In this document: positions 1 through 57,203 of the stretch, in pieces | Numbering within the stretch: the first letter of the stretch is position 1 | Layout: every line of letters begins with the position of its first letter | Origin: a virus | Length of the DNA: 57,203 nucleotides | IMG/VR virus record: IMGVR_UViG_3300033153_006620 | Coordinates: 1 to 57,203 of that record | Strand: one strand, 5' to 3' | Translations under genes and position numbers: made by a program | The notes under the pieces: model-generated | Seen by the model: only the letters and a program-made list of their open reading frames with translations | Databases searched by the model: none | What the model was told of the DNA's origin: nothing

Positions 1-114
1 TAAAATTTGAATGGGAGTTTCTTTTATAATTATTTTTTCGTCATTGGTCCCTCTCAAATCGGCCCCGCTCAAATCGGCCCCGCTCAAATCGGCCCCGCTC
101 AAATCGGACCTGTT
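1..114. repeat. Terminal direct repeat, identical to 57090-57203 (circular-assembly overlap or terminal redundancy; unique genome length 57089 bp)
   Basis: Base-for-base comparison of the two window ends. Confidence 0.95.
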
Positions 115-408
115 CAAATCGGACCTGCTCAAATCGGCCCCGCTCAAATCGGACCCGTTCAAATCGGACCCGTTCAAATCGGCCCCGCTCAAATCGGCCC
201 CGCTCAAATCGGCCCCGCTCAAATCGGCCCCGCTCAAATCGGACCTGCTCAAATCGGCCCCGCTCAAATCGGCCCCGCTCAAATCGGACCCGTTCAAATC
301 GGACCCGCTCAAATCGGCCCCGCTCAAATCGGACCTGTTTTCTTCAACGAGCTTTTTTAAATCGTTGCCTTCTGCTATTACATCACCATTTATCTTTTTT
401 AGATACAT
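1..408 (-). CDS. Pentapeptide-repeat protein, N-terminal part. The gene crosses the window junction and continues 57089 down to 56907 (about 196 aa on the circular map).
   Basis: ATG at 408 lies 6 nt after GGAGG (415-419). Sequence is MYLKKINGDVIAEGNDLKKLVEENR followed by about 20 x [S/N][G/R][A/S]DL. The frame is continuous with ORF 56907..57191 through the overlap. Confidence 0.85.
   Translation of the reverse strand, partial: MYLKKINGDVIAEGNDLKKLVEENRSDLSGADLSGSDLNGSDLSGADLSGADLSRSDLSGADLSGADLSGADLSGADLNGSDLNGSDLSGADLSRSDLNRSDLSGADLSGADLSGADLRGTNDEKIIIKETPIQIL
53..337 (-). repeat. 19 tandem 15-bp units (plus strand CTCAAATCGGCCCCG; minus strand GGGGCCGATTTGAGC = G-A-D-L-S) forming the coding repeat of the pentapeptide gene
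   Basis: Units counted directly at 53-67, 68-82 ... 323-337. Variants differ only at positions giving G/R, A/S and S/N. Confidence 0.95.
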
Positions 409-481
409 ATGCATCCTCCGTTTAATTTTTCCCCTTTACAATCCCAATTTATCAATCAAAGCCTTAATCCTGCGTTCATAT

Positions 482-1243
482 TCATTTTTTAATTACCCTC
501 CTATCATCCCCGCAAACAGACAATATTTTTTCAGAAGCTAACCGGCTAGCTACCCTATCCCCGAATCGTATAGCCACGTCTTTTATGTCCAGGTTGGATG
601 TGTACACGGTAGGCAAACAATGGCTATAGCGATAATCAACAATGCTATACCATGACTGTATCACATAATCCGTTAGTTTTTCGGTCCCAATATCGTCAAT
701 TATAAGAATGTCTTTCCCTTTAAATTTCTTATAAACTTCTTCCTCTGAAACCTCATTATTGCTGAAAGCTGACTTTAGATTTAATAAGATGTCGGTGGCG
801 GATTTAAACAGAAATTTCTCTATTTGCTTAGTAGCCAAATTTCTCATTAATGCCACGGCTAAATGAGTTTTTCCACATCCAACCGGGCCAGTAATGAAAA
901 TTGAACCTTCAAGCTTCTGTAAATTACTCAGATAATCATAAGCCAATTTATTCTTATCATCAATTTTGAAGTTTTTGAAAGAGCTATTAGCGTACCGTGG
1001 GGGCACATTACAGGCCTTAAAATAATTTGCCATACTTTGCCGCCTTCTAGCGAACTTTTGGCACTGGATGCTACACAAGCCCTTGAACAGGTATTCTCCA
1101 TCTTCATCATAACGGCAACTCTTATGCATTTTACCGCAATAAAGGCATTTAACCATTTCGTCATTGCCGTCATTTTTGGCGCCATCATCTGATATCGGCG
1201 TATTTTTCATTAATTTTTTGAGTACTTGACTGACTGATTCCAT
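482..1243 (-). CDS. DnaC/IstB-like AAA+ ATPase (helicase loader type)
   Basis: Walker A GPVGCGKTHLAVAL and Walker B ILIIDDIG; N-terminal Cys cluster CLYCGK..C..C; GGAG before the ATG. Confidence 0.8.
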   Translation of the reverse strand: MESVSQVLKKLMKNTPISDDGAKNDGNDEMVKCLYCGKMHKSCRYDEDGEYLFKGLCSIQCQKFARRRQSMANYFKACNVPPRYANSSFKNFKIDDKNKLAYDYLSNLQKLEGSIFITGPVGCGKTHLAVALMRNLATKQIEKFLFKSATDILLNLKSAFSNNEVSEEEVYKKFKGKDILIIDDIGTEKLTDYVIQSWYSIVDYRYSHCLPTVYTSNLDIKDVAIRFGDRVASRLASEKILSVCGDDRRVIKK

Positions 1244-1886
1244 TATTTGCTCCGTTGTTTTGATTTATAACCTCATTTTCCCAGCAATTACCGTTGAGAT
1301 AAACAAGAGGCCCTTTTCGGTATTGCTTATCTGGGGTGGATTCTACATATGCAGGTAATTTTTCTTTAATAGCTAATTTATCTTTGTCGGATAATTTGCT
1401 GTATTTCGATTGACACTTTTTCTTATCAACAGACTTTTTGTACATTTTCCAAAAATCTTCAAAAGGAAAAACGCCTTTGTTATAATTATCATTATCGTTA
1501 TCATTATAGTTCTCCTTCTCTTTATTGCTTAAGCCTTGTTTAAGCCTGGCTTCCCTTTTTTGTTTTCTAGCTTCCACACCCTTTTTTCCTGCTTTGGATA
1601 ATTTAGTGGATTTTTCCTCTAATTCGGCTAATTGTTCGTCAAGAAAATCAACTATTATATAATCACCTTCTCGTTTTATTATTTCACTTTCTATCAGTTT
1701 TTTTATTTTATTGGTTTTTTTTGGGAACTTTTTGAGTAATTTTTGGTATAAAACTGAACAATTTTTTAACCAATAATAGGAGCAAATTGAAACAAAAGCG
1801 CCTTTTATTGAGTCATTTTCCAGGGAAATATCCCCTGAATCCCATTCCTGACATGTGAAACGAAAGTATGGAAGCTCTTTAGCCAC
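1185..1886 (-). CDS. Replication organizer/initiator-like protein (assignment tentative)
   Basis: N-terminus LPYFRFTCQEWDSGDI..GAFVSICSYYW resembles phage replisome-organizer N-domains. It sits directly upstream of the DnaC-like gene and has a charged low-complexity middle. Confidence 0.4.
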   Translation of the reverse strand: MAKELPYFRFTCQEWDSGDISLENDSIKGAFVSICSYYWLKNCSVLYQKLLKKFPKKTNKIKKLIESEIIKREGDYIIVDFLDEQLAELEEKSTKLSKAGKKGVEARKQKREARLKQGLSNKEKENYNDNDNDNYNKGVFPFEDFWKMYKKSVDKKKCQSKYSKLSDKDKLAIKEKLPAYVESTPDKQYRKGPLVYLNGNCWENEVINQNNGANNGISQSSTQKINEKYADIR

Positions 1887-2152
1887 TATTTCTCTTCCGC
1901 CAAATCACAGGCCGCTGAAAGGATTACAAGCTGCGTCATGCCATCGCCAAAGACTCCTCCGGTTCGCTCCTTGGTTAGCTTTAAAACGGCAGCTAAGGAG
2001 CTAATCTCATACTCTTTACAGACATTGGTTATAAGAGCTTTCCAGGGCTTTATTCTTTTATCGTATTCATCACCGAAAAGAAATTTTATACTCTTCCGGG
2101 CCTGTTTTAATTTATAAGAAACTTCAAATACTTTTTCTATATCGGCACTCAC
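1886..2152 (-). CDS. Hypothetical protein
   Basis: GTG start 7 nt after GAGGTGGA; co-directional and abuts its neighbours; no motif recognised. Confidence 0.55.
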   Translation of the reverse strand: MSADIEKVFEVSYKLKQARKSIKFLFGDEYDKRIKPWKALITNVCKEYEISSLAAVLKLTKERTGGVFGDGMTQLVILSAACDLAEEK

Positions 2153-2155
2153 GAT

Positions 2156-2428
2156 TCAATCCACCTCTCTCAAAAGCTTTTGGGTGAACTCTTCAGAATG
2201 CTCCAACCACTCTTTGGCCCATCTGAATTTTGCAGCGGCATTTTGCATATGTCTTTTGCAAGCCTCTTCTTTTGTGAGGATTTCATCATGATAAATTTGA
2301 CTCCTATGATTTGACGATCCAGTGATTTTATATAATTTTAGAGTCACTTTAATCACCATTCCATAAGCCATATTGCAATCACCCATCCAGTAAACTTTAT
2401 CACCTATTTTTTTCATTTTAGTCTCCAA
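2156..2428 (-). CDS. Hypothetical protein
   Basis: Co-directional packed ORF; no motif recognised. Confidence 0.6.
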   Translation of the reverse strand: METKMKKIGDKVYWMGDCNMAYGMVIKVTLKLYKITGSSNHRSQIYHDEILTKEEACKRHMQNAAAKFRWAKEWLEHSEEFTQKLLREVD

Positions 2429-2433
2429 ACTAT

Positions 2434-2628
2434 TTATGAACCATTGTGAATTCTTCTGTCAGTTTTTTCTAAAACCAGCCTGGCGGCGGGTACTATGACC
2501 TCAGCTAAATAACCAATTGAGCCATATTTTTCCTGATTACCAGTGCAATAGTTCAAAACTTTTTTAGCCAAGTCTCGCGATAGCTCACGATAAAATACTG
2601 ATTGTGAACAATTACATTTTTCACTCAT
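2434..2628 (-). CDS. Hypothetical protein (start moved to ATG 2628)
   Basis: ATG 2628 is preceded by GAGG. The longer TTG-start version (to 2670) would begin inside the terminator U-tract. Confidence 0.55.
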   Translation of the reverse strand: MSEKCNCSQSVFYRELSRDLAKKVLNYCTGNQEKYGSIGYLAEVIVPAARLVLEKTDRRIHNGS

Positions 2629-2668
2629 TTTAACCTCATAAGGCCCTGGCCAGCTTTCGAGAATCTGC

Positions 2669-2698
2669 AAAAACCGAAACGCCGCGAAGGCATACCGG
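2669..2698 (-). terminator. Intrinsic-terminator-like hairpin plus U5, about 65 nt downstream of a consensus promoter and upstream of the next gene
   Basis: Minus-sense CCGGUAUGCC-UUCGC-GGCGUUUCGG (9 of 10 pairs incl. 2 G-U) followed by UUUUU. Confidence 0.6.
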
Positions 2699-2766
2699 CC
2701 AGGACTTTTTAAAACTTTACTTTTGAATTTAGCAGATTCATAATTTTAACTTTTTAATCTCCCCTA

Positions 2767-2795
2767 AATATCTAAAATTAATCAGGGGGTGTCAA
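2767..2795 (-). promoter_or_regulatory. Sigma70-type promoter TTGACA-N17-GATATT
   Basis: Perfect -35 at 2790-2795, 17-nt spacer, -10 at 2767-2772. The same block recurs at 4289-4317. Confidence 0.65.
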
Positions 2796-3072
2796 GGGGT
2801 TTGTTTAAAAGCTCATCTTTTGTGTATGTATGTTTGATTCCCGATAACACAAAGCCTCCGGAACTATATTTTTTAGCTTCAGATTCAGTTAGATCTCGTG
2901 TGTATTTTTTGGGGAACCTAACGTTAAATGCTCCGATTCCTTCGAGAAACATTCCGTAATAATTTTCTTCGTCTTCTCTGGTCACATGGCAAAGCTCAAA
3001 CTCTTCGTTTATTTGTAGCTCCCAGATTTTATGCTCGGAAGCTCTGGCCATTTTATATTCGTCTTTTTTCAT
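2782..3072 (-). CDS. Hypothetical protein
   Basis: Co-directional ORF; GAGGATGAG before the ATG. Confidence 0.6.
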   Translation of the reverse strand: MKKDEYKMARASEHKIWELQINEEFELCHVTREDEENYYGMFLEGIGAFNVRFPKKYTRDLTESEAKKYSSGGFVLSGIKHTYTKDELLNKPLDTP

Positions 3073-3090
3073 CTCATCCTCACATTAAAG

Positions 3091-3414
3091 TTAACCGTTA
3101 TTTTCCAAGAAATTCTGAAGTATATCAACCTGATTTAGTACGTTATAGGTCTCCTCTTGTATGTATTTGTTTATCAAAGTTTCTTTTACTTCTAGAAAAT
3201 TCGTTTCGTTCTTTAGAGAATCGCTTTGAGGGTTGGCTTTGACAAACAAATCAGTATTGGAATAGCCCATATTGTTACCCAAACTATGCTTACCAATCTT
3301 TAATCTATTAAGAATCGGGGAGACTGCAATTGATTTGCAAGCACTTTCAAAATCCTCTTCAAATCTTTTCTCAGCTCTTTTTTCGATTGCTTTTTCTAAA
3401 AATGATTTATTCAT
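3091..3414 (-). CDS. Hypothetical protein
   Basis: Co-directional ORF; GGAG before the ATG. Confidence 0.6.
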   Translation of the reverse strand: MNKSFLEKAIEKRAEKRFEEDFESACKSIAVSPILNRLKIGKHSLGNNMGYSNTDLFVKANPQSDSLKNETNFLEVKETLINKYIQEETYNVLNQVDILQNFLENNG

Positions 3415-3441
3415 TTTATTCTCCGTTGTTGATGTTAGTGT

Positions 3442-3729
3442 TTAAAATAGCGTGTCATAAGATGACTTGATCAGACCTTTAAAAGAACATCCTAAATCTG
3501 CGCTACCAAATACCCCCTCTTCAGACGAATCGTCTCTTATGAGATTAATCCTGATTTGCCCGCGCTTTATATTGATAGAAATATTCGCTCCAGGTTCAAT
3601 TCCATCCATAGCAGATGTTAACAGCTCATTAAATCCACGTTCCTGAAGTTCCTTTTCAACGTCTTCAAATTTAACAAGACTTCCATCTTTAGATTTGGAT
3701 AAGATGGTTTTTAGTTCGTATCGTTTCAT
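3442..3729 (-). CDS. Hypothetical protein
   Basis: Co-directional ORF; 4-nt overlap with the upstream gene. Confidence 0.6.
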   Translation of the reverse strand: MKRYELKTILSKSKDGSLVKFEDVEKELQERGFNELLTSAMDGIEPGANISINIKRGQIRINLIRDDSSEEGVFGSADLGCSFKGLIKSSYDTLF

Positions 3730-3986
3730 TTAGAAACCTCCAAGACAAAACCCCTAGATTTAATCTGTGCTATGATGCCGATTAGCACCGGGGCTTTCTT
3801 TGTTGAGTACAATGCTCCATCGGATCTTATGGGACCTATAGTAAAAACAGTTTGATTGTCAAGATCTCGAACCAAGTTCATTGAATTTCTTATGCTCTCC
3901 CAATGTACTACATCGCCTATTTCAGCATGAGGTACACCGGGGGAAACTGGGTATGTGTTTTTTAGTACTTTCATCTCAATCTCCAA
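3726..3986 (-). CDS. Hypothetical protein
   Basis: Co-directional ORF; ATGA-type overlap with the downstream gene. Confidence 0.6.
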   Translation of the reverse strand: MEIEMKVLKNTYPVSPGVPHAEIGDVVHWESIRNSMNLVRDLDNQTVFTIGPIRSDGALYSTKKAPVLIGIIAQIKSRGFVLEVSK

Positions 3987-3988
3987 AG

Positions 3989-4156
3989 TTAAGATTTTTT
4001 ATTAATTTGGTCCTGAGCCCACTCAAGCAAACCTTTCTTTACAATGGGACCGAAATTCATGGCACTTAGATTTATACCAAAATGTCGTCCTTTTGATGAG
4101 TTACCGAACAACCAGTATTCACCCTCTTTGAATCTTATCTCTGCATTTAATTTCAT
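3989..4156 (-). CDS. Small hypothetical protein (55 aa, below the ORF-track cutoff)
   Basis: ATG 4156 is preceded by AGGAGAATAAC. MKLNAEIRFKEGEYWLF... fills an otherwise empty gap after promoter 4289-4317. Confidence 0.5.
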   Translation of the reverse strand: MKLNAEIRFKEGEYWLFGNSSKGRHFGINLSAMNFGPIVKKGLLEWAQDQINKKS

Positions 4157-4288
4157 GTTATTCTCCTACGTTTATTACTGCAAGGGCCGGGCAATGGAAA
4201 TCGTAGGAAAAACCATCCCGCAGGTCGCCGAAACGAACCCTCACAAATTTAATTTAAAACTTTCCTACATTTTTTAAATCTATACCTA

Positions 4289-4317
4289 AATATCTAATAA
4301 AACGCTGTGAATGTCAA
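4289..4317 (-). promoter_or_regulatory. Sigma70-type promoter TTGACA-N17-GATATT (second copy)
   Basis: -35 at 4312-4317 and -10 at 4289-4294. The leader start GATATTTAGG..AGATT(T)AAAAA..AAAGTTTTAAA is shared with the 2767 copy. Confidence 0.65.
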
Positions 4318-4332
4318 GGGGAAATAAAATGT

Positions 4333-4662
4333 TTAGCCAGGGTTCCGCACTGCTAATGCAGACATAAAATAATTCAATCGTTGACATTTGATTTTTGCTG
4401 ATAAGTTTGGTTTTGGTAGCTTGTCGCTTTTGGATATGAAGCTGTAATCAATAGGTTGTGGTATTATCGGCGGTTCATCAAATTTCCTCTTATGATAACG
4501 TTCGAATAATATCGGCTCATCATAACTACAAGCGGTGACATTGCCAATAACTGTAACTCCATATACATCATCATAAGTAATTATGTCACCGGCTACGATA
4601 TTCCTATGTGTTGCACTCGGGGTGACATATTCTGTGCCTATTATAGCTATTGTAGCCATCAT
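4333..4662 (-). CDS. Hypothetical protein
   Basis: Co-directional ORF; overlaps the upstream stop. Confidence 0.6.
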   Translation of the reverse strand: MMATIAIIGTEYVTPSATHRNIVAGDIITYDDVYGVTVIGNVTACSYDEPILFERYHKRKFDEPPIIPQPIDYSFISKSDKLPKPNLSAKIKCQRLNYFMSALAVRNPG

Positions 4663-4853
4663 ATTGATCCTTTAAATCCTAGTATCGTTTGCCCAATTAA
4701 AACCGCTTTATCACGCGCCGACTGCCCGGTTTTTCCGTGCTTATCTTTTGGGCACTTGTATACATCACACCGCTGAAGCTTATCCATTTCCGCGCCCCAG
4801 AACATACATCTATTGCGTGGGGGTTTGTAGCGGTTGCAGTTAGTATCGTTCAA
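4659..4853 (-). CDS. Small Cys-containing hypothetical protein
   Basis: Co-directional ORF with 4-nt overlaps on both sides. Confidence 0.55.
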   Translation of the reverse strand: MNDTNCNRYKPPRNRCMFWGAEMDKLQRCDVYKCPKDKHGKTGQSARDKAVLIGQTILGFKGSI

Positions 4854-5215
4854 AACACCGGTATCTTGTAATCTGATATCTGCTTAGGCTTGCAACGGAG
4901 TACTGTGTCTCGCATTGTTATTGCATTTCTTAACACATAGCGCCTGCTTGATAAGCTGAATGAAAACCAACTCGAACTTTCATCATTACAATGTACTTCG
5001 TACATATGCAGCGGACACTCACAACAATCGCTTGCAAACTTTACGCAATAAGAACAATCGTCTGCACAATAACCAATATCAATCTCTTTATAATGAATTG
5101 CCGTATTTCCTATAGAAATCGATTCACCATTGTCAGCCACAACAATAAGCGCAATAATAGTGTTCCAATGATGTACAGCGCTAGTGTATAGATTTATCCA
5201 TTCGATTCTATTCAT
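4850..5215 (-). CDS. Cys-rich hypothetical protein
   Basis: CADDCSYCVKFASDCCECPLH cluster; co-directional. Confidence 0.6.
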   Translation of the reverse strand: MNRIEWINLYTSAVHHWNTIIALIVVADNGESISIGNTAIHYKEIDIGYCADDCSYCVKFASDCCECPLHMYEVHCNDESSSWFSFSLSSRRYVLRNAITMRDTVLRCKPKQISDYKIPVF

Positions 5216-5216
5216 A

Positions 5217-5405
5217 TTAAGCCTTCCTTTCCCACCGCTTAAGCAACACTTTATTTTTCTTTTCCTCTTCGATTAATTGCCGGACAATAACAGTCCCTTT
5301 TACACCCCCCGCTTTGGCAGCGTATTTTAAAAGCCAATTGTGCAAATCTTCCAAAAGTTGCACGGTAAACGTTTTAGTCTTCGGTTTAGTTTTCTTGGGT
5401 TTCAT
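5217..5405 (-). CDS. Ribbon-helix-helix (CopG/Arc-type) DNA-binding protein
   Basis: Basic tail, then a beta-strand KTFTVQLLEDL and two helices (HNWLLKYAAKAGG / GTVIVRQLIEEE). Confidence 0.55.
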   Translation of the reverse strand: MKPKKTKPKTKTFTVQLLEDLHNWLLKYAAKAGGVKGTVIVRQLIEEEKKNKVLLKRWERKA

Positions 5406-5857
5406 AACTGCTCTCCTATTTCTTTAAATAATTTTATGACCGATTCTAATTCCGGGTTCCGGGCTGCATACTCAACATAACTGTAAAATTTTTTATGATG
5501 ACTGTGGTTGTGTTTATTGATTCGCATATGTTCATTGTACCCGGCTTCAGTGAAAAAGAAATTTTCATTATGTTCGATATCCTGTAAATCCATTTCATAG
5601 CACCCGTCTTTTACAACTTCAAAATCTTGATCGTCGTCTTCGCATTGCTTTTTTAATTCTTCAAGAGTGAACGTTCGTTCATAATCAGAGTCGTAATACA
5701 CAGTATTTCCGTTATGACCAACCGGGGCTGCATAATCTTGATGACATCTAATTGTAAAATAATATGGGTCAGCGGTCCCACGCCTATCTTGAGTTTTCAG
5801 GTCATGACAAAACTTTTTCATGAACTTCGTGGTTTCTTCTGATAGTTTAATTTCCAT
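5402..5857 (-). CDS. Hypothetical protein
   Basis: Co-directional ORF; no motif recognised. Confidence 0.6.
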   Translation of the reverse strand: MEIKLSEETTKFMKKFCHDLKTQDRRGTADPYYFTIRCHQDYAAPVGHNGNTVYYDSDYERTFTLEELKKQCEDDDQDFEVVKDGCYEMDLQDIEHNENFFFTEAGYNEHMRINKHNHSHHKKFYSYVEYAARNPELESVIKLFKEIGEQL

Positions 5858-6188
5858 TTTTCTCCTTTGGTATGTTTCTGGTTTCTAAGACTTCGGTTGA
5901 ATTTATTGCAAAATATATCTTTCCTAATTCAAGCGGCTCATTATTCGCAGGTTGGTGAAATTGTCCGCTTACAAGTCTATATCCATTCCATTTTAAAAGA
6001 ACCGACTGGAATCTATCGACATCAAAATACCCTCCTGCATACAACCATACAGCATCGATAGGTTGAAGGTTCTCTATTCACACCCTCCAATACCATTTAT
6101 ATTCTCTATATTCCAAAGGCTTTTTACCGGCAATAATCAGTTCAAGCCACTCCTCTTTTATTGTCATTTTCAGGATGTTTTTACTCAT
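5847..6188 (-). pseudogene. ASCH-like domain gene interrupted by one in-frame TGA (6080-6078): pseudogene, readthrough or recoding candidate
   Basis: MSKNILKMTIKEEWLELIIAGKKPLEYREYKWYWRV-TGA-IENLQPIDAVWLYAGGYFDVDRF... reads as one domain in one frame. The downstream half has no ATG or RBS of its own. Confidence 0.55.
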
Positions 6189-6364
6189 TCATCACACCAG
6201 TCAAAAGATCCGAAATCTTCCTCCCTTACTTTGCTTATTTCGGTTTGTTCTCTCCAAAGTTTTATTGATTCCTTTAGGTTTATGCCAATCAACAGCGGGC
6301 ATTTCTTTTCGATTATAGGGTGTGCATGTTCCAATATATCTTCCTCCTGTTTAGTGTCTGGCAT
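6185..6364 (-). CDS. Small hypothetical protein (59 aa)
   Basis: ATG 6364 after AAGGA; its stop overlaps the next start (ATGA). Confidence 0.45.
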   Translation of the reverse strand: MPDTKQEEDILEHAHPIIEKKCPLLIGINLKESIKLWREQTEISKVREEDFGSFDWCDE

Positions 6365-6511
6365 TTAGTCCTTTTTCGATTGCGTCCAATTCTTCTTCGA
6401 TTCTTTCTATATAAAGCATCATCCAATTTAAATATGGAAGACTAGGTTTTTTCATATGTTTTGCAACCCATGACATGCGCTCGATACAAGTTAAATCTGC
6501 AAAGTTCTTTC

Positions 6512-6697
6512 TTACTTTTCCCATTCGTCCAAAACCTCCTGAATTATTTTTATCATTTCACATCTTTGATTAATTGTGTCATCAATAAATGCCACCCCTG
6601 GCCGGTACGTTTCGCTAGCTTCAAGAGCTTTATGCATTGCCTTTTGATAGTCCCTAATGCACGTATCCTGGCTTTCTATTAGTCCGTTTGAGTCCAT
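6512..6697 (-). CDS. Hypothetical protein
   Basis: Co-directional ORF. Confidence 0.5.
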   Translation of the reverse strand: MDSNGLIESQDTCIRDYQKAMHKALEASETYRPGVAFIDDTINQRCEMIKIIQEVLDEWEK

Positions 6698-6705
6698 TGT
6701 TTTCC

Positions 6706-6921
6706 TTAATTAAATGCAACGCTATTGAGATTGAATACTCTTTCCATAGTTCCATCTTCCAAATATACATCACAGTAATGCTTATCTCCATGCCCCATAG
6801 GCTCATGATAATCTATTGAAGTAACATCTTTATTATCCACACAATATGAAGAAAACTCCTCTCCATTTTCAGCGGAATAATACCAATTAAAATTACATCC
6901 TTTAACTTTTTTCGAACTCAT
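6706..6921 (-). CDS. Hypothetical protein (start moved to ATG 6921)
   Basis: AAAGGAAAGGAATATT precedes ATG 6921; the longer version starts at GTG without an RBS. Confidence 0.55.
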   Translation of the reverse strand: MSSKKVKGCNFNWYYSAENGEEFSSYCVDNKDVTSIDYHEPMGHGDKHYCDVYLEDGTMERVFNLNSVAFN

Positions 6922-7023
6922 AATATTCCTTTCCTTTAAATTTGAGCCCCCGCCATCGTCCACATTTGTCTGTTTTTTAATTTAATGATTAATCGTGGAT
7001 GACCCGGCGGAGGGGTGAATTAG

Positions 7024-8709
7024 TTAGAGTTTTTCTATTGCCTCATAATGAGAATTTAACAATACTCCCAAGTCGCATTCAATGATGCCCAAGGCTATAA
7101 CTGCGGCTTCAGTTTTAACTACCGGACATCCTATAGCTTTTATTTCATTAAGGAAATTGAGGAGCTTTTCTTTATCGGGCCTACGTTTTTCTTTTGCTAT
7201 TGCCGCTTTTTCGGCTTTCTCTTCAGTCGCAAGCTTTTCTTTCTCTTTACGCTCAATATCTTCTTTAGCCTTTTTCTCAGCATCTTCAGTAGCCTTTTTC
7301 TTAGACAGCTCCAATTCCTCGGCTCGCTTTTTTTCTCTTTTGACGGCGGATTTCACGTTGTCTGTGAAGATTTTCAGTTCTTCATCGGATGTTAGGGTTG
7401 AATAATTAAAATAACCGATGATGTGATTATATTCAGTATTTTCATAACCCAAATCACACGATATATAACCGAAAGAGACTAAACATTCAATAGCGGAAAA
7501 TTTTCTCCTGGCAACATCTTTTTCGTCTTTTTCAATTTGCTCTTTTCGGGATTTTTCTTCCTTTTCTTTGAGTGCTGATATATCAGTTTTTAGCTGTTTA
7601 AAATATGTTTCAAACTCTTCAATTTCAAAATTCAAGATTTCAAGTCCAAGTGATAATTTTCCGTAGCAATAATGATCGTCAAGAGTTTTATGTAGCCCTA
7701 AACCAAGTAACAAATCATGTCTACGTTTTTTTTCTTTCTTCTCAGCTACAAGTTTTTCTTGTTCTTCTTTTTTCTCCTTTTCCTCTACTTTACGATCATG
7801 AAGTTTTTGTAGAGTGTTCTTTAGCTTCTGTAAATCTTCGTCGCATGTAAGCATAGAATAATGGTGCTTCTCAACAAAACTATTATTTTCGTGATCAAAA
7901 TTACCACCGTCACAAGCTATAAATCCAAGCGATATAAAAAAACTAATTGCAGAAAGCTCTCTTTCTTTCATTTCGGATTTTAGTTTTTCATCGGCAATGC
8001 GCTTGTTTTCATCTTTGATTCTTTTGTTCTCGGCTTCCTGGTCAGTCTTGATTTTAGCAAGTCGCTTTTCTTCCTTGCGGTTATTCTCTGCAATTTCAGT
8101 TTGCTTATCATCCTCAATTTTCTTTAAACGAGCCGTTTCTTTTTTTTCAGCGTCTACGGCAGTTTTCCATTTTGTAATATGAATAAGTTCCGCCGACATT
8201 TCATTTTCATCAAAATTCCAAATTTCATTGTCAGTAATTTGATGTTCTCCGTATACATAAGCAGAGCCATTGAATACAGCCCCGGCATCGCGCACCTGTT
8301 TTAATTGCGCTTCGTGACGGTCTTCTTTGGCCTTTTGCTTTTCGGCTGCAATAAGCTTATTTTCCTCTTCAATGAAATCTCTTTTTGCTTGCAAGCCTTT
8401 ACTGATGGGTTTCAACATATCTAACAATCTATTTTTTTCTGCATCAAATCTTTTTCCAGCTTCATTAACCCTTGCTTTTGCAAATTCATGTTTTTTGTTT
8501 ACGTTGCTTACGTGAGCTTTTGCAATTTGATGTTGTTTGTATACAAGATTAAAGCCTTCCTTATCATTCACACCGTTTATTTTAAGATTCTCACATTTAA
8601 TTTTAAGCTCTTCGATATCTACATCGGTCAATCCACACGCAATATCTTTTACTGTAGACATATCGATAGGGATAACTTCTTTCCCGGTTTTCTGCGTTTC
8701 GTTATTCAT
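7024..8709 (-). CDS. Lys/Glu-rich coiled-coil protein with repeated Cys-Asp modules; recombination-module accessory protein (function unknown)
   Basis: 561 aa. Three to four modules carry (L/F)G(F/Y/I)I.CD.G (aa 259-268, 412-421, 540-547) between K/E-rich stretches. The gene is next to the recombinase-like gene. Confidence 0.7.
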   Translation of the reverse strand: MNNETQKTGKEVIPIDMSTVKDIACGLTDVDIEELKIKCENLKINGVNDKEGFNLVYKQHQIAKAHVSNVNKKHEFAKARVNEAGKRFDAEKNRLLDMLKPISKGLQAKRDFIEEENKLIAAEKQKAKEDRHEAQLKQVRDAGAVFNGSAYVYGEHQITDNEIWNFDENEMSAELIHITKWKTAVDAEKKETARLKKIEDDKQTEIAENNRKEEKRLAKIKTDQEAENKRIKDENKRIADEKLKSEMKERELSAISFFISLGFIACDGGNFDHENNSFVEKHHYSMLTCDEDLQKLKNTLQKLHDRKVEEKEKKEEQEKLVAEKKEKKRRHDLLLGLGLHKTLDDHYCYGKLSLGLEILNFEIEEFETYFKQLKTDISALKEKEEKSRKEQIEKDEKDVARRKFSAIECLVSFGYISCDLGYENTEYNHIIGYFNYSTLTSDEELKIFTDNVKSAVKREKKRAEELELSKKKATEDAEKKAKEDIERKEKEKLATEEKAEKAAIAKEKRRPDKEKLLNFLNEIKAIGCPVVKTEAAVIALGIIECDLGVLLNSHYEAIEKL

Positions 8710-8742
8710 CTTTTCTCCCTCTAGTTTGTTTTAGTTTAAATA

Positions 8743-8771
8743 AATTTAATTAAATATTTGTGAGTTGGCAA
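8743..8771 (-). promoter_or_regulatory. Sigma70-type promoter TTGCCA-N17-TAAATT
   Basis: -35 at 8766-8771 and -10 at 8743-8748. The promoter-leader block is nearly identical to 9809-9837. Confidence 0.55.
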
Positions 8772-8844
8772 GTGAAACCCCACCCAGCATTAAAATGTAG
8801 AAGCTGTAAGACCTTTCGTTTTAAGTGAGCCGGGGGGGGGGTGA

Positions 8845-9780
8845 TTAAAATGGTAAATCGTCTTCTTTCTTTTCATTATCTGTGCGCTCATCACCGTCCC
8901 ATGCGGATTTTAATGTGTTAAAATATGCTTTATGCTCCGGCAACATCCATGATTGAGCGTCCACAGTTGTTTGGAATTCGTTCCAATCTTCAATCTTACT
9001 TGCATTCTTAACAAGATTATCAATCCACCTGATAGCCGCTTTATCCCTCTCTACGGGGTCTACGTCTGCATTCCTTTGTTGCGGTTGTTTCTTTGTGGCC
9101 GCTTTTGGCTGTTCGGAAACATCAGCATTTTGTTTTATTTCCTCAATATCCTGTGTGAAAATATCACTTGCAGCGGTCGCAGTGAGGACAGCATCAACAT
9201 GGGCACGCTTCTTTGCCATTTTTAGAACGGTGTTAAAACAATCTGCCAAATCCTCATTCTCAGTTTTCCCCTGAGGCTGATCTACGATTCTCGAATCTTC
9301 AAATGAAAACTTGCTATCGCATCCGCCCTTTTTTTTCCAACAAAACCAACCCTTTTTCCCATTATTATATTCAGGTTTAGCGGGAAAAATGGCTGCATTT
9401 CCACACTCAGGGCAAATTAATTCTGCTTTGCGATACCGGTATTTAGATTCCATAGAAGAACATAAACCAACCCCTTGCGCTACTCTTTGACCACTAGGTA
9501 TATGAGTTAGTGTACATATCATTTCATACTCCCTATGCCCATGCTCTAAATTTTTAGCATGTATCTCATATGTTGGGGATAAACGAAACGTAGTGCATAT
9601 TTTTTCAGCCCCAGGCTTTAGCAATGTTGGCTTGGTTCCACACCCCGGTATCACGCCATAATGAACGTCTTTTTGCATCACTTGCCTCATTGTCTCCTGC
9701 AAAACATTAACCTGTTTTTGCATGATTTCTGGGGTCATTGCGTGATCTTCCATGTTTATCACTTGTATTTCTGTATTCAT
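8845..9780 (-). CDS. Putative ssDNA-annealing/recombination protein with an inserted zinc ribbon (family assignment uncertain)
   Basis: VHYGVIPGCGTKPTLLKPGAEKI and KMAKKRAHVDAVLTATAASDIFTQD resemble phage recombinase cores; insertion CPECG..(23)..CWKKKGGC; position in the early recombination module. Confidence 0.35.
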   Translation of the reverse strand: MNTEIQVINMEDHAMTPEIMQKQVNVLQETMRQVMQKDVHYGVIPGCGTKPTLLKPGAEKICTTFRLSPTYEIHAKNLEHGHREYEMICTLTHIPSGQRVAQGVGLCSSMESKYRYRKAELICPECGNAAIFPAKPEYNNGKKGWFCWKKKGGCDSKFSFEDSRIVDQPQGKTENEDLADCFNTVLKMAKKRAHVDAVLTATAASDIFTQDIEEIKQNADVSEQPKAATKKQPQQRNADVDPVERDKAAIRWIDNLVKNASKIEDWNEFQTTVDAQSWMLPEHKAYFNTLKSAWDGDERTDNEKKEDDLPF

Positions 9781-9808
9781 ATCTCTCCTCCGTTAATTAG
9801 TTTAAATA

Positions 9809-9837
9809 AGTTTAATTAAATTTATTAAAGTTTGCAA
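9809..9837 (-). promoter_or_regulatory. Sigma70-type promoter TTGCAA-N17-TAAACT
   Basis: -35 at 9832-9837 and -10 at 9809-9814, followed by TATTTAAACTAA as at 8743. Confidence 0.55.
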
Positions 9838-9846
9838 GGACTAATG

Positions 9847-10092
9847 TTATTCTTTTTCTCCTTTGATTAGATTTTCAATCTCTTCATCTAAAAGTTTCTT
9901 TCTGGTGCGTTCACCGAAACCCAACATTTCGGACATGGTTGAATTATTTTCAAGCATGAGTTTATTTGTATCTTCAATAAGCTTCCTTAATTTCTTTTCG
10001 TTCTCATATTTCTTTTTGTAATTCGGTTGGAGTAGTAAAATTGCACATAGAAACGCTGTGCATATGATGATTACCGCTATTAGATTTTCCAT
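9847..10092 (-). CDS. Small membrane-anchored protein
   Basis: N-terminal hydrophobic helix LIAVIIICTAFLCAILLL, then a charged coiled segment. Confidence 0.55.
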   Translation of the reverse strand: MENLIAVIIICTAFLCAILLLQPNYKKKYENEKKLRKLIEDTNKLMLENNSTMSEMLGFGERTRKKLLDEEIENLIKGEKE

Positions 10093-10394
10093 TATAGTAC
10101 CCCAAAATAATCTTTGTATTCGTTCGGTTTATTGTATTGTGGATCTTTAATTTCGACTACTGAAGATGTGGAGCCACCATTACCCGCAATATCAAAATAA
10201 AGAATCCAAAATCCTTTCGTTCCGTGGGTGTGTGAATATCCACGCCATTTGTCTATTTTATGCCCGTCAGCCTTTTTAAACGCCTGTTTTAAGAGTCGCT
10301 CCTTTGTATCCATGGGCATTTTCCAGGCGTGTTCACATGGTATAACAGCGGCATGGCGGGTCATTTTGAAGCCTCCTTCTTTTTCTGATTCCAT
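10092..10394 (-). CDS. Hypothetical protein, paralog of 10361-10615
   Basis: Shares IPC..P.K.RL..Q.F.K.D...I....HT.G...WIL.F.I.NG..ST with its neighbour. Confidence 0.6.
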   Translation of the reverse strand: MESEKEGGFKMTRHAAVIPCEHAWKMPMDTKERLLKQAFKKADGHKIDKWRGYSHTHGTKGFWILYFDIAGNGGSTSSVVEIKDPQYNKPNEYKDYFGVL

Positions 10395-10615
10395 TCTTCG
10401 ATTATTTTTAGCTCCGTTACTGTGCTAAGTTTGCCATTCCTGATTTGGAAAGAGAGAATCCACACTGCGCGAATGCCTGTTGTGTGAAGCCATTTACAGT
10501 GCGTAATGTGCCTTTTATCTTCCTTGCCGAACACTTGACTTATCAGCCTACGTTTTACCTTTTGGGGTACGCTAACATTTGCATTGCAGGGTATAAGATT
10601 TTCGCGGTAATCCAT
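10361..10615 (-). CDS. Hypothetical protein, paralog of 10092-10394
   Basis: See the paralog; tandem arrangement with a 34-nt overlap. Confidence 0.6.
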   Translation of the reverse strand: MDYRENLIPCNANVSVPQKVKRRLISQVFGKEDKRHITHCKWLHTTGIRAVWILSFQIRNGKLSTVTELKIIEEWNQKKKEASK

Positions 10616-10773
10616 TAGGGAGCCTCGCTAATCTCTATTCCCAACGCTTTTTTTAATATAACTTCAATTTGAGAAGCTACTTTTGCGCCGCTATTTTCTT
10701 CTATCGCTTCCAGCATATTGAATACTCTTTCATCGATTGTAATGTTTTTGCTTCGTCTTTTTATTTTTGGCAT
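10615..10773 (-). CDS. Small ribbon-helix-helix-like protein (52 aa, below the ORF-track cutoff)
   Basis: MPKIKRRSKNITIDERVFNMLEAIEENSGAKVASQIEVILKKAL: basic tail, beta-strand and two helices; its stop overlaps the next ATG (TAATG). Confidence 0.45.
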   Translation of the reverse strand: MPKIKRRSKNITIDERVFNMLEAIEENSGAKVASQIEVILKKALGIEISEAP

Positions 10774-10800
10774 GATTTTCCTTTTGTTGATTGTGTGTGT

Positions 10801-11061
10801 TTATATTCCCAAAACTAGATTCATAAAATTCTGTTTAAATTCATCATTAGTTAAAAACTTCATTCGGAATTTGTCGTATTTTTCGGCTGCTGCATCTACG
10901 TAAGCAAGTAAAATTCTTTTCTGATTTTCTTCGGTTTCATTCATAAATGCTTTTATAATATTATCTTGAGCCATACCGTCAACTACAGACATCAAGAAAA
11001 ATTTTGCATCTGAAACTGAAACGTTCGTGATTTTTGCATATTCTTCTATTTTCATTTTCAC
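10801..11061 (-). CDS. Hypothetical protein
   Basis: Co-directional ORF; AAGGAGTG before the ATG. Confidence 0.6.
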   Translation of the reverse strand: MKMKIEEYAKITNVSVSDAKFFLMSVVDGMAQDNIIKAFMNETEENQKRILLAYVDAAAEKYDKFRMKFLTNDEFKQNFMNLVLGI

Positions 11062-11112
11062 TCCTTAATTTTGATTTCCCAGACGCATACATAATATGCG
11101 TTTCGGCCCGTA

Positions 11113-11640
11113 TCAATGGGCCTCGTCAGTGGGTTCCCACGCTTTACTAAACTCTTCATCGGAAAACAATTCTGCTAATCCTGTTATTTGTTTTAATCTT
11201 AATACCTCATCGGGATCCATGCCTAATTCTTTTGCAATTTTTTTTTCATTCCAATTTCTTTTCGACAACTCCAGCACTATGTCAGACATAGATTCAACTT
11301 GATGTTTACCTCTAGCTCTGTTATGCCTAATTGTGGAAGCTATCCGGTCATTACGTTCCGTTCTACTGTTGTTTATAACAACAACCGGTAGATGAGTTAG
11401 TCCTAATTTTTTACCAACTAAATGCCGGTGAAAACCATCTATAACCTGATATTTATCATCAACTTTCCAAACAACTATCGGTTGGGTGAATCCATCAGCT
11501 TTAATGCTTCTTTCTAATAATTTCATTTCAGGCGGAGCTACTTTATTAGGATTATAATCATTAGCCAAAACATTGCGTGTCACTACCCATATAACCTTTG
11601 AAACAGGATGCTTATCAATCCAATTCATATCAGTTTCCAT
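11113..11640 (-). CDS. ParB-like nuclease-domain protein (IbrB-like)
   Basis: DGFHRH and TIRHNRARGKH motifs of the ParB/Srx N-terminal fold; overlaps and follows the PAPS-reductase-like gene. Confidence 0.75.
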   Translation of the reverse strand: METDMNWIDKHPVSKVIWVVTRNVLANDYNPNKVAPPEMKLLERSIKADGFTQPIVVWKVDDKYQVIDGFHRHLVGKKLGLTHLPVVVINNSRTERNDRIASTIRHNRARGKHQVESMSDIVLELSKRNWNEKKIAKELGMDPDEVLRLKQITGLAELFSDEEFSKAWEPTDEAH

Positions 11641-12821
11641 TCTTGCCGCCTTCTTTTCATTATCTTTTTGTATTTGTCATATGCCTCGCTTTTGGTCTGA
11701 GTAAAGCTTAATCCTTTGCACCAATAATCATTCTTTAAAAGAGCCTTGCATATTCTTTTCCAATTCGGTTTATCTTTGGTAATCGCGCCTTCATCAGGTA
11801 TTCCGTTAGGGTATCCTCTATCATAATACCATTTTAAAAAAACCGCTATTTTATTTCTATAATGTTCTTGGGTTTGCTTAGGCATTGACTGTAGTATCAT
11901 TTTAGAAAAAGATTCCCATGTATGTATGTCCGGTTTGGATAATGTAATATTACCGAGTATATTTCCGCTTTCTTTAGCGTATAATGCACCTTGATTCACA
12001 CCATTCACCCTTAGTAATATTTTAGTCCATGTTTCCGGCTCTATAATTTGAAACAGCCATAAGCCTTTTCTTTGGTCGTCTCCATAGGGTTGACAAATTC
12101 GCATTTGATGAATAGTGAGTCCTGCTAAATGCATCCTATCATACAGTCTATTGTAACATTTTTGAGTTTTCGCTATATATATCCAATCATCTCTTGTTCT
12201 CCAATCATATATTGGGTATGCATTATACAAATTGTTACTGCACCACGTTGTCCACTGGTGAGACATTAATGTTTGTTTTCTGGTGCTACATATAGTTCTA
12301 TATCTATTCAGGCTCTCATCGGTTCTTATCCCAACAAAACAGGCTGTTAATTTCCCTTTACCATACCAATGTCCAAATTGAGGGACAAACTCTTCAAACT
12401 CCATACCTTTTTTGAAAAAAGGAAAATAATTAATATCAGTGATGGCGAATTTAGGAGGAGTTCTTACCCACAAATCTTTCACATCTTCATCCCAACATAT
12501 CCAATGAGGTTGATATTGACTTACAGCGTTTCTTAGGTGAAGTGGTAAAGATACCCAAAAAGGATTTATGTAGTCTTTATATAATTTGTACATTTCTAAG
12601 CAATGCTCAATTGTCAGTTTATACTGAGCCTCAAGATCAACAAAAAGAACCCCTATTTTTTTATTGCGTTTAATAGCCTCGTCCATCACTAAGTGAAGCA
12701 TTACCGTGCTATCTTTCCCTCCCGAAAAACTTAAATAGATCATTGGTACGTTATCGAAAACCCATGAAATCCGTTGCTTTGCGGCTTCGTGTACATTTAT
12801 TTCTAATGGGATTTTAGCCAC
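11625..12821 (-). CDS. PAPS-reductase-family (adenine-nucleotide alpha-hydrolase) protein, IbrA-like
   Basis: PP-loop SFSGGKDSTVMLHL near the N-terminus; about 400 aa with a long C-terminal extension; paired with the ParB-like gene. Confidence 0.75.
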   Translation of the reverse strand: MAKIPLEINVHEAAKQRISWVFDNVPMIYLSFSGGKDSTVMLHLVMDEAIKRNKKIGVLFVDLEAQYKLTIEHCLEMYKLYKDYINPFWVSLPLHLRNAVSQYQPHWICWDEDVKDLWVRTPPKFAITDINYFPFFKKGMEFEEFVPQFGHWYGKGKLTACFVGIRTDESLNRYRTICSTRKQTLMSHQWTTWCSNNLYNAYPIYDWRTRDDWIYIAKTQKCYNRLYDRMHLAGLTIHQMRICQPYGDDQRKGLWLFQIIEPETWTKILLRVNGVNQGALYAKESGNILGNITLSKPDIHTWESFSKMILQSMPKQTQEHYRNKIAVFLKWYYDRGYPNGIPDEGAITKDKPNWKRICKALLKNDYWCKGLSFTQTKSEAYDKYKKIMKRRRQEWKLI

Positions 12822-13198
12822 TTGTCAACCTCTTGTTTAGATAATTTTATTACATCTCCGCAATTGTTAATTTTACAAAAATACCTATCAGTATTTTTCC
12901 AGCTTTTAGGTTCACTTACTTCATATATTTTATTTTCATTTAATAGAAAGAAAACATATACCCCCCTACTTCCTTTACTATTTGAATGTGTATAATCAAA
13001 TTTTCCTTTTAAAAAAAAGCGGCTATATTTATAAACAGCATCAAATCCCGTGATTTCAGCGCACCAGTATCTTTTGGGTACGCTACCAATAGCAGCGTAC
13101 CCCAATCCAGGAAGAATCTCGTTATACATATTTGTATAAAACTTTAATGTTTCGTTAAGGTCACTACCTATCGCTTCTAATTTTATTTGTGTAAGCAT
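12803..13198 (-). CDS. Hypothetical protein
   Basis: Co-directional ORF overlapping the next gene. Confidence 0.6.
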   Translation of the reverse strand: MLTQIKLEAIGSDLNETLKFYTNMYNEILPGLGYAAIGSVPKRYWCAEITGFDAVYKYSRFFLKGKFDYTHSNSKGSRGVYVFFLLNENKIYEVSEPKSWKNTDRYFCKINNCGDVIKLSKQEVDKWLKSH

Positions 13199-13211
13199 TA
13201 TGATTAATTAA

Positions 13212-13448
13212 TCAAAAATTGGGGGAATATTCTTCTTTTTCGATCGGTGTATATCCTCTTACAATAACATTACCGCTATGATCCCACATCCGGAAGCCGT
13301 GTTTGAGAGCATGGCGATTACCCACTTGTCCGCCATTAATCGATCGACTGTCAAGACATACGGGAAAATTAGCTCTAACTATTAATTTAACATGAGCTTC
13401 TTTTGTTGCACAAAAAAGACTTTTTTCGTTATAATCATTAATTTTCAT
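13212..13448 (-). CDS. Hypothetical protein (start moved to ATG 13448)
   Basis: GAGGGAATCAAA precedes ATG 13448; the longer version would start inside the promoter. Confidence 0.55.
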   Translation of the reverse strand: MKINDYNEKSLFCATKEAHVKLIVRANFPVCLDSRSINGGQVGNRHALKHGFRMWDHSGNVIVRGYTPIEKEEYSPNF

Positions 13449-13487
13449 TTTGATTCCCTCGTTTGTTGTGTTGTTTAACATGATTAG

Positions 13488-13516
13488 AATATACCACACT
13501 ATGCAACTAATGTCTA
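13488..13516 (-). promoter_or_regulatory. Sigma70-type promoter TAGACA-N17-TGgTATATT (extended -10)
   Basis: -35 at 13511-13516 and -10 at 13488-13493, with TGG immediately upstream of the -10. Confidence 0.55.
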
Positions 13517-13517
13517 C

Positions 13518-13548
13518 TAAATAGTTGATATTTGTTGTAAATAGTTGA
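13518..13548. repeat. Two direct copies of TAAATAGTTGA, 20 bp apart, immediately upstream of the -35
   Basis: 13518-13528 and 13538-13548 are identical 11-mers. Confidence 0.8.
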
Positions 13549-13632
13549 GATAATTTGAGAAGTGGCGGAATTGGGGTGGAATCGGGGTTTTTTAGTGAAA
13601 AATAAATGCCGGATAATTAGGTTTTGGAATGG

Positions 13633-13656
13633 AAAAACCCCAGGTTCAACGAAACC
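13633..13656 (-). terminator. Weak terminator-like hairpin plus U-tract after the GT2-TPR gene
   Basis: Minus-sense GGUUU-CGUU-GAACC, then UGGGGUUUUU. Confidence 0.3.
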
Positions 13657-13685
13657 CAGGTCTTTTCGGTTTAGGAGGTGAAAAT

Positions 13686-14936
13686 CTATGGAGACAATCT
13701 GAATTTTTCTTTTAAGCCGGCTAATTCTGACATTATTTTATCTGATTTTTTTGATCGCCCGATCGCGACATAACAACAAGAAAGCGATGTGTACAAATCT
13801 TCTAAATTCGGGTAAGCTCTTTTTGCTTGCAATAAGCATTTGATGGCCTTTTTATATTTCCGGTCTTTTATGTAGATGTTAGAAAGTCCAATAAACGAAA
13901 ACATTTTTATGGAATCCACGTCAATACCAATAGAACCAGGCTTATAAGGCGTTTCTAGGGCCAATTTAAACCAACGCTCTGCGATTGTGCTATCATTCAA
14001 AATCACATGCAAACGGGCTAGATAGTAGATGGCATTGAGATTATGCTTATTCGATGCAAATGATTCTTCGAGTCTCACGATAGCTCGTTTATACTGTTTT
14101 AAATGCACTAATCCCATGGCAATATTGTAAGGGACCATGGTATGGATATCAGACTGGATTTTCTTTAGATTAGGAATTTTCAGGCACTTCTCATAAATGG
14201 AAATTCCGCGCTCCCATTCTCCAATTGTAAAGTGGGAATCGGCTAATGACATCGTAAAGCTGGGATCCGCACCAATTAGTTCGGGCTCCAAATTTGATAT
14301 TCGAATATTCCGGATAGCCTTTCTTTCGCGCTCCTCCCGGTTTTCGTATCCTGTGTGATAGATTTTGGCCGGTATGTAGTGACAATACAGTCCAAGTTCA
14401 GCGGCAGATCCCATGACTTGTTCATGTATCCGACGCTCAAATCTTATTTTGGGATGATTAGGAAACATTCTTATCTGCACGAAACGGGTTCCTATGGGCT
14501 GGCCGTCATTCGTATTTATAATATTAAATCCGAATATCCCACTTAATGGGGCGGTTTTTAAAAGATTAATCCCTTCGATTGATTCTTTTGGAATGCGGTC
14601 ATCTGCGTCAATCCAAAGAATCCATTTGTGAGATGCCATTTCAATGGATTGGTTTCGGGCAAGCGCGAAGTCGTCTTCCCAATCAGCAAATATCCTTGTT
14701 ATGTTTTTATCATACCCATGTTTAAAATTTCTCACAATTTTACCGGTCTGATCTTTGGAACCCGTATCATTGACAACTATTTGATCGGCTACTGGGATTA
14801 ATGATTCAAGACATTCAAGAATGTTATTCTCCTCATTTCGAACTATCATACACACCGTAAGCCCGTCTTTATAATCGGATTCTAAAGGCTTCTTTATTGT
14901 GCCAAATTTGGAGTTTAGGTCTATGTTATATTTCAT
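13686..14936 (-). CDS. Family-2 (GT-A) glycosyltransferase with a C-terminal TPR-like helical domain
   Basis: LTVCMIVRNEE..VVNDTGSKD..WIDADD (DXD); the C-terminal approx. 200 aa have repeated helical-pair (TPR-like) periodicity. Confidence 0.75.
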   Translation of the reverse strand: MKYNIDLNSKFGTIKKPLESDYKDGLTVCMIVRNEENNILECLESLIPVADQIVVNDTGSKDQTGKIVRNFKHGYDKNITRIFADWEDDFALARNQSIEMASHKWILWIDADDRIPKESIEGINLLKTAPLSGIFGFNIINTNDGQPIGTRFVQIRMFPNHPKIRFERRIHEQVMGSAAELGLYCHYIPAKIYHTGYENREERERKAIRNIRISNLEPELIGADPSFTMSLADSHFTIGEWERGISIYEKCLKIPNLKKIQSDIHTMVPYNIAMGLVHLKQYKRAIVRLEESFASNKHNLNAIYYLARLHVILNDSTIAERWFKLALETPYKPGSIGIDVDSIKMFSFIGLSNIYIKDRKYKKAIKCLLQAKRAYPNLEDLYTSLSCCYVAIGRSKKSDKIMSELAGLKEKFRLSP

Positions 14937-15157
14937 ATTCTACGTACCGAATCGATGATTAACTCACTCTTTTTATAATGGCCTTCAATTTCTTTATTAT
15001 GAGAACTTCCTTCAGCTAAATCTACTCCACAGGAATAAAAAGGACCATTCTGAATTTCATTTAATGAAAAATGAGTTAATTCAAATTCATCAATGATGGT
15101 TATGCCACTCTCTTTGTGTGATTTTGTTATGTATCCGCCGGGATTTAAGCTACTCAT
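14933..15157 (-). CDS. Small hypothetical protein (74 aa), translationally coupled between the radical-SAM and GT2-TPR genes
   Basis: 4-nt overlaps on both sides; no motif recognised. Confidence 0.55.
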   Translation of the reverse strand: MSSLNPGGYITKSHKESGITIIDEFELTHFSLNEIQNGPFYSCGVDLAEGSSHNKEIEGHYKKSELIIDSVRRI

Positions 15158-16176
15158 CTAAAAGATCCTTTATGGCTATTAGCCGGATTCATATCAAAAA
15201 CCCCTCCAATTCTATCCCACACCTTTTCGTATTCATCTGGAACTTTGGTTATGGGTTTTAAATCAGCGCCATCATAAGCGGCCATATAGTTTCGATTCCA
15301 CTTCCCGCAATGAAGTGAAGCTTTACACATCGAACATGGAAAGCCTTCGATTTCAACGCCTCTAGCAAGAGACTGAGCGTTGCGCCACATGGACATATAA
15401 GAGTCGTTAGGCCATATGTTGTTGTAACACCATTCAAATGTATCATAAACAACGTGCAGCGCATTAGTAACGTAACGCCAATATTTAGGTTTAAGATGGC
15501 AGAAAGGCTGATATCTTATAGTAGTCATAACACCTTCACTATGACAAATATCCATAGCCTCCTCAATGTATCTTTGGAGTTTTTCCGGGTGAACTGCTAT
15601 TTTCCGGGTATCCTCATGATTGTGATAATGCGGAAGAAAATTAAGCGCTACGAAATGCTTTACACCGTGGTCACATGCATACCTTGCAATATCGGGTAAT
15701 TGCTTATAATTATCTTGCTGCAAAGTGGTGTTAGAGCGCCATGGAAGCTTTTTTTCATGAAGCCAGTAAATAAGATTACCTTGGTTCTTTGCTGCTGTCT
15801 TAGTGCCTGTGACCTTATTTAAAGTGTCACCTAAGCCGTGTAGGCTTATATGCAAATGATCGAGCCCAGTTTCATATAATAATTTATACCGGTCAAGGCT
15901 CAAATTACCGCTTGTAATAATCGAAAACTTCATTTTTTGTGAGTTCACGAATTTAGTTAGATTATATATATCCGGATACATCATCGTTTCGCCCCATCCC
16001 ACAGCGACCACTTGATTACACCCACCCTCTTTGCCTATAATAATTTCACTTTTAATTTCTTCTAAAGGCTTGTCATATCCAGATTTAAAATCGTCAGAAT
16101 TGAAATGAAAACAGAAATTGCAATTATTAATACATTTCTTGGTTATTTCTATTCCTATTTTTTTACAGGGTTGCAT
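15154..16176 (-). CDS. Radical SAM enzyme
   Basis: CX3CX2C (CINNCNFC) at aa 15-22; GWGETMMYP (GGE-type SAM motif); C-terminal Cys cluster CSMCKASLHC. Confidence 0.8.
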   Translation of the reverse strand: MQPCKKIGIEITKKCINNCNFCFHFNSDDFKSGYDKPLEEIKSEIIIGKEGGCNQVVAVGWGETMMYPDIYNLTKFVNSQKMKFSIITSGNLSLDRYKLLYETGLDHLHISLHGLGDTLNKVTGTKTAAKNQGNLIYWLHEKKLPWRSNTTLQQDNYKQLPDIARYACDHGVKHFVALNFLPHYHNHEDTRKIAVHPEKLQRYIEEAMDICHSEGVMTTIRYQPFCHLKPKYWRYVTNALHVVYDTFEWCYNNIWPNDSYMSMWRNAQSLARGVEIEGFPCSMCKASLHCGKWNRNYMAAYDGADLKPITKVPDEYEKVWDRIGGVFDMNPANSHKGSFR

Positions 16177-16529
16177 TCGTATTTACCTACTGATAAAGAT
16201 TTAAGATTAAATTTTTTAACAATATTTCTTCTCATTATTTTCGCTTGTTTGCTGGCCAGAGAACTTTCACAGGAATCAATAGGAATGGACTTTCCTGTAG
16301 GGATACCGCCGTGAAGCCATGTACCATTATTCATTCTGCTAATAAATTCTTTTTGCTTTCTTACGTATGCTTTGAAATTCAGGGAATTAATAACCTTTTT
16401 CATCGATAAAGCGGTTATATTCATTTGTTTTGTGAGTTTATTAAAACATTTAACTGTAATTTCAACTCTCCTCGCAAAGCGTTTTACAGGGCTTTCTAGT
16501 GAGTGATATGTGTTTTCAGTTTCTAGCAC
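16155..16529 (-). CDS. Hypothetical protein
   Basis: GTG start right after AGGAGAGGG; overlaps the radical-SAM start. Confidence 0.5.
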   Translation of the reverse strand: MLETENTYHSLESPVKRFARRVEITVKCFNKLTKQMNITALSMKKVINSLNFKAYVRKQKEFISRMNNGTWLHGGIPTGKSIPIDSCESSLASKQAKIMRRNIVKKFNLKSLSVGKYECNPVKK

Positions 16530-17834
16530 TCACCCTCTCCTAACTAATTCATGATACAACGTTTTACTAGTCCAGTTATTAACAATAAGCTCAAAATCCG
16601 GTATTCTTTCTTTATAGTAAATAGATTTTGTATTGAGCCAATTATCAAGATACACCTGGGTATGAGCTACTGATTGCATTATCATATCCACATCTACATC
16701 AACTAACTTTCCCTTTTTCCATTTATAGTCTGTGATTTTGAAATGAGGTTCAAGCAATCCAATGGCTGTCATATCCCTATTCATCCTAATAAAATTCTGA
16801 TAGCACTCTTCAACATTAGGCTTTGTTTCTGCCATCATATCACCTGGAACCCACTCGGATAAGTCGCCGATTCTTTCCCCCTTTTTGTTCACAATGATTT
16901 TTTCCGTTCTTGCAAAATGTTGAGGCATTGAATTTAATATGTAATACATACCATCACTTAATAATCCGGTATCGTATTTAGTTCTTAAATTACCTATCCT
17001 CATCATGCTGTCAGGGTCTCTTGCTGGATTAGCCTCTAAACGTACGCCACATTCTTTTATACGTGCTTGCACTTCCTCATCTTCAATGTACTCCATGTCG
17101 GGTAAGACTCTTATAAACACAACAACATACCGACCCCTCTCACTGGGAGAAACTCTTAGCATCCTAAAATGAGGTTGCAAAGCATCTATGATTTTTTCTA
17201 AACAAAAGTCTTCTTTTTGCTTTGGCGTCCAATTTCCTTCTTTGGCAAATACTTTACAACTCGAATCATTACTTGATATAGGACCATCCAGAATTAAATA
17301 TTTCTCAGTCAATGCGGCAAGTTTTTTTGCCCACAAATAAGGCTCTGCACCGTATAGCAACGCGTCTTTATAAAAATGATGAATGACAGATCCACAGTAG
17401 ACAACATCAAATTTATTATAAAAGGCTCCACAATATTTTAATAAGCAATCATTAGCCTTCTTGAGTCCTTCATAATCCAGATTATTAAAATATTCCCATG
17501 ATTTGTCAATGCTAATGTCTCGCATTTCACCATGAATAAATTTGATATTATCAATGTTATGATATTTTCTTACATCCTCTGAAAATTGATGATATTCCGG
17601 GGCCACCTCATACCCCACTACTTTATCAAACAAATGCCTATACCCAAAGCACATCAAACCTTTGTTTGAGCCTATATCAAGTAATGTTTCACCACCCTGC
17701 AATAATTCTGGCATAGTCTTTTTTGCAAGCTCAAATCTATTTACGGATTCACTTCCATAAGGCTTAAGAGTTTCTATGTTATAATGTTGATTCCCTGGGT
17801 ATGTTAATTCTACCTCTCTTTGTGCTAGGCTCAT
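16530..17834 (-). CDS. Class I SAM-dependent methyltransferase with a large C-terminal domain of unknown function
   Basis: Motif I LLDIGSNKGLMCFG and acidic post-I VVGYEV. Confidence 0.65.
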   Translation of the reverse strand: MSLAQREVELTYPGNQHYNIETLKPYGSESVNRFELAKKTMPELLQGGETLLDIGSNKGLMCFGYRHLFDKVVGYEVAPEYHQFSEDVRKYHNIDNIKFIHGEMRDISIDKSWEYFNNLDYEGLKKANDCLLKYCGAFYNKFDVVYCGSVIHHFYKDALLYGAEPYLWAKKLAALTEKYLILDGPISSNDSSCKVFAKEGNWTPKQKEDFCLEKIIDALQPHFRMLRVSPSERGRYVVVFIRVLPDMEYIEDEEVQARIKECGVRLEANPARDPDSMMRIGNLRTKYDTGLLSDGMYYILNSMPQHFARTEKIIVNKKGERIGDLSEWVPGDMMAETKPNVEECYQNFIRMNRDMTAIGLLEPHFKITDYKWKKGKLVDVDVDMIMQSVAHTQVYLDNWLNTKSIYYKERIPDFELIVNNWTSKTLYHELVRRG

Positions 17835-18553
17835 GCTTTCCTTTCTGGTATTTCAATTACCGGTTTTTTCTGTTTAAATAAAAGCTGTGAATGAACGATC
17901 CTTATAGGACGGTCTCCATTTATCTTTCTAAATAATGCCAAATCTTCCCTATGTATTCTATGGGCAGTATCCCTCGATCTCTCCCTTACTATAACACCGC
18001 CTCTATGTTCCGTATTTGTTGCGTCTGAAAACGACCATTTCTCAATCCCATATTTCTGGACAAATCTCAATTGGTGTTCTAAATCACCTATGTATAAATT
18101 GTACCTCCAATCCACAGGACATTCTAGATAAGTCTCTGTAGTCATGATAAAAGAATATAACATAAACCCGGCAGCTATTGACCTTTTCCGGACTTCCCGG
18201 CCTGAATAATATTGATTAATCATAAGCATGTGACCGTCTTGATATCCCCTTAGATGGTCCTCTAGCCATGCGGGATTAGGAAATGTCATGTCTTGGTGAA
18301 TATACGCCATGTATTTAGTTTTAACCTTTAACGCCCCTATGTGGAAAGCTTCGAATACTCCCACCCGTTCTTTTAAATAAATGGTATCGATTCCGCGCCC
18401 ACGTAAATATTCTAATGTTTCGGGATTAGAGAAATTATCAACAACTAATAATTTGTAAGGATAATTCGTTTTTTCGAGAGAATTTAAACAATTCACAGTG
18501 TCATCCAACCCATTATAAGTAACCATTACAATTGTGATATCTTTATTTTCCAT
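17831..18553 (-). CDS. Family-2 glycosyltransferase
   Basis: ITIVMVTYNG..CLNSL...LLVVDNFSNPET N-terminal GT2 signature. Confidence 0.7.
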   Translation of the reverse strand: MENKDITIVMVTYNGLDDTVNCLNSLEKTNYPYKLLVVDNFSNPETLEYLRGRGIDTIYLKERVGVFEAFHIGALKVKTKYMAYIHQDMTFPNPAWLEDHLRGYQDGHMLMINQYYSGREVRKRSIAAGFMLYSFIMTTETYLECPVDWRYNLYIGDLEHQLRFVQKYGIEKWSFSDATNTEHRGGVIVRERSRDTAHRIHREDLALFRKINGDRPIRIVHSQLLFKQKKPVIEIPERKA

Positions 18554-18566
18554 AAATTAATCTGCC

Positions 18567-19121
18567 TTATTTTTTTAAGAATACGGTTATAGATCCGATC
18601 GTATCGATTCTTTTTATGTCCTGTCTTGTTAATAATTCCGCAACCATATATTTGTTCACAGACCACTCATTATGGGTGCTATCATGCAATAGAATATGCC
18701 CTCCATTTTCAATTTTCGGAAACCAAGATTCAAAATCATTTTTCACACCTTTATATGAATGGTCCGCGTCTATGAATAGAAAATCTATGCTTTTATCATC
18801 GAATAAATTGGCTGATTCGGATGTATTTTTTTTATACACATCAATATTATGTTTCTGTGCTAAAATATTTTTAACATCTTTGTAATAATGCGGTTCATCT
18901 TTAAATAAGTCTTTGTAATGCGATTTCGTTCCACATTCTATTTTATCGATATCTTCAAATATATCAAACGTAGATACCTTGGCTGCTATTTCTGATAGAA
19001 CCCAAGCCCCTCCCCCGAAATAAGTTCCAAGCTCAACAGCATGTTTTTTTTTCGTCGCGTATTTTTTTAAACAAGCCACATCCCGAGATCCAAGAAGCTT
19101 TTTTGGTGCAGGTTTAATCAT
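18567..19121 (-). CDS. Class I SAM-dependent methyltransferase (small O-methyltransferase type)
   Basis: VELGTYFGGGAWVLS motif I and FLFIDADHSY..GGHILLHD. Confidence 0.7.
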   Translation of the reverse strand: MIKPAPKKLLGSRDVACLKKYATKKKHAVELGTYFGGGAWVLSEIAAKVSTFDIFEDIDKIECGTKSHYKDLFKDEPHYYKDVKNILAQKHNIDVYKKNTSESANLFDDKSIDFLFIDADHSYKGVKNDFESWFPKIENGGHILLHDSTHNEWSVNKYMVAELLTRQDIKRIDTIGSITVFLKK

Positions 19122-19179
19122 TATTCACCGGAGAACGTGGTTTGCCTTTCATTGGCGGTTGCATAGGTAATGTCATTTG

Positions 19180-19812
19180 TCATTCCCTCACGTAAATCTC
19201 ATTAATATCCAAATCAATTATTTTAACATACCCGTTATCATTCATAAGCTTTTCAATGGGGAATGTTTTAAAGTTGTTTTCGATGTCAAATACTTCGATA
19301 TCGTATGTACAGAAACCATTAGCCTTTGAGAAAGCTTCTAATAGTGGATATTCTGCACCCTCTACATCAATACTCATATAGTCTATATGACACATTTTGG
19401 CCTCATACAACGCATCGTATAGAGGGACCATTTGAACTTTAGTGGTTTCTATTTGTGACGGAGCAATGTGTTTATCCATACGCTCTTTGTGCTTGTCTTC
19501 GATATAATCTTCTACACCTGACCATCCAATCAATCCACCGCTAACAGATGTAAAATTAACCATAGCTTTCTTGTCACCTATAGCATAATTAAGACATTTA
19601 CAATCCCGGTTTTTTGTTAGCTGCTTGTATGACTCTGGATGAGGTTCTATACATAAACCAGTCCATCCCATTTCACGCTCGAAATAAAGGCTGTTAGAGT
19701 GTAGCAAGCCATCGAGAGCGCCGAATTCGACAAATACCCCGTCTTGTTTGCCTTTGAATAGGTTTTCTGATAGCCATTTATCCTGGTTGTGTTCGCTTGA
19801 GTATTTATTCAT
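19180..19812 (-). CDS. FkbM-family methyltransferase
   Basis: VFVEFGALDG..GLCIEPHPESYKQLTKN..IDYMSIDVEGAEYPLL pattern. Confidence 0.7.
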   Translation of the reverse strand: MNKYSSEHNQDKWLSENLFKGKQDGVFVEFGALDGLLHSNSLYFEREMGWTGLCIEPHPESYKQLTKNRDCKCLNYAIGDKKAMVNFTSVSGGLIGWSGVEDYIEDKHKERMDKHIAPSQIETTKVQMVPLYDALYEAKMCHIDYMSIDVEGAEYPLLEAFSKANGFCTYDIEVFDIENNFKTFPIEKLMNDNGYVKIIDLDINEIYVRE

Positions 19813-20323
19813 TATTTTCCTTTTCTAGCCAGTTCATGATATCACCCAAATAGTCAGTATGCATTATAATACCGTCTTTGCGTTGGTTCTGATTCCATTG
19901 TTCGTATTTTTTAAAATAGAATTTAAACATAGCTTTTATTAATTGATCTTCGCGCTTTTCCATATCAATTGAGCCATGCAATATTACTGCTTTATTATCT
20001 GGAAAAACGTGCTCTAAATGTTCCTTTACCTTGTTATGCTCCCTATTACAAACGTTCGGCATTGTCAAAACGATAATATCACCTTTTTTCAAATTGAGTT
20101 TGCTTATCGATTGTATTTGTGGTACGCCTAGCCATTCCCCTAGAAAATCATAGAGTTTTTGAGCTTCGGGCTTAGTGAGTTGTACAGAATCATCACAACG
20201 ATAATCCTTATCTTCAACAAATTCACTTGGTCCCGATCTTAGGTGTAATTCATTTTCTTCAATGAAAAACATTAATGAATCCCCATCATTCTGTTTTATC
20301 ACTTTTATTGGTTTGTCAGTCAT
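19805..20323 (-). CDS. Hypothetical protein (start moved to ATG 20323)
   Basis: AAGGAACATAAAA precedes ATG 20323. Confidence 0.55.
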   Translation of the reverse strand: MTDKPIKVIKQNDGDSLMFFIEENELHLRSGPSEFVEDKDYRCDDSVQLTKPEAQKLYDFLGEWLGVPQIQSISKLNLKKGDIIVLTMPNVCNREHNKVKEHLEHVFPDNKAVILHGSIDMEKREDQLIKAMFKFYFKKYEQWNQNQRKDGIIMHTDYLGDIMNWLEKENNE

Positions 20324-20470
20324 TTTTATGTTCCTTACCTTTGCATATATTCCGATCTTTGTTGCACCCATGGCATGGACATTCCCCTGAATTAATCAGC
20401 GCCATAACTAGATGCCCACGCAAAGTACAATCTTTAGGTATATATCCTTGACTAATAGCCATTTTCAGCA

Positions 20471-21862
20471 TTATATCATCCATTTTTTCACAATCTCACT
20501 TTCCCGAACTGAAACCGGCAAATCTTTTAATTCAATAACTTTAACACCTTTCCACGCTTTTTCATGTCCTTCGGCGGTATGAAAATTATCAGCATTAGGT
20601 AATTTATCCCATTTCTCCCTTTTCCATTCAACCAAATCAACATGCCCATAAGCGTCCTTTTCAGCTTCATAAATATTTTCAATCTTTTGGAATAGTGTTT
20701 TTTCGTCTTCCCTAACATAAGTAAAATGATGGAATCTAAAATCATTGCATCTCAATACCCCCTGTATACCACATCCTCGGTGCCCTTTAAAGCTGTTTGA
20801 TTGCAACCTATAAAGCACGATAGGAGCTAATGATTCAGGCGGTGATATCCTATAGAAAGGTGATTTTATGTAAGTGTGCATAAAACAGGAATAAGCATTG
20901 GCTTTCTGATTTTCATTAGCAAAATGTATTATTCCTTTTAAATCTTTTCCAGGCCAAACCTCATCGGTATCGAAGAAAAGACATAATTTAGCGTCAAAGT
21001 TTTTTATTATATAATCCAGGCCGAAAAGATATTGCTTTAATTGATTCTGAGATGTGTAATCTAGATTGACTATTTTATTCTCATTGTCATGCGATTTAGC
21101 CCATTTTTCAATTATTGGCTTGACATCATTACCCCACTCCCCGCACCAAGACAAATCTGAATGCACAAATACAATCTTTTCGACATGAGGATATATGCCT
21201 TCAATAGCCGGGATTATAAACTCTTTTCCCCGCCACACCTTGCATAATGCCACAACTTTTTCCATTTTTGCTCCCCATTTTTTCTGAAAATATGCTTTGT
21301 TGGTATTCCAATAGAATCCGCCCTGGTTTTTTGCTTCGTTTAAATGAGTTAATTTGCACCGGTTATCAGTTACGAAATACTTATCATGTCCGTATTTTTC
21401 TAGCATTTGCCTACAAAAATCATCGTCTTCAAATCCACTACCGATAAATCCTTCATCGAATCGTAATTCGGATTTTCGGAAAGCTATACACGCGGTAGGG
21501 ATTTTCGTTGAAGCTATTAAGTCAACATTTAAATCATAGTTTTCCACCATTGTATAAGCGCATTTACCGTTTTTATTCATTAGCCGGGCAGATGATATTA
21601 TTACATTTTCATCGGTTAATAAAGCCCGGACCAAATCGATATCCCACCCCCAATAGAACCCGGTCATATCATCATCCATCATTATAACGATGTCTGAAGT
21701 GGCCCTGGCAAGCCCTTCGTTACGATTTTCAGAAGCACTGCCATCTATCCCGGTGAAAATTATCTGGCCTTCAGATACGCGGGTTAACGCTACGTCATTA
21801 ACCTGATTTTGAACTTCAGATAAATGTTTGCATGATGGAATTATGATGTCAATTTTAATCAT
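20471..21862 (-). CDS. Two-domain glycosyltransferase (N-terminal GT2 with DDD; second GT-A-like half)
   Basis: IDIIIPS..GIDGSASENRNEG..IVIMMDDDM; the second half has LCLFFDTDEVW (DXD-like). Confidence 0.65.
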   Translation of the reverse strand: MIKIDIIIPSCKHLSEVQNQVNDVALTRVSEGQIIFTGIDGSASENRNEGLARATSDIVIMMDDDMTGFYWGWDIDLVRALLTDENVIISSARLMNKNGKCAYTMVENYDLNVDLIASTKIPTACIAFRKSELRFDEGFIGSGFEDDDFCRQMLEKYGHDKYFVTDNRCKLTHLNEAKNQGGFYWNTNKAYFQKKWGAKMEKVVALCKVWRGKEFIIPAIEGIYPHVEKIVFVHSDLSWCGEWGNDVKPIIEKWAKSHDNENKIVNLDYTSQNQLKQYLFGLDYIIKNFDAKLCLFFDTDEVWPGKDLKGIIHFANENQKANAYSCFMHTYIKSPFYRISPPESLAPIVLYRLQSNSFKGHRGCGIQGVLRCNDFRFHHFTYVREDEKTLFQKIENIYEAEKDAYGHVDLVEWKREKWDKLPNADNFHTAEGHEKAWKGVKVIELKDLPVSVRESEIVKKWMI

Positions 21863-22236
21863 TTTAAAAATTCTTTCCAGTTGCTATTCTGCAATATATG
21901 AAAATACGATCCGTCAACGAACCCCTTATAAAATTCATCTTCCGTACATTTTACATTTATCCGGTACATGCCAGATTTAAAAGCCGATAAAAAATGTAGC
22001 GGCGGTTTTTTTATAAAAAGAGAACTACTAGGCGAACAATAATAAAATGAGTGATCTTCGCCATTGCGCGTGTAGTCGTACCCACGTCCGTCAAACTCTA
22101 CAATTTGTTTTAAAAAATAAATGTGATACGTTATAGCACAATCGCTGCCGTAAGACGAACATCCCTCGGGATTCATCAAAAGCATATAAGGCCTTATTTT
22201 ATGACCGTCTTTTGTTTTTAGTGATAATTCTTTCAT
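21859..22236 (-). CDS. Hypothetical protein
   Basis: 4-nt overlaps with both flanking glycosyltransferase genes. Confidence 0.6.
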   Translation of the reverse strand: MKELSLKTKDGHKIRPYMLLMNPEGCSSYGSDCAITYHIYFLKQIVEFDGRGYDYTRNGEDHSFYYCSPSSSLFIKKPPLHFLSAFKSGMYRINVKCTEDEFYKGFVDGSYFHILQNSNWKEFLK

Positions 22237-23015
22237 CTTTTCAGCTTCAAATAAAGTTCATTCTCAATAAAACTTGATGCTTCAATACCGTGCAATTCTT
22301 TAATTTTCAGAAGCCCTTTTTTAGTAGTCTCAAGGTCAAATTTTCCATTATCCCGGTGATGCACATAAACGGAGGTATCAACAAAGGGATGAAGTTTATT
22401 TTTCGCGGCCCTTATGATCCATTCTGTTAAGCAAATATCTTCCGGCAAATCCTCGAATTCCCCAACAAAATCCCACATTACACGGTGTATTAAAAAGCAG
22501 AAACTTGATATTTTCATAGGAGCCACTTTTTTAGTGTACTCCCTGGTGACTTCTGATTGAATCTCTGCAACGGACCTTATATCATTGACTACTTTGTATT
22601 CCTCATATGATTTTAAAGCCTGGTCGGAGTTAGATGAACATGTCAGAGGGCCTATGCATGATGCCATAGGCTTTGTCTTTATCCCTTCAAATAAATTCAC
22701 ATTCCACATCGGGGAAACTATTGTGTCATCATGGAGTACTATGACCAATTGAAGCTCATTTTCTTTAACTTTCCGGGTTTTCATCATACCGGCATTAACC
22801 GATAAAGCAAAACTAAGCTTTTCTTTTGAAAGAATATAACGGGTTTTCTGAAAATAATTATTCCAAAAGTAACCTTTACGGATTCCAGAGTGCCCGACTA
22901 CAATAATTTCATAATCTCCGCCGGTATTTTCTCTTACGGATTTTAAGCATAAATCAAGATTAGTCTGGTTGGTGGCTACGATTATAATAGAATATTTAGG
23001 TTTCAATTTTCTCAC
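22233..23015 (-). CDS. Family-2 glycosyltransferase
   Basis: YSIIIVATNQ..CLKSV..YEIIVVGH and VLHDD (DXD). Confidence 0.7.
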   Translation of the reverse strand: MRKLKPKYSIIIVATNQTNLDLCLKSVRENTGGDYEIIVVGHSGIRKGYFWNNYFQKTRYILSKEKLSFALSVNAGMMKTRKVKENELQLVIVLHDDTIVSPMWNVNLFEGIKTKPMASCIGPLTCSSNSDQALKSYEEYKVVNDIRSVAEIQSEVTREYTKKVAPMKISSFCFLIHRVMWDFVGEFEDLPEDICLTEWIIRAAKNKLHPFVDTSVYVHHRDNGKFDLETTKKGLLKIKELHGIEASSFIENELYLKLKR

Positions 23016-23139
23016 CTTTTTTTAATTTGCTTAACATTTGGTTATAAGTAATCTTTACACCATGCTTTTTTCCGAAGCTTTTTTGAACTGATTTAAGCCA
23101 GGCATAAATTTTATCTGATATACGGATTGTTTTAGACAT
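22996..23139 (-). CDS. Small ribbon-helix-helix-like protein (47 aa), first gene of the glyco cassette
   Basis: MSKTIRISDKIYAWLKSVQKSFGKKHGVKITYNQMLSKLKKGEKIET. This reading is more plausible than the 67-aa ORF 23055..23258 in another frame. Confidence 0.35.
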   Translation of the reverse strand: MSKTIRISDKIYAWLKSVQKSFGKKHGVKITYNQMLSKLKKGEKIET

Positions 23140-23319
23140 AATAGCTCTTTTAAAATTTCAGAACTGACGATGCGATATAGCTGTTGAGTATTGACGTACT
23201 CCAGACAAAACCGCAGGGAAGGGTAAAGCCCTAGAAAACATGAATCCTTCTTTTCCACATATCGTTTTACACGTCACTATAAAATTAATATTTGGCATCA
23301 CAATCAAAATAACACAAAA

Positions 23320-23335
23320 GTAGACTCAAGTCTAC
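23320..23335 (-). terminator. Perfect palindromic hairpin GTAGACT-TG-AGTCTAC flanked by T-runs and A-runs (bidirectional terminator type)
   Basis: Read directly; minus-sense context is UUUUU-hairpin-UUUUGUG. Confidence 0.55.
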
Positions 23336-23354
23336 AAAAATCGTATATTATTTT

Positions 23355-23413
23355 GAAAAGGGGCTAAAGATGCTGAAAAAGAGCCCCCAAATCAGCGTAA
23401 ATTCTTTAGCCCC
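23355..23413 (-). terminator. Terminator after the late operon: 11-bp stem GGGGCTAAAGA/TCTTTAGCCCC with a nested GCTGA/TCAGC hairpin, followed by UUUUC
   Basis: Inverted repeats at 23360-23370 and 23403-23413; begins 10 nt after the stop of gene 23423-24280. Confidence 0.6.
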
Positions 23414-23422
23414 CGAAGGAAA

Positions 23423-24280
23423 TTATTTTGATTCTGGTGTTGCTGTGCAAACGGATAATCTTTTCACTTCCGTTTCAAGCTCTAAAATCTTTTGTTCTTT
23501 ATCCCCGACTTCCGATTTTAGCTTTTCAATTTCCAATTGTAATTTCAGTCCATGATTATAAACCCGGACATACTCATCATTTTTCAGTGAATCCAATTTG
23601 CTTGAAGCTTCTTTGTACTCCAATAGATTTTTTGGTGGCTGGCTCTTTGTTTCTTTGTCCATCTCAGATTTCCTTTCTCTTTTTTGAACGTGGTTGGCTT
23701 TAAAATTGTCATCTAAATATAGTTTAAATCCGTGACTACGCATATATAAACAAAACCCGTAATCCCAACATGAATATTTTATTACACCGTCCTTCTCGAA
23801 TTTATAAGGGTGAAACCATTCTTCCTTAGATGTAGCTTTCAGAGACTCCATAGAAATCATTAATGCACCTTCAGCACTGAAATCTATTTCCCGGAAGCCG
23901 TGGGATTCATCGGATTTGAGATAATTAAAACTATTATCTTTGTCTATAGTTCCCATGTTTAATAATTTTCTTCGTCCTTGGCGTTGAATCCATGGCGTTA
24001 ATATGTGTATCTTTTTATTAACCATTACATCAACCATTTCCTCAGCTTGTTCAATATTAAATTCCTGGTCACTATCCCACATCCACAGATAGTCAAAATC
24101 AGAATCTAAATGTTTTTGGCAAACCATATTCCTAGCCGCCATAATATTAGTGCATTCGCAAAACTTATGCTCGAATGTATGGTTCTTGGATTTGGATAAG
24201 GATTTAATAAATTTAATAGCAGGTATTGAATCCGCTTTCCGAAGGCTTCTAATTAATGTTATCACTAATATTTTCATCAT
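23423..24280 (-). CDS. GT-A-like glycosyltransferase with a C-terminal coiled coil, translationally coupled to the tail fibre gene
   Basis: Start MMKILVITL overlaps the fibre stop (ATGA at 24277-24280); DXD-like WMWDSDQEF; K/E heptad-like tail. Confidence 0.55.
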   Translation of the reverse strand: MMKILVITLIRSLRKADSIPAIKFIKSLSKSKNHTFEHKFCECTNIMAARNMVCQKHLDSDFDYLWMWDSDQEFNIEQAEEMVDVMVNKKIHILTPWIQRQGRRKLLNMGTIDKDNSFNYLKSDESHGFREIDFSAEGALMISMESLKATSKEEWFHPYKFEKDGVIKYSCWDYGFCLYMRSHGFKLYLDDNFKANHVQKRERKSEMDKETKSQPPKNLLEYKEASSKLDSLKNDEYVRVYNHGLKLQLEIEKLKSEVGDKEQKILELETEVKRLSVCTATPESK

Positions 24281-25605
24281 GTTCCCATAAATAAGGCTAA
24301 TCTTATCATTAAATGTTCGCATCCTAAATCAGGTGTGCCTGTATCTGTTGTTCTTAAAACAACTTTAACAGTAGCCGAAGCAGGCAAATCTAGATAAGTA
24401 CAACCTGACATTGACCCATCTTTTGAAACCGCATTCGTTTCAATATGGTTTTGACCGTTATCAATTGGAGTCCCATTTACCGAGAATGTGCATTCAACAT
24501 GCTTACCAGCTGCGTCAGCCATAAATGATCCAGCCCAATCAGCCAGGTAAACCCCTGCATTAATTACTGTTAATTCTCCGTTCCCGTCGTGTGTAACACC
24601 GTTTAATACCCCACTAGTCATATCAGCATCAGATATGGTATACCATGCATTTTGCGTAGCACTAGCCTGTACCCATCCAATATCATTACCGTAGCATGTT
24701 CCGCCTATGATGCCTTTGTTTGCGGTCCAAAATTCTAGGTTTCCGTATACACTGATTTCATTATTACTCAATGCAATTCCAACATCCCCAACCGTTAACC
24801 AAAGGTCGTCGGAAATGCTTTCGATATATATATTATCTCCGTCAATATTTATACTACCAAAACTAGTTGAATCGATATAAATATCACCAGCACTATTTTT
24901 ATCTATATTTAAGTTAGTTCCATCGGAATATATTGATCCGTCAACAGAAAATAAAATACCCTTATCATCTAGAAAAGATAAATCACCGCGTACTGAAATG
25001 TCTTGATCTTCGTGAATTGTCATAGCCAATACATTCTCATCGGTTTTAAAAATAATTCTACCGTCTGTACGATGTGTTGCAATAATAAAGTCATCGGCGT
25101 TATTACTCCATTCAATTGAAACATCTAAATCAGCGCCATCATAAAAGTCTACCGCTAATAAGCCATCATCATCATCATTGTCGATGCGAAGGCTGGTTCT
25201 TCCGGCCACATCTTTATTGATTGTAACATTATCCTCACATGTCCACGCTCCCTCCATGTTTACAGATGCATCTTTTATTATAATATTAGCAGAATCCGGG
25301 AAACCTGAAAATGGAGTTAAAAATGTATCAAGGTCTTTTAAAAGTGGCTGTAATGGTCCATCTCCATTCAATACGGTGAATGCATCATCTTCAACGCCTA
25401 TTAATAAAGCTCCAGAATCACCTGCCGCAATATCATCCAACTTTTCCAGTGAAGGGAAGTGAAGGTAGGTGGTATCAGCAACTATCTCTGTTATTAATTC
25501 AAGCCTGTTTGATTCAACATTAACTCCAATTTCCCATAATGCCAAATCGTCTTCAACCGCGCCGCGTGTTACGCCATCTAATTGCGTTTGTATTTCTTCA
25601 GCCAT
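24277..25605 (-). CDS. Tail fibre / receptor-binding protein with a C-terminal jelly-roll (C1q/TNF-like) tip
   Basis: Last structural gene; Asp/Gly/Ile-rich beta-repeats; the C-terminal 120 aa (GVYLADWAGSF..VECTFSVNG..ATVKVVLRT) follow the C1q-like strand pattern. Confidence 0.5.
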   Translation of the reverse strand: MAEEIQTQLDGVTRGAVEDDLALWEIGVNVESNRLELITEIVADTTYLHFPSLEKLDDIAAGDSGALLIGVEDDAFTVLNGDGPLQPLLKDLDTFLTPFSGFPDSANIIIKDASVNMEGAWTCEDNVTINKDVAGRTSLRIDNDDDDGLLAVDFYDGADLDVSIEWSNNADDFIIATHRTDGRIIFKTDENVLAMTIHEDQDISVRGDLSFLDDKGILFSVDGSIYSDGTNLNIDKNSAGDIYIDSTSFGSINIDGDNIYIESISDDLWLTVGDVGIALSNNEISVYGNLEFWTANKGIIGGTCYGNDIGWVQASATQNAWYTISDADMTSGVLNGVTHDGNGELTVINAGVYLADWAGSFMADAAGKHVECTFSVNGTPIDNGQNHIETNAVSKDGSMSGCTYLDLPASATVKVVLRTTDTGTPDLGCEHLMIRLALFMGT

Positions 25606-25612
25606 ATTTTCC

Positions 25613-28600
25613 TCAACATGTTAATTCTCTTGGAGATGAGCCAGCATCTTTTATTGTATAATCGCCAATAGTGCGTCCCGTTGATCCTGCACTATTCATC
25701 TTCCCATTTTCATTAGTCCATCCAGTGATATCCCTATCAGTGTTTAAAGCATTATTAAAATTATCACACAATGGACCGAAAACCCCAGGCGGTTGATATA
25801 CATGAACACCTATTTCAGCCGTACCAGCATATATGTCAATCCTTATCATAGTAACAAATCCCTCTACATCTTCATCATCGGTATGAAAATGGCTATTCAC
25901 TTTCACAAAATCCATGATAGCAAGTGGAGTAGGTTCCAAGACTTCTTTTATTGACACTTTGAATTTGAATTGCCACACATTCAATACGAACCATTTAGCT
26001 ACCCATTCAGCAAGAGGAAGCGACTCATAATGATATTTAAAATCCATCTTCAAATTGTTTCTTATTTTGTAGATATCTTTGGATATACCAATAAATCTTT
26101 TTATTTGAGTGCTTCCTGTGTTACTATCAATAAGAGTATTTTCATTATACTTTTGCAGGGCTGCACTGAATTCTGAAGGGATATAATAATCCCAATTTAA
26201 GTGATACTCTGTAAATATTTCATTTGTTCGTCTGAATTTTGGAGGACTTAAGGAATCGACTAATATATTTGAATCATCAAAAGTTCTAGTTGGCGAACCT
26301 TGTGGGTAATCATCCGGATTCATTGATTTAAAGGATATTTTATCATCAACATCAATAACAGCACATGCCCATAGGTTTTGCAATAATTCATTCAATGTTG
26401 CTTTAGTGCTTAAATCCTGCGTAAATTGCCGCCTCCAATTCCATCCTGAGCGGGTACTGAGCGCCATAAGTGATGTAATAGAAGTCGCATCCCATTGATT
26501 TAAATACATGCTTGGAGAATTCATGATATCTGTTACAATAGCTTCAGGTTCGCTTGAAAATATTCCTGAGAAGGTGCGGCCCCTGGCGGGTGCAAAAAGA
26601 GGCTTATCTATTGTCTCGATTTCCTGTTCATAATACAGTTCCGGTCCTTTTATAAATTCAAGTCCCACATACCAATTAATGTTCGAAGGCATAGGATCCG
26701 TAGATGAAAATTGATTACTAAGAGATTTATTGACAATTAAAAACTCCACATCGGTAACTTCATCCCATACCTGATCATCTCCAAAGGGTTTTGTTGATAG
26801 GTCGAAAATATCACGGCCTTGATATAATATATTCCTTTCATCTTCCTCTTGTGCAGTCGATAACCGGGTCAACACACCCCCCACAACCTCCCACATTTCA
26901 GATAGAGTCCCTCCCGATGACATTAATTTCATTCTAGTTCCATTATCAATAGGATTATCACCGCTGAGGCCCCACGAACCACCACTGTATTCATACAATT
27001 TATTATCAGTCTTATTCCAAAGAAAATCACCCTCGACCTGTGAAACCGTGGCAGTTCCCGGAAATATATAGGATATTTGATATGAATATCTGGACGTCAA
27101 TGATGTGGTACTTTCCCTAAATCCTCCGTTATTGAGGAGTCCATCTGGAAAATTATTTAATTTTATCTTTCCTATTGTTTTTTCTATATCTAATGAAACA
27201 CCGAGACTAGTCTCATTCGCTTCGAAGTCGTGCTTCCAACCATCACTGTCAACGTAATCTCCATTTTTCTTTTTAAATCTTAGTATCAATTTAAAAGGAG
27301 CATTAAAATATCTAAATTTTCCATCGCTATATATAGTTTTCACAAAACTATTGATTTCTAAATTCATACAAAGCTTTATATTGGTACTACTGTTAAACTT
27401 AGCCTCATTAGTAGCATTTCTTGCAACTGGAAAGCTTATAGCATGAACGAAAGTATTTTCACCCAAGGCGTCAGATATGTTTAAATCCTGCTTAGGGTTT
27501 AAGTGAGAATACCGCCTAATCTTTAAAGATTTCGGACTGGTTTCGCCTGAAGCTAGGATGTCACCTCTAGGGGTTTCGCTGCCGCCTTTCATATAAGCTG
27601 TATATGCATATGAATAAGTAGATGTTGCGGCACGTTTCATTTGTTTAAAATCAGTCTCAGTTATATTCGTGATCGACCCTGGCGGAGTCAAATCAACATT
27701 AGGCATTTGAGCGTTCAAATCTAAATTTTCCGTACTGCCTTCGTTTATATCGGCGAATCCAAGAACGCCTTTTTGCCAGAGTATAGGTTTCCATCCCCCA
27801 AAATCAACGGGACCATGAACGGCAACTTTTGATTCATCAACGCTTGTTCTTGGATTTAATAGTACAAGATTCTTATCAGCATTAATGATGTATTCGGAGT
27901 CAGGTAATTTTTTTATGAATTTACCGGTATCATCCAATCCGAACAATTCAAATACCTCAGTAAACGAGGATCCCACAGATCTACCAAAACCACCACAAAT
28001 CTCTTCATCAATTTGAAATTGGTATTTCCTTTTGGCAATTTTTATGGTGAGGTAATCTAATGTATTTGGCGGATCCGCTCCGCCCGCATCGGGTTGAGTC
28101 GTAAATGCTTCATCGATTGTAAGTACATAATAGTCGGAGCCCGCGCTATTAATGGATTCTATTTTTCTGGTTTCATCTATATTTTCTGAGCCAGATTTCG
28201 TGTCGGATATTATCTGAATAGAATAAACAGCATTATCGAGATCAGCAATTAACTCACTTGAAAGTAAATATTGATTTTTACCACTCTGCTCACTTTTCCT
28301 GATATATATTTCTTTAAAAGGTGAATTGTTGTTTATTTGACAACTAGCGGTAGGTACAGAATTAAATTCGGTATCACCGGAAGCTTTTCTCTCGACACTA
28401 ATATATTCGATATCGGTAGAAATGTTTTGTAATGCGGCCAGTTCATGTTCACCATAAGTTAAATGTGGTGGTTTGCCTAGGAATTGCGTTTGAACATCGT
28501 CATACCTATTATTAGAGATTCCAGTATCTTCAATAACACTGTCAGGAAACTTGTCATTTTTGTTTAAAGAAAATGGTTCTACTTTATATTTATAATTTGC

Positions 28601-29761
28601 ATAATCAAATTGTGAACTTATATTCCTTCCCGTTGAAATTTTCGTATATACCGGACCGGATTCCCATATACCTACAATACATTGATTTCCAAAGAATCCT
28701 ATATCATTATCAATTATCCATTTCCAAAATTTAGTTCCGTTATAATTATTGTTAAGAGCAAATGAAAACCCTTCTCGCTTTTCTATTGAGGGTCCGGTAT
28801 TTATGTTAATATTTTTCCCCGGTAATTTTATTGATCCTAAATTGATTAACCCAGACCTATAAACCTTGGAATCATATACTGTTGTAGAAAAAGCTGCTAA
28901 ATAAAATGATCCATTCTTAAATCCGTAAGTAGAATTGTCAGCGGCCACGGTATATAATATCCGCCAAAACCCCTTGGAAACGATATCACCCGTTGCCAAA
29001 TCACCGGCGGCAATGACAGTTTCAAGGGTTATATTACCATCGTCAATCTTACCCGCTACTTTATGGAACCCGGTTGATGTAACTCCTGTACCGCTTACTA
29101 TATAAATGTAATCACCAGGGACAAAGGTGTAATTTTCAAAGGCATCAGTTTGAGTTAATTTCTTAGTTGAAGCTGTCCATGTAGCTGTCGCCAATGTTAT
29201 AATATTAGTTACTTCCCGTAAGACATTATCATCGGTATCCATCCATCTCTGTCCTACAGCGCTTGGAGTGGGTATTGCCGATTGAATGTCGTCAGCTATG
29301 ATAGTGTCTATCTGTAGCAATAAATCAATGGCGGAGGTGCCGCCTTCATTCGGGAGTACATCCGATTCATCCACTCCAGCAAGTTCTACAGTAAGATTTA
29401 AAGTATAGAGATTATTTGTAACACTAAAATCCTCTTCCTGTAAACTTTTTGGAATAAGTATATAGCAGTAATAATTGGTAATGTCTTCATAAGGCCAATC
29501 AGGATAAAGCGTTTCCCCTGAATTTTCAGGACGTAAAGCGACTTTTTGACCGGCGTTGGAAATAAGATATTCAGTAAGGCTTAAATAATTAGCTTGAGAT
29601 ATTTTAGTTATGGTAAAAGTGCATGATTTTCTTATCCTTGCCCCGAAATTAATTATAATATCAGTACCATCAATAGCCGTTAAATATTTAACGGTATTTC
29701 CTTTAGGGGTTGCAGCGCTTTTTATATCGCTAAGACTGTATGATACAGCGTTTATAATCAT
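25613..29761 (-). CDS. Large distal-tail / central fibre (host-specificity type) protein, 1382 aa
   Basis: Start MIINAVSY overlaps the upstream stop (ATGA 29758-29761); call rests on size and position downstream of the tape measure. Confidence 0.6.
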   Translation of the reverse strand: MIINAVSYSLSDIKSAATPKGNTVKYLTAIDGTDIIINFGARIRKSCTFTITKISQANYLSLTEYLISNAGQKVALRPENSGETLYPDWPYEDITNYYCYILIPKSLQEEDFSVTNNLYTLNLTVELAGVDESDVLPNEGGTSAIDLLLQIDTIIADDIQSAIPTPSAVGQRWMDTDDNVLREVTNIITLATATWTASTKKLTQTDAFENYTFVPGDYIYIVSGTGVTSTGFHKVAGKIDDGNITLETVIAAGDLATGDIVSKGFWRILYTVAADNSTYGFKNGSFYLAAFSTTVYDSKVYRSGLINLGSIKLPGKNININTGPSIEKREGFSFALNNNYNGTKFWKWIIDNDIGFFGNQCIVGIWESGPVYTKISTGRNISSQFDYANYKYKVEPFSLNKNDKFPDSVIEDTGISNNRYDDVQTQFLGKPPHLTYGEHELAALQNISTDIEYISVERKASGDTEFNSVPTASCQINNNSPFKEIYIRKSEQSGKNQYLLSSELIADLDNAVYSIQIISDTKSGSENIDETRKIESINSAGSDYYVLTIDEAFTTQPDAGGADPPNTLDYLTIKIAKRKYQFQIDEEICGGFGRSVGSSFTEVFELFGLDDTGKFIKKLPDSEYIINADKNLVLLNPRTSVDESKVAVHGPVDFGGWKPILWQKGVLGFADINEGSTENLDLNAQMPNVDLTPPGSITNITETDFKQMKRAATSTYSYAYTAYMKGGSETPRGDILASGETSPKSLKIRRYSHLNPKQDLNISDALGENTFVHAISFPVARNATNEAKFNSSTNIKLCMNLEINSFVKTIYSDGKFRYFNAPFKLILRFKKKNGDYVDSDGWKHDFEANETSLGVSLDIEKTIGKIKLNNFPDGLLNNGGFRESTTSLTSRYSYQISYIFPGTATVSQVEGDFLWNKTDNKLYEYSGGSWGLSGDNPIDNGTRMKLMSSGGTLSEMWEVVGGVLTRLSTAQEEDERNILYQGRDIFDLSTKPFGDDQVWDEVTDVEFLIVNKSLSNQFSSTDPMPSNINWYVGLEFIKGPELYYEQEIETIDKPLFAPARGRTFSGIFSSEPEAIVTDIMNSPSMYLNQWDATSITSLMALSTRSGWNWRRQFTQDLSTKATLNELLQNLWACAVIDVDDKISFKSMNPDDYPQGSPTRTFDDSNILVDSLSPPKFRRTNEIFTEYHLNWDYYIPSEFSAALQKYNENTLIDSNTGSTQIKRFIGISKDIYKIRNNLKMDFKYHYESLPLAEWVAKWFVLNVWQFKFKVSIKEVLEPTPLAIMDFVKVNSHFHTDDEDVEGFVTMIRIDIYAGTAEIGVHVYQPPGVFGPLCDNFNNALNTDRDITGWTNENGKMNSAGSTGRTIGDYTIKDAGSSPRELTC

Positions 29762-30138
29762 GCCAGGGGAACCTTCAATATATTCTGATAAGTAACAGAC
29801 ATTTCCCAATGCATAGGTAAATTAGCTGAACGGGACGGTGTCGTGTAACCCTTTATATATACAGTATTACTAGTATTGGTTCTTAAAAATGGTGAAATCC
29901 CTGGAGTATCTAAAGTAACTTGAGCGCCTGTATTAGTGTCCAAAAATTCAATGAAGGCTTCAATGTTAGCATCTTTAATTCTGTATTTTAATGATATTCT
30001 TTCATTACGCCATGCCGATGCGCTTTTTTGTACATTATCCCATTGACCATCATCTTGAGGATAAGATAGATTATTAGATTGCACTACCGGTTGAATAGGG
30101 TAGAATATTTCAGCTCCTGTATTTGGTACGGTAGGCAT
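29758..30138 (-). CDS. Minor tail protein
   Basis: Position in the distal-tail block; overlapping stops and starts on both sides. Confidence 0.45.
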   Translation of the reverse strand: MPTVPNTGAEIFYPIQPVVQSNNLSYPQDDGQWDNVQKSASAWRNERISLKYRIKDANIEAFIEFLDTNTGAQVTLDTPGISPFLRTNTSNTVYIKGYTTPSRSANLPMHWEMSVTYQNILKVPLA

Positions 30139-30425
30139 TATCGAAAGTGCCTATCGACTCGCTGAATAAATGTTGTTCCATAAAATGGTTCCCCACCTAT
30201 TAACGCATAAACCTCAAAACGCCAATCCCCATTTATTTTATTTGTAGCGCTTGTTATCGTAACCCTGGCTTTAGATACATCACCAACTTTTGGCGTAGCA
30301 GTAAGTTGATCTTTCCCGCCATTAGGATCTGTGTAATCGATTCTGAGTTCCGTAGCTGACTCTAAATCTTCGTTTTCCGTTTCTAATTCTAAAATATATT
30401 TTTGGTCCACTTTTATACCACTCAT
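30138..30425 (-). CDS. Minor tail / structural protein
   Basis: Position; beta-rich 95-aa protein. Confidence 0.4.
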   Translation of the reverse strand: MSGIKVDQKYILELETENEDLESATELRIDYTDPNGGKDQLTATPKVGDVSKARVTITSATNKINGDWRFEVYALIGGEPFYGTTFIQRVDRHFR

Positions 30426-30706
30426 GTTATCTCCGATATTCCTGTAACAGTTTGTGTGATGATTGATCGGCCTGATGCTACTTGTTTTATTATTGAATCA
30501 TCCTGTACCGTATGTGTTATTATAGATCGTCCCTCGATTACTTTTACGTCAACGGTAGATATCCATGAAATTCCGGAATACATTCCTAAGCGTTGTTGAC
30601 GGCTAGCACCATTAAAACTACCTACTGGTATATGCGCATTAGTCCTTTTCCAAGGTAATCTTGCTCTCATGGCTGAACGCCGCTTCTGTCTTGTGTCAAT
30701 AGCCAT
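30422..30706 (-). CDS. Minor tail / structural protein
   Basis: Position; internal duplication GRSIITHTVQDD / GRSIITQTVTG. Confidence 0.4.
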   Translation of the reverse strand: MAIDTRQKRRSAMRARLPWKRTNAHIPVGSFNGASRQQRLGMYSGISWISTVDVKVIEGRSIITHTVQDDSIIKQVASGRSIITQTVTGISEIT

Positions 30707-31701
30707 TATGGTCCTGAAATAACCTTTCCAAGGGATGTGGATGTGTTGTCATCAGAATCGGTTGACTTCTGATCTATGGCATCACCGGCATTGTTATATA
30801 ATGAATATTGACTTGCGGTCTGGGTGGAAAGGTTCCTCCACGCCTTATAAAGATAATGAAACATAAGCCTCATAGTTGGCGTTGCAGTAGGTGCATTTTG
30901 ACCGGGTTCAGCAAAAGTATCAACATTCAACACATCTAATACTTGAGCATTGACTTGGGCCGGGGTAGCCGCCACTCCTGCGGCATCCGGTGTAACAGTG
31001 TTAGCTCCGTCCGTCCCCCTCATATCCGTGTTCTCGGCAGTAGTATCGACTAAAGTAACTCGAGCAAGAGTATCACCTTCCACCAAATAGTCTGCGGATG
31101 GCAGTGTGCGATCGTTCATCTGAGCTTCAGTAGGCGGAACTACCGTATTAGCACCGTCAGTTCCCCTCATATCTGAATTAGATGTGCAGCCATCAGCCAG
31201 GACCACGCCATTTACTTTATGAGTCGAAGGATTATACCCGGCGTCCGCAAAATCTTTTAAATCAGAAGCGCTCTGAGAAACTCCTTTAATTTCTGTAATA
31301 CTAACATCCAATACATCCCCGCCATCAATTAGGGCATTATTTAAAGCCGCTGCCCGGAATCCAATAATAGGACCTATCCAAGGCAATACGCCGGTAGCAA
31401 ATCCCACGAAATGGCCAAAACCTTTAACATCGTTATCAATAGAAGCTCCTCCACTATCCGGCATACCAATGGTATACATTCCATTGCCTTGGTTTGTCCA
31501 ATTATAATTCCCCCCATCAGTGGGGGTAACAGGCGTCTGAGTGGTTACGCCGTCGGTCGTTGTGAATTCCCATACCAAATCCATTCCAGCCTGGTCAAAA
31601 GTAACACTTTCTTTTCTAGATACAAAATCACCATCGTCAATTAATTGAGCTATGTTTACCGGTACTTCGGTTAATACTACGTTTACATCCATCCAAATCA
31701 T
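30706..31701 (-). CDS. Tail structural protein with a duplicated DMRGTDGANTV motif
   Basis: NSDMRGTDGANTVVPP and NTDMRGTDGANTVTPD lie about 50 aa apart; position in the tail block. Confidence 0.45.
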   Translation of the reverse strand: MIWMDVNVVLTEVPVNIAQLIDDGDFVSRKESVTFDQAGMDLVWEFTTTDGVTTQTPVTPTDGGNYNWTNQGNGMYTIGMPDSGGASIDNDVKGFGHFVGFATGVLPWIGPIIGFRAAALNNALIDGGDVLDVSITEIKGVSQSASDLKDFADAGYNPSTHKVNGVVLADGCTSNSDMRGTDGANTVVPPTEAQMNDRTLPSADYLVEGDTLARVTLVDTTAENTDMRGTDGANTVTPDAAGVAATPAQVNAQVLDVLNVDTFAEPGQNAPTATPTMRLMFHYLYKAWRNLSTQTASQYSLYNNAGDAIDQKSTDSDDNTSTSLGKVISGP

Positions 31702-31710
31702 AATTTCACC

Positions 31711-33063
31711 TTAATGTTGTAATTGTTGTTGCAAATATGCATACCATGGGCTACCTAGTGTAGGTATTTTTTTAGGTCCAATAGGAAATGGAGAAGCCAC
31801 AGCAACCAAATTCATATAAAATGCAAATATTACGGGATCGATACCGCCTGTATCTAAAGTCTGACCGGCAATAGGTAAACCGTAACTAGCGATAGTATCA
31901 TTAAGTTCGACTTCATTAGCAGGGGTTAAATTAGGTTGGTTGTTAGTACCTATATTCCAATTTCCATTTGCTCCGGTCCCATCTGAATCGGCATTATTCC
32001 TTCCGGTAGCTCCAGCTATTTGAATAAAATTAATACCAGAATTGAAACTCCATACATTCTCAACAGTAGCTGCGAAATTACCTAGATTCAAACCATGTAG
32101 CATGTTTTCCGATCCACAATTTTTGATTCTGACATCAAGTCCGCCACCGCCTACCATATGAATAAAACTTATGTGATCACGACCTATACAATTATAAATA
32201 TCAATTTCGTCAGTTGATAATATTATATTTCTACCACTCCCAGTCCCCTTAAAAAAGCAGTCATGTAAACTAGCGGAAATCGGCGAAGCCGAGGTGTACT
32301 CAAATATCCCTATATTATTGGACGACCCCACGGTTCTTTTAAAATTAATATTCCTAAATTCAAAGTTAGCCCCCCCCGATTGAATGCGTATACCGGTACT
32401 AGCATGTCCGATTGAAAGTGTTTTGCCTACAGTTGGATCGCCGAATGTATTGGACCAGTTAGTCCATTTATGGGTTAGAATCTGAGTAAAAATGGCCGGA
32501 GCCGTTTCTGTCACATCAGTTGTCATTTCAGAATTCAAAGGAGTTGTTGTATTCACAAGATCCGCATCTAAAATAGCATAAGTTGCATAAGTATCCCCGC
32601 CCCCCGATCCTATTGTAATGTCACCTCCACTAATAAAATTCCTGTCTATTTTATTTTCATTCATGTCAATTAAAGAGGAATGTTTGAAGAGTTTATCCAT
32701 ATCGGTTACATGCCGCAAATCGATTCTCGGTACTTTAACCCCTGTCGCTGATAAATTGTTGTATAAATCAGAGCTTCCCGGAACCTTATTTTTCAAATAT
32801 TCCCAATTTATAACTTTACGCTTCTTGCGATACGTTAAGGGCTTTTTCCAATTATAGTCATAAATAAGAGCGTCTAAAGGTTTTACTGCATCAATTATAA
32901 AAGGTTTAGCAGAATCAGGTAACGTCATAACTCCGATTGTTGATAGAGTATTTTTTCCTATGATGGGTTTGTCGTGCCAGTCAATAGGCATTAAATCCAA
33001 CGTGCTCATATGTTTTTCTTTATGCGGTAAATCACCTATTTTGAATGTGACATCAAAACTCAT
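31711..33063 (-). CDS. Tail protein with a probable parallel beta-helix region (tailspike/depolymerase-like)
   Basis: Repeated short segments rich in G/N/I (NIGIFEY..LHDCFF..NIILS..IYNCIG..IKNCGS..) typical of beta-helix coils; follows the tape measure. Confidence 0.4.
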   Translation of the reverse strand: MSFDVTFKIGDLPHKEKHMSTLDLMPIDWHDKPIIGKNTLSTIGVMTLPDSAKPFIIDAVKPLDALIYDYNWKKPLTYRKKRKVINWEYLKNKVPGSSDLYNNLSATGVKVPRIDLRHVTDMDKLFKHSSLIDMNENKIDRNFISGGDITIGSGGGDTYATYAILDADLVNTTTPLNSEMTTDVTETAPAIFTQILTHKWTNWSNTFGDPTVGKTLSIGHASTGIRIQSGGANFEFRNINFKRTVGSSNNIGIFEYTSASPISASLHDCFFKGTGSGRNIILSTDEIDIYNCIGRDHISFIHMVGGGGLDVRIKNCGSENMLHGLNLGNFAATVENVWSFNSGINFIQIAGATGRNNADSDGTGANGNWNIGTNNQPNLTPANEVELNDTIASYGLPIAGQTLDTGGIDPVIFAFYMNLVAVASPFPIGPKKIPTLGSPWYAYLQQQLQH

Positions 33064-33070
33064 GTTAGAA

Positions 33071-33277
33071 TTACTTTGTTAAAATTTGGTATAAAACCAT
33101 AAGTGTCGGTATGCATATTGATACAATAATTATGATCGGCAGTCTTTCCATTGATTTAAATATTTTTTGTATATCCGTTTCGCTTCTCTCCATTTTCGAG
33201 GATTGCACGCCTATTTGAGTTTCCACATTTGTAACCCTTCGACCTAAGCCGTTAAATTCTTTTTCAGTAATAGCCAT
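33071..33277 (-). CDS. Small protein with a C-terminal transmembrane helix
   Basis: LPIIIIVSICIPTLMVLYQIL; its ATG directly follows the tape-measure stop (TAAATG). Confidence 0.55.
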   Translation of the reverse strand: MAITEKEFNGLGRRVTNVETQIGVQSSKMERSETDIQKIFKSMERLPIIIIVSICIPTLMVLYQILTK

Positions 33278-35713
33278 TTATACACTTTCTTTATTTAAAT
33301 AATCCGCGTACCCTTTTTCTATTATTTCTTCCTCAATAAAGGTTGAAAATTGAGGCTTAACGTCTTCTAAGGCGTCCATTATAGCTTGACCAGAACCGTT
33401 CGCTATATTAATCACAGGTGCAAATGTTACACCGTTTATTGATGTGTTCTGAACCTGTTGCCCAGAGTTGAGAGCATTTACACCGCCCACACCAAGTCCC
33501 GCCGTAGCTCTGGCATTCAATACCGACTCCTGACCTTCCTCATTTACTTTTATACGTGCATTTCTTCCTTGAGGAAAACCTCCATCTACAAGTGCCTGAG
33601 AAGCTATTGTTGCAGTATTTCCAACGGCTACGGCTCCTACAGCGGCAGCACTGATAAAATTTAATGGAGGCGGAGCAGATGCAAGGGCACGCTGAACGGC
33701 CAAAGCACCTTGAACTATAGATGTAATCAAGGCTATTTTCTTTGCCGTCTTTTCGTCTTTAATGAATGCCTGTAGACCTCTGGAGCCCTGGGCAATTAAT
33801 GTATCTGTAAGAGCTTTTTTGCCGGCAATCAAATCATTATTAAACTTTTTGGCATTAGCTTTTAATGTCTCTTCGTCTTTACCATCTTTTTTTAATTTCT
33901 TCTGTATCTCCGCCGCTGCTTTATCGTCAAATTTCTTTCTAATTGATGATTCTTTTATTTTAAATGCCTCGAATAAATCGTTTAGGTCTTCCCCGCCGGT
34001 CATGAGTATTTCAGCTTGTTGTTGAAACCAAAACTGTAAAGCTGCATTATCCCGCTCTTGACCTTCTAATGTAAGTATGTGTAAGCGGTCCTGGAGTTCT
34101 TCGGCTCTTAATATTTTTTGTTCGGCTGCTAAGCGTTCTTTTTCTGCTTTTTCGGGATCAACAAACCCGCCTGGTTCCGTAGGTGCTAAATCTACGCTTT
34201 TTATAGCTTCCCCAGCATCTTGAACGGTTGCAATGGCTTTGGACATGTCAAGCCCTTCGGCGGCCAATCTTGCACGTTCAAAAGCATCTTCCGCTTCTTT
34301 GCCTAGATTTTCACCCATACCAGAAATGAATGTGGTGTCAAAATCAGCTCCTAATTTATTTAACCCCTTCGTTATTAATCCAAAAAAACTTACGAATACT
34401 GAACCAGTTTTTAGAATTACACCGTTTAAAAATTCAAACGTTCCTATAATCCCTCTTATGGAGGCTACACCGAGATTTAACATAGTGAGAAATACTTTTG
34501 ATGTCATGTTAGCTAGTAGTTCAAATTGTTCTTTGTTCGCCTTAACCACACCTGTGAAGAAATTCACCACTTCAGTGTAAAACTGAATTCTTTTTAACTT
34601 AGCAGAACCAAAGGCATCACCTATTGCAAGTCCTAATCCCTCTTGAGCAGATTTTAATAGTTTCGTGGCACCGCCCACATTATCAAGCATGGTATTGGCA
34701 AATTCTTTTGCAGTGCCTTCAGCATTATTTAACTCTTCATTAAATTTTTCAATGCTTTCCGTTCCGGAGATTAATATTCCTGCGGCGGTACTTGATAGTA
34801 GCCCGAAAGTATCTTTTATTGTTCCAGGGCTTAAATTCTTTTCTTGCAATGCCTTTAATTTTTCAGTGAAGGAAGCAGTTGCTGATGCACTCCCACGAAT
34901 CATTTTTGAGGCTTTGGAGTTTGCATCACCCAGTTCTAACATGATACGCCTCAATGCAGTTCCAGCTTGAGAACCTACTATACCCTTGCTTGCAAGTTCA
35001 GCAAGTTGGGCTGTTGTTTCTGCGAGATCGGTTCCTAGTTGACCCGAAGTGGATCCAACAAATTTCATAGATTCAGAGAATCTGTTTAGATCAAGAGCCG
35101 ATATATTAAACGATTTAGCCATTATATCGACAACACTACCGGCATTACTAGCCTTCAACGAAAATTGCCCTAATGTACGCGCTGTAGCTTCAGCAGCTAG
35201 TGACATTTCACTTTGCGCCACTACTGCAAGATTGAGAACATCTTTTGAAGCTGCAAGTATTTGATTTGTTTTTAAACCTAATTTTCCCAGTTCAACAAAA
35301 GCGCGTCCCGCTTCCGTAGCTGTAAAAACAGTTGTTTCACCCAATTTTCTAGACTCCGCTGATAAAGCAGCCATCTCGACTTCATTTGGCTTAAGAATAG
35401 CTTTAACAGTGGACATAGTTTGGGCGAATTCGAGTGATACCCTATTTACAAATTCAATAGCCTGTCCAAAACTTACTATGGCTTTAGTGGTTATTCCAAC
35501 GGCAATTGCAGCCGGTCCAAATCTTTTAGCAAAAGAAGCCATTTCACTTTTTACATTCGCAGCCATCTTGCCAATACCTGACATTTTGTTCTTGAATTTA
35601 TCAGCCTGGTTCGCCATTTTCTTAAAGCCGGATTCAACACTTGAACCCATAGATTTAAACTTTGCCGAAAGCAAATCATTAAGTTTAGCCGTTGCAGTAA
35701 ATTCTTCAGCCAT
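33278..35713 (-). CDS. Tail tape measure protein
   Basis: 811 aa, Ala/Gly/Leu-rich helical protein; core ..FVGSTSGQLGTDLAETTAQLAELASKGIVGSQAGTALRRIMLEL; preceded by the chaperone frameshift pair. Confidence 0.85.
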   Translation of the reverse strand: MAEEFTATAKLNDLLSAKFKSMGSSVESGFKKMANQADKFKNKMSGIGKMAANVKSEMASFAKRFGPAAIAVGITTKAIVSFGQAIEFVNRVSLEFAQTMSTVKAILKPNEVEMAALSAESRKLGETTVFTATEAGRAFVELGKLGLKTNQILAASKDVLNLAVVAQSEMSLAAEATARTLGQFSLKASNAGSVVDIMAKSFNISALDLNRFSESMKFVGSTSGQLGTDLAETTAQLAELASKGIVGSQAGTALRRIMLELGDANSKASKMIRGSASATASFTEKLKALQEKNLSPGTIKDTFGLLSSTAAGILISGTESIEKFNEELNNAEGTAKEFANTMLDNVGGATKLLKSAQEGLGLAIGDAFGSAKLKRIQFYTEVVNFFTGVVKANKEQFELLANMTSKVFLTMLNLGVASIRGIIGTFEFLNGVILKTGSVFVSFFGLITKGLNKLGADFDTTFISGMGENLGKEAEDAFERARLAAEGLDMSKAIATVQDAGEAIKSVDLAPTEPGGFVDPEKAEKERLAAEQKILRAEELQDRLHILTLEGQERDNAALQFWFQQQAEILMTGGEDLNDLFEAFKIKESSIRKKFDDKAAAEIQKKLKKDGKDEETLKANAKKFNNDLIAGKKALTDTLIAQGSRGLQAFIKDEKTAKKIALITSIVQGALAVQRALASAPPPLNFISAAAVGAVAVGNTATIASQALVDGGFPQGRNARIKVNEEGQESVLNARATAGLGVGGVNALNSGQQVQNTSINGVTFAPVINIANGSGQAIMDALEDVKPQFSTFIEEEIIEKGYADYLNKESV

Positions 35714-36536
35714 TACCTTTTGCTACCTTTGATTGATTCTATGTAAGCGTTGCATTTCGATAACTCCTTTTCATAATACATACACATCTGAATGTATAAG
35801 CTAGTCATTTTCGGGAAATCAACAATCCGAGGTTTATCGCACATCGAATATACCTGATACCACAAGTGAACACTCTTAGGTATAAATTTGTTTGCGCAAT
35901 TAAAGTAATGTATGATTTTCCCATTATGTTCCTCTTTCCAAACTAGGTTATCTGCCGGTTTTCCATCACACCCCTGCCTCCTAGCAATGAGTTTATTAGT
36001 CTTACATACATTGCAGGGGGCTACTTTTATGATGCCAGTGTGAACCCCGGCTAAAGCTCTAAACCCGTCAATTCTCCTTCCGTCATCGTTGATTGTCTTA
36101 GAATAGCTTCATAGATGGCTGTCATTAAAACAGGAGGGAATCTATCGAGCAAATTCTTAGCTAACCCATTATTTCCCGACATGTATTTAATTTCACGGCC
36201 TTTTCTATCTTTAACGTTTTTCCATCCCTTAATATGAGATTTAAGAGTTTCCCATTTGGCCGTTCCCGAGGCTGTTCTCAATCCTTTTTTGTCTGTCTTG
36301 TAAGCCAAATCATCCTCATCCTTGATGAATTGAGATCCTACCTTTCCTTTCAATGTGAATATAGGCCATTCAGACCTGGGCATATTGCTTTTTCTGACAA
36401 CTTTTGGCACCCATGGAAATGTTTCATCATCCGTGAAGAGGCAATAATCTCTTAATTCTTCCTCAGTATCTTTGTCAATTTTCTTCTCAATAACTTCGGT
36501 TTCTTCTTCGGCCTCGTTTTTATTTTCTTCTGTCAT
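35713..36536 (-). CDS. Tail assembly chaperone GT-type fusion, made by a programmed -1 frameshift at 36066-36060 (about 275 aa)
   Basis: The -1 frame is open for 117 codons, exactly from the slippery heptamer to a TAA that overlaps the tape-measure ATG. No other ORF fills this 337-bp gap. Confidence 0.6.
36051..36536 (-). CDS. Tail assembly chaperone (G-type, zero-frame product)
   Basis: Acidic 161-aa protein located between the major tail protein and the tape measure. Confidence 0.65.
   Translation of the reverse strand: MTEENKNEAEEETEVIEKKIDKDTEEELRDYCLFTDDETFPWVPKVVRKSNMPRSEWPIFTLKGKVGSQFIKDEDDLAYKTDKKGLRTASGTAKWETLKSHIKGWKNVKDRKGREIKYMSGNNGLAKNLLDRFPPVLMTAIYEAILRQSTMTEGELTGLEL
36060..36066 (-). 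other. Slippery heptanucleotide G_GGU_UUA (X_XXY_YYZ), 3 codons before the G stop
   Basis: Zero-frame codons are ACG GGT TTA GAG CTT TAG. Confidence 0.6.
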
Positions 36537-36567
36537 GTTTTGGCTCCTTTTGATTGTGTTTATCTAA

Positions 36568-37584
36568 TTATGATTTAGCTCCTTGAAGGATTTCAAAAGT
36601 ATCGTTTCCGGAACTCTTATGTAACATAAAGACTTTTTCATTTACTCTGAGGCCCTCACGATCTCCGCCAATTCCTACTGTGCTGTATTGGGCTGCGGGC
36701 GCTGAAATGGTGATACTTGGATTTGAACCATCGCTTATGATCGTAGATACAGCGCCAGTATTACCTGCCAGCCAATCAGCGTATACAGGATCTTCCGCTT
36801 GCAAAAGAGCATAAGGATCTACTGTTAGGGTGGATTCACCACGTTTGGCTATGTATGCCCCTTCGTATCCGGTCGAAGAACTTGGAAGCATTTTCATAGA
36901 TACTGTGTTTCCGGTTTTGATTTCAAATTTTTCATAGATTTGTGCTATAGCATTTACGGTCAATGATGTACCTATAACTGAAGCTGCTTTCGTGGTATTA
37001 ACACCTGTGGGAACCAATATTGATCCAAATGGTCTATCGGCTATCGATTGTAAAGCTCCTTTGAAATCACTGAAAACCATTTGAACGGGTTCACCGATTT
37101 CACCAATGAGAAATGATACTTCCCCCATGCATCCACTCATCTTGGTAAACAGTAAACTAGGGCTTGCCCCACAATTACGCTCTTGAACCCCCATTGTCAT
37201 AGGTATGCACGTATTGTCAGCGTGAGGAACCCATGATATACCCTCCACCGCCGCACCTACAGCTACAGGGGATCCGTTGTCCCATCCTATAGCCTTGAAT
37301 CCACATGCTTGTAAATACTTACTCCATTTTGGTTCCTCATCTACGGCAGATCCTGGATTCATAAATGTCATGAAATTGCACGATCCCATTTGTTTCCCTT
37401 TGATGGAAACAGATGAATCCAATGTTCCGTCAAGCACCTTTTGTTGGAATTCTTTTATCTCTGCCGAATATTCTAAATTCTGAACTTCAATATCAAAATC
37501 CGCATTAGCCAGGGTTTCCGGGGTGTACGGTGTCCCCTCTAATTTACTGATTAAGGTTGTGAGTTCTGTGGGAAACGCTGTCAT
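36568..37584 (-). CDS. Major tail (tube) protein (start moved to ATG 37584)
   Basis: AAAGGAGTTAAAAATT precedes ATG 37584; position upstream of the chaperone; no sheath gene is present. Confidence 0.6.
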   Translation of the reverse strand: MTAFPTELTTLISKLEGTPYTPETLANADFDIEVQNLEYSAEIKEFQQKVLDGTLDSSVSIKGKQMGSCNFMTFMNPGSAVDEEPKWSKYLQACGFKAIGWDNGSPVAVGAAVEGISWVPHADNTCIPMTMGVQERNCGASPSLLFTKMSGCMGEVSFLIGEIGEPVQMVFSDFKGALQSIADRPFGSILVPTGVNTTKAASVIGTSLTVNAIAQIYEKFEIKTGNTVSMKMLPSSSTGYEGAYIAKRGESTLTVDPYALLQAEDPVYADWLAGNTGAVSTIISDGSNPSITISAPAAQYSTVGIGGDREGLRVNEKVFMLHKSSGNDTFEILQGAKS

Positions 37585-37600
37585 AATTTTTAACTCCTTT

Positions 37601-38110
37601 TTAACAATAAAATGTTGTTGCGCTTCGACGCATTTGCCTGTATATAATATCAATTTCAAATGTTATGTTTGCTAAGTCTTGTCCGTCACTATCAAATAAT
37701 GTGGCGTTAACGACATTGACTTGTTGTACCAATCCTTCTAAGTCATAAGCCGACCCATCCATATTGTACGCGGTATTTCCTCCGGCAGTATCATCGCCAA
37801 ATCTGATTTCCAAGTCCTGCACTGTATCGGTAAATAATTCATTTTCTTTTTCCCGGCTTCGAGCTTCGAAATATAAGTCTAGAACAACCGGTATTTTTTT
37901 GATTAATCTTCCCGCGCTGTTTTTCTCCGCTGTTATGTAATTGATAGTACTCATTACTATATTACATACAGGCTTAAGTCTAATGTTCTCTACGGATATA
38001 GGAAAATCATTTACTTCCTCGATGGTTTGGCTGTACCCGTTTGATGTACGGATATCTTTAACCATTTTATGCAAGCGGTCTTTAATTCTTTTTATTGTTG
38101 ATTCAGCCAT
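37601..38110 (-). CDS. Tail terminator / tail completion-type protein
   Basis: Position immediately upstream of the major tail gene. Confidence 0.35.
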   Translation of the reverse strand: MAESTIKRIKDRLHKMVKDIRTSNGYSQTIEEVNDFPISVENIRLKPVCNIVMSTINYITAEKNSAGRLIKKIPVVLDLYFEARSREKENELFTDTVQDLEIRFGDDTAGGNTAYNMDGSAYDLEGLVQQVNVVNATLFDSDGQDLANITFEIDIIYRQMRRSATTFYC

Positions 38111-38663
38111 TGAATACCAACCTTAAAGCTTTCTTTACATCGCGCCGTCTGCGAATGCCACCTTCATTTAAGTAGAACCCTAATATATCGGTTCGTTCGG
38201 GAATGGTGACTTGTTTGGTTCTTATCCAGGTGAATCCTGCAACTGCTTTTTTAAGTTTCTTTCCAGATTTTGAAAAGATTCTGGCTGAGGTTTCCATTTT
38301 GAAAACCAAGTAAGGCTTATTCTTGGCTTTTATAACACGACTACCTTTCCAGCTCTTGTCATGTATGGGTAGATATTTCTTAACGCCGCCTCTATTCAAA
38401 AGGAATAAAGTGGATACCACATCATTTTTAAGTCTTCGAACTTTTACATTTAAGGCTCTTGCCGCATTACCTGACCTTCGAAACAACCCAAAATTACCTT
38501 TCCTACCAGACAATTGATCCTTTATGATATTTCCAACAGTACCACTATCAGTCTCAGCCCATAAATCACGGACCATATCAAAGAACTGGTCAGGTTTCTT
38601 TTTGACTACAGCCTGAAATCTCTTACGGTCCCTGGCATTAAATTTGAAGGTAATATTGCTCAT
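38103..38663 (-). CDS. Head-tail joining (morphogenesis) protein
   Basis: Position; basic 186-aa protein; overlapping start and stop with its neighbours. Confidence 0.35.
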   Translation of the reverse strand: MSNITFKFNARDRKRFQAVVKKKPDQFFDMVRDLWAETDSGTVGNIIKDQLSGRKGNFGLFRRSGNAARALNVKVRRLKNDVVSTLFLLNRGGVKKYLPIHDKSWKGSRVIKAKNKPYLVFKMETSARIFSKSGKKLKKAVAGFTWIRTKQVTIPERTDILGFYLNEGGIRRRRDVKKALRLVFNG

Positions 38664-39487
38664 AATGAATAGTGAATATATTTCTCTAAAATCTTCCTCA
38701 CTTGAGGTTGTAAATCATAATCTTGTGTATAATCAGCCCTATTGGTTTGTCCTTTTGACGTACCCCCATTTTCCAAATCTGTTTTGTGGCGCTCACCATA
38801 CATAAGTTCTATTTCACACGCTAACACAATATCAGGATTGGATTCCGCAAGGGATTCAACTTCCCGGGAAGCTAATACAGCACTAGCTCCGGTTATTGCA
38901 TCGCCATCTTCCGTTGTGCTGGGGGTTATGGTTTCATCTACAATAAATCGACCGTATAAAACTTCAATAGTGATAGCTGTACTGACTTTTGAAATCACAT
39001 ACCCCACGGCCCGGCTATTCCCTCCCATAACATAATTACCCACCGCTATTACCGTTCCCGCCTCAGTAGATAGAATAAATTGCGATTGAGTACCATGCGA
39101 GGCCATGCCCCCGGTATAAACTACTTGAAGGCCTTTAATGGCGGGTGTCGAAGGTGTATCTAAAACAACACTGTCATTGTTAGGTCCTGTAAATATATTT
39201 GTTTCGGTTGTTTCACTGCCAGAGAATAAGCTGGTAGAATCGGTTTTCATTGAGGTTAAAGTTGATATAGGATACGAACTAACAAAGAATTGAACTTGTC
39301 CCGGAACAATATCAAAGTATTCTGTCCTAGCCTTAGATTCTATATTACGGTTTAAATGGCTTTCAATACTGGCCGATATACCGGTAATAAAAGGAATATA
39401 ACGCCTTTGATTCTTCGGCTTATCATCAAGCTTGCCACTTGAATCACTATATAGGTAACTGACTCTACGCCAACTAGTTAAATCCAT
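38660..39487 (-). CDS. Head-tail connector/adaptor-type structural protein
   Basis: Position between the capsid block and the tail block. Confidence 0.35.
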   Translation of the reverse strand: MDLTSWRRVSYLYSDSSGKLDDKPKNQRRYIPFITGISASIESHLNRNIESKARTEYFDIVPGQVQFFVSSYPISTLTSMKTDSTSLFSGSETTETNIFTGPNNDSVVLDTPSTPAIKGLQVVYTGGMASHGTQSQFILSTEAGTVIAVGNYVMGGNSRAVGYVISKVSTAITIEVLYGRFIVDETITPSTTEDGDAITGASAVLASREVESLAESNPDIVLACEIELMYGERHKTDLENGGTSKGQTNRADYTQDYDLQPQVRKILEKYIHYSL

Positions 39488-39531
39488 ATTTAAATTGGGG
39501 CAGGTTTCCCCGCCCCATTATCCTGGTTAAG

Positions 39532-40002
39532 TTAAGGCGTAGTATCTACGAAATCCATAGCATTTGTTTGCTCAACCGGCTCGCTATTGGCTTTAGAAAG
39601 AATAACATTAATTCCAACTAATGTAGCGCCGGTAGTGCTTTGCTTATACTTGATAAACAAATATTTCTTATGGTCCTTCGCACGTAAGCGCAAAAGATGC
39701 ACCTTGTTTTGATCCGCTGAAGTCTTCTGAACATAATCTGCTTCAGTTCCGGCTGCATTTGTAATGATTGCTGCTGCATCGGCGTCATCAGTAGCCGAGT
39801 CAAAACAATCCACGTCAACAGCGGCAGCGCCAACAAGACCAAAGTTCAGTTCAATCAAGGCTTCATCGTATCCGCTAATATCAATACCGGAAGCATCCCC
39901 GGTAGTGTTTCCATGGCCATTCCAGGCTGGAGCGGTCGAAGTCACTGACTTGGGTTCGAATACAAGTGTAACTTGATCGCGTTCGTGTAATCCTCTAGAC
40001 AT
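39532..40002 (-). CDS. Head-associated structural protein (decoration-type candidate)
   Basis: Directly downstream of the major capsid gene; Ala/Asp/Thr-rich. Confidence 0.35.
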   Translation of the reverse strand: MSRGLHERDQVTLVFEPKSVTSTAPAWNGHGNTTGDASGIDISGYDEALIELNFGLVGAAAVDVDCFDSATDDADAAAIITNAAGTEADYVQKTSADQNKVHLLRLRAKDHKKYLFIKYKQSTTGATLVGINVILSKANSEPVEQTNAMDFVDTTP

Positions 40003-40035
40003 ATGTTAGTCTCCTATTTTAAATTTTATGTTTGT

Positions 40036-41256
40036 TTAGAAATCAGTGCTGATATTGGATGCAATATTGAATGCAAGAGCCTGTTTAACCAGAGTATCAA
40101 TATCAACGAAAATAGCGAACCAAGTTTGATCTTTAGCAAAGCTATCACCAGCTTCAACAGATCGTTTTACTCTGATTCCGCCCCATGTTGCTATTACGAA
40201 TTGATCCCATTGGCCTATTACAGCTTTAGTCAAATCAGCAGGTTTCAGGACACTGGTTGTCATACCAAATTTAGTGCCAGTAAGTGCTTCCAGTTGGGTC
40301 ATATCCATTAGAGGGTTAATGATAGGCATACCAAGAGTTTGACCACTGAACTGCGCAATACGTTCTCTTCGAAATCCGCCAACAACCTTAGGTCTACATA
40401 AGAAACCGGCTCCGCCTTCTTGCAGGTAATTAGACTCTTCGATGTCTTCGCGCATTGCAGCGACATCCACAGTGTCCATTCTTGCGTTACTAACATCATA
40501 AGTATTTGTCCCTGGAGCATTCAATATCCCAAGTGGTTGACTGTCGGAGTTAATCCCGTTTATAGCGACTTTATCCATTCCCAGCCTTGAACCACGAATC
40601 ATCTTCTCAGAAACAAGGTCATTGATAACACCAGCGGATTGATGCCATAGATTGTTAGACACCTTTACAATCATGCTACCATGTCTCGGTGACATCCTGG
40701 TCAACCCAAACGTCAGGTTTTGCAATGCAGCCTCATCACCATCAGAACCCCATGTTAACACGGGTTCATTAAGTTCTTTAGGTATTTCTAAATCACCGGT
40801 AAGCCCATTCCATTGAGTAACGCCTAGCTTAGACATTACCATAGCTTCCTGAGCTGGTTTGATGATTTTATCAATGCCGAAATCAGTTGCGATCAAAAAT
40901 CCGCCAGCTCCGCCGCTATTGGTGTCTTGATCCTTGGTAGCATCATAACACTCTTTTTCGAATCCAGCGCCATCCCAATTGTCGAGCAACCCACCTTTGA
41001 TATATCGCCCTAGATTGAAATTTTTCTTTTCATTTCCGGGAACATCAAGGGATACATTATTTCTTTTCACTGCTTCCAAAAGATCAGTATTTTTCTTCTC
41101 GACATCTTTAATCATTTCAACGATTTTTTCATCGGTAAGTTTTTTACTGTCTTTCACAGCATTTTCGGAATTTTCTTTTTGAGCCTTCAATTGCTCAGTT
41201 ACGGTTTCTGTAAATTCCGTTAATTTTGTTTCAAGATCTCTGACTAAATCAGCCAT
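40036..41256 (-). CDS. Major capsid protein, HK97 fold
   Basis: 406 aa; N-terminal charged coiled-coil (delta-domain-like) segment followed by a Gly-rich core; follows the prohead protease. Confidence 0.8.
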   Translation of the reverse strand: MADLVRDLETKLTEFTETVTEQLKAQKENSENAVKDSKKLTDEKIVEMIKDVEKKNTDLLEAVKRNNVSLDVPGNEKKNFNLGRYIKGGLLDNWDGAGFEKECYDATKDQDTNSGGAGGFLIATDFGIDKIIKPAQEAMVMSKLGVTQWNGLTGDLEIPKELNEPVLTWGSDGDEAALQNLTFGLTRMSPRHGSMIVKVSNNLWHQSAGVINDLVSEKMIRGSRLGMDKVAINGINSDSQPLGILNAPGTNTYDVSNARMDTVDVAAMREDIEESNYLQEGGAGFLCRPKVVGGFRRERIAQFSGQTLGMPIINPLMDMTQLEALTGTKFGMTTSVLKPADLTKAVIGQWDQFVIATWGGIRVKRSVEAGDSFAKDQTWFAIFVDIDTLVKQALAFNIASNISTDF

Positions 41257-41266
41257 ATTTTATCTC

Positions 41267-42325
41267 CTAATTTAAATTTAACATTTTTTCTTTTGCTTTA
41301 TCCAGAGCATCACCAAAGCCATATATATCAACCGATTCTTCCACTTCTGAGTCATTTTGAACAGTAGTAGTTTTCGTTGATTTCCCCTCTTCAGAATCAG
41401 CCTTTAGGATTTTCTCAAGAGGCGCTTTTAGTTCTTCAATGTATGATAAAATTTTCTTTGTTTTTGTAATTATATCGGATGATATTTTTTCATTTATAGA
41501 TTCGGGTTGACCTATAATTAATTCTACATTGTAATCCTTTTTGAATTCCTTAGCTTGCTCAAGCTTAGATTCTTTGTCTTCATCATCTCGTATGTATATT
41601 TTGCATAATGATTTAGTATTTAGTTCAATCCCTTCAATACTCTTATACCGTTGAATACTCTCATTCTTTTCGATATATTCAAGAGTCTTGTTACCGAACA
41701 CGTCTTTAAAAGATGGAATTTGACCAGAGTTTTTGTTGCTTGGCACTGATGTTAAACTGTACTCCAGCAGTGTTATCTTATCCCAAATCCAGCCATTCTT
41801 ATCTATACCGAAAGTGTCTCTTTCCTCGGGTGATGGTCTGCGAACATCTCCATATTTAGCGGTAAACCCAATGGATCCCTTAGTCATTCCACCGGTAGAT
41901 GCTATTTTAAAGAACGAATCGGACACGCCAGTATCGTCAATTTCTTTATCATAAAACAATACCCATGCATCAATGGAATTGGTTTCTTTGTTGAAAAATG
42001 TTTTTATAGCTTTCCCAACTGGGAATTTTCTACCATTATGAAATCCCAAAATAACAGGGTTACCTTTAAAATCTTTAAGATCCACGCCTTTAGGGATTAT
42101 AACTTCATTGTCATGATCAACCGTGGTGTCCGTTAAGCGGTAATTTAATACACGTTTTTCCAGCCCATCATGAAATTTTAAGTCTACTTTATTACAAAGA
42201 GTTTTGCATTCACCGGGTTTCAGATTAACAATCGATGAAACCGCCTTCGTTTGCCTAATTACATTTTCATTGTCTTTTAATGTATTTATGAATTCTTCAG
42301 CTTTTTTTTCCAGTATCGTTAACAT
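41267..42325 (-). CDS. Prohead serine protease (HK97 type) with a long acidic C-terminal extension
   Basis: PVILGFHNGRKFPVGKA (His) and GSIGF (Ser) motifs; AGGAG 9 nt before ATG 42325. Confidence 0.65.
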   Translation of the reverse strand: MLTILEKKAEEFINTLKDNENVIRQTKAVSSIVNLKPGECKTLCNKVDLKFHDGLEKRVLNYRLTDTTVDHDNEVIIPKGVDLKDFKGNPVILGFHNGRKFPVGKAIKTFFNKETNSIDAWVLFYDKEIDDTGVSDSFFKIASTGGMTKGSIGFTAKYGDVRRPSPEERDTFGIDKNGWIWDKITLLEYSLTSVPSNKNSGQIPSFKDVFGNKTLEYIEKNESIQRYKSIEGIELNTKSLCKIYIRDDEDKESKLEQAKEFKKDYNVELIIGQPESINEKISSDIITKTKKILSYIEELKAPLEKILKADSEEGKSTKTTTVQNDSEVEESVDIYGFGDALDKAKEKMLNLN

Positions 42326-42686
42326 TAGGCTTTTCTCCTGGGTTTGATAGTTTTTCCATGAGTATACATAGATATTTCTTCTCATTTTCTGGGGTTGGGT
42401 TTTGTTGGAAATTGTTCAAAGCATTACATAAAGGATTATTTATAGATTCAGCCGCTTTGTTAATAATTTTCTTTCTGATAATAGCTCTTGATTGTAGAAA
42501 CCCTTTTGTTTCACATACTATACAAGTCTTCTTTAAGTGTGCATTGCCATGGCATTTTGGGCATTCTTCACTTTCTGTACTTCTTTTTGCAGTAGAAGTT
42601 TTAGGAACGACATCTTTGACACATTTGGAGACATCTTTTTTCCTGTGAATAGGCTTCTCTTTCCTAACTTTATTTATATCTAACAT
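42297..42686 (-). CDS. Small basic protein with a CxxC..CxxC zinc knuckle (start moved to ATG 42686)
   Basis: CPKCHGNAHLKKTCIVCETKG; AAAGGAGCCAAG precedes the ATG. Confidence 0.5.
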   Translation of the reverse strand: MLDINKVRKEKPIHRKKDVSKCVKDVVPKTSTAKRSTESEECPKCHGNAHLKKTCIVCETKGFLQSRAIIRKKIINKAAESINNPLCNALNNFQQNPTPENEKKYLCILMEKLSNPGEKPNVNDTGKKS

Positions 42687-42822
42687 CTTGGCTCCTTTGA
42701 TTGAAATACTGTTTTTTCTTTGTAGGTTTGAATTGATCACCCTTGGTAGCTTCAAAACCTTTTTTTATTATGTTTTTATCACGATCCTCCATGAGTTTTT
42801 TTAAATTAGTTTTTCCGCTCAT
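42670..42822 (-). CDS. Small basic hypothetical protein (50 aa)
   Basis: Its ATG overlaps the portal stop (ATGA). Confidence 0.4.
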   Translation of the reverse strand: MSGKTNLKKLMEDRDKNIIKKGFEATKGDQFKPTKKKQYFNQRSQDVRYK

Positions 42823-44954
42823 GATTTCACCGCTACTGTTAAGCATCTACAATTGATTACATTACCGGCAGCTCCCCCTGATTCCAAAGGATATTTAAGC
42901 CCCGTAAGCGGAAATGGTTGCCCTAATTTTACAATATGAGTATCTTCATTTTTATGATCAAAAGGGTCTACTCTGACAATTTCATCCTTAGCGGTAACCC
43001 ATTCATGCTTTTTAATCTTCTCCGCCCTCATGATTTTATCGCGGGTGGATGTTGCTATGGAACTGGTTTCGGTTCTCGCAACGGTCTTTGCGTGTCCAGA
43101 AGTTATGGTATCAAAAGCCTTATGTTCAGCCTTCTTAATTAATTTTGTAAGCTCTCGAACTGTTAAATCAGGATTATCAGTAATGATGGTAGAAATCTCA
43201 TTACCCATTATTTTGAAAGTAGTGTTGTTGATTCCCCGAAGATATTTCAACCGGTCCTTCATTATTGCTTTTTGAGCTGCGCCGGTAGGATCCCAATTAA
43301 CCAACTCCCCTAATTCAGTTCCCATTTTAACGGTCTGAAGATTTATACCTTCTATGTATATAGGCTCTGAGCTTAATGTTAACTCTTTGTTTTCCGGGCC
43401 AATAGGTATCATGTAGTCAGATAAAGCAGCCTTAGTGATCATCTTTTCACCCTTAGCTACTTTATCAGCTTGATTCAAAAACCGGTTCCTCTGTCCTGTC
43501 CAGAACTTTATAATCATCCTGGTGTAATTCTTTTCCGGTTTAGCCTGGGTTTGTTTTATGTATTCAACCCAAAACACATCCCGCTCATCCCGGTCCATGG
43601 ATTTGCGCTTAAACTGTTTCGGTTCGGTTTCCTTGGGTGGTTCCGGTGCAAGTTGTCCAACTATTTCACCAGTCCTAAGATTAACTCTAGCACCTTTAAC
43701 AAGTGGTTCCAATAGCCATGGCATATCTGCGATGTTAATCTTCAATCCTACGGTTTCATAGGCCGTTGCCGGGGGCACGCCATCTTGAATAAGAAAACGT
43801 GCAGTCTTAACCTTTCCCTCGGTATTCCTACGTAAAGCAGCTACTTTGGAAAGATCAAAGCCCCCTGTGAGATTTCGTTTGTCAAGGTAATTTATCCAAT
43901 CCGGGTTTAATCCACCATCCCAAATCTTATTAATCAAAGGAATCAATGTATCATGCCAAAGCAATTCTTTCATGACTTCAGCGGTGGAACGGTTAACATC
44001 ATCAACCATTCCCAGTTCCATTTTATTAACACCGTAATCCGCTATTACTTCAGTAAGTGTAAAGTTTTTCCCCTCGGTCATTTCCAAATCGGAAAGGCTT
44101 TTGGTTTCCATTTGTTCCAGCTTCATACCGCTATGCAATGCAAGTAGCTTGCCGGCATTAGTAGCCCCGGAAAACTTTTCTCTAATCTGGTTTTTAACAG
44201 ATTCGACCTGGGGGCCACCCATTCTTTTATCAGAAGTGATGATATTTCCAATAGATGCATTATTCTTAAAAAACTTTTGCTGTAATTCGCGGGAAGTAAT
44301 ATCCGTTTCAACACTCATTCTCAATGCTGAATACGGGGATATACCCTGCAACATATTATTTTTGTTGAAATTCCTAATCCTGATAACTTGAGAGGGGAGA
44401 AATTTTATAGATTTACGACTGTTAGGCATATATTCCCAGCCCGTAAACTCATTGTTACCGGTTACGATTGGTTCAACATGTTCATCACTGGCCACCCACA
44501 AATAATCAGGAACAATTCCCCGAACCAAATCAACAGGTTCATGGCTCAAATCAGTTGGCAGGATAAAAGCTTGTCCACCTGGAGTTCTAGATGTGGGTAG
44601 GCTAAGAAATAATATTATAGCTTCAAAAAAATCATCCCTATGCATCATAGGATTCGGTCTTTTCAACCTATCCAGTGCAGGATGTTCATAAATTATTTCG
44701 TCTTCTTTGCCTTCGGGCCATAGAATCGGAGTAAGAGTTTTGATGTTTCTTGTTAGTATGTTGGTACATGCATATACCCATGAATACAATTCATAGGGGC
44801 TACTTGCTATTTTTTGAGCGTCAGAAGTTGCACCCCATAACTGAGAGAAACTTTTCAGGAATGTGGGATCCAATTCGCCGGTAATCTGTTTCTCCATTAT
44901 ATCACCTTGGGCATTATACAGCGAAATATCTTTAGGTGCAACGGCATAGGTCAT
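42819..44954 (-). CDS. Portal protein fused to a Mu-F/SPP1-gp7-like head morphogenesis domain
   Basis: 711 aa, directly after the large terminase; C-terminal NVINCRCLTVAV motif typical of MuF-like domains. Confidence 0.75.
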   Translation of the reverse strand: MTYAVAPKDISLYNAQGDIMEKQITGELDPTFLKSFSQLWGATSDAQKIASSPYELYSWVYACTNILTRNIKTLTPILWPEGKEDEIIYEHPALDRLKRPNPMMHRDDFFEAIILFLSLPTSRTPGGQAFILPTDLSHEPVDLVRGIVPDYLWVASDEHVEPIVTGNNEFTGWEYMPNSRKSIKFLPSQVIRIRNFNKNNMLQGISPYSALRMSVETDITSRELQQKFFKNNASIGNIITSDKRMGGPQVESVKNQIREKFSGATNAGKLLALHSGMKLEQMETKSLSDLEMTEGKNFTLTEVIADYGVNKMELGMVDDVNRSTAEVMKELLWHDTLIPLINKIWDGGLNPDWINYLDKRNLTGGFDLSKVAALRRNTEGKVKTARFLIQDGVPPATAYETVGLKINIADMPWLLEPLVKGARVNLRTGEIVGQLAPEPPKETEPKQFKRKSMDRDERDVFWVEYIKQTQAKPEKNYTRMIIKFWTGQRNRFLNQADKVAKGEKMITKAALSDYMIPIGPENKELTLSSEPIYIEGINLQTVKMGTELGELVNWDPTGAAQKAIMKDRLKYLRGINNTTFKIMGNEISTIITDNPDLTVRELTKLIKKAEHKAFDTITSGHAKTVARTETSSIATSTRDKIMRAEKIKKHEWVTAKDEIVRVDPFDHKNEDTHIVKLGQPFPLTGLKYPLESGGAAGNVINCRCLTVAVKS

Positions 44955-46405
44955 ACGATTATAACCCCCGGCATCAAACCCACCTTGTCATAGATAGCAC
45001 CCCAGACAGCGTATTTAAAAGCGTCACCGTCATCGGGGGAACGGTGTAATTCTTTTTTGATTAAGTCTTTTCCCCATAGATGTATTGTTTTTTCGCCTTT
45101 AATATCGTACCGGTAAACACCTATATCATCTCTCAATTCCTGAGATTCTATACCGCCGATTTTCCCGGCTTCCATCAAAACCTTTACTTCCCATCCCACG
45201 CGGGAATTCATGTTGAAATAGATTTGTTTCTGATTTAAATCTGGATGTTCTAATTGAAAATCATCGTCATCGGCTGAACCACCCGAAAAAGCTTGGATTT
45301 CGTAACCATCTTCGACAAGATGATCGTAAGCTCCGGCACCCAATCCTACAACATCAAGAAATACTCTATGATGGGGAATTTCCCAGTCAATAATTAATTC
45401 TTTAGTTTTTTGCTCGACCTGTGGAACGCTGGTTTTTGGAAATTTCTCGGTGTGAATTATATTAAATCCCTTTTCGTAATTACCTTCTAATACATACCAT
45501 GCCGAGGCATCAGGTCCGAATCTTCCCACATCCACACCCATGGCTCGGTAGGTTTCATCTGATTGAATGTTTCCAGTATTCTCTTCCGGGATATATTCGG
45601 GTTTTATAAATTCAATTAATTTCTCACATGCCCAAATAGTTTCCCAGGAAATTAACTGTTGAATGTCGTCTTCAGCGTCCCATGAACCCTGGACTCTTTT
45701 TCGGTATAGATTGGGAGCGCGTTCTTTGAGAGTTTCAAGAGCGGCCCGATAGGCATCTGTTAAAAAAGGGTTGTCATAAGGGAGGGCGGGCAAATAAAAA
45801 TACATATCAGGCAAAGTGTTATTCGTATACGGTGTATAAAATATGGTTTTGATCCATTTTTGAGTCGGATTAGCAGAATAAAGATGCAAGATAGGCGGCA
45901 TTGCTCCCTTAACAACCCACCGCCCAACACGGTCAATAAGTTTTAAATCCAAAGCTTCTGATAGTTCCTGACATTCCTCTCTCGCTGCGCCATTAACTTC
46001 TAATCCATCGAAATTAGTCAAATCTGGATATTGCTTAAGATTTTCACTCATGAAAATAATTTGAGATCCGTTTGTAGCCGTGGCTTCCATTCTCGTCCTA
46101 TTGTACCTAGTGGGATGAAAGAAAGGTTTTGGGCAAAATTTCCAAAAGGATGGAATAGTATTTCTTTCCAGTACAGGCCTATCTTTTCTTATAATAACCC
46201 ATCTCGAGCCGGGATAAACTTTACAAAGAATGGAGAATAAAATTATAATGGTAACGGTTTTCATCCCTCCTACAGCTCCCCCGTAGAATAGGTGTGTGTA
46301 TAAGCCTGACAATGCTGCCTCGATGAATACGATTTGTTTGCCAACCGCTTCAACATAAATTTGATCCTTTTCAACTTCATTAGCTTTTATTAAGGTCTCA
46401 ATCAT
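44951..46405 (-). CDS. Terminase large subunit
   Basis: Walker-A-like GGAVGGMKT and a following acidic motif; size; position between the small terminase and the portal. Confidence 0.8.
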   Translation of the reverse strand: MIETLIKANEVEKDQIYVEAVGKQIVFIEAALSGLYTHLFYGGAVGGMKTVTIIILFSILCKVYPGSRWVIIRKDRPVLERNTIPSFWKFCPKPFFHPTRYNRTRMEATATNGSQIIFMSENLKQYPDLTNFDGLEVNGAAREECQELSEALDLKLIDRVGRWVVKGAMPPILHLYSANPTQKWIKTIFYTPYTNNTLPDMYFYLPALPYDNPFLTDAYRAALETLKERAPNLYRKRVQGSWDAEDDIQQLISWETIWACEKLIEFIKPEYIPEENTGNIQSDETYRAMGVDVGRFGPDASAWYVLEGNYEKGFNIIHTEKFPKTSVPQVEQKTKELIIDWEIPHHRVFLDVVGLGAGAYDHLVEDGYEIQAFSGGSADDDDFQLEHPDLNQKQIYFNMNSRVGWEVKVLMEAGKIGGIESQELRDDIGVYRYDIKGEKTIHLWGKDLIKKELHRSPDDGDAFKYAVWGAIYDKVGLMPGVIIV

Positions 46406-46862
46406 TTATATCGCCTGAACCAAAATCGATTACAAAATCTCCAATTTTTAGCTTTTGTTTCTCCTCATCATTAAGTTCGGCGTTATAATTTATCTGCCCT
46501 TCAACATATCCCCGCTTTTTGCCTTTGCATTTCAAGTAAAAATAAATGGAGGATAAATCGTCTCTTTCAATACTCTTGAATAATTTGTCTTCTACGAAAT
46601 CCAAATTTATTTCTACAACGTCACGACAAGCCTTTTTAAACTCTTTGTCACTTTTCTCGTATTCGTAGTAAGTAGAGCGGCCACATTTGGCAGCTTTGCA
46701 AGCATTCGTGATATTACCACGATTTTCAACCATAGCCTCGATTAAGATTTTTTTATTCTGTTCGGTTTCGGGAGAATCTTCTTTTTTTATAGTGTCCGGA
46801 TTTGTTGGTAGATTGTTAATAGATTCGTCGTTTCCCGGTACTTCATCGACATTTTCTTCCAT
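46398..46862 (-). CDS. Terminase small subunit
   Basis: HTH segment GNITNACKAAKCGRSTYYEYEK; overlaps the terL start; first gene of the late operon. Confidence 0.6.
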   Translation of the reverse strand: MEENVDEVPGNDESINNLPTNPDTIKKEDSPETEQNKKILIEAMVENRGNITNACKAAKCGRSTYYEYEKSDKEFKKACRDVVEINLDFVEDKLFKSIERDDLSSIYFYLKCKGKKRGYVEGQINYNAELNDEEKQKLKIGDFVIDFGSGDIND

Positions 46863-46935
46863 CTTATTAACATATTACCAACAATCCCCCTTTGGCAACA
46901 AAATAAACCTAAACTTTCGCTAGAATTATGCAACT

Positions 46936-46956
46936 ATTGTTTATAAATTGTTTATA
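46936..46956. repeat. Two copies of ATTGTTTATA, 11 bp apart, in the divergent control region and overlapping a TATATT -10-like box
   Basis: 46936-46945 and 46947-46956 are identical; flanked by CAACT on both sides. Confidence 0.75.
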
Positions 46957-46968
46957 TTTTGTACAACT

Positions 46969-47178
46969 ATGGAAATGTTTAGTAATTGCAGCGGTGAATG
47001 CAAAGATTGTTTGATTAACTACACCGGCAGATGTTTAGCCGGGCATGGTGACGATGATTTTACAAAAATCACAGCTTCCGGTGTAAGGCTTATTTTAAAA
47101 AATGAACATATAGAAGAGTGGAGAAAAGAGAAATTAAGGGAGGTAGCTAATGACTTGTATAGTAGGACTGACTCATAA
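46969..47178 (+). CDS. Small Cys-rich protein (start moved to ATG 46969)
   Basis: MEMFSNCSGECKDCLINYTGRCLAGH; first gene of the only plus-strand block. Confidence 0.5.
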   Translation: MEMFSNCSGECKDCLINYTGRCLAGHGDDDFTKITASGVRLILKNEHIEEWRKEKLREVANDLYSRTDS

Positions 47179-47689
47179 AAATAAAGTGTACATTGGAGGT
47201 GATTCCGCCGGAGTTGCTGGGTATAATTTACAGGTAAGGAGTGATGAAAAGGTATTCAAAAAAGATAATATGATATTCGGGTTCACCTCATCTTTCCGAA
47301 TGGGGCAAATAATAAGATATTGCCTAAAAATTCCAGAACATTTCCCCTCGAAAAATGACTATGAATATTTGTGTTCAACTTTTATTGATGCTTTAATTGG
47401 CTGTTTTAAAGAAAAAGGATATGCAACTGTAAAAGATGGCAGCGTCAGTGGTAGAATATTCTTATTAGGATATAAAGGCAATCTTTATAAAATAGAGAGT
47501 GATTTTCAAGTTGGAAAAGTTTTTGATTGTTTCGACGCTACTGGATACGGTCAAAATTTCGCTTTAGGCGCTTTGAGTGCAATTGCAACGGGAAAAATAG
47601 AACCGGAAAAATGCATAGAAGCAGCTCTACAAGCAGCGGAAAAATTTAGCGCGGGCGTAAGTTCACCATTTAAAATTGTGACATTATAA
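47150..47689 (+). CDS. Proteasome-beta/HslV-like N-terminal-nucleophile hydrolase
   Basis: MTCIVGLTHKNKVYIGGDSAG has Thr2 directly after Met, as in HslV (MTTIV..I.GD). GYGQNFALGAL lies near the C-terminal third. GGGAGG sits 6 nt before the ATG. Confidence 0.6.
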   Translation: MTCIVGLTHKNKVYIGGDSAGVAGYNLQVRSDEKVFKKDNMIFGFTSSFRMGQIIRYCLKIPEHFPSKNDYEYLCSTFIDALIGCFKEKGYATVKDGSVSGRIFLLGYKGNLYKIESDFQVGKVFDCFDATGYGQNFALGALSAIATGKIEPEKCIEAALQAAEKFSAGVSSPFKIVTL

Positions 47690-47752
47690 TTTTTTAATGA
47701 AAAATATTAAGAACTCATCTGATAACGTTGAAAATGACCTTTTAGGTAGATA

Positions 47753-47941
47753 ATGCTCAAAATTAAAATGTTACATTTGATGACTCAATTCACAGTAGAA
47801 TACAATTCAATAGCATACTCCAGTCGATTGATGGCTGAGAAATATGTAGCGATAATGGCATTAACTATAAGCATGAATAAAGCAATCCAAAAAATCATTA
47901 AGGAGACTGCAATTGAACAAACCAAAAAGAATAAGAACTAA
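47753..47941 (+). CDS. Hypothetical protein
   Basis: Plus-strand ORF within the island. Confidence 0.45.
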   Translation: MLKIKMLHLMTQFTVEYNSIAYSSRLMAEKYVAIMALTISMNKAIQKIIKETAIEQTKKNKN

Positions 47942-48128
47942 ATACGGGCGGTCAATATGCCTCTCCGATATTGTCGATGAAGCATTAGATATTAGAGCAA
48001 AAAAACAAGGTGGCTCCAGGTCTGCAATTGTTGAAATGATGCTTAGAGGGGAATTGCGGAATGAAATCAGGGTTATTGAGCTAAGACCGAATTCCGAAGC
48101 GAATAACGAAATCAAAAAGTCTTTTTGA
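47913..48128 (+). CDS. Ribbon-helix-helix (CopG-type) DNA-binding protein
   Basis: TTG start 7 nt after AAGGAG; GRSICLSDIVDEALDIRAKKQGGSRSAIVEMML fits strand-helix-helix. Confidence 0.55.
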   Translation: MNKPKRIRTKYGRSICLSDIVDEALDIRAKKQGGSRSAIVEMMLRGELRNEIRVIELRPNSEANNEIKKSF

Positions 48129-48224
48129 AATCTTCATAACAAATCCACAGCTCGAGCATACACAGGCATTTGGCGATATCACCAAAATCTCTTCTGAACA
48201 CTTTAAACATTTCATCATGATTAT

Positions 48225-48253
48225 AGTATAAGTTCGTTTTGATTATTTGTCAA
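48225..48253 (-). promoter_or_regulatory. Sigma70-type promoter TTGACA-N17-TATACT firing into the 3' end of the convergent plus-strand island
   Basis: -35 at 48248-48253 and -10 at 48225-48230. The -35 is one arm of the inverted repeat TTGTCAA-N10-TTGACAA (48247-48270). Confidence 0.5.
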
Positions 48254-48282
48254 CAGAAATAATTTGACAAGAATAAAACTTG

Positions 48283-48765
48283 TTAACGAAAATTCGCGCC
48301 GATAACAATAACCTTACCATTGGAGAATGTTGAATCAGACCTTACCAATTCGTCATCAATAAACAAAAATCCTTTAATAGTCTGTATTTGCCTTACGATA
48401 TCATTATAATCAGGCTCTACAAGTAGCCTGGCATATCTTACTCTAGAAATATTTAAACTGTCTTTTATGAACACAGTCTTGTCCATAGCGCATTCATCAA
48501 AATATGAGACACCAATGCTATCTTCCGTTATCCAGTTTACATTACACGCCCCGGTATCCGATTCAACAACGTACCTAACTTTATGATATTTCCATTCAGG
48601 TTTGATTTTAACGGTGTCTATTACAGTATTCGTCACAGTGTCGGTTATTGTATTGGACACGGTTAAGGTGTCATTCCCCGCTTGACATCCTGTTGGATTT
48701 GTACAGGCCATTAATGTTAACAACAAGCCTATTGCAAGCGCTATTGATAATTTTATAGTTTTCAT
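48283..48765 (-). CDS. Lipoprotein (start moved to ATG 48765)
   Basis: Signal peptide MKTIKLSIALAIGLLLTLMAC with lipobox L-M-A-C; AAGGAAG before the ATG. Confidence 0.65.
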   Translation of the reverse strand: MKTIKLSIALAIGLLLTLMACTNPTGCQAGNDTLTVSNTITDTVTNTVIDTVKIKPEWKYHKVRYVVESDTGACNVNWITEDSIGVSYFDECAMDKTVFIKDSLNISRVRYARLLVEPDYNDIVRQIQTIKGFLFIDDELVRSDSTFSNGKVIVIGANFR

Positions 48766-48778
48766 TTTACTTCCTTTG

Positions 48779-49237
48779 TTAATTATTAAATTTATCAGCC
48801 ACTTCTTTAAAACTCTCAATATCCCGACAAACGATCGTTTCAAATTTCTCCGCAAACTCCAATTGCCCCGTTCGCTGTTTCCCGGAGCCTGTTTTTAATT
48901 CGACTCCCAGAGCGGTATTGAGGCCGTTTTTCTGAGCATACAGAATTAAGTCGGGGACACCTAACAAATACTCTGAGATAGCTTTTCTTACGTTCTGCAA
49001 CCATCCATATAACATTTGATTCTTTTGCAGTGCAGACCCCAGGAAAGGCGCATAAATGAATTTCAGCATTTCATCCGGAATATGCAGAAACGAGATACCG
49101 TTTTCATTGCAATATTGTTCAGCCAATTCCTGTAATTCATCATGACTTGATTTAGACTTTTTCGGGGAACTTTTTACTGCAATATACCGGGGGAACTCTA
49201 AGCCCTCATCACCCGGTAATATTTTCATTCTGACCAT
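48779..49237 (-). CDS. VRR-NUC (PD-(D/E)xK) nuclease domain protein
   Basis: GVPDLILY..LGVELKTGSGKQRTGQLEF pattern of VRR-NUC. Confidence 0.65.
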   Translation of the reverse strand: MVRMKILPGDEGLEFPRYIAVKSSPKKSKSSHDELQELAEQYCNENGISFLHIPDEMLKFIYAPFLGSALQKNQMLYGWLQNVRKAISEYLLGVPDLILYAQKNGLNTALGVELKTGSGKQRTGQLEFAEKFETIVCRDIESFKEVADKFNN

Positions 49238-49258
49238 GATATTTTATTTTAGGTTTTG

Positions 49259-49522
49259 CTATTCACTCAAATCTTTCAACATCATATCAGTTCTTTTTGC
49301 AATGTGCTTTGTAAGCTTTTTATAACCGTCATCATTTGATTTCAAATCAAATCCTCTGAATTTACACCGGCTAGGATAAACATCAACAAGCCGTTTTTTG
49401 TCATCAAAGTTCATACATAAGGCCCACCCAAATAAATGCAATTGCATATTAATCCACCATAACAATCCTGCATTTCGGAATTGAGTCCAGTTTTTCTTAT
49501 ATATCATTTTCTTATTTTTCAT
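49259..49522 (-). CDS. Hypothetical protein
   Basis: Co-directional ORF. Confidence 0.55.
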   Translation of the reverse strand: MKNKKMIYKKNWTQFRNAGLLWWINMQLHLFGWALCMNFDDKKRLVDVYPSRCKFRGFDLKSNDDGYKKLTKHIAKRTDMMLKDLSE

Positions 49523-49549
49523 TTTGTTCCTTTTGTTAATTGTGATTAA

Positions 49550-49675
49550 TTAAAACACATCCAAAATTCTGCTTACAATCATTTCAATATTATGGCAGAA
49601 TAAAAATATGGGATACGCAATTGCAGTTAAGAAAATCCCTTCGATTAGTTCTGAACGCTTTAATATTTTATTCAT
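49550..49675 (-). CDS. Small membrane protein (41 aa)
   Basis: Hydrophobic GIFLTAIAYPIFLF; its ATG overlaps the end of the upstream gene. Confidence 0.35.
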   Translation of the reverse strand: MNKILKRSELIEGIFLTAIAYPIFLFCHNIEMIVSRILDVF

Positions 49676-49850
49676 CCGATTCCACCGCCCTTTCAATATC
49701 ATCCAATATTTGCATACACCCTAATTGCGCTTTGGATATACCATCTTGATGGCTTTTGCCGTGTTTATTGGCAATGGTAGGTGCTAATTTTTTTTCCATT
49801 TTAAACCATGCCAATGTATTCTCATTTATTTCTGATGTGAATTTTTTCAT
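49668..49850 (-). CDS. Hypothetical protein
   Basis: Co-directional ORF. Confidence 0.5.
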   Translation of the reverse strand: MKKFTSEINENTLAWFKMEKKLAPTIANKHGKSHQDGISKAQLGCMQILDDIERAVESDE

Positions 49851-50233
49851 TATTTTCCTTTATTTTTGATTTTAATGAAATGTTTCTTTGCAATCTTCCC
49901 ATTTACAGCTCTATAATACCACATAAAACGAACATACCTCACTCCCCTCAAAATCCACTTACCATTTTTTATTCTAGAATGCACAGCTTTTTTAAACAGA
50001 ATATTAGCCAGAACCGCTTCATCCCATGTTTTTGCAAAGTGCCAATCTATATCATGATTATTACAGTCATATTTAATAGAGAGACCGTAAATCTTATCCG
50101 GCACAATATCATATTTCCATCCACCAGGACCGCAACCGTTGGTCATTCGCTCGAATTCTTCTCGGTTTTCGTGCTTACGCATCAAGACAGCGTTTACCGA
50201 TATATGTACTTGTATAAATTTGCTCATTTTCAT
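49850..50233 (-). CDS. Hypothetical protein with a phospholipase-A2-like GCG..G / C..HD motif pair (tentative)
   Basis: NGCGPGGWKYDIVP..(14)..CNNHDIDWHF resembles a Ca-loop plus a catalytic HD. Confidence 0.3.
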   Translation of the reverse strand: MKMSKFIQVHISVNAVLMRKHENREEFERMTNGCGPGGWKYDIVPDKIYGLSIKYDCNNHDIDWHFAKTWDEAVLANILFKKAVHSRIKNGKWILRGVRYVRFMWYYRAVNGKIAKKHFIKIKNKGK

Positions 50234-50475
50234 TTCCCCACCAATTCGGGATGTTCTTTAAAGTGCTTGACCGTCGATGCATAAATGTCTTTTATAGTGT
50301 TCCATGGAATGGTCGTTTTTACCTTGACGCTGCAAATCTCCTCATTACAGTCGTCGCACTCTTCAACGTCCCCAACATGTGGACATTCTTCTAAATGTGA
50401 TGTTTCAAATTCACCGCTCAACAGCCCTTTGCACCCATTTTCGGCGGTCAAACTTTCGGGCATTTTGATAGTCAT
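50230..50475 (-). CDS. Hypothetical Cys-containing protein (start moved to ATG 50475)
   Basis: ATGA overlap with the upstream stop; CPHVGDVEECDDCNEEIC. Confidence 0.5.
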   Translation of the reverse strand: MTIKMPESLTAENGCKGLLSGEFETSHLEECPHVGDVEECDDCNEEICSVKVKTTIPWNTIKDIYASTVKHFKEHPELVGK

Positions 50476-50759
50476 ACCGGCCTCAACTTTTCCCATAGCT
50501 CTAATTTGGTTTCTAAGATTTCTTTGGGAGCGAAGAATTTCTCGATGTTTTTTATTACATGTACGCGCCGGGCTTCCATTGAAAGGGCTCTGTACTCCCA
50601 ATCACTGAGAGTATCAGGAAGGTCTTTCCATTTGCGTTTACCCTTGCCTCTTATATATGCCCTCGCTTCGTATACAGGTGTGGGACCGTAAAAATAGAAG
50701 TTAATACGTAACTGGTACTGTATCCCATTTTCTCGCTTAAATATTTTTTCGTGATTCAT
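50472..50759 (-). CDS. Hypothetical protein
   Basis: Co-directional ORF with 4-nt overlaps. Confidence 0.55.
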   Translation of the reverse strand: MNHEKIFKRENGIQYQLRINFYFYGPTPVYEARAYIRGKGKRKWKDLPDTLSDWEYRALSMEARRVHVIKNIEKFFAPKEILETKLELWEKLRPV

Positions 50760-51097
50760 GCTGCCCCCTCCTCCATCCTAGAATTCAACTTATCCTCTTT
50801 ATTCTCGTAAATCATGATAGCCAGATCATGGAACTTATCCCGGCCAAATCCTAACTCATCGCACAATACACTATTAGTGTCCCATTCGTACAGTGTCCAC
50901 TCGACATTATCTATCGAATAACCCGGGAATCCTATCTTTTCTTTAAAATCGGGCTCAAGCGCTTTGGCTGCGTATTTTATAGTCGATTTGAATTTAACAT
51001 AAGAAGGTCTTTCACATACTCTTTCATCATTTGAAACGGTTTCATCATGTTTGTGATGATTTGCACAGTGTTCACATATTCGTTCTATTTCAGCCAT
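50756..51097 (-). CDS. Hypothetical protein
   Basis: Co-directional ORF; CEHCANHHKH..C. Confidence 0.55.
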   Translation of the reverse strand: MAEIERICEHCANHHKHDETVSNDERVCERPSYVKFKSTIKYAAKALEPDFKEKIGFPGYSIDNVEWTLYEWDTNSVLCDELGFGRDKFHDLAIMIYENKEDKLNSRMEEGAA

Positions 51098-51402
51098 GGT
51101 TTCCTTTGCATTTCTTTTAACATTTTACGGGCGCGTATTCCAAGAGCCGTGCCGATTTTATCACTACAGTCATGTGATAAATACGTACATATACAGAAAC
51201 GCTCATTTTTCAATGAAATTTTCACCCCGGATCCTCCACAGTGTTTGCAATCCTTTTTCGGCCCGTATTTTGGCGGATGTTTCCCGTACTTCTTTGCTAA
51301 TGTAGGATTTGACTTTAACAATTCTATTACGCTCATAACATTTCCCAGCCTTTGTATTTTCCGAACGGCATTATCATGATTTAACCGATTCCAAAAAATC
51401 AT
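51085..51402 (-). CDS. Hypothetical zinc-finger-like protein
   Basis: CKHCGGSG..(11)..CICTYLSHDC. Confidence 0.55.
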   Translation of the reverse strand: MIFWNRLNHDNAVRKIQRLGNVMSVIELLKSNPTLAKKYGKHPPKYGPKKDCKHCGGSGVKISLKNERFCICTYLSHDCSDKIGTALGIRARKMLKEMQRKPWLK

Positions 51403-51616
51403 TTACAGCGTTAAATAGCTTAAGATTTCTTTTGGCTTCGAATATTTCATCACGGCATTTTATTAAAAGTTGAAAAGCTTCATCATACTTAACTTCGAGA
51501 GATTGTATTTTATCAATCCTCTGTTTATTAATCCAATTTTCGTGATGATAGCATTCTGTTTTTATGCATCTTTCGTAATCACCGCGCATTGTGCAGGTTC
51601 CACATTGATCGGACAT
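51374..51616 (-). CDS. Hypothetical Cys-rich protein
   Basis: CGTCTMRGDYERCIKTEC. Confidence 0.55.
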   Translation of the reverse strand: MSDQCGTCTMRGDYERCIKTECYHHENWINKQRIDKIQSLEVKYDEAFQLLIKCRDEIFEAKRNLKLFNAVNDFLESVKS

Positions 51617-51620
51617 ATCA

Positions 51621-52811
51621 TCACCCCTTTATCACAGCCAAGGGAGACAATTCAACGACAATTTCCACTAAGTCACTTTGATTTTCCATAACAGTAAATA
51701 TGTCTTTGTACGCCCCCGGAGCCTCATCCAAATTGGACTTATGCCGTATTCCATGAATTATACCTTGAGAATCTAAGATATGTTTTTCGTCTTCAAAATT
51801 AAGATTTTTAATAGCTTTGGTTCTACTCATTTTTCTACCGGCTCCGTGAGAACATGAATTAAATGATTCAGGGTTGCCTCTGCCTTTTGTTATATAGCTT
51901 TTAGTCCCTTGTGAGCCCGGTATTATTCCCAATTCCCCTTCACGAGCGGATGTAGCGCCTTTGCGATGTACAATAACATTCTTCCCAAAATGATTTTCAT
52001 ATTGTGCAAAATTATGATGTATGTTTATTTCCTTGTCAAAATCACAATCCAATATATCCGTAAAAGATTCTTTTATTTTATCCAACATTAATAGCCTGTT
52101 CGCATATGCAAATTCGAGAGCGTAATTCATGGCCTCTAAATATTCTTTAGATTCAGAGGTATCGATAGGGAGAAATGCAAGACCGTCATCACCTTTAAAA
52201 TCCGGTATATTCGAGAACCATTTTTTGCATAATTTCTGAGCTATTTTGTTGTATTCATTTGCTATTTTATAGCCAAAATTTCTTGAGCCAGAATGAACCA
52301 TTATCCATATAAACCCGTCAGATCCTCTCTGTATTTCGATAAAATGATTTCCGCCGCCCAACGTTCCCAATTGTTTCCGGGCCGATTTAATATTTTCATT
52401 GACTACTTTTATTAGTCCCGGATATCTTTCAAAACCCTTCCAGTATTGATCTTTTTTGTGGTGATTAAATCCTACCGGTATTTTCCCGCGAATACCGCCC
52501 TTGAATTCCGCAGATCCTCCCATTATTCCTTTAAGCTGCTCATTTGTTATTTCTGTCAGAGAGGTTTTCACGGCGCACATCCCACACCCGATATCCACAC
52601 CGACAGCGTTCGGGACTACTACATTTTCCGTAGCCATAACACCGCCTATTGGCATTCCATAACCCTGATGTGAGTCTGGCATGATAGCAATATGTCGAAA
52701 AACAAATGGAAGGTTGGCTAGATTTTTGGCTTGTTCTAAGGCCCCGGTTTCAATATCATTTAACCATAACTTTACGGGTAACTTTTCGGTATCTATGACA
52801 TATTCCATCAT
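51621..52811 (-). CDS. rtcB: RtcB-family RNA ligase (3'-phosphate/5'-hydroxyl)
   Basis: Full motif set: GVDIGCGM, GGGNHFIE, HSGSRNFG, HRKGAT, SCSHGAGR. GGAGG lies at the MMEY start; the exact start (52811 or 52808) is uncertain. Confidence 0.95.
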   Translation of the reverse strand: MMEYVIDTEKLPVKLWLNDIETGALEQAKNLANLPFVFRHIAIMPDSHQGYGMPIGGVMATENVVVPNAVGVDIGCGMCAVKTSLTEITNEQLKGIMGGSAEFKGGIRGKIPVGFNHHKKDQYWKGFERYPGLIKVVNENIKSARKQLGTLGGGNHFIEIQRGSDGFIWIMVHSGSRNFGYKIANEYNKIAQKLCKKWFSNIPDFKGDDGLAFLPIDTSESKEYLEAMNYALEFAYANRLLMLDKIKESFTDILDCDFDKEINIHHNFAQYENHFGKNVIVHRKGATSAREGELGIIPGSQGTKSYITKGRGNPESFNSCSHGAGRKMSRTKAIKNLNFEDEKHILDSQGIIHGIRHKSNLDEAPGAYKDIFTVMENQSDLVEIVVELSPLAVIKG

Positions 52812-52831
52812 ACCTCCATTTCTGATTTTTA

Positions 52832-52923
52832 CGGCAATCCCCAAAGGCATTCGTGCATGGCAGCCTAGACGGGGATTACCGCCGAAAATTATCAGACAGT
52901 TAATTGTTTGTTTGAGCCATGCA
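52832..52923 (-). promoter_or_regulatory. Structured 5' leader of rtcB with nested or competing inverted repeats
   Basis: 11-bp stem CGGTAATCCCC/GGGGATTGCCG (52881-52871 with 52842-52832, one G-U). Its loop carries GCCATGCA, complementary to TGCATGGC at 52923-52916. Confidence 0.5.
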
Positions 52924-52930
52924 TGATTGT

Positions 52931-52959
52931 ATTATATAAAACTATTATTCAGATTTCAA
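52931..52959 (-). promoter_or_regulatory. Sigma70-type promoter TTGAAA-N17-TATAAT for rtcB
   Basis: -35 at 52954-52959 and a perfect -10 at 52931-52936; near-duplicate of the 53126-53155 promoter. Confidence 0.65.
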
Positions 52960-52981
52960 GTAATTTGTTGGATTATTTGGG

Positions 52982-53114
52982 AGTGGCAGGCGGGAATTGA
53001 ACCCGCAACCTTTCGGGGCTATCGAAGTACTTGAAGTCCATGGCCTCGTTTCTTTGTTACCCTTTACTCTGGTCCGGCGCACTATCGGTTTGCAAACCTC
53101 ATGCGCGCTGCCAC
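52982..53114 (-). ncRNA. Oversized (133-nt) tRNA-like RNA: an intron-containing tRNA or a tRNA mimic
   Basis: The 7-bp acceptor-type pairing GTGGCAG/CTGCCAC abuts a canonical T arm GCGGG-TTCAATT-CCCGC. A promoter lies about 5-8 nt upstream. The body is 45-55 nt too long and no clean cloverleaf can be drawn by hand. Confidence 0.6.
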
Positions 53115-53125
53115 ATGTGTAATGT

Positions 53126-53155
53126 AATATACTAAAACTAATTCTCGGATTTCAA
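53126..53155 (-). promoter_or_regulatory. Sigma70-type promoter TTGAAA-N18-TATATT for the tRNA-like RNA
   Basis: -35 at 53150-53155 and -10 at 53126-53131; the -10 ends 11 nt before the acceptor 5' end. Confidence 0.6.
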
Positions 53156-53461
53156 GGGTTTTTCTATTAATTGCATAAGTTTTTTGTAAGGGCATGCATT
53201 AAACCCCAAAAGTGCCTTGAAACCACTGCAAAAAGTAGTGTTATTGAAGCACACTATGTTACCACATTTACCCGGATGTTTCATTTCACACACTATCACA
53301 TCTTTCGCATCCGGCAAGTCAGTTTCAACAGGATTAGCATTACTTATGCCTGCCGCAATCTCCAAATCCTCAACCCTCCGCTCTAAATAATCATGTTTGA
53401 CAAGGATTTTATCAAACCCAATTATCATGTTATTTACTCTATCGCTTAATGTTTCATCCAT
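53138..53461 (-). CDS. Hypothetical Cys-rich protein
   Basis: CEMKHPGKCGNIVCFNNTTFC..C. Confidence 0.55.
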   Translation of the reverse strand: MDETLSDRVNNMIIGFDKILVKHDYLERRVEDLEIAAGISNANPVETDLPDAKDVIVCEMKHPGKCGNIVCFNNTTFCSGFKALLGFNACPYKKLMQLIEKPLKSEN

Positions 53462-53499
53462 ATCATTCCTTTTATTAAATAAAGTTCATTTCAATTGTT

Positions 53500-53685
53500 T
53501 CACTTATTCTTAGCCAAGTACCACTCTTCAAATTGATCGATATGCAGGTGATCGAATAAGCATGTTTCACAATTGATACCTCCACATTTTCTTTTCTTGC
53601 AGTAATTGCCCCGTTTATTTTCAATATCAAAATTATCTCTTGGTTTCCTATCTGGTATTATCAGGTTTTTATATTTTCTCATCAT
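53500..53685 (-). CDS. Small Cys-rich protein (start moved to ATG 53685)
   Basis: CKKRKCGGINCETC. Confidence 0.5.
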   Translation of the reverse strand: MMRKYKNLIIPDRKPRDNFDIENKRGNYCKKRKCGGINCETCLFDHLHIDQFEEWYLAKNK

Positions 53686-53692
53686 TCCAATC

Positions 53693-53854
53693 CTAATCAA
53701 CAACAATCTCCCCACCGCAATAAGGACAGTATTTAAAATCCCATTTCGTTTTCGTTAGCTTTTTGTCGGGTTTAAAATTTCCATTTCCCCTCTTACCTAT
53801 TTCGCATGATATATTAAAATGTCCATCGAAAACTCTTGTCCATTTGCAATTCAT
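53693..53854 (-). CDS. Small zinc-ribbon-like protein (53 aa)
   Basis: MNCKW...C..(27)..CPYCGG; fills the gap between listed ORFs. Confidence 0.4.
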   Translation of the reverse strand: MNCKWTRVFDGHFNISCEIGKRGNGNFKPDKKLTKTKWDFKYCPYCGGEIVVD

Positions 53855-53910
53855 ATTTTCCTTATAGTTAATTCAAAAAGTGGCGAAAAGTGTTATGAAA
53901 AACGATGAAA

Positions 53911-54102
53911 TCAAGGGTGTAATTTCTTTTCCGCCTCTAAAATTTTACGAACCTTAACCGGTCCCATCTTCTTACACCAATCCCAGAGGCTTTCAGGCAT
54001 TTTAATACCGTAGAATATGGTTGGATCGCCTGGGGATAGTTGCGGCTTGTGACCTCTGTTTTCGGGGGTTATGCCTTTGATTTGATTCATTATTTTTTCC
54101 AT
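53911..54102 (-). CDS. Hypothetical protein
   Basis: Co-directional ORF. Confidence 0.5.
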   Translation of the reverse strand: MEKIMNQIKGITPENRGHKPQLSPGDPTIFYGIKMPESLWDWCKKMGPVKVRKILEAEKKLHP

Positions 54103-54103
54103 T

Positions 54104-54343
54104 TCATTTCTCTTCTGAAGTAATGGTATTTAAAAGATAAATAGCCTTATTTTCCCAACTCTTCCACTTTTCGTTCACCACTCCTTCAATCCATTTTTTA
54201 CTGTGCTCTCGTTTGTTTTCCCCTTGATAAAATTGTAAGCACAATTCCCTGGATAACACCTCTATTGGGCTTCTGATTTCGTCCATTGTGGGCCAGTCAA
54301 TTTTTCTCTTAAGAATCCTGACGTGTGTTCCTAATCTTTTCAT
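54104..54343 (-). CDS. Hypothetical protein
   Basis: Co-directional ORF. Confidence 0.55.
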   Translation of the reverse strand: MKRLGTHVRILKRKIDWPTMDEIRSPIEVLSRELCLQFYQGENKREHSKKWIEGVVNEKWKSWENKAIYLLNTITSEEK

Positions 54344-54381
54344 TTTATATATGTCCGTTCAAGAGGCTTGCGCCCCTTTCT

Positions 54382-54609
54382 TTAAATATCCATTCTTATG
54401 CGATACGCCATTTTACTGATTTCGCTATCCGTGTAAAATGCAGATTCTGAAGAATAAGTGATATCTACATTTCCGAAAACATTTATTCCCAAAACTTCTA
54501 AATCAGGATGACGGAGTTTGTATTCAGCTAATTGGTCGAGATTTATAGAGCAATTTGATTTAGTTTCTGCTATTTCCATTTTTTCCTCTTCTGTGTGATT
54601 GTTTAACAT
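54382..54609 (-). CDS. Hypothetical protein (start at 54609, or at 54579 after GAAGAGGAAAAA)
   Basis: First ORF after promoter 54616-54644. Confidence 0.5.
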   Translation of the reverse strand: MLNNHTEEEKMEIAETKSNCSINLDQLAEYKLRHPDLEVLGINVFGNVDITYSSESAFYTDSEISKMAYRIRMDI

Positions 54610-54615
54610 GCTCTA

Positions 54616-54644
54616 AATATATCACAATCGTTTAACTTTGTCAA
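54616..54644 (-). promoter_or_regulatory. Sigma70-type promoter TTGACA-N17-TATATT
   Basis: -35 at 54639-54644 and -10 at 54616-54621. Confidence 0.6.
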
Positions 54645-54694
54645 GCGGTATATTAATAAAAACGAAATCAATATGGCTGGAAATATTTTGGGGT

Positions 54695-55492
54695 TCATAA
54701 TAATTCCATCTTTTTATCATTTGTCTTTTCAAACATATCAAGCGTTTTATATTTCTGTTTGATATGTTTGTTAATCAGCTTTACAGACTCTTTGTAAAAA
54801 TCCTTTTTTATCTCGAATCCGTAAGTGGGCCGATTCAATTCATGAGCAGATATCAGAGAGATACCAGAGCCAGAAAGAGGATCTATCACAACTTCCCCTT
54901 CATCCGTGAATATATTTATCAGGTTTTTTATCACATGTATACTCTTTTGTGTGGGATGAATCTTTTCCGTTTCGGTATCTCTTTTCCAATCCATACAATT
55001 AAAAATCATCTTTCCCTTATTGTTAAACTTCGGGAGCTTATCACGGTAAAACAAGATAGCGTATTCACAGTTGCCAACTATTTTCATATTAGCTTTCAAG
55101 ACTTGAGCGGAAAAGTTTTTTCTGAACACTAAATTTATGTATCCATTCAAACCGTATTTTTTAGCTAATTCTATTAAAGAAAATTGCTGCATGAACTCAC
55201 AAAAGACAATCATACATGGAGCTTTACCTTTATCTTTAGGTTCTTTTCTCAACATTTTACTGCAAAAATGCATGAATTCGGAGGGTCGAAAATCTTTATC
55301 CGTGTCGAAAAATTCTTTGTTGGCTTTGTCGCTTTCGCCTTGCTTATTGTCACCATCTACATACCAACTTGGATTAGAAGCGTAAGCATTGTTGCCTAGG
55401 TTATAGGGTATATCTGCCAGGATTAACTGAGCCTTCGGTATCCCATAAACTTTGAAGTTCTGGTAATGGTCATTATAAAGTTTCACTTTCAT
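54695..55492 (-). CDS. DNA methyltransferase, beta-class N6-adenine/N4-cytosine type
   Basis: Motif IV ILADIPYNLG (DPPY variant) lies N-terminal to motif I VIDPLSGSGIS. Confidence 0.8.
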   Translation of the reverse strand: MKVKLYNDHYQNFKVYGIPKAQLILADIPYNLGNNAYASNPSWYVDGDNKQGESDKANKEFFDTDKDFRPSEFMHFCSKMLRKEPKDKGKAPCMIVFCEFMQQFSLIELAKKYGLNGYINLVFRKNFSAQVLKANMKIVGNCEYAILFYRDKLPKFNNKGKMIFNCMDWKRDTETEKIHPTQKSIHVIKNLINIFTDEGEVVIDPLSGSGISLISAHELNRPTYGFEIKKDFYKESVKLINKHIKQKYKTLDMFEKTNDKKMELL

Positions 55493-55499
55493 TTTTACC

Positions 55500-55585
55500 T
55501 CGAATCTTTTTTGTGGCTGTAGGTAGATTCGACAAGACCTACACTTGCGCCCAAGGGGACCACTTTGATAAACTATTTCGAATCT
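55500..55585. promoter_or_regulatory. Methyltransferase leader with three copies of TCGAATCT (direct-inverted-direct) and a 7-bp hairpin
   Basis: TCGAATCTTT at 55500-55509 and 55578-55587; inverted AGATTCGA at 55525-55532, inside the hairpin TGTAGGT/ACCTACA (55518-55543). Confidence 0.5.
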
Positions 55586-55598
55586 TTAAGTTTGTTGT

Positions 55599-55627
55599 AA
55601 TATAATCAATATTTATTTTTGTGTCAA
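55599..55627 (-). promoter_or_regulatory. Sigma70-type promoter TTGACA-N17-TATATT for the methyltransferase
   Basis: -35 at 55622-55627 and -10 at 55599-55604. Confidence 0.6.
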
Positions 55628-55688
55628 TACACTTTCACTTTCTTAATTTCCTTTACCATCATTTACCTCCAAATATTTCCTAACCATC

Positions 55689-55859
55689 TCATCTCCTCAC
55701 AGTTTTTAAAGTTTCCCAGATAAAGCAGTTTTCCGGGTTGCACACAATTTCACAATCTTCCTGCTTTTGTATGTCATGAACCGTCTTCATACAGTCATCA
55801 CCATCACGCCAAGCGCAGTATTTTTTCAGTGTTATGAATGATATTTGTCTGCGTTCCAT
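55689..55859 (-). CDS. Small Cys-containing hypothetical protein (56 aa)
   Basis: MERRQISFITLKKYCAWRDGDDC...; fills the gap between listed ORFs. Confidence 0.35.
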   Translation of the reverse strand: MERRQISFITLKKYCAWRDGDDCMKTVHDIQKQEDCEIVCNPENCFIWETLKTVRR

Positions 55860-55888
55860 ATTTAGCCTACTAGGTGGGGGAAGTACAT

Positions 55889-56410
55889 TTACGCTTTTGC
55901 TATTATTTTATTTTCAATGTCAAACATAAGTTCGATAGCATTTTCAGGTAAAATAATTCTATCCTTTTCTTTTCGGTAGTAGTCCAACGGATTTGCTTCA
56001 AATTTCATAGACATAGCAAACCAATCACAAAAATTATCTACTACATCAATATTACTCCAATTTGATTTGGTCCAATTCTGCCAATGATGTTTGTTATGAA
56101 GCTTATGATGACTCCAAGCATTTTCAAACTCATACGCAGCCCTGCCCGCTAATAATCGATTGTTCTTTTCAGCTTCAATTGGATAAAATTTTCCACGATA
56201 CGCGTTAAATTCGATATCAGATAGTTTTGATTTATCATGTTCTTTAATTGCCAAATCTAAAATAAAATATTTACTATCATCATATAAAAAATCCCATGGC
56301 CCGCCTTTGCCAATATCCTGTATTATTTTCCAGGCCTTTTGGACGTTTATATAATGCTCCTTTATGTATTTAAGGTATTCTTCAGTTTGACTTAACAGTT
56401 CTTCCATCAT
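55889..56410 (-). CDS. Hypothetical protein with His-rich motifs
   Basis: IKEHDKSK and WSHHKLHNKHHW; family not identified with confidence. Confidence 0.6.
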   Translation of the reverse strand: MMEELLSQTEEYLKYIKEHYINVQKAWKIIQDIGKGGPWDFLYDDSKYFILDLAIKEHDKSKLSDIEFNAYRGKFYPIEAEKNNRLLAGRAAYEFENAWSHHKLHNKHHWQNWTKSNWSNIDVVDNFCDWFAMSMKFEANPLDYYRKEKDRIILPENAIELMFDIENKIIAKA

Positions 56411-56480
56411 TATTTTTTCATAATTTCTCCTTAATTAATTGTTGGTTGTTTTTGTTTACCTCTGATGTTCATTAAACCCT

Positions 56481-56657
56481 TTATTGCGCTTCTTTTTGTG
56501 GTTCATCTTGACTTTCAGATAATTCTTTTTCAAGCATTTTGGCATACATTTTTATGTTAAAAACAAACATTTCATCCGACAAGCCGCCCATCAGTAAATC
56601 AACACACATTGATGCAATAGTTTCCACTGCTTTATTTATTTGTTTATTTCTCATCAT
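56481..56657 (-). CDS. Small hypothetical protein (58 aa)
   Basis: ATGATG start at 56657; co-directional gap filler. Confidence 0.35.
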   Translation of the reverse strand: MMRNKQINKAVETIASMCVDLLMGGLSDEMFVFNIKMYAKMLEKELSESQDEPQKEAQ

Positions 56658-56669
56658 TTCCCTTCCTTT

Positions 56670-56888
56670 TTATTTAAATGCTCCCACGAAATAGCACACC
56701 CCAAAATAAATAATCCATGCCAATAGAAATAGGATAAACCATAATATTTTAGAGCCTGACACATACACATCATAAAACATATCTGAATAATCATAATCAT
56801 AATGATGCTCGAATTTGCGCATCTTGTGCCGGCAGATCAACGTTATGAGCGCCGGTATTATCCAATATCCTATTTCGATTGTCATCAT
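56670..56888 (-). CDS. Small membrane protein with two predicted transmembrane helices
   Basis: IGYWIIPALITLICR and ILWFILFLLAWIIYFGVCYFVGAF. Confidence 0.55.
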   Translation of the reverse strand: MMTIEIGYWIIPALITLICRHKMRKFEHHYDYDYSDMFYDVYVSGSKILWFILFLLAWIIYFGVCYFVGAFK

Positions 56889-56906
56889 TTCCCTTCCGTT
56901 AAATTT

Positions 56907-57203
56907 TCAGCCTATTCTTTTATCGCAAATCGAAAGTAATATCTCTTTGTTTTCATCCCAAAATTTTAATGCGTTATAATCCATTTTTTCTATGCGAGAA
57001 TTCTTAAATTTTTTCCAGTTTTCAAAAGAATGAAATTCACATCCTATTTTCATATGTTCGTCAAATATGATAATATTCCAATGTAAGCCTAAAATTTGAA
57101 TGGGAGTTTCTTTTATAATTATTTTTTCGTCATTGGTCCCTCTCAAATCGGCCCCGCTCAAATCGGCCCCGCTCAAATCGGCCCCGCTCAAATCGGACCT
57201 GTT
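56907..57203 (-). CDS. Pentapeptide-repeat protein, C-terminal part (same gene as 1-408; 57090-57203 duplicates 1-114)
   Basis: ..GADLSGADLSGADLRG followed by an 80-aa non-repeat C-terminal domain; stop at 56907. Confidence 0.85.
   Translation of the reverse strand, partial: NRSDLSGADLSGADLSGADLRGTNDEKIIIKETPIQILGLHWNIIIFDEHMKIGCEFHSFENWKKFKNSRIEKMDYNALKFWDENKEILLSICDKRIG
57090..57203. repeat. Terminal direct repeat, identical to 1-114
   Basis: Base-for-base comparison. Confidence 0.95.

Follow-up and report, generated by a model that had tools for sequence, protein, structure and literature searches.

The window analysed here, a stretch of viral DNA of 57,203 nucleotides, carries a tailed-phage gene for a pentapeptide-repeat protein with an array of 19 near-identical 15-bp units, and related phages gain and lose such units in frame while the outward-facing residues of the repeat diverge. 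By sequence comparison, the protein is a member of a large family, found in phages and prophages, that is defined by its C-terminal domain and has a solenoid of variable length. This family was already known but is barely characterised, and the window protein adds another member to it. Many phage genomes have annotated pentapeptide-repeat genes, which then receive no further attention. Here, an unnamed C-terminal domain ties the window gene to one large family, one member of which has published anti-defence evidence. We regard the gene as a genuine early accessory gene whose product is host-directed, probably anti-defence, and equipped with a solenoid binding surface; we give this reading about an even chance of being correct.

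Gene, array and genome ends

Bases 1-114 of the window are an exact duplicate of 57090-57203, and the window therefore represents a circularly closed molecule of 57,089 bp. Genes for the terminase large subunit, portal, major head protein and tape-measure protein identify the source element as a tailed phage. These structural genes in the same genome bear out the sequence-only reading, an earlier interpretation made from the letters and their open reading frames, that the repeat protein is phage-encoded. The minus strand holds nearly all genes of the phage genome. Upon circular joining and translation, the repeat gene forms a single ORF encoding 198 aa from the first ATG and 196 aa from the second (Table 1). 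The gene junction falls inside the C-terminal domain (..ETPIQIL/GLHW.., with the slash at the join) and restores the family consensus PLQILGLxW, which indicates that the circular join is biologically correct. The second ATG is the likelier start because of its spacing from the GGAGG, which the first ATG touches. This choice agrees with the 25-aa N-terminus and the end coordinate of 408 proposed earlier. The 80-aa C-terminal part formerly placed at 56907-57089 was correct in that a non-repeat domain lies there; however, this part has 76 aa, its codons are at 1-48 and 56910-57089, and translation stops at 56907-56909. The N-terminal cap is of the same kind as that of relatives, MKxFEIKxRFxGxVLF..CVEAAV. 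Two plus-strand ORFs over the array (7-360 and 11-541) were discarded as out-of-frame readings of the repeat.

Table 1. Positions of the repeat gene, its parts and its neighbours in the window
Feature	Position	Strand	Basis or remark
Pentapeptide-repeat CDS	complement(join(56907..57089,1..414)), or ..408 from second ATG	-	Circular joining and translation
5' two-thirds of CDS: cap, entire array, first 16 residues of C-terminal region	1..414	-	Translation
Shine-Dalgarno GGAGG	415..419	-	Sequence; 0-nt spacing to ATG 414-412, 6-nt spacing to ATG 408-406
N-terminal cap, about 25 aa, MYLKKINGDVIAEGNDLKKLVEENR	338..408	-	AlphaFold: predicted beta-hairpin and helix (strands 4-6 and 12-15; helix 16-25)
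Array of 19 near-identical 15-bp units, [A/S]DL[S/N][G/R] pentapeptides, residues 28-122	49..337	-	Tandem Repeats Finder, translation, Pfam
Linker and start of conserved C-terminal domain, RGTNDEKIIIKETPIQIL	1..48	-	Alignments, translation
Remainder of conserved C-terminal domain, GLHWNIIIFDEHMKIGCEFHSFENWKKFKNSRIEKMDYNALKFWDENKEILLSICDKRIG, stop codon 56907-56909	56907..57089	-	ORF list, tblastn to phage pentapeptide-repeat proteins, alignments
Terminal overlap of circular or circularly permuted assembly	57090..57203		Duplicates 1-114, adds no new sequence, ends within array
DnaC-like helicase loader, upstream of repeat gene	482..1243	-	PHROG phrog_50, E=4.4e-51
Replication-initiator-like gene, preceding helicase loader	1185-1886	-	phrog_270/9327

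Tandem Repeats Finder placed an array of period 15 at 49-332, with 18.9 copies, 92% matches, no indels and a score of 463. The next-best array in the window, with a score of at most 111, is the part of this array that recurs at the window end. In the phase used earlier (53-337), the 19 units fall into 6 nucleotide types, and 10 of the 19 are identical. The minus-strand reading gives NRSDL, SGADL, SGSDL, NGSDL and similar pentapeptides, and in the A(D/N)LXX phase the 19 units correspond to approximately 4.75 coils of a quadrilateral beta-helix. Tandem Repeats Finder and translation thus agree with the earlier description of 19 near-identical 15-bp tandem units on the minus strand. The units of the window array show zero synonymous differences. 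Its codons are minor ones (GGG, AGC, GCC, TCC and TTG), giving a GC3 of 0.79, compared with 0.28 elsewhere in the gene and 0.33 over the whole genome. The lack of synonymous differences and this GC3 both support the recent expansion or homogenisation that had been suggested for the array. A stronger claim, that zero synonymous differences reflect strong positive selection, was dropped, as the window array contains few distinct mutational events. The same low-synonymous pattern was seen in the five other family members compared; across all six, the arrays have 15-35 units with 86-92% unit identity and almost no synonymous differences. Higher-order periodicity of 8 or 9 units was also sought in the array, and the identity of 94.5-96% at those shifts was not significant (p=0.13 after correction for the choice of shift).

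The number of units, 19, comes from the assembly and is provisional, because both contig ends lie in or beside the array. Short-read assembly could have collapsed or expanded the array, or at least its copy number, at the contig ends, and the 114-bp terminal overlap does stop within it. Such arrays misassemble easily and tend to lie at contig ends; a comparable array, that of Vibrio phage 24, is misassembled in GenBank, and PCR with Sanger sequencing was required to settle it (bioRxiv 10.1101/2024.07.02.601686). No second assembly of the window phage was found for comparison: megablast with a 19.6 kb query gave no close match among cultured phages, patterns combining flank and array matched none of the viral contigs, and exact-protein look-ups with two neighbouring genes returned no match. 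Among metagenome contigs, the array pattern had a single match (L005), which was rejected as another assembly of the window phage; its array and flanks are unrelated, and the 30-nt identity is most simply a coincident choice of ADLSG codons. Two viral contigs (L001 and L002) were likewise rejected as orthologues, since their match is confined to the repeats and their C-terminal regions differ. Against an artefact, the ORF continues unbroken through the array and over the circular join, and the cap and C-terminal domain on either side of the array fit a family whose members regularly have such arrays. Moreover, the longest exact repeat inside the array is 60 bp, so an assembler with k>60 could resolve it. 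An assembly artefact is in our judgement very improbable indeed. The array certainly exists; the uncertainty concerns only the number 19.

Predicted fold and family membership

Structure prediction, proposed as a check when the repeat was first described, returned a pentapeptide beta-helix. At the sequence level, the Pfam Pentapeptide model PF00805 matched with E=6.9e-41 and 137.8 bits (cut-off 20.2), PF13576 and PF13599 likewise exceeded their cut-offs, and every match of a PDB sequence search was a pentapeptide-repeat protein. AlphaFold without an alignment modelled the repeat region with pLDDT 88-94. With a 55-sequence alignment, the mean pLDDT was 85.7, with the repeats at 90-96, the C-terminal domain at 88-93 and a weaker linker between them. 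The model has one beta-bridge residue per 5 residues in the repeats, and its C-terminal domain is an alpha/beta arrangement of four strands and three helices. The top 49 Foldseek matches in the PDB were all pentapeptide-repeat structures, the best being Np275/276, synthetic solenoids, HetL, Rfr proteins, MfpA, QnrB1 and AlbG, and the best matches in BFVD were phage 'pentapeptide repeat' proteins; these whole-model searches are dominated by the beta-helix and carry little information on the C-terminal domain. From these models, the repeat region is confidently predicted to form a right-handed quadrilateral beta-helix with four units per coil.

The C-terminal domain of approximately 70 aa has the motif ..IGCxxH..W..F....I..MD..A..FW.., and all of its invariant residues are present in the window protein (G154, C155, H158, W163, I171, M174 and A178). 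With this domain alone, tblastn found 158 phage records, including Caulobacter, Acinetobacter, Salmonella P22-like, Rheinheimera and uncultured phages. A word-index/alignment-based search yielded 3,174 proteins, and a search with a profile yielded 2,848 clusters (50% identity). Among the 150 of these 2,848 clusters that were listed, the proteins are 70-295 aa long and have the domain close to their C-terminus, and two of the 150 (P0122 and P0124) have two domain copies each. The nearest metagenomic members are 58-64% identical. The PHROGs database holds two entries for the domain, phrog_31567 and phrog_37032, both labelled function unknown; the former covers residues 103-195 and matches with E=2.2e-18 when the domain is used alone. 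For the domain itself, Pfam gave only scattered single matches among 28 members, a profile search of the PDB gave nothing at E<=10, and NCBIfam gave nothing.

Named members of the family are ST64T orf232, phage L orf232, epsilon34 gp42, Acinetobacter prophage proteins, Rheinheimera Barba gp045 and Vibrio phage 24 gp60, and many copies occur in Salmonella and Acinetobacter prophages. For gp60 (L013:12900-13322), comparison with the profile of the C-terminal domain by hhalign gave a probability of 97.6% and E=3.9e-12. In the window protein, as in this family, a cap and a nucleotide-homogeneous array lie directly upstream of the C-terminal domain. The same C-terminal domain is also fused to YdcK-type hexapeptide beta-solenoids (PF18836). 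As it occurs on both classes of solenoid, the C-terminal domain is the constant module and the solenoid the exchangeable one.

Copy-number and surface variation in relatives

Copy number and the repeat surface are both hypervariable in relatives of the window gene. Three Rheinheimera (Barba) phages of one host strain have flanks that are 100% identical, and their arrays differ by 60, 120 and 180 nt, equal to 4, 8 and 12 units. In wider sets of Barba and P22-like phages, locus lengths differ by multiples of 15 bp with few exceptions. Protein clusters with conserved flanks gave the same picture at the amino acid level, with length offsets of 0 mod 5 aa in 28 of 28, 22 of 22 and 6 of 6 cases. Published genomes agree with these observations. 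Phage L and ST64T are >99.9% identical, and a 15-bp deletion in orf232 separates them (PMC8022706). The pentapeptide-repeat gene pipB3 of the P22-like prophage phiSPU1, which is probably the same gene as ST64T orf232, encodes 7-27 pentapeptides among S. Pullorum strains (PMC6449608). Since near-identical relatives vary in 15-bp steps, the idea put forward from the window alone, that gain or loss of units changes the length of the helix in frame, holds in these relatives.

The surface of the repeat varies as well. In 27 Acinetobacter copies, the core and inward positions i-2 and i are invariant, and the outward positions i-1, i+1 and i+2 have an entropy of 1.0-1.4 bits, with 20 unit repertoires represented. 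Copy number therefore shifts unit by unit between otherwise identical phages, and the variation in sequence is confined to outward-facing repeat positions.

Candidate function, alternatives and known systems

The window protein has three parts, namely a cap, a predicted beta-helix of about five turns built from the 19 units, and a conserved 76-aa alpha/beta C-terminal domain. In the mechanism we propose, the outward residues of the solenoid (i-1, i+1 and i+2) would bind a host protein and act as the specificity determinant. The conserved C-terminal domain may provide a common function, such as anchoring or oligomerisation. Slippage or unequal recombination would add or remove 15-bp units with the frame kept, and such frame-neutral gain and loss would allow length and surface to change on very short evolutionary time scales. 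In the window phage, the dense aspartate ladder might mimic nucleic acid and so divert a defence sensor or enzyme that binds DNA. We infer the anti-defence role, the binding through the solenoid surface and the DNA-like decoy behaviour from the evidence that follows.

By analogy with Vibrio phage 24, the window protein is a plausible anti-defence candidate, as had been proposed earlier. Deleting 24_60 from phage 24 resulted in far higher sensitivity to Sucellos, a RexAB-like abortive-infection system, and the phage without gp60 still grew when Sucellos was absent (bioRxiv 10.1101/2024.07.02.601686). The phage 24 escapers carried N110/N115D and Y112R, positions 5 residues apart in the repeats and outward-facing (bioRxiv 10.1101/2024.07.02.601686). 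This evidence comes from a preprint, concerns a single defence system and covers the sole tested member of the family. Gene position also fits an accessory role early in infection. In the early-left operon of ST64T, orf232 is flanked by ral and gene 17; P22 has different small genes at this place. Close relatives of the window protein are encoded in early operons beside cro/cI-like HTH genes. DNA methyltransferases are encoded near the repeat gene in the window, in phage 24 and in L011.

The charge of the window protein bears on the decoy idea. Its array contains 19 Asp and 5 Arg for a net charge of -14, and the whole protein has a net charge of -16 and a pI of 4.5. Pentapeptide-repeat structures rise approximately 4.8 A per coil. 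At this rise the array would be roughly 23 A long, and with its net charge of -14 it comes near B-DNA in linear charge density, so a decoy role is plausible for the window protein. Across the family, however, cap plus array carries a net charge between -9 and +6, the median being about -1, and the arrays of ST64T and phage 24 are neutral or slightly basic. DNA mimicry, to which the sequence-only reading had assigned the protein, therefore cannot be the common mechanism of the family, and for the window protein it is unproven.

Two alternatives would connect the protein to replication or DNA topology. As a topoisomerase-directed DNA mimic of the Qnr/MfpA/AlbG kind, it would bind the gyrase or topoisomerase IV of host or phage, either to modulate supercoiling or to protect the enzyme during replication. 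The predicted fold is the same (Pfam, AlphaFold and Foldseek), the array is strongly acidic, the genes for the replication initiator and the DnaC-like loader immediately precede the repeat gene, the family member of Caulobacter phage Jess A follows DNA polymerase I, and the gyrase inhibitors Igy and Gip are encoded by phages (PMC10886550). The equivalog models do not support it, as the protein scored 46.5 bits with NCBIfam Qnr (cut-off 240) and 41.6 bits with MfpA (cut-off 360), and all Qnr subfamily models were far below their cut-offs. Furthermore, the solenoid has approximately 4.75 coils rather than 8-9, loops are absent, and a 76-aa domain takes the place of the dimerising helix. On these grounds, membership of the Qnr/MfpA type is not supported. 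A topoisomerase target is also at odds with family arrays that are often neutral or basic and with the sole functional data of the family, which lead to an abortive-infection system and not to gyrase, and we consider it unlikely. Alternatively, the solenoid could be a rigid spacer or adaptor in the replication module, touching the helicase loader, the helicase or another part of the replisome with no role in immunity. The gene follows the replication initiator and the helicase loader with a gap of only ~70 nt to the latter, scans for promoters and terminators around it gave nothing above shuffled expectation, and the three genes would seem to be co-transcribed; a replication-linked role also fits this arrangement, as it does the gene order in Jess A and in phage 24, whose gene is located between helicase/methylase genes and the primase gene. 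However, the gene is dispensable and replaceable in P22-like phages, phage 24 dispenses with gp60 when its host lacks Sucellos, and hypervariable surface positions suit an arms race better than a conserved replisome contact. This role strikes us as improbable.

A third alternative places the benefit with the host, the product of the prophage gene then acting in defence or superinfection exclusion, or as a secreted effector like PipB. The abundance of copies in Salmonella and Acinetobacter prophages is in keeping with such a role, and superinfection-exclusion genes neighbour ST64T orf232. In addition, the repeat gene of phiSPU1 was named pipB3 after its likeness to T3SS effectors (PMC6449608), and the Hailong defence system includes a pentapeptide-repeat protein. 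However, a PADLOC search against known anti-phage defence components gave no family at E<=1, and the window protein scored 63.6 bits with the PipB model (cut-off 274) and 45.4 bits with PipB2 (cut-off 354), passing neither equivalog model. The operons are lytic-early rather than lysogen-expressed, and the phage 24 data describe an advantage to the phage, not to the host. We therefore hold a host-benefit function to be quite unlikely.

The reading of the window protein as a host-directed, probably anti-defence factor can be extended to the family. The family might constitute a reprogrammable immune-evasion scaffold resembling a contingency locus, in which an array prone to slippage keeps generating solenoids that vary in length and in surface chemistry (acidic, basic or aromatic), these variants retarget or tune the inhibition of host defence sensors, and the C-terminal domain, not described before and found also on YdcK solenoids, stays constant. 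The 19-unit poly-aspartate form of the window would then be a DNA-like decoy variant. We advance this extension tentatively, as a possibility more doubtful than the reading of the window gene itself. If such surface retargeting is true, the family would represent a widespread group of rapidly evolving counter-defence proteins of phages that are easy to recognise, and the repeat genes could serve as markers for host-range engineering. With thousands of Salmonella and Acinetobacter prophage copies available, direct comparison with host defence content is feasible.

Among characterised systems, Vibrio phage 24 gp60 (24_60, SBVc24_0060), whose host and target are known, shares with the window protein the cap, the nucleotide-homogeneous pentapeptide array and a homologous C-terminal domain, and both are products of early-region genes near DNA methyltransferases. 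The two differ in that their C-terminal domains are only ~28% identical, with Tyr in gp60 in place of the invariant His, and in that the gp60 array consists of ANLRG-type units, neutral to slightly basic and about 8 in number in the GenBank version, whereas the window has 19 acidic units. Given this low identity and the neutral or basic array, the target of gp60 may not transfer to the window protein. The orf232 products of ST64T and L, and also epsilon34 gp42, have a homologous C-terminal domain (35% identity by tblastn), tandem 15-bp units without synonymous differences, documented copy-number polymorphism and an early accessory slot. Unlike the window protein, they have ADLRG units with a net charge of about 0, a longer N-terminal region and a C-terminal extension; they belong to temperate enterobacterial phages, and their gene sits between ral and gene 17, whereas the window gene follows replication genes.

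The repeats of Qnr and MfpA are degenerate at the nucleotide level and not near-identical like those of the window. With Qnr, MfpA, AlbG and McbG, the window protein shares a right-handed quadrilateral beta-helix of A(D/N)LXX units, predicted in its case, and an anionic surface. Qnr and MfpA have 8-9 coils per monomer and a C-terminal helix for tail-to-tail dimerisation, with loops A and B in Qnr (see also PMC10886550). The window solenoid is about half as long, has neither loop A nor loop B, and ends in an unrelated domain of 76 aa instead of the C-terminal dimerisation helix. Like Ocr, ArdA, Gam and gp5.9, the window protein is a small, very acidic early protein, and its charge density is by estimate near that of B-DNA. 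It differs from them in its unrelated fold, in the lack of any sequence or profile similarity, and in having relatives that are not consistently acidic.

Solenoid classes in front of the C-terminal domain

Among the proteins recovered by the profile search with the family C-terminal domain, five (P0204, P0222, P0225, P0201 and P0166) carried this domain joined to a YdcK-type hexapeptide beta-solenoid (SGNAxV; PF18836), which replaced the pentapeptide repeats. Judged from these sequences, the pentapeptide and hexapeptide solenoid classes are interchangeable, swapping in front of one constant C-terminal domain. Two other recovered proteins, P0122 (295 aa) and P0124 (272 aa), contained the full module twice in tandem, in the order solenoid, C-terminal domain, solenoid, C-terminal domain.

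Array length and assembly at the window ends

Direct comparison of the family genes of three Rheinheimera Barba phages (L014, L015 and L007, n = 3) gave differences of 4, 8 and 12 units, which correspond to whole four-unit coils. Further Rheinheimera Barba isolates differed by 2, 5, 7 or 11 units, so a preference for whole coils in the length changes of the Barba array is not established. At the ends of the window, positions 1-114 are identical to 57090-57203, and this 114-bp terminal overlap ends within the array. The assembly graph may therefore branch at that point. The overlap length is not known to correspond to any assembler k-mer size.

Other repeat proteins

In Rheinheimera phage Barba17S, the family member is accompanied by a second repeat protein, gp043 (L007:1843-2820), which is encoded upstream at a distance of 0.7 kb. 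This second protein contains approximately 30 tandem five-residue units of a different class (NTGN[RWQ]-type) and is annotated as PF01469. Three distinct pentapeptide-repeat genes were present within approximately 4 kb of a single viral contig (IMGVR_UViG_3300044452_000142, 87-4170), and the family C-terminal domain was absent from all three. A near-perfect 15-bp pentapeptide array of approximately 21 units was also observed at positions 40-350 of metagenome contig Ga0315284_10157618, which is GC-rich, phage-like and unrelated to the window. A 30-nt stretch of this array is identical to part of the window array, whereas the flanks are unrelated; the identity probably reflects coincident codon choice.

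Other genes in the window

Further genes and ORFs of the window, with PHROG matches
Feature	Position	Strand	PHROG match
DNA methyltransferase gene	54695-55492	-	phrog_67, E=8e-36
RtcB-type RNA (tRNA-splicing) ligase gene	51621-52850	-	phrog_1075, E=2e-123
Tail-region ORF, 1,398 aa	25613-29809	-	none at E<=1e-5
ORF	7024-8709		none at E<=1e-5
ORF	16530-17834		none at E<=1e-5
ORF	20471-21862		none at E<=1e-5

The presence of a phage-encoded RtcB-type ligase suggests a further counter-defence function, in which the enzyme would mend RNAs cleaved by host anticodon nucleases. Downstream of the repeat gene, the DNA methyltransferase gene is located at a distance of five small genes. Family members are also found near methyltransferases in Vibrio phage 24 and in two further records with a family member, L011 and L012.

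Follow-up and report, generated by a model that had tools for sequence, protein, structure and literature searches.

A recurrent phage module of glycosyltransferases, O-methyltransferases and a radical-SAM enzyme, possibly for a methylated glycan on protein

Layout and gene content of the cassette

The stretch of DNA analysed here (the window; 57,203 nt) comes from an uncultured tailed phage and carries identifiable genes for TerL, a portal, an HK97-type capsid and a tape-measure protein. After the fibre genes, at positions 13686–23139, lies a tightly packed operon of 13 ORFs with hairpins at both ends, which we refer to as the cassette. The first-pass annotation had given the ORF coordinates and their common minus-strand orientation correctly, while its count of 12 genes has to be corrected. 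Adjacent ORFs either overlap by 4–22 nt or are separated by 0–99 nt, and the 4-nt overlaps are operon-like. On the basis of Pfam, NCBIfam and PHROGs profiles and of AlphaFold2 models compared by Foldseek, four cassette proteins account for five GT-A domains, and the cassette further encodes two well-supported O-methyltransferases, one weaker methyltransferase-like candidate and one radical-SAM (rSAM) enzyme. The cassette genes, the GT-A-like gene at 23423–24322 and the signals given below are all on the minus strand.

The upstream late (tail-fibre) operon is closed by a terminator-like hairpin at 23345–23420 (a 12-bp GC-rich stem, then UUUUC; dG −25.1 kcal/mol, z −3.3), next to which a second one is found at 23312–23345 (GUAGACUUGAGUCUAC then UUUUGUGU; −8.2 kcal/mol), and the 3' end of the cassette carries a third at 13628–13668 (a 9-bp stem, then GUUUUUCC; dG −15.5 kcal/mol). 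The flanking terminators proposed earlier thus fold well, but the total count of such sites in the region is not above the shuffled expectation, and only their intergenic placement is meaningful. The sigma-70-like promoter candidate ahead of the cassette (23276–23303, TTGTGA-16-TATAGT) is a consensus match only, of a kind whose number does not exceed chance.

All four GT-A/GT2 proteins claimed for the cassette were recovered by the Pfam GT2 profile. The 463-aa protein (20471–21862; 1e-8, N-terminal half only) had been described as having two domains, and this is confirmed by its AlphaFold2 model (pLDDT 93.9), which Foldseek identifies as a tandem GT-A, with K4CP, PmHS2, LH3, LARGE1 and SunS at the top of the matches. 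Its first domain, GT_N, spans residues 1–198 (DDD motif) and its second, GT_C, residues 199–463 (DTDE and HHFTYVR motifs); the sole match of the GT_C profile among PDB sequences is GmaR. The last cassette gene (13686–14936; 1e-19) encodes a GT2 domain with TPR repeats, and we consider this GT2-TPR protein the candidate acceptor-recognising enzyme. It belongs to the GmaR/SunS/ThuS clade, as these three (6e-21, 5e-18 and 4e-13 against PDB; next best 1.5e-6) outperform every other solved GT2 10^7- to 10^15-fold. GmaR is a flagellin O-GlcNAc transferase, and SunS and ThuS are peptide S-glycosyltransferases. The TPR repeats of GmaR, FlmG and OGT serve as the module for the protein substrate (PMC9638930, PMC7591256). 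The two remaining GT2 enzymes are accessory: a 240-aa protein (17831–18553; 1e-13), 63% identical in the sister phage L001 and 35% in L068, and a 260-aa protein with an HDD motif (22233–23015; 4e-7), common only to L001 at 42% identity. A further accessory GT-A-like protein with a C-terminal coiled coil is encoded outside the cassette at 23423–24322 (possible starts 24322 or 24280), as the last gene of the late operon and directly after a 442-aa fibre-like gene. It has a DSD motif, and the profile matches behind the GT-A call are weak (Anp1 0.003, a rhamnosyltransferase model 5e-4, phrog_1574); a 30% identical homolog occupies the same position in L001.

Of the three SAM methyltransferases proposed earlier, two are secure. 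The core-type FkbM-family O-methyltransferase (19180–19812; Pfam 2e-16, NCBIfam fkbM_fam above cut-off) has homologs of 38–61% identity that adjoin the rSAM gene in many loci and, in L007, L011 and L012, form a fusion with GT_C, and the core-type Methyltransf_24 enzyme (18567–19121; Pfam 1e-16), which is CmcI / rhamnosyl O-MT-like, has counterparts alongside rSAM in most loci devoid of FkbM. The third, a 434-aa protein (16530–17834), shows an N-terminal class-I methyltransferase-like fold (DIGSNKG) only at E ~2e-4, below the Pfam cut-offs, and is a recurrent accessory: it is 79% identical in L001, with homologs of 30–48% in L021, L022, L032, L039, L048, L049 and L077. Taken as a whole, the profile searches back the glycosyltransferase, FkbM, Methyltransf_24 and Radical_SAM assignments, the weak spots being 16530–17834 and 23423–24322.

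The core rSAM enzyme (15154–16176; Pfam Radical_SAM 2e-17) contains the CINNCNFC motif noted previously, its CX3CX2C cysteines being C15, C19 and C22. Four more cysteines (C226, C281, C284 and C290) are conserved in the alignment and imply one auxiliary Fe-S cluster; Pfam SPASM gives no match. The model (pLDDT 94.3) is nearest to SkfB, viperin, SuiB, BlsE, MoaA and DesII, at TM ~0.5. Among 58 long proteins of this rSAM family, GT2 domains are present in 19 and TPR in at least four, and no DNA-related domain occurs among the 25 commonest families listed for them.

The other ORFs are small. The first gene of the cassette encodes a basic, possibly RHH-like 47-aa product (22996–23139) with no family match and a 57% identical counterpart at the same place in L001. 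The 125-aa ORF (21859–22236; no family match) and the 188-aa ORF (19805–20371; sub-threshold Big_8 only) are not conserved in that phage. A very basic 124-aa ORF (16155–16529; net charge +17) and a 74-aa ORF (14933–15157) complete the set.

No cassette protein contains a hydrophobic 19-mer above KD 1.4, that is, none has a membrane segment, and Pfam and NCBIfam detect no domains for nucleotide-sugar synthesis, flippase, polymerase or ligase either in the cassette or in about 40 other window ORFs scanned. The absences reported at first pass are hence upheld, as is the conclusion that the locus, having no membrane or export machinery, is not O-antigen- or seroconversion-like. The observations support a soluble glycan-building and tailoring operon.

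Recurrence of a four-part core

The first-pass annotation had called this gene content unusual for a 57-kb siphovirus-type genome. The synteny search shows that the cassette does not stand alone but is an elaborated version of a module that recurs in phages, whose core consists of rSAM, GT_N, GT_C and an O-methyltransferase (FkbM or Methyltransf_24) and is found in about 64 distinct rSAM clusters on phage-like metagenomic contigs, from sediment and groundwater among other sources. The core genes are co-directional in nearly every related locus of at least 6 kb. GT_N and GT_C are present in nearly all related loci, as split genes or fused to FkbM, MT24 or rSAM, and the fusions between core parts include rSAM-GT_N-TPR, GT_N-GT_C-MT24, GT_C-FkbM and GT_C-GT_N; rSAM is thus coupled to GT_N both genetically and physically across the family. 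Most of the extra genes of the cassette are common only to L001, and the tandem glycosyltransferase has no match in 50,697 GenBank phage records. A bacterial operon without a transporter (L014/L015) encodes an rSAM-GT-TPR fusion together with a TPR protein and two GT2-TPR proteins; our GT2-TPR protein is 40% identical to one from L014. The gene surroundings of two bacterial relatives of the GT2-TPR protein gave no further pointer.

The position of the core varies. L005/6 carry it between the head and the tail genes, and in L011-13 it follows closely downstream of the capsid gene. In L002-4, L008 and L016 it adjoins terminase or is placed between terminase and portal, and in L007 and L009 it is found among early or replication genes. 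Structural genes within 10 kb of the core show no clear enrichment over chance in a 40–60 kb phage, and the capsid and portal types that accompany it are very different. Sulfotransferases, APS kinase, LicD, hexapeptide acetyltransferases, UDP-Galp mutase and NTP-transferase, all of them glycan-tailoring enzymes, are among its neighbours in the relatives.

The acceptor: protein, envelope, DNA or peptide

The reading that we tentatively prefer, at a probability of roughly 0.45, is that a methylated glycan is assembled on protein in the cytoplasm, most probably on a virion protein. From the sequences, a protein acceptor is favoured because the GT2-TPR enzyme is kin to GmaR, SunS and ThuS, because the only PDB match of GT_C is GmaR, because rSAM and glycosyltransferase domains are fused to TPR in bacteria, and because several lineages carry the core within their morphogenesis modules. 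The interpretation made at first pass, a soluble acceptor such as a virion protein, is thereby partly supported, the virion as the acceptor being an inference. The same features bear on a rather unlikely alternative, in which the glycosyltransferases and O-methyltransferases would modify polyprenyl-linked intermediates of the host O-antigen, capsule, teichoic acid or S-layer glycan at the cytoplasmic face of the membrane, with export by the host's own flippase or ABC exporter and a superinfection block or changed receptor display as the outcome. Enzymes of the GT2, FkbM and Methyltransf_24 types are characteristic of O-antigen and glycolipid tailoring, where many of the glycosyltransferases are peripheral and have no membrane segment; loci for cell-wall glycopolymers commonly contain LicD, sulfotransferases, UDP-Galp mutase and NTP-transferase, the PHROG labels of the cassette proteins read 'moron / host takeover', and cyanophage multi-glycosyltransferase clusters are usually interpreted as envelope remodelling (PMC12801897). 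Against this, neither the cassette nor the core includes a flippase, polymerase, ligase, acyltransferase or any membrane protein, the nearest solved relatives of two GT domains act on proteins or peptides and not on lipid-linked glycans, and both the TPR fusions and the location within late morphogenesis modules in several lineages fit it poorly. Lysogenic conversion is unsupported, since no integrase or repressor was detected among the window ORFs scanned, several of which have no matches.

DNA as the acceptor, which the first-pass annotation called less likely, merits more weight in principle, since in the phage clusters known for sugar hypermodification of DNA, GT-A or GT-B enzymes occur together with ParB-like proteins and O-methyltransferases, often near terminase (PMC13229309; bioRxiv 10.1101/2023.12.21.572611), and DNA glycosylation has in addition drawn on GT-A folds akin to cell-wall enzymes (bioRxiv 10.1101/2023.12.21.572611). 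The glycosyltransferases would then act on a modified base, whose sugar would be tailored by the methyltransferases, in the manner of 5mYOX/ThyA-dependent clusters, with rSAM as an oxygen-independent route to base activation; the names of samples and contigs suggest source habitats that may be mostly without oxygen, where the O2-dependent 5mYOX would be unable to work. A ParB_N gene (11113–11640) and a PAPS-reductase/DUF3440 gene (11625–12821) lie just downstream of the cassette, ParB_N is the commonest neighbour family in one census half (6 of 118 ORFs), the core sits with ThyX and a Mom-like gene upstream in L002-4, and its compatibility with any capsid type is what a DNA target would predict. 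Yet the window ParB gene has an IbrA-like partner and does not stand beside the cassette in L001, and several of the neighbouring ParB_N matches come with HTH_ParB or N6_N4 methylases, as in ordinary phage ParB/methylase genes. Tet_JBP, a thymidylate-synthase-like hydroxymethylase, a nucleotide kinase and aGPT-Pplase were not detected in the scanned window ORFs (several without matches), in the precomputed Pfam lists of 12 lineages or among the families with at least two members in 235 neighbour ORFs; neither this phage nor its relatives thus yielded an enzyme for making the hydroxymethyl base. The rSAM fusion partners are GT2 and TPR and not DNA-binding domains, the bacterial chromosomal operon is TPR-rich, and for the neighbouring sulfotransferases, LicD and acetyltransferases we know of no precedent on DNA. 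Both the base glycosylation and the role of rSAM in base activation thus appear improbable.

The maturation by rSAM and a SunS-like glycosyltransferase of a glycocin- or sactipeptide-like peptide, or of a glycosylated metabolite, directed against competitors or host physiology, is very doubtful. The small ORFs of 47, 74, 124 and 125 aa and the structural neighbours of rSAM among RiPP maturases (SkfB, SuiB, PqqE) are in its favour, and SunS, which is prophage-borne in SPbeta, is the best NCBIfam model for the GT2-TPR protein, but the score of 78 bits is far under the 350-bit cut-off. Moreover, of the small ORFs the sister phage (74% identical) conserves only the 47-aa one, and none is conserved across lineages; the cassette has no leader-peptidase or ABC exporter, RRE domain or thiol-disulfide oxidoreductase, and rSAM has a single auxiliary cluster without a SPASM match. 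Five GT-A domains and three methyltransferases point to an oligosaccharide and are unlike known glycocins. We find it just as hard to credit that a non-virion host protein (flagellin, pilin, S-layer, a defence or translation factor) is glycosylated for takeover or disarming during infection. This shares the evidence for a protein acceptor, namely the GmaR/SunS/ThuS kinship and the TPR fusions; GmaR-type enzymes normally glycosylate flagellin (PMC9638930), and a core that is independent of capsid type would agree with a conserved target in the host. The late/morphogenesis placement and the GT-A-like gene co-transcribed with fibre genes are a better fit to a virion target, and a long methylated glycan would be an unusual means of inactivating a host protein.

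A possible route to a methylated glycan on the virion

Under the preferred reading of a glycan on protein, the soluble enzymes of this late-region operon would build a tailored, O-methylated oligosaccharide on a protein acceptor, most likely one or more of the phage's own virion proteins. In the order that we propose, the GT2-TPR enzyme, or the GT_N/GT_C pair, would put the first sugar, taken from host nucleotide sugars, on a Ser, Thr or Cys of the acceptor, which may be recognised through the TPR repeats. Chain extension would fall to the tandem GT-A protein together with two or three accessory GT2 enzymes, rSAM would perform an oxygen-independent radical tailoring (for example dehydrogenation, epimerisation or deoxygenation) on the donor or the attached sugar, and the FkbM, Methyltransf_24 and 434-aa enzymes would O-methylate or cap the glycan. 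No striking Ser/Thr-rich tail is present among the window virion proteins; the only leads are 14 Ser/Thr of 25 at residues 70–94 of a 275-aa protein (38660–39487) and 13 of 40 at the C-terminus of a 331-aa protein (30706–31701). As capsids and portals of such different types accompany the core, the virion protein that is modified would have to vary from one lineage to another.

To our knowledge, a methylated sugar chain on a phage virion protein has so far been shown only for mycobacteriophages, where the work of Freeman and colleagues in 2023 is said to provide a precedent for O-glycosylation of the virion by phage-encoded glycosyltransferases. A passage of PMC11256854 cites Freeman et al. 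2023 for such virion O-glycosylation. Mycobacterium phage records gave no match to the tandem GT, GT2-TPR, FkbM or 240-aa GT2 proteins (tblastn, E ≤ 1e-4, with these cassette proteins and not the mycobacteriophage glycosyltransferases as queries).

Gene content of the cassette and of its phage

The 57.2-kb window belongs to a tailed phage with nearly all of its genes on the minus strand, among which those for the large terminase (44951-46405), the portal (42819-44954), an HK97-type capsid protein (40036-41256) and the tape-measure protein (33278-35713) were identified; the stretch 24277-29809 encodes a tail protein of 1398 aa and a fibre-like protein of 442 aa that is very acidic. No close relative of this phage was found in GenBank, where megablast of the cassette against phage sequences gave no match and where no phage record exceeds 27% identity to the portal. 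The GC content of the window is 37%, and that of its relatives ranges from 32 to 73%. One of the very few sizeable plus-strand genes (47150-47689) encodes an HslV/proteasome-like subunit (Pfam Proteasome, 6e-6) and lies in the stretch at about 46-49 kb where the GC skew becomes positive. An RtcB RNA ligase (51621-52850, minus strand; 1e-114) may repair host-cleaved tRNAs; a search of the window for tRNA genes of the phage itself found none.

The cassette genes run in one direction on the minus strand from 23139 down to 13686, as the first-pass annotation described, with the difference that we count 13 ORFs where it had counted 12; most of the ORF junctions are 4-nt overlaps. The hairpins proposed to flank this unit are real and are placed in intergenic gaps, the number of such sites in the region being not above chance. 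Profile searches agree with the glycosyltransferase (GT), methyltransferase and radical-SAM calls at seven ORFs, all on the minus strand: a GT2 protein with TPR repeats (GT2-TPR, 13686-14936, 1e-19), the radical-SAM enzyme (rSAM, 15154-16176, 2e-17), two further GT2 proteins (17831-18553, 1e-13, and 22233-23015, 4e-7), a Methyltransf_24 protein (18567-19121, 1e-16), an FkbM protein (19180-19812, 2e-16) and a 463-aa protein matched as GT2 in its N-terminal half (20471-21862). Two of the three proposed methyltransferases are thereby upheld; the third, a 434-aa protein (16530-17834), gave sub-threshold methyltransferase matches with E of about 2e-4. An additional GT-A gene had been placed inside the late operon; for its product (23423-24322) we obtained weak GT-A evidence only. 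PDB sequence searches with the 240-aa and 260-aa GT2 proteins, the 299-aa GT-A-like protein, the 434-aa protein and the N-terminal half of the 463-aa protein returned nothing useful.

The presence of two GT-A domains in the 463-aa protein is supported by its AlphaFold2 model (pLDDT 93.9), for which Foldseek returned K4 chondroitin polymerase (K4CP), heparosan synthase 2, LH3, LARGE1 and SunS. Like E. coli K4CP, Pasteurella heparosan synthase 2 (PmHS2), LARGE1 and LH3, the protein combines a pair of GT-A domains in a single chain, each half having its own DxD-type motif (DDD in one, DTDE in the other), but its sequence identity to these enzymes is only about 10%. A processive alternating polymerase is not implied by this architecture, since in many related phages the two halves (GT_N, residues 1-198, and GT_C, residues 199-463) are encoded apart or joined to different partners. 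In five related loci (L005-L009) the GT domains are encoded as separate genes, a gene arrangement that would argue against an obligatory single-chain polymerase.

The core in other phages and in bacteria

Homologs of the rSAM with 41-74% identity were all found on phage-like contigs, always beside methyltransferases and GTs. Searching every cassette ORF against the related loci by tblastn defined a conserved set, the core, which consists of the rSAM, GT_N, GT_C and an O-methyltransferase of either the FkbM or the Methyltransf_24 (MT24) family. Profile scans of IMG/VR and metagenomes added 75 loci, and the rSAM proteins of all loci together formed 64 clusters at 85% identity; in nearly every locus of at least 6 kb the four core parts share one orientation and fit into about 6 kb. 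The scan of IMG/VR with an rSAM alignment profile yielded eight loci; pattern scans of the same database with the window rSAM and capsid protein gave no matches. A scan of a genome collection with a 12-sequence rSAM alignment returned two MAG contigs only, from Planctomycetales and Deltaproteobacteria bins, both of which are likely to come from phages or are not long enough for interpretation. Judged by these sequence comparisons, the core is a recurrent module of diverse uncultured phages, with fused versions in bacteria.

Only L001, a syntenic sister phage with a 74% identical rSAM, shares the GT-A-like gene, the 47-aa ORF and the other GTs of the window; in this phage the small ORFs of unknown function are swapped and a sulfotransferase is added. 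Homologs of the 434-aa protein occur in seven further loci. The core itself changes position between lineages. It directly follows the fibre genes in the window and L001, where the GT-A-like gene is co-transcribed with the fibres; it is found between head-completion and tail genes in L005 and L006, just downstream of the capsid gene in L011-L013, between terminase and portal in L002-L004 and L008, adjoining the terminase in L016, and among early genes in L007 and L009. These positions fit late co-expression with virion proteins, an enrichment over chance being not demonstrable. The P22-portal-type lineage of L002-L004 and L019 (about 8.6-14.7 kb), in which the core is flanked by the large terminase and the portal, also carries ThyX there and a Mom-like gene about 9 kb upstream. 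The 385-kb L016, which is of jumbo-phage size, has a GT_C-MT24 fusion, GT_N and rSAM right after the terminase, with a reverse transcriptase and a DNA methylase near them.

We surveyed the neighbourhood of the core in 31 distinct loci (235 non-core ORFs of at least 150 aa). Among the matches listed, glycan-related families were prominent and comprised 12 further GT2, six Gly_transf_sug, 10 sulfotransferases, an APS kinase, two LicD, two hexapeptide acetyltransferases, a UDP-Galp mutase and an NTP-transferase; the same matches included portals, terminases and capsids as phage genes, and ParB_N (six), N6/N4 DNA methylases (three) and HNH endonucleases as other recurrent families.

GT_N is fused to rSAM and TPR in bacterial proteins of 540-695 aa, such as P0070 from a Syntrophobacteraceae MAG. 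Fusions seen elsewhere in the family join GT_N-GT_C-MT24, GT_C-GT_N, GT_C-MT24, GT_C-FkbM and GT_N-(TcdA-like GT)-FkbM. A chromosomal operon of a Syntrophobacteraceae MAG (bacterial loci L014 and L015) adjoins ffh-rpsP-trmD-rplS and is headed by an rSAM-GT-TPR fusion; it also encodes a TPR protein, a 938-aa GT2-TPR-GT2-TPR protein and a 419-aa GT2-TPR protein, and no transporter. One of its GT2-TPR proteins is 40% identical to the GT2 domain of the window protein. By gene content, this operon is a cellular counterpart of the phage core.

Possible acceptors of the glycan

The cassette has five GT-A domains and no export machinery. Its proteins are devoid of membrane-like segments (maximum 19-residue hydropathy 1.37), and domains for nucleotide-sugar synthesis, flippase, polymerase or ligase were not found in them or in about 40 other window ORFs scanned, as had been claimed from the sequence alone. 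The first-pass observation is confirmed and its interpretation upheld in part: the cassette is a soluble glycan-assembly and tailoring operon, which we consider to be most likely protein-directed, with a virion protein as the most plausible target (probability about 0.45).

A protein acceptor is favoured by the affinities of two of the GTs, by the role of TPR repeats and by the TPR fusions. GT2-TPR consists of a Pfam GT2 domain (residues 27-123) with a DAD motif and of TPR repeats (residues 270-380), and its PDB matches are GmaR (6e-21), SunS (5e-18) and ThuS (4e-13), the next solved GT2 following at 1.5e-6; the GT_C profile matches GmaR only. GmaR is the flagellin O-GlcNAc transferase of Listeria, and SunS, which is prophage-encoded, and ThuS are peptide S-glycosyltransferases. 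The best NCBIfam model for GT2-TPR is SunS, with 78.3 bits against an equivalog cut-off of 350 bits, which marks a member of the same clade that is not an ortholog. The domain order, GT2 followed by a TPR or helical-repeat C-terminus, is that of GmaR, SunS and ThuS; unlike them, GT2-TPR is embedded in an operon of several GTs, methyltransferases and an rSAM, and has no accompanying precursor peptide, exporter or MogR-antirepressor domain. The TPR part serves as the protein-substrate module in GmaR, FlmG and OGT (PMC9638930, PMC7591256).

Some of the virion proteins of the window may be considered as targets. The scan for Ser/Thr-rich tails gave weak leads only: the densest stretches, residues 70-94 of the 38660-39487 product (14/25) and the C-terminus of the 30706-31701 product (13/40; both minus strand), are weak candidates for O-glycosylation sites. 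The 442-aa fibre-like protein (24277-25605, minus strand) has a net charge of -56, the GT-A-like gene comes directly after it, and it might act as an acceptor or as a partner.

Other targets have been weighed against the virion. Remodelling of the host envelope glycan appears unlikely; the integral-membrane flippase, polymerase and GtrA/GtrC-type Pfam domains are absent from the cassette, which agrees with the earlier statement that it seems to be of another kind than O-antigen or seroconversion loci. A peptide or small-molecule product is, in our opinion, very unlikely, and the probability that a host protein is the acceptor is similarly low. No cognate acceptor (flagellin or a conserved small ORF) or exporter was found around GT2-TPR, an all-against-all search across the lineages produced no conserved small ORF as precursor or acceptor, and the surroundings of two GT2-TPR homologs from bacteria were uninformative, flagellar and S-layer genes being absent there. 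Small unannotated ORFs of 122-124 aa (7381-7755 in L094 and 7643-8011 in L096) each precede one of two unrelated bacterial GT2-TPR homologs and could encode a partner or a substrate.

Hypermodification of the phage DNA by the cassette has to be considered in view of the known phage clusters for DNA sugars, which combine GTs, O-methyltransferases and ParB and are often situated near the terminase (PMC13229309; bioRxiv 10.1101/2023.12.21.572611). In the window, just downstream of the cassette (11113-12821, minus strand), an IbrB-like ParB_N gene (175 aa) overlaps an IbrA-like PAPS-reductase/DUF3440 gene (398 aa). This pair has no counterpart next to the L001 cassette. The 5mYOX/ThyA-dependent clusters are defined by a base-activating enzyme, but scanning of the window ORFs and inspection of gene lists for 12 lineages revealed neither a TET/JBP dioxygenase nor a ThyA-like hydroxymethylase (5hmC/5hmU), and the Tet_JBP and thymidylate-synthase families are absent from the census families listed with at least two members. 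The TPR-rich bacterial operon is also a poor fit to a DNA target, and we consider this explanation very unlikely. In L009 a DUF3440 gene is found about 10 kb from the rSAM.

For a virion target, the mycobacteriophages offer a precedent: Freeman et al. (2023, Cell Host Microbe; cited in PMC11256854) reportedly described O-glycosylation of the virions of Che8, Corndog and Myrna, with glycans on the capsid and tail-tube subunits. Phage-encoded soluble GTs without export machinery in a siphovirus-type genome are common to that system and, read from the genes alone, to the window. Sequence homology between the two was not seen by tblastn, in which no Mycobacterium, Gordonia or Streptomyces phage was among the matches of four cassette proteins at E<=1e-4. 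To our knowledge, the mycobacteriophage systems have neither a radical-SAM enzyme nor the core of tandem GT-A, rSAM and O-methyltransferase. The GT-coupled radical-SAM core is a new element, since those four proteins are unmatched in Mycobacterium phages and the tandem GT is unmatched in 50,697 GenBank phage records.

The radical-SAM subfamily and its possible meaning for phage glycobiology

The rSAM has a CX3CX2C motif (C15, C19, C22) and, in the alignment, four more conserved cysteines (C226, C281, C284, C290) including a CX2CX5C motif, which may be enough for one auxiliary cluster; Pfam SPASM does not match. The model (pLDDT 94.3) resembles only the generic core of SkfB, viperin, SuiB, BlsE, MoaA and DesII (TM about 0.5), so the substrate is not readable from the fold. 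With its nearest sequence and structure neighbours, the sugar and nucleotide enzymes BtrN, DesII, BlsE, viperin and MoaA and the RiPP maturases SkfB, SuiB and PqqE, it shares a partial TIM-barrel core, the CX3CX2C motif and extra conserved cysteines, but the last third of the chain, some 100 C-terminal residues, is without a close match, structural matches included. An rSAM-profile search of 1.84 billion representatives gave 157 proteins at E<=1e-30; among the 58 long members of the family, 19 carry GT2 and at least four carry TPR, and no DNA-related domain is present among their 25 commonest families. The rSAM belongs to a distinct subfamily defined by its coupling to GT2, and because this coupling is found throughout the family, the enzyme may act in sugar tailoring, either on the donor or on the sugar once it is attached. 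Several representatives (P0202-P0346) reach giant size, up to 2230 aa with multiple domains, and four of the 58 contain intein splicing domains. With its clear genetic context, this uncharacterised enzyme family is open to biochemistry.

A bolder proposal, which we regard as quite unlikely, is that the rSAM-GT pair represents a new oxygen-independent glycosylation route in which the rSAM either makes the attachment site on the acceptor or produces a hitherto unknown sugar that is transferred by its GT alone. The attachment-site version would be the anaerobic counterpart of LH3 acting on collagen or of the TET/JBP-GT pairs acting on DNA. If this is true, many phages of the sediment, subsurface and groundwater metagenomes sampled would cover their particles, or with lower likelihood their DNA, in a methylated or sulfated glycan tailored by radical chemistry. 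A module that acted on DNA or on host glycans instead would mean a new oxygen-independent route.

Glycosylated phage particles have, as far as we know, been demonstrated only for mycobacteriophages and were considered rare elsewhere. If the module decorates virions, phage glycobiology would extend well beyond Actinobacteria, and the module would provide a sequence signature for recognising such phages, whose glycan coat could shield the particles, alter their adsorption or improve their stability in sediments.

Follow-up and report, generated by a model that had tools for sequence, protein, structure and literature searches.

A 57,203-nt viral genome (the whole stretch of DNA analysed, referred to below as the window) encodes a 179-aa protein that, judged from profile matches and a predicted structure, is a standalone Ntn hydrolase of the proteasome-beta/HslV fold. 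The gene is a new member of a family already catalogued in 2021, when Fuchs, Alva, Lupas et al. described PPH, AAH and CPH as phage-borne, ATPase-less proteasome homologues (PMC8665760), and it represents an intact, probably separately regulated copy of the protease gene, located on an island in a novel phage lineage.

The first ~115 nt of the contig are repeated at 57089-57203, so the window corresponds to a complete circular genome in which gene absences can be judged. The island and its surroundings comprise the following features.

46398-46862: terS, to the left of the island and divergent from it; terL also lies to the left, in the same divergent arrangement
46863-46968, no strand assigned: intergenic control region separating the divergently oriented terS and island, with inferred operator and promoter roles
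46969-47178, plus strand: Cys-rich 69-aa ORF with the motif NCSGECKDCLINYTGRCLAGHGDDDF; coding score 0.22; a gene call in the source contig
47150-47689, plus strand: putative 179-aa AAH-type proteasome-like Ntn threonine peptidase (MTCIVGL...YIGGDSAG...GYGQNFALGAL); coding score 0.23
47753-47941, plus strand: tentative 62-aa ORF; coding score 0.09, the best frame of six
47913-48128, plus strand: TTG-initiated 71-aa RHH-like ORF, with AAGGAG 7 nt before the TTG; coding score 0.07
48081-48218: 45-aa CxxC...CxxC ORF following the promoter match at 48225-48253; coding score negative
48225-48253, minus strand: strong sigma-70-like promoter match (TTGACA-17-TATACT, 11/12), a consensus match only
48283-48855: lipoprotein-like gene (MKTIKLSIALAIGLLLTLMAC), to the right of the island and convergent with it, from direct reading of the sequence

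The coding scores are codon-usage log-odds for which the long minus-strand genes served as the training set. Each of the four plus-strand ORFs at 46969-48128 is the top frame of six, and the log-odds are negative for the overlapping minus-strand ORFs and for all remaining plus-strand ORFs in the window; the 84-aa ORF antisense to the RHH-like ORF, for example, scores -0.21 against 0.07. Both GC skew and AT skew reverse sign precisely across 46.8-48.2 kb. The coding scores together with the skew flip therefore define 46969-48128 as the sole plus-strand coding island of the window, in agreement with the first-pass annotation of this DNA, which had also read the island, correctly, as a four-gene unit divergent from terS and convergent with the lipoprotein gene. 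Its comparison of the island to an inserted moron draws support from the opposite orientation only: the GC content and codon usage of the island are native to the genome, and no terminator or structured RNA was detected at the convergent end (fold z-scores of 0.26 and -0.60; no match in Rfam). Sibling genomes that would allow insertion to be tested were found neither when viral and metagenome contigs were scanned with terL nor by blastn of the island against phages. Membership of the island in a defence system was rejected, since PADLOC returned no defence-system match.

Within the control region, the exact 10-mer ATTGTTTATA occurs in two tandem copies with a period of 11 (46936-46945 and 46947-46956), the only two in the whole window, and a TATATT box is present at 46953-46958, so that the earlier description of two repeats over such a box is accurate. 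A weak inverted partner of the repeat pair was identified at 46865-46885 by repeat-family analysis, and a sigma-70 scan of 46863-46968 yielded no good plus-strand promoter. The Cys-rich ORF starts ~10 nt past the TATATT box, lacks a Shine-Dalgarno sequence and shares its last 29 nt with the protease gene; the protease gene itself is preceded, 6 nt upstream, by a strong Shine-Dalgarno sequence, AAGGGAGG.

The identity of the protease is supported by several comparisons. The 179-aa protein matches PF00227 (MEROPS T1) over residues 2-164 with 26.4 bits, above the GA of 22.4, and phrog_1040 with E=1.4e-20. Its AF2 model (pLDDT 90.7, pTM 0.87) adopts the alpha-beta-beta-alpha sandwich of proteasome-beta and HslV with four flanking helices (residues 49-57, 70-88, 135-145 and 152-166); the protein has a single domain, the propeptide and insertions are absent, and the chain stops after the last strand. 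A Foldseek search of the PDB produced 1,150 matches at E<=1e-3, the best 50 of which are all BPH, HslV or 20S subunits, with a top TM of 0.77 (BPH), and BPH is also the best match, at full length, in the profile comparison with the PDB (E=1.5e-4). Thr2, Asp18, Lys34 and Gly44 are nearly invariant across a collection of over 300 relatives. In the close-relative set (n=189), Thr2 is conserved in 186/186 sequences and Asp18, Lys34 and Gly44 in 189/189 each; in a diverse set of 148 representatives of 50%-identity clusters, the counts are 146/147 for Thr2, 149/149 for Lys34 and 147/149 for Asp18, the Thr2 counts taking in sequences with a residue at that position. In mature numbering, these positions correspond to the Thr1/Asp17/Lys33 triad and a glycine at the oxyanion position, all conserved family-wide, and at least 20 further invariant residues are retained in the window protein. 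The proteins begin with MT in 134 of the 148 representatives, and an N-terminal extension is absent from 180 of the 189 close relatives. Neither a non-Ntn fold nor a variable Thr2 was thus encountered, and the original proposal of an Ntn hydrolase with Thr2 at the nucleophile position is upheld.

Thousands of genes of this kind have been on record in phages and prophages since 2021 (PMC8665760). Among them, the AAH proteins, with WP_035979212 as the published representative, form a group-I proteasome-like clade related to BPH and HslV that is distributed in alpha-proteobacteria, Actinobacteria and the phages or prophages of Firmicutes and Bacteroidetes, with apparently non-phage chromosomal copies in Actinobacteria (PMC8665760). 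Relatives of the window protein at 47-65% identity were found in Rhizobium, Sinorhizobium, Mesorhizobium, Dactylosporangium, Frankia, Actinoplanes and Streptomyces, as well as in Firmicutes prophages (Paenibacillus, Brevibacillus), Lutibacter, Melioribacteraceae and FCB-group MAGs. This range matches the reported distribution of AAH, and the window gene is therefore likely to be a group-I member of this clade, an assignment made from distribution and architecture rather than from alignment to the AAH representative. The architectural likeness consists in a compact, standalone, ATPase-less subunit of ~180 aa that has helices H1-H4 and the Thr1/Asp17/Lys33 triad, and lacks a propeptide, insertions and the C-terminal S12/H5. 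Relatives of the protease are encoded by 205 GenBank phages, cultivable carriers include Geobacillus virus E3 (gp65) and Ochrobactrum phage vB_OspM_OC, and a family member is present in a Methanothermobacter (archaeal) virus. The family delineated here, at 7,818 clusters at 50% identity, is much larger than the 240 nr90 AAH sequences reported, and the window copy is set apart by two unique substitutions, C133Y and G102R, discussed below.

Among solved structures, BPH (PDB 5OVS, 5OVT and 5OVU) is the nearest, with TM values of 0.74-0.77. Both proteins have a T-C N-terminus and no partner unfoldase is known for either, BPH having been described as heptameric rings with no known unfoldase (PMC5777263). 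The two differ, however, in that their identity is only ~19% and in that BPH has GSG where the family has GCG (GYG in the window); moreover, no phage occurrence of BPH is reported (Table 1, PMC8665760). BPH is a tetradecamer with an acidic cavity. PPH is, like the window protein, a phage-borne proteasome homologue without an ATPase, and T5-like proteins align to residues 1-124 with ~33% identity, but PPH comprises ~140 aa and lacks H2, which in the 179-aa protein spans residues 70-88.

The small ORFs beside the protease gene had been taken for its partners in the first-pass annotation, and this interpretation did not survive comparison with other loci. When the three small ORFs and their flanking genes were compared by BLASTP with every ORF of 163 related loci (83 viral and 80 genomic, with naive ORF calling in high-GC DNA being too noisy for the chromosomal context in Actinobacteria to be interpreted), no matches were obtained, and a conserved four-gene module was accordingly rejected: none of these loci has a homologue of the Cys-rich, 62-aa or RHH-like ORF at a distance of up to 4-5 kb from the protease gene. 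The three ORFs are thus lineage-specific neighbours and not conserved cofactors. The Cys-rich ORF has no match in Pfam, PHROG or phages, and its single relative (P0123), 72% identical across the NCSGECKDCLINYTGRCLAGHGDDDF motif, occurs in an unrelated context, its neighbours being a serine recombinase and small genes with no link to the island, so this ORF was discarded as a candidate dedicated cofactor. The 62-aa ORF, which could alternatively start at an ATG at 47780 to give 53 aa, overlaps the RHH-like ORF by 29 nt; it has no family matches in profile searches, and none of the protease genes in the related loci has a relative of it nearby. The TTG-initiated ORF that had been noted after the hydrolase gene is indeed present. 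Its 71-aa product matches RHH_1 with E=0.011 and 16.1 bits, below the GA of 20.5, and BrnA antitoxin with E=0.017, and the AF2 model obtained from the single sequence (pLDDT 80) has a strand at residues 14-16 and helices at 17-32 and 36-44. A Foldseek search with this model gave no significant match, and no homologues were found in a set of 5.8 billion proteins or in phage genomes.

Taken as a self-contained cassette in the order control region, Cys-rich ORF, protease, 62-aa ORF and RHH-like ORF, the locus may work as follows. By analogy with HslV, BPH and the 20S beta subunits, a host methionine aminopeptidase would bare the threonine as the N-terminal nucleophile, and the subunits would form a double ring enclosing the active sites; because no ATPase is encoded, the enzyme would be expected to attack peptides, chains that are already unfolded, or one particular substrate of loose structure. 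The 29-nt overlap between the Cys-rich ORF and the protease gene suggests coupled translation, and the RHH-like protein probably binds the ATTGTTTATA repeats and autoregulates the cassette. As to the role of the protein, our best guess, offered tentatively, is an accessory peptidase that works without an ATPase and is expressed together with the genes for packaging and head formation. The literature on the function of these homologues yielded only catalogue and annotation mentions.

Several other readings have to be weighed against an accessory peptidase. The first-pass annotation had likened the position of Thr2 to HslV exactly and had proposed recruitment of the host HslU; in its fuller form, the proposal is that the phage protease hijacks HslU, or a different AAA+ unfoldase of the host, and that the two make up a hybrid, ATP-dependent protease degrading folded host proteins. 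HslV (ClpQ) does share the fold, its N-terminal threonine is bared by Met removal in Gram-negative bacteria, the family is labelled HslV in PHROG ('peptidase HslV family') and in JGI annotations, and, with no ATPase encoded by the phage, the host would have to supply any unfolding activity. The genome has no HslU in cis or elsewhere: no HslU/ClpX-type motif was found in the complete sequence, and the one AAA+ protein with a Walker-A motif, at 482-1243, is a loader of the IstB/DnaC type, which agrees with the earlier statement that an HslU-like or other AAA+ unfoldase is missing. Yet the likeness to HslV proved limited, as the NCBIfam HslV equivalog NF003964 gives 11.9 bits where its cut-off requires 137, the TM values are 0.65-0.68 and the structure-based identity is 17-19%; by profile and predicted fold the 179-aa protein is closer to BPH, for which no unfoldase is known. 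In addition, close members of the family are abundant in Actinobacteria and occur in the Methanothermobacter virus, groups for which no HslV is listed (Table 1, PMC8665760), a protein with GP[TS]GxGKT is absent from the 83 viral loci, and HslU-like genes are not a recurrent neighbour in the 163 related loci. Hijacking of HslU is therefore highly improbable. A different possibility is raised by the substitutions newly observed in the window copy, that of a decaying or repurposed, catalytically impaired gene. Tyr133 (codon at 47546-47548), at the position of proteasome Ser129 and of the BPH GSG, beside the nucleophile, is found in the window copy alone; this position is Cys in 184 of the 189 close relatives and, in the diverse set, Cys in 116, Ser in 17, Ala in 7, Ile in 3 and Val in 2, so that the Ser129-equivalent of the G-S-G loop is missing, with G-Y-G in the window and mostly G-C-G in the family (184/189; 116/148). 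Arg102 is equally unique to the window copy at a position occupied by Gly in 142 of the 148 representatives. Two unique residues at highly conserved positions mean that the copy could be impaired, but the ORF is full length and intact, the triad and at least 20 other invariant residues are retained, codon usage is native, the Shine-Dalgarno sequence is strong, and other family members carry Ser, Ala, Ile or Val at 133; we regard impairment as very unlikely. Each of the two substitutions might instead reflect an assembly or sequencing error.

The genomic context of the relatives bears on two further readings. It is newly observed here that in contigs of up to 60 kb the protease gene lies close to head and packaging genes: of 46 non-redundant contexts, 23 have it within four genes of a gene for terminase, portal or head protease, against 0 of 25 for contigs above 60 kb, counts that ignore phylogeny and contig-end or assembly bias, and it directly adjoins terS, HNH, terL, portal, prohead protease or MCP genes in 14 of the 46. 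Some copies are inserted between terL and portal or between portal and prohead protease, Firmicutes prophages show the order terS-HNH-AAH-terL-portal, and the window gene is two genes from terS. These arrangements favour an action in virion assembly: the protease would trim head, scaffold or packaging proteins, remove them or fragments of them, or itself enter the virion as a minor head protein. Such phages, however, already have a canonical HK97-type prohead protease, and the window phage probably does too, since 41267-42385 matches the protease part of phrog_617. The window gene is on the strand opposite to the late operon, and in large phages the gene is found amid DNA-metabolism genes, so the link with head genes is not universal. 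The terminase-upstream junction is, besides, a general hotspot for accessory genes; the possible bias in the counts weakens the argument further, and a role in assembly seems unlikely. The prohead protease itself was rejected as an identity for the 179-aa protein, given the match at 41267-42385 and the S78-type protease that also accompanies relatives in the head module. The broader version of the assembly reading, that AAH homologues are a widespread, previously unrecognised ATPase-free accessory of packaging and head assembly in small and mid-sized tailed phages, and that the window gene has moved into an RHH-controlled divergent cassette of its own beside terS, appears quite unlikely. A host-takeover or anti-defence protease cutting a specific host regulator or immune protein would suit an autonomous, separately regulated cassette in opposite orientation and a family spread horizontally over very different phages, and proteasome homologues can be very substrate-specific, as in the case of connectase (PMC7980362). 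Against it, no recurring tie to known defence or anti-defence genes was seen, many members reside within late structural operons and not in early regions, and there are the apparently non-phage chromosomal copies in Actinobacteria (PMC8665760); this role, too, is doubtful.

The unfoldase-less homologues BPH, AAH, PPH and Anbu have no established function, and phages have spread them widely, with 7,800 or more 50%-identity clusters in the AAH-type clade alone. A role in infection, if found, would account for an accessory gene that is common among phages, and could uncover a novel use of the Ntn-threonine mechanism; were the assembly reading true, AAH might serve to process a structural or packaging protein or to remove scaffold fragments, or it might itself be packaged. 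The locus alone adds little to this, and the lead provided by the survey is that in smaller phages the gene preferentially sits next to the genes for terminase, portal and head protease. At the convergent end of the island, the promoter match at 48225-48253 faces the island's 3' end and would read antisense to the RHH-like ORF.

The gene at 47150-47689 is intact and standalone, encodes an AAH/BPH-like Ntn threonine hydrolase and belongs to a cassette organised on its own, which lacks a cognate ATPase. Its 179-aa product scores above the gathering threshold of the Pfam Proteasome family (PF00227; 26.4 bits against 22.4) and matches the PHROG family phrog_1040 ("peptidase HslV family") with E=1.4e-20. 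The AlphaFold2 model, built on 31 relatives (pLDDT 90.7, pTM 0.87), has the expected strand/helix order with four helices, and among the matches listed Foldseek returned only proteasome-family chains from the PDB, in the order BPH (the Betaproteobacteria proteasome homologue; TM 0.74-0.77), HslV (0.65-0.68) and 20S beta subunits (about 0.6). A search of PDB sequences with the family profile placed BPH at the top (E=1.5e-4, full length), followed by HslV (1.6e-3) and an archaeal beta subunit. The standalone hydrolase of proteasome-beta/HslV fold proposed in the first-pass annotation is thus confirmed, whereas a particular likeness to HslV is not: the protein falls far under the cut-offs of the NCBIfam archaeal/bacterial beta-subunit and HslV models (HslV 11.9 against 137), and BPH precedes HslV by both profile and fold.

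By analogy with HslV, BPH and the 20S proteasome, removal of Met1 would expose the catalytic threonine, and Thr2, Asp18 and Lys34 would become Thr1, Asp17 and Lys33, the proteasome triad (PMC8665760). The first-pass annotation would have been refuted by a fold other than Ntn or by a poorly conserved Thr2; neither was observed. Among 189 unique close relatives, Thr2 is found in all 186 with a residue at this position, and Asp18, Lys34 and Gly44 are each found in 189/189. In a diverse set of 148 representatives of 50%-identity clusters, the corresponding counts are 146/147 for Thr2 (the sole exception being Ser), 149/149 for Lys34 and 147/149 for Asp18, with an exact M-T start in 134/148. Two residues occur in the window copy only. 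Position 133 (47546-47548), in the G-x-G active-site loop equivalent to proteasome Ser129 and the BPH GSG, is Tyr here and Cys in 184/189 close relatives (Cys 116, Ser 17, Ala 7, Ile 3 and Val 2 in the diverse set), and Arg102 (codon 47453-47455) stands where 142/148 relatives have Gly. These changes may lower the activity, be tolerated or stem from assembly errors.

The family is large, with more than 3,700 matches in a 90%-identity clustered set and 7,818 clusters, formed at 50% identity, that reach E<=1e-3, 2,501 of them with E<=1e-30. Relatives are present in 205 GenBank phage genomes, carriers including T5-like Epseptimavirus, Asteriusvirus-like jumbo phages, Geobacillus virus E3, Ochrobactrum phage OC and the archaeal virus PhiF1, and the predicted structures of viral proteins include at least 30 that match by fold. 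Among GTDB representative genomes, a scan identified relatives of 47-65% identity in Rhizobium, Sinorhizobium, Mesorhizobium and Ensifer, in Dactylosporangium, Frankia, Actinoplanes and Streptomyces, in Paenibacillus, Brevibacillus and Cytobacillus, and in Lutibacter, Melioribacteraceae, Dehalococcoidia and CPR MAGs. Phage-associated proteasome homologues have been catalogued by Fuchs et al. 2021 (PMC8665760), who distinguish AAH, PPH (about 140 aa, without helix H2, termed "the first true viral member") and a third group, CPH. Unlike PPH, the window protease has helix H2, which excludes it from that group; it is therefore filed as an AAH-type member, on comparison with the published distribution and architecture of AAH rather than with an aligned representative. 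The finding is real and adds to a kind already described computationally; a literature search brought up no experiments with a phage proteasome homologue, and one jumbo-phage paper mentions HslV genes without HslU in passing.

Since its first ~115 nt recur at 57089-57203, the window represents a complete circular contig in which absences can be judged. The only Walker-A AAA+-like protein of this genome is a 253-aa IstB/DnaC/DnaA-type loader, in agreement with the earlier claim that an unfoldase is lacking; the remaining large proteins are enzymes (glycosyltransferases, methyltransferases, radical-SAM, PAPS-reductase/DUF3440, RtcB and DNA methylase) or structural components. Likewise, in 83 viral loci the 4 kb around the protease gene contain no gene for a P-loop protein of HslU/ClpX type. 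In a greedy ORF map, nearly all window genes are on the minus strand, and the protease gene belongs to a group of four plus-strand ORFs, found where the first-pass annotation had placed them:

Plus-strand ORFs of the island, with codon-usage log-odds
46969-47178, plus strand, Cys-rich 69-aa ORF, 0.22
47150-47689, plus strand, protease of 179 aa (MTCIVGL...), 0.23
47753-47941, plus strand, 62-aa ORF, 0.09
47913-48128, plus strand, 71-aa RHH-like ORF with TTG start, 0.07

The log-odds, trained on 37 long minus-strand genes, are positive and the best of six frames for all four, and fall below zero for the two antisense ORFs (84 and 45 aa) and for all plus-strand window ORFs outside the island, which are few and resemble antisense artefacts over plausible minus-strand genes. 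Because, in addition, the sign of GC and AT skew is reversed exactly over 46.8-48.2 kb, the island is the only plus-strand one in the window, as had been noted. To its left lie the divergent terS and terL and, beyond them, genes for the portal, a probable prohead protease/scaffold, MCP and tape-measure protein; to its right is a convergent lipoprotein-like gene. As a tentative pointer to the host, the nearest terminases, about 25% identical, come from Bacteroidota phages.

The Cys-rich and protease ORFs overlap by 29 nt (47150-47178), as do the 62-aa and RHH-like ORFs (47913-47941), which suggests coupled translation within each pair; the downstream gene of each has a strong Shine-Dalgarno sequence inside the upstream ORF (AAGGAG, 7 nt before TTG, for the 71-aa ORF), and motifs resembling it precede 36% of window genes against a background of 8%. 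The 71-aa product matches RHH_1 and BrnA weakly (E about 0.01) and has no homologue in any sequence search; its single-sequence model has a beta-alpha-alpha pattern (pLDDT 80) and no significant fold match. An RHH repressor is a plausible identity for this protein. Within the window, the exact 10-mer ATTGTTTATA is found only twice, in tandem at 46936 and 46947, in line with the two repeats described for the control region; this 11-bp-spaced pair is a plausible candidate operator, through which the RHH-like protein would autoregulate the cassette.

Of the island's features, only the orientation speaks for an inserted moron. Its GC content (33-37%; genome, 37.5%) and its codon usage are native, neither a terminator nor a stable hairpin was found to close it, and a sigma-70 scan detected no convincing promoter at the TATATT box. 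As a lead, TATATTTT(G) closely resembles the -7 motif of Bacteroidota, TAnnTTTG. No sibling genome for comparison was present in the phage, IMG/VR and JGI collections. The region's best sigma-70-like match (TTGACA-17-TATACT, 11/12) lies on the minus strand at 48225-48253, points in antisense direction towards the RHH-like ORF, which it would enter from the 3' side, and could drive an antisense or convergent transcript; behind it is a 45-aa CxxC...CxxC ORF (48081-48218, minus strand) with a negative coding score. The proposal that the small ORFs are partners of the protease was not borne out, as BLASTP of 83 viral and 80 genomic loci, each taken to 4-5 kb from the protease gene, found no relatives of the three ORFs, of terS or of the lipoprotein. 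The Cys-rich ORF is a real gene: the source contig's gene calls include it, and a single relative is 72% identical to it over the motif NCSGECKDCLIxYxGxCxxGHGDDDF. Downstream of that relative lie a resolvase and small genes of no relation, with no protease. Two other phages have Cys-rich genes directly upstream of the protease, unrelated to that of the window.

For the viral loci, neighbours were clustered by BLAST, recurrent clusters were annotated and only clustered neighbours were counted; the recurrent clusters comprise portal, terS, HNH, terL, HK97-type head maturation protease and MCP. After near-identical contexts were collapsed to 71, a packaging/head gene was found at most 4 genes from the protease gene in about 23-25 of them, and directly adjacent in 16. 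All such contexts come from contigs no longer than 60 kb (23/46, against 0/25 larger; Fisher p=3e-6), and the proximity also exceeds a deliberately generous 25% null (binomial p=2e-4); as both tests ignore phylogeny and contig-end bias, the enrichment is suggestive only. The arrangements include terL-AAH-portal, portal-AAH-prohead protease-MCP and terS-HNH-AAH-terL-portal, the last of which also occurs in Firmicutes prophages. The window, with its protease gene two genes from terS on the other strand, matches this head-module pattern. A role as the prohead protease itself was ruled out because head-module phages retain a canonical one; in the window, the 372-aa product of 41267-42385 (minus strand), adjoining the portal gene, is a probable prohead protease/scaffold since it matches the protease portion only of PHROG 617. 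The portal protein (42819-44954, minus strand) ends in a fused head-morphogenesis domain of Mu-F-like type.

Among the possible roles, that of an accessory peptidase expressed along with the packaging and head genes is weakly preferred. By analogy with HslV, BPH and 20S, the subunits would form a double ring with the active sites inside, and because no unfoldase is present, such rings would be limited to peptides or unfolded chains as substrates. Recruitment of the host HslU, suggested earlier, could supply the missing ATPase but appears unlikely for a protein closer to BPH than to HslV. A function in anti-defence or host takeover is a live alternative, and so is an impaired window copy, with Tyr133 and Arg102 speaking for impairment and the complete triad against it. 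The head-module contexts speak for the accessory peptidase; in large phages, including Geobacillus virus E3 and PhiF1, the AAH gene instead lies among DNA-metabolism genes.

Some further contexts and window features were observed. A block of PheRS-alpha-like, HD-domain, AAH and NAD-dependent DNA ligase (LigA) genes is conserved on seven large viral contigs of 62-480 kb (L032, L039, L044, L052, L053, L057 and L066). In one Rhizobium lineage (chromosomal loci L097-L104), a 743-aa prolyl oligopeptidase (S9) is encoded two genes away from AAH, in non-phage-looking surroundings with a luciferase-like monooxygenase and an SDR. The window has a large modification-type block (11625-23015, minus strand) encoding PAPS-reductase/DUF3440, GT2-TPR, radical SAM, a 434-aa methyltransferase and further GT2 and other glycosyltransferases, and in the closest AAH-carrying contigs the protease gene is followed, at a distance of 1-3 kb, by similar glycosyltransferase and methyltransferase genes. 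A full-length RtcB RNA ligase (51621-52850, minus strand; Pfam E=1e-114), in a phage without tRNA genes, may repair RNA damaged by host anticodon nucleases. Finally, a tandem array of the 15-bp unit CCCGCTCAAATCGGC (about 19 + 4 copies, 92-97% identity) spans 49-332 and 57138-57196, continuous over the circular junction. This array, which adjoins the gene for the IstB/DnaC-like loader (482-1243, minus strand), may consist of replication-origin iterons.

Follow-up and report, generated by a model that had tools for sequence, protein, structure and literature searches.

YrlA RNAs are known from Salmonella, many other bacteria, and Ro-encoding mycobacteriophages (PMC4201824, PMC7790460). They are laid out as a T arm, a closed acceptor-like stem-loop, and a D arm, with the motif GNCGAAN0-1G near the 5' end, and are encoded within about 4 kb of the gene for the Ro60 (TROVE) protein (PMC4201824). 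In the Salmonella operon rsr-yrlBA-rtcBA, the tRNA-like YrlA lies upstream of rtcB and has been proposed to be a competitive inhibitor of anticodon nuclease (PMC7790460). At least one member of the family, that of M. smegmatis, is cut by RNase P and receives CCA (PMC4201824, PMC7790460). RNAC of phage T4 (also named species 1 RNA; gene rnaC) is encoded at 70908-71046 of AF158101, is 139 nt long, and was not called as a tRNA. Cleavage of tRNA by host nucleases is actively studied in phage defense, as are the ways in which phages repair or bypass it. Phage tRNAs replace tRNAs that host anticodon nucleases have cut, and T4 carries the tRNA-repair enzymes Pnkp and Rnl1; it is not known to use RtcB for this. 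To our knowledge, the roles of YrlA beside rtcB and of T4 RNAC, about 50 years after its discovery, are still unknown.

We analyzed a 57,203-nt stretch of viral DNA (IMGVR_UViG_3300033153_006620:1-57203; the window), in which a 133-nt tRNA-like RNA gene, here called RNA1, is located upstream of rtcB. An earlier note on this DNA had described, at this site, a tRNA-like RNA gene of excessive length under a promoter of its own, and had offered three readings of it: an intron-containing tRNA spliced with the phage RtcB, a mimic or decoy working alongside RtcB, and a UGA suppressor. The gene and its promoter are borne out by the sequence evidence, with expression predicted, and all sequence statements of the note hold at their coordinates. 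Only one of the three readings, the mimic or decoy alongside RtcB, survives, as we infer from the anatomy of RNA1 and its gene neighborhood.

The rtcB locus and its promoters

The window encodes capsid, portal, terminase, and tape-measure proteins and is thus the genome of a phage, complete at 57 kb with a 114-bp terminal repeat. ARAGORN found no other tRNA genes in the entire window. A domain scan covered 40 ORFs, and the roughly 55 small ORFs outside the scan are all ≤125 aa. Among the 40 ORFs scanned there was no integrase domain, no splicing endonuclease domain, and no TROVE/Ro60 protein. The terminase and the upstream ORF had 0 relatives in IMG/VR, and the upstream ORF had 0 relatives among 5.8 billion proteins; this phage is a singleton. 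The features of the locus, in the direction of transcription, are as follows.

53126-53155, minus strand: promoter P1, TTGAAA-N18-TATATT, sigma70-type, 10/12 consensus, with P2 as a near-duplicate
52982-53114, minus strand: RNA1, 133-nt tRNA-like RNA gene (helix-bounded body of 132 nt plus discriminator U52982)
52931-52959, minus strand: promoter P2, TTGAAA-N17-TATAAT, 11/12 consensus, duplicate of P1, ahead of the rtcB leader
52822-52896, minus strand: long imperfect hairpin in the approximately 118-nt rtcB leader, ending 6 nt upstream of the GGAGG ribosome-binding site
51621-52805, minus strand: rtcB coding sequence, 394 aa plus stop, PF01139, 74-77% identity to its nearest relatives

Two near-duplicate sigma70-type promoters flanking the element had been proposed, and both were confirmed. 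P1 and P2 are near-duplicates across about 65 nt, and their local alignment score of 53 is above those of 2000 shuffles (21 ± 4, maximum 44). P2, which is 196 nt downstream of P1, is the sole other P1-like site in the genome. Consensus-level promoter matches as such were not enriched in the region (13 observed vs. 13.6 expected). Through this duplication, RNA1 and rtcB each have a promoter of their own. From the usual spacing after a -10 box, transcription is predicted to start approximately 4-5 nt ahead of G53114, in agreement with the claim of a start a few nt before the acceptor 5' end. RNA1 is flanked by a U at -1 (53115) and by the 3' trailer CCCAAAU, and there is no terminator-like site on the minus strand between RNA1 and rtcB.

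The next gene had been identified as RtcB, and PF01139 confirmed this. The rtcB start was set by alignment to homologs of 393-396 aa, and the source's gene call starts at 52850. The number of RtcB homologs was 8000. No intergenic RNA was found at the closest RtcB relatives (L001-L010 from IMG/VR, contigs, 35 metagenome loci, 25 genome loci, and 4 annotated phages). The very closest, at 74% identity, are entirely without the element, and RtcB therefore does not need RNA1. Ordinary tRNA genes lie approximately 30-200 nt from rtcB in relatives of this RtcB. A tRNA Leu-UAA is located 32 nt upstream of the rtcB start on the same strand in L016, a tRNA His-GUG lies beside rtcB in both L036 and L067, and tRNAs flank rtcB in L018, L060, and L070, too.

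Anatomy of RNA1

RNA1 consists of the following parts, listed from the 5' end.

53108-53114, minus strand: acceptor-stem 5' strand, GUGGCAG, pairing with 52989-52983
53077-53106, minus strand: hairpin 1, in the D-arm position, in which an internal loop separates the outer 6-bp stem, GCGCAU/GUGCGC, from the inner hairpin, GGUU-UGCA-AACC
53007-53076, minus strand: purine-rich central domain of 70 nt, in the place of the anticodon arm, without a well-defined fold
52990-53006, minus strand: T arm, GCGGG-UUCAAUU-CCCGC, with the equivalents of G53-C61, U54, U55, C56, and A58 present
52983-52989, minus strand: acceptor-stem 3' strand, CUGCCAC, in perfect 7-bp pairing with 53114-53108

The acceptor helix directly abuts the T arm, so that the 7 bp of the acceptor and the 5 bp of the T stem stack as in a tRNA, and the T loop fits the pattern UUCRANY. 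The acceptor had pairing probabilities of 0.84-1.0, and the T arm had values of 0.96-1.0. The claimed 7-bp acceptor-type helix next to a canonical T arm was confirmed. A Watson-Crick-only T arm (TTCRANN loop) with an abutting 7-bp acceptor occurred in 1/300 dinucleotide shuffles of the entire window. When G-U pairs were permitted, 54% of shuffles yielded such a minihelix, and its significance therefore rests on the perfect GC-rich pairing.

Hairpin 1 had pairing probabilities of 0.74-1.0, and its inner hairpin is the 12-nt palindrome GGTTTGCAAACC (53098-53087). The GCGCA/TGCGC stem reported to enclose this palindrome is present, with a pairing probability of 0.76-1.0. The central domain holds GGACUUCAAGU (53039-53029) and the palindrome AAGUACUU; its pairing probabilities are all ≤0.43, with alternative folds within 1 kcal/mol. 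RNA1 as a whole was no more stable than shuffles (folding z-score -0.76). Its GC content is 0.549 vs. a genome mean of 0.375, which is in the top 0.4% of 133-nt windows. The genome has three GC-rich islands, RNA1 among them, and this island, at 52978-53117, matches the boundaries of the element. A single sequence represents RNA1, and half of it is without a defined fold; these points, the unremarkable stability, and the absence of the element from the closest RtcB relatives weigh against the explanation that we prefer below.

Searches for homologs of RNA1

There were 0 homologs of RNA1 in IMG/VR, JGI metagenome loci, 185,579 species genomes, 50,697 phage records, and approximately 70 rtcB loci. 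BLAST against the 50,697 phage records gave matches solely to tRNA 3' ends, and the 3' 40 nt of RNA1 (T arm plus 3' acceptor strand) were the only part with BLAST similarity, which was to phage tRNAs. The 24-nt T-arm/acceptor string had 0 exact matches in the 185,579 species genomes, among which the true host is perhaps not included. Five DNA patterns searched in IMG/VR and one in the species genomes returned a single result: the 22-nt CCATGGACTTCAAGTACTTCGA is identical to an ORF start in L076, an unrelated viral contig of 66% GC, and we judged this identity to be coincidental. The RNA1 covariance model, R1, matched only RNA1 itself in 360 kb of loci and did not match T4 rnaC (in L046). Alignment of the RNA1 body with the rtcB leader was no better than with shuffles, only the promoters being related. 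We also considered RNA1 as an antisense RNA or sponge for phage transcripts and rejected this, complementarity not being above chance; antisense to the rtcB leader was rejected likewise (RNA1-leader complementarity, p = 0.48).

A possible tRNA mimic beside RtcB

Our best explanation, to which we would assign a probability of roughly 45%, is that RNA1 is a non-decoding tRNA-derived RNA gene, co-transcribed with rtcB and matured by tRNA-processing enzymes, with a mimic role suggested by its position and by analogy. P1 would drive transcription of RNA1, and the transcript would run on through P2 and the leader into rtcB, because there is no terminator after RNA1. The ends of RNA1 form a 12-bp acceptor/T-arm stack of the kind recognized by RNase P, by enzymes that trim 3' ends, by the CCA-adding enzyme, and by TruB/TrmA, which modify the T loop. 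RNA1 is a candidate substrate of RNase P, the CCA-adding enzyme, and TruB/TrmA in that it bears their recognition features (the 12-bp stack, a U at -1, G53-C61, U54, U55, C56, and A58); a U at -1 is the preferred RNase P context. Given a 12-bp stack with these features, the host tRNA machinery would excise a stable RNA of approximately 133 nt.

With a 30-nt hairpin in place of the D arm and a 70-nt unfolded domain in place of the anticodon arm, RNA1 cannot read codons; by position and analogy, it is probably not a working tRNA but a mimic of one. It would act in the same pathway as RtcB, probably in the contest between tRNA damage and its repair, and could occupy or compete for a host tRNA-directed nuclease or a tRNA-binding defense factor; alternatively, RNA1 could be a substrate that is resealed by RtcB. 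The loops of RNA1 do not point to a nuclease target, none of them being a convincing mimic of an anticodon loop. A bolder proposal, which we regard as doubtful, is that RNA1, as a Ro60-independent phage tRNA mimic, and RtcB make up a module of two genes. RNA1 would then be a YrlA counterpart that stands alone, is not permuted, and serves counter-defense. The acceptor/T-arm half would have been kept so that host enzymes mature and stabilize RNA1, the domain in place of the anticodon half would be a bait for, or a block to, a tRNA-cleaving defense nuclease or a tRNA-sensing immune factor of the host, and RtcB would reseal whatever had been cut.

Alternative explanations

The most durable alternative, although an unlikely one, is a decaying tRNA gene: a phage tRNA once stood before rtcB, its D and anticodon arms were destroyed by insertions and substitutions, and RNA1 is the functionless remnant. 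Intact tRNAs sit at the same position in relatives, the center of RNA1 is unstructured, and no homologs were retrieved, all as expected of a relic. In addition, AUGGACUUCAAG corresponds to an anticodon-arm 5' strand and its loop (compare the L016 tRNA-Leu, AUGGA-CUUAAAA-UCCAU), with the 3' strand now unpaired, and a 4-bp type-II variable-arm-like pairing, AGCC/GGUU, can be drawn before the T arm with a pairing probability of 0.23-0.30. However, decay should also strike the acceptor, T arm, and promoter, yet 12/12 minihelix pairs, the T-loop consensus, and 10/12 promoter positions are intact. Approximately 55 extra nt must have been acquired, and the GC island covers the entire element, beyond its tRNA-like ends. 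Nor did deletions restore a tRNA any oftener than in shuffled interiors: 1/4278 single-deletion variants was called a tRNA vs. 0-9 in 10 shuffled-interior controls, and 267/549,549 double-deletion variants vs. 0-1677 in the shuffled controls. If RNA1 were merely a decayed tRNA, it would still show that tRNA genes recur beside the phage and bacterial rtcB of this RtcB clade.

A somewhat poorer case can be made for RNA1 as a cis-acting part of the rtcB leader, in which the tRNA-like fold is a processing or stability signal, RNase P or RNase Z cuts set the mRNA 5' end, and no RNA acts in trans. The lack of a terminator between RNA1 and rtcB fits this, as does the supply of rtcB from both promoters, and the L016 tRNA ends 32 nt ahead of the rtcB start. 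The leader hairpin is also very stable (z-score -3.7; 0/200 shuffles fold equally well; inverted repeats I4 and I2), suggestive of engineered mRNA processing. In contrast, the better promoter, P2 (11/12), is downstream of RNA1 and renders RNA1 dispensable for rtcB transcription, the RNA1-leader complementarity is insignificant (p = 0.48), and the rtcB genes of relatives are expressed without any leader.

It is improbable that the element is not an RNA gene, being either a captured tRNA 3' fragment (attP-like, or left over from recombination) with a chance inverted repeat beside it or a small protein-coding ORF such as MDFKYFDSPERLRVQFPPATPK. Phage attachment sites often copy tRNA 3' ends; however, no integrase was found in the 40 ORFs scanned, the remaining ORFs are all ≤125 aa, and the 24-nt T-arm/acceptor string is in 0/185,579 species genomes. 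The matching 5' acceptor strand makes a chance repeat unlikely. As for coding, a 22-codon ATG ORF and a 45-codon GTG ORF overlap the element, and the 22-nt CCATGGACTTCAAGTACTTCGA is identical to the L076 ORF start, but that match is without flanking similarity and consists of the GC-ending codons typical of high-GC coding DNA. The small ORF has a GC3 of 0.67 vs. 0.32 for phage genes, with just 2 nt between its GAGG and its ATG, and for all four amino acids examined that have two codons (Asp, Phe, Lys, Tyr) it uses the minor one.

A functional but unusual tRNA is in our estimation very improbable, whether as a suppressor of opal (UGA) codons or as a tRNA from which an intervening sequence is cut out, with RtcB sealing the ends. 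ARAGORN called 0 tRNA genes on the entire window and nothing credible on the element in intron, low-threshold, or tmRNA modes. Rfam was scanned with gathering thresholds for the entire window and with E ≤ 10 for the locus only; it gave no ribozyme, riboswitch, T-box, or Y RNA, the only matches being a sub-threshold tRNA and a bare T-arm tmRNA match. The Rfam tRNA model (RF00005) scored 17.8 bits vs. a threshold of 29 and aligned exactly to the acceptor and T arm, with two 47-nt insertions replacing the D and anticodon arms. These were checks that the earlier note had put forward, and neither the ARAGORN intron search, which found nothing, nor the Rfam covariance models, with tRNA at 17.8 vs. 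29 bits, favored a tRNA. Having no D arm, no anticodon arm, a length of 133 nt vs. 73-90 nt, and a score below the Rfam threshold, RNA1 is not a decoding tRNA. A tmRNA was rejected as well: position 3:70 is G3-C70 and not G-U, ARAGORN -m was negative at a 70% threshold, and the Rfam match is 17 nt of T arm.

The intron-containing tRNA spliced with the phage RtcB has an adjacent RtcB gene in its favor, but ARAGORN was negative with or without introns, the deletion scans equaled the shuffled controls, and no splicing endonuclease was found in the 40 ORFs scanned. The suppressor reading drew on GGACTTCAAGT (53039-53029) and its resemblance to a CUUCAAN anticodon loop. The sequence is there, although no better than chance, and the stable arm is not (3/5 pairs, probability 0.00-0.05); forcing a UCA-presenting arm costs about 7 kcal/mol. 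Likewise, the GAGTA/TACTT pairing with 28 nt looped out does exist but is no better than chance, and ARAGORN reports it at a 60% threshold only. CUUCAAG in RNA1 resembles a selC-type anticodon loop, as in E. coli selC, and the 6-bp stem after the acceptor is reminiscent of a tRNA-Sec D stem. Identity as a tRNA-Sec was nevertheless rejected, the geometry being 7/5 and not 8/5 or 9/4, the 6-bp stem enclosing 18 nt and not a 4-nt loop, and the discriminator being U and not G73.

An in-frame TGA at 6080-6078 had also been linked to RNA1. The TGA is real: it interrupts a conserved ASCH-like gene (6188-5847) that aligns through and past it to full-length homologs (identity of 40% over 111 aa for P0124 and 42% over 103 aa for P0127), as a suppressor would have it. 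Nothing, however, ties this TGA to RNA1. The homologs carry Arg or Leu at the position, and because these codons are one base from TGA, a plain nonsense mutation suffices. TGA terminates many genes in the phage genome and is thus an ordinary stop, and no genome-wide stop-codon reassignment was seen. With a UCA arm of near-zero probability, a TGA that is an ordinary stop elsewhere, and a nonsense mutation sufficient for the one gene, the UGA suppressor was set aside.

Least likely of all is a Y RNA of the YrlA type that tethers Ro60, like those encoded in rsr-yrlBA-rtcBA operons. In Salmonella, too, a non-coding RNA with tRNA-like features stands just ahead of rtcB (PMC7790460), and CCCCGAAAGG resembles the Ro-binding motif GNCGAAN0-1G (PMC4201824) except for its first base, but CCCCGAAAGG sits just before the T arm and not near the 5' end, RNA1 has the order of a normal tRNA with its ends forming the acceptor stem whereas YrlA is circularly permuted (PMC4201824), there is no TROVE/Ro60 among the 40 ORFs scanned (the remaining ORFs are all ≤125 aa), and Rfam at E ≤ 10, which may hold no YrlA model, gives no Y RNA family.

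Comparison with known systems

As a putative tRNA mimic beside RtcB, RNA1 has its nearest analogues in YrlA and T4 RNAC. It resembles YrlA in being a non-coding tRNA-like domain with a T arm bearing tRNA-type conserved bases, upstream of rtcB and co-transcribed with it (predicted for RNA1). In YrlA, however, the acceptor is closed by a loop and the ends form the Ro-binding stem, whereas RNA1 has the native order with free acceptor ends. A Ro60 gene is near YrlA, and none is among the 40 ORFs scanned in the phage. We detected no sequence or covariance-model similarity between the two RNAs.

In T4 RNAC, likewise a stable RNA encoded by a phage, the terminal helix runs directly into a canonical T arm, CCGGG-UUCGAAU-CCCGG (PMC3014915; PMC9697503). 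Its interior, like that of RNA1, is without D and anticodon arms; in RNAC, an A/U-rich linker joins a long hairpin on the 5' side to a second hairpin. The resemblance is architectural only, as the R1 model has no match on rnaC. RNAC also differs in being inside a tRNA gene cluster and processed from a tRNA precursor, and its terminal helix has two U-U mismatches, whereas the RNA1 helix is perfect.

With tmRNA, RNA1 shares the order of 5' acceptor strand, large insert, T arm, and 3' acceptor strand, as well as a purine/A-rich single-stranded stretch. RNA1 is without the G-U at 3:70 for alanine charging, the closing long helix, the pseudoknots, and a plausible tag frame, and tmRNA is >230 nt long, vs. 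133 nt for RNA1. Compared to the ordinary phage tRNAs by rtcB, RNA1 is positioned as in L016 and L036/L067 and has an acceptor and T arm of normal tRNA quality; it differs in lacking the D and anticodon arms and in its length of 133 nt vs. 73-90 nt. A 57-kb phage that has just a promoter, an RNA, and rtcB as its module, and apparently no Ro60, would offer a simple system for studying the action of a tRNA mimic beside an RNA ligase.

Structure of the RNA1 element

RNA1, a 133-nt tRNA-like element upstream of rtcB, carries an acceptor/T-arm minihelix of tRNA quality and lacks an anticodon arm. The features of the locus, in order, are as follows.

Features of the RNA1-rtcB locus
Ends at 53138, minus strand: 107-aa ORF, first in locus order, before the element
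53155-53126, minus strand: promoter P1, TTGAAA-N18-TATATT
53114-52982, minus strand: RNA1, 133 nt
53106-53077, minus strand: 30-nt hairpin of RNA1 at the D-arm position, from ensemble pairing
53076-53007, minus strand: 70-nt purine-rich central domain of RNA1, without a dominant fold
52959-52931, minus strand: promoter P2, TTGAAA-N17-TATAAT
Between P2 and rtcB, minus strand: rtcB leader, ~118 nt
52805-51621, minus strand: rtcB

The ends of RNA1 form a perfect 7-bp helix (GUGGCAG/CUGCCAC) that abuts, with zero gap, the T arm GCGGG-UUCAAUU-CCCGC, whose loop has the tRNA-type equivalents of U54, U55, C56, A58 and G53-C61. The whole window was shuffled 300 times with dinucleotides preserved. With Watson-Crick pairs only, a T arm with an abutting 7-bp acceptor arose once, compared to 54% of shuffles when G-U pairs were allowed; the significance of the minihelix, therefore, hinges on perfect GC-rich pairing. 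The genome has only three GC islands, and RNA1 is one of them. Its GC content (0.549 vs a mean of 0.375) ranks in the top 0.4% of 133-nt windows, and the island limits, 52978-53117, coincide with the element.

Ensemble folding gave three well-defined helices. The acceptor helix and T arm had pairing probabilities of 0.84-1.0 and 0.96-1.0, respectively. The hairpin at the D position has a 6-bp stem, GCGCAU/GUGCGC (0.76-0.85), followed by an internal loop and an inner GGUU-UGCA-AACC hairpin (0.74-1.0). Pairing probabilities in the central domain were all 0.43 or lower, with several alternative folds within 1 kcal/mol, one of which is closed by CGG/CCG to give a cloverleaf-like four-way junction. 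Whole RNA1 was no more stable than shuffles (z-score -0.76). The earlier note's observation on the element, including its acceptor helix against a canonical T arm and its GCGCA/TGCGC stem around a palindrome, is confirmed. The pairing of an intact minihelix with an absent anticodon arm could be read as a decaying tRNA, which we consider unlikely; the acceptor helix is perfect, and the GC island spans the entire element.

Promoters and transcription

The sigma70-type promoters P1 and P2, which precede RNA1 and the rtcB leader, are near-duplicates across ~65 nt, from an A/T-rich upstream stretch through the first transcribed bases (CATG..TGGC). Their local alignment score was 53, compared to 21 +/- 4 (maximum 44) for 2000 shuffles, which upholds the earlier description of them as a near-duplicate pair flanking the element, and only P2 resembled P1 genome-wide. 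Because the region holds no excess of consensus-level promoter matches as such, it is the duplication that carries information. P1 is in register with the RNA1 minihelix. There was no terminator-like site 3' of RNA1 on the minus strand; transcription from P1 should run through RNA1 into rtcB, and the RNA1 3' end must then come from processing. Such read-through would suit a role for RNA1 in cis, in the processing of rtcB mRNA, a reading that we rank somewhat below a decaying tRNA; rtcB also has its own promoter in P2.

Within RNA1, GGACTTCAAG (53039-53030) repeats in inverted form, with 9 of 10 positions matching, the CTTGAAATCC box, which includes the -35 hexamer of both promoters (53156-53147 and 52965-52952). 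When transcription from P1 reads through, the RNA could pair 53038-53025 with 52965-52952 at 12 of 14 positions. Such pairing would compete with the tRNA-like fold and is marginal against chance (an estimated ~0.2 such pairs expected).

Coding, integration and antisense readings

Genomic debris or a small ORF is improbable. An ORF of 22 codons can be read from ATG 53042; its GC3 is 0.67 vs 0.32 in phage genes, and the GAGG-ATG spacing is just 2 nt. An attP site is likewise unlikely: the 40 ORFs scanned include no integrase, and none of 185,579 species genomes contains the 24-nt T-arm/acceptor string. The domain searches covered 40 ORFs, including all of at least 150 aa; the ~55 small ORFs outside the scan do not exceed 125 aa. 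No antisense target of RNA1 above chance was found in the genome or the rtcB leader.

The sole external match was a 22-nt stretch, CCATGGACTTCAAGTACTTCGA, identical to 5595-5616 of an unrelated viral contig of 66% GC (L076, IMGVR_UViG_2870837851_000001), where it is the start (MDFKYF...) of a ~124-aa ORF. Neither flank was similar, and rtcB was absent from the 12 kb of that contig examined. Given the dissimilar flanks and the GC-ending codons, we treated this match as coincidence.

The rejected reading of a decoding tRNA

We searched the window and the element with ARAGORN and Rfam tRNA models. ARAGORN called no tRNA in the entire window, nor in RNA1 with intron search or at 70-80% of threshold; at 60%, it gave two mutually exclusive junk models. 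The Rfam tRNA model aligned only the acceptor and T arm, at 17.8 bits vs a gathering score of 29, with two 47-nt insertions in place of the D and anticodon arms. We, therefore, rejected RNA1 as a decoding tRNA.

The earlier note had also proposed an intron-containing tRNA. Deletion of every single segment yielded 1 ARAGORN call in 4278 variants, compared to 0-9 calls in controls with the interior alone shuffled (n = 10). Deletion of every pair of segments yielded 267 calls in 549,549 variants, compared to 0-1677 (median ~160) in controls. Both counts lie within the control range, so, once a good acceptor and T arm are in place, a random interior serves as well as that of RNA1. The loop likened to a UCA anticodon loop fared no better: in AUGGA-CUUCAAG-UACUU, 3 of 5 positions pair, the arm has a pairing probability of 0.00-0.05, and imposing it costs ~7 kcal/mol. 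By these features RNA1 is neither a tRNA nor a tRNA-Sec, and a suppressor or intron-containing tRNA is very improbable.

The in-frame TGA that had been offered as a suppression target is real. Frame 6188-5847 (minus strand) encodes a 113-aa ASCH-like protein with a single internal TGA at 6080-6078, and no ATG or GTG start lies in the segment after it. Translated through the TGA, the frame can be aligned on both sides of it with two full-length homologs, P0124 (40% over 111 aa) and P0127 (42% over 103 aa), in which Arg or Leu stands opposite the TGA. Any one of three causes would be enough: a nonsense mutation by one base (CGA or TTA to TGA), leaky termination or a sequencing error. Elsewhere in the genome, TGA serves as a normal stop, and nothing connects this codon to RNA1.

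tmRNA and Y RNA

RNA1 is not a tmRNA; it has G3-C70, lacks the closing helix and tag frame, and was negative with ARAGORN and Rfam. YrlA-type Y RNAs are circularly permuted and adjoin Ro60 (PMC4201824); RNA1 is not permuted, and no TROVE protein occurs among the 40 ORFs scanned, so that RNA1 does not fit YrlA, and a Y RNA is the least probable identity of all.

The phage and the rtcB neighborhood

A 114-bp terminal direct repeat at the contig ends (1-114/57090-57203) indicates a complete genome and a circularly closed assembly. HK97-type capsid, portal, terminase and tape-measure proteins are encoded; no integrase, Ro60 or second RNA-repair enzyme was found among the 40 ORFs scanned. RtcB is a typical PF01139 member whose nearest relatives are 74-77% identical, and its nearest cellular relatives (Bacteroidota, Omnitrophota, Desulfobulbaceae and Patescibacteria) are 55-60% identical. 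No relatives of the terminase or of the ORF upstream of RNA1 were found, and the phage is otherwise a singleton.

At 49-332, partly inside the terminal repeat, a 15-nt GC-rich unit, CCCGCTCAAATCGGC, occurs 19 times in tandem (92% matches), an array that could be a replication origin or packaging site. At ~11100-23000 (minus strand), this siphovirus-like genome has a long block encoding a ParB-N domain protein, a PAPS-reductase/DUF3440 protein, four family-2 glycosyltransferases (one with TPR repeats), a radical SAM enzyme and three methyltransferases, possibly a module that modifies DNA or surface glycans.

The rtcB leader from P2 (52806-52930, minus strand) contains a long imperfect hairpin at 52896-52822 (z-score -3.7; an equally good fold in 0 of 200 shuffles) with 6 nt between its end and the GGAGG ribosome-binding site downstream. 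Of the 14 positions at the transcript start (52929-52916), 12 are complementary to the apical loop, 52861-52848, and pairing there would make a pseudoknot. No Rfam family matched the leader, and no homolog of it was found.

RNA1 itself was present at 0 of ~70 rtcB loci examined, and searches brought up no homolog of it. Ordinary tRNA genes lie ~30-200 nt from rtcB in several of these, phage and bacterial, and include arrays directly downstream of rtcB on the opposite strand. At these several loci, the pattern hints at a recurrent neighborhood of tRNA genes and rtcB.

tRNA genes flanking rtcB at compared loci (L numbers)
L016 2393-2469, same strand as rtcB: Leu-UAA, 32 nt upstream
L036 2311-2388, same strand: His-GUG, upstream
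L067 1311-1388, same strand: His-GUG, upstream
L018 2363-2439, opposite strand: tRNA
L060 1318-1389 and 2662-3216, opposite strand: tRNAs
L070 2709-2929, opposite strand: tRNAs

Proposed role and comparison with known RNAs

RNA1 is probably a real, expressed tRNA-like RNA. Host RNase P would cut before G53114, after a U at -1; the RNA would then be trimmed at its 3' end, receive CCA and be modified in the T loop, which would leave a stable ~133-nt RNA. Since RNA1 cannot decode, we read it as a putative tRNA mimic in the RtcB pathway. It might act on a host tRNA-directed nuclease or sensor, as competitor or bait, or might instead be a substrate that can be resealed; a specific decoy role is much less likely than the existence of the RNA. 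For the whole package, a processed non-decoding tRNA mimic in the RtcB pathway, known from one sequence, we estimate a probability of about 0.45.

In gene context, the closest analogue is YrlA, for which the same idea has been raised in rsr-yrlBA-rtcBA operons (PMC7790460). In architecture, it is T4 RNAC, whose function is still unknown (PMC3014915, PMC9697503). RNAC is 139 nt long, is not called as a tRNA, and has a terminal helix abutting a T arm (CCGGG-UUCGAAU-CCCGG), with an interior of a long 5' hairpin, an A/U-rich linker and a second hairpin. In T4 rnaC (L046 1911-2001, minus strand), we also observed that CGGAACG, a heptamer inside the RNA, is complementary to the 3' CGUUUCG (one G-U pair). 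The acceptor/T-arm minihelix made by the 3' 91 nt alone is therefore better than that of the annotated 139-nt ends, with their two U-U mismatches. The Rfam tRNA-Sec model aligns to this version, 91-93 nt long, with 17.5 bits. RNA1 has no homology to YrlA or RNAC, and we place it with the tRNA-like small RNAs linked to RNA repair or phage tRNA regions.
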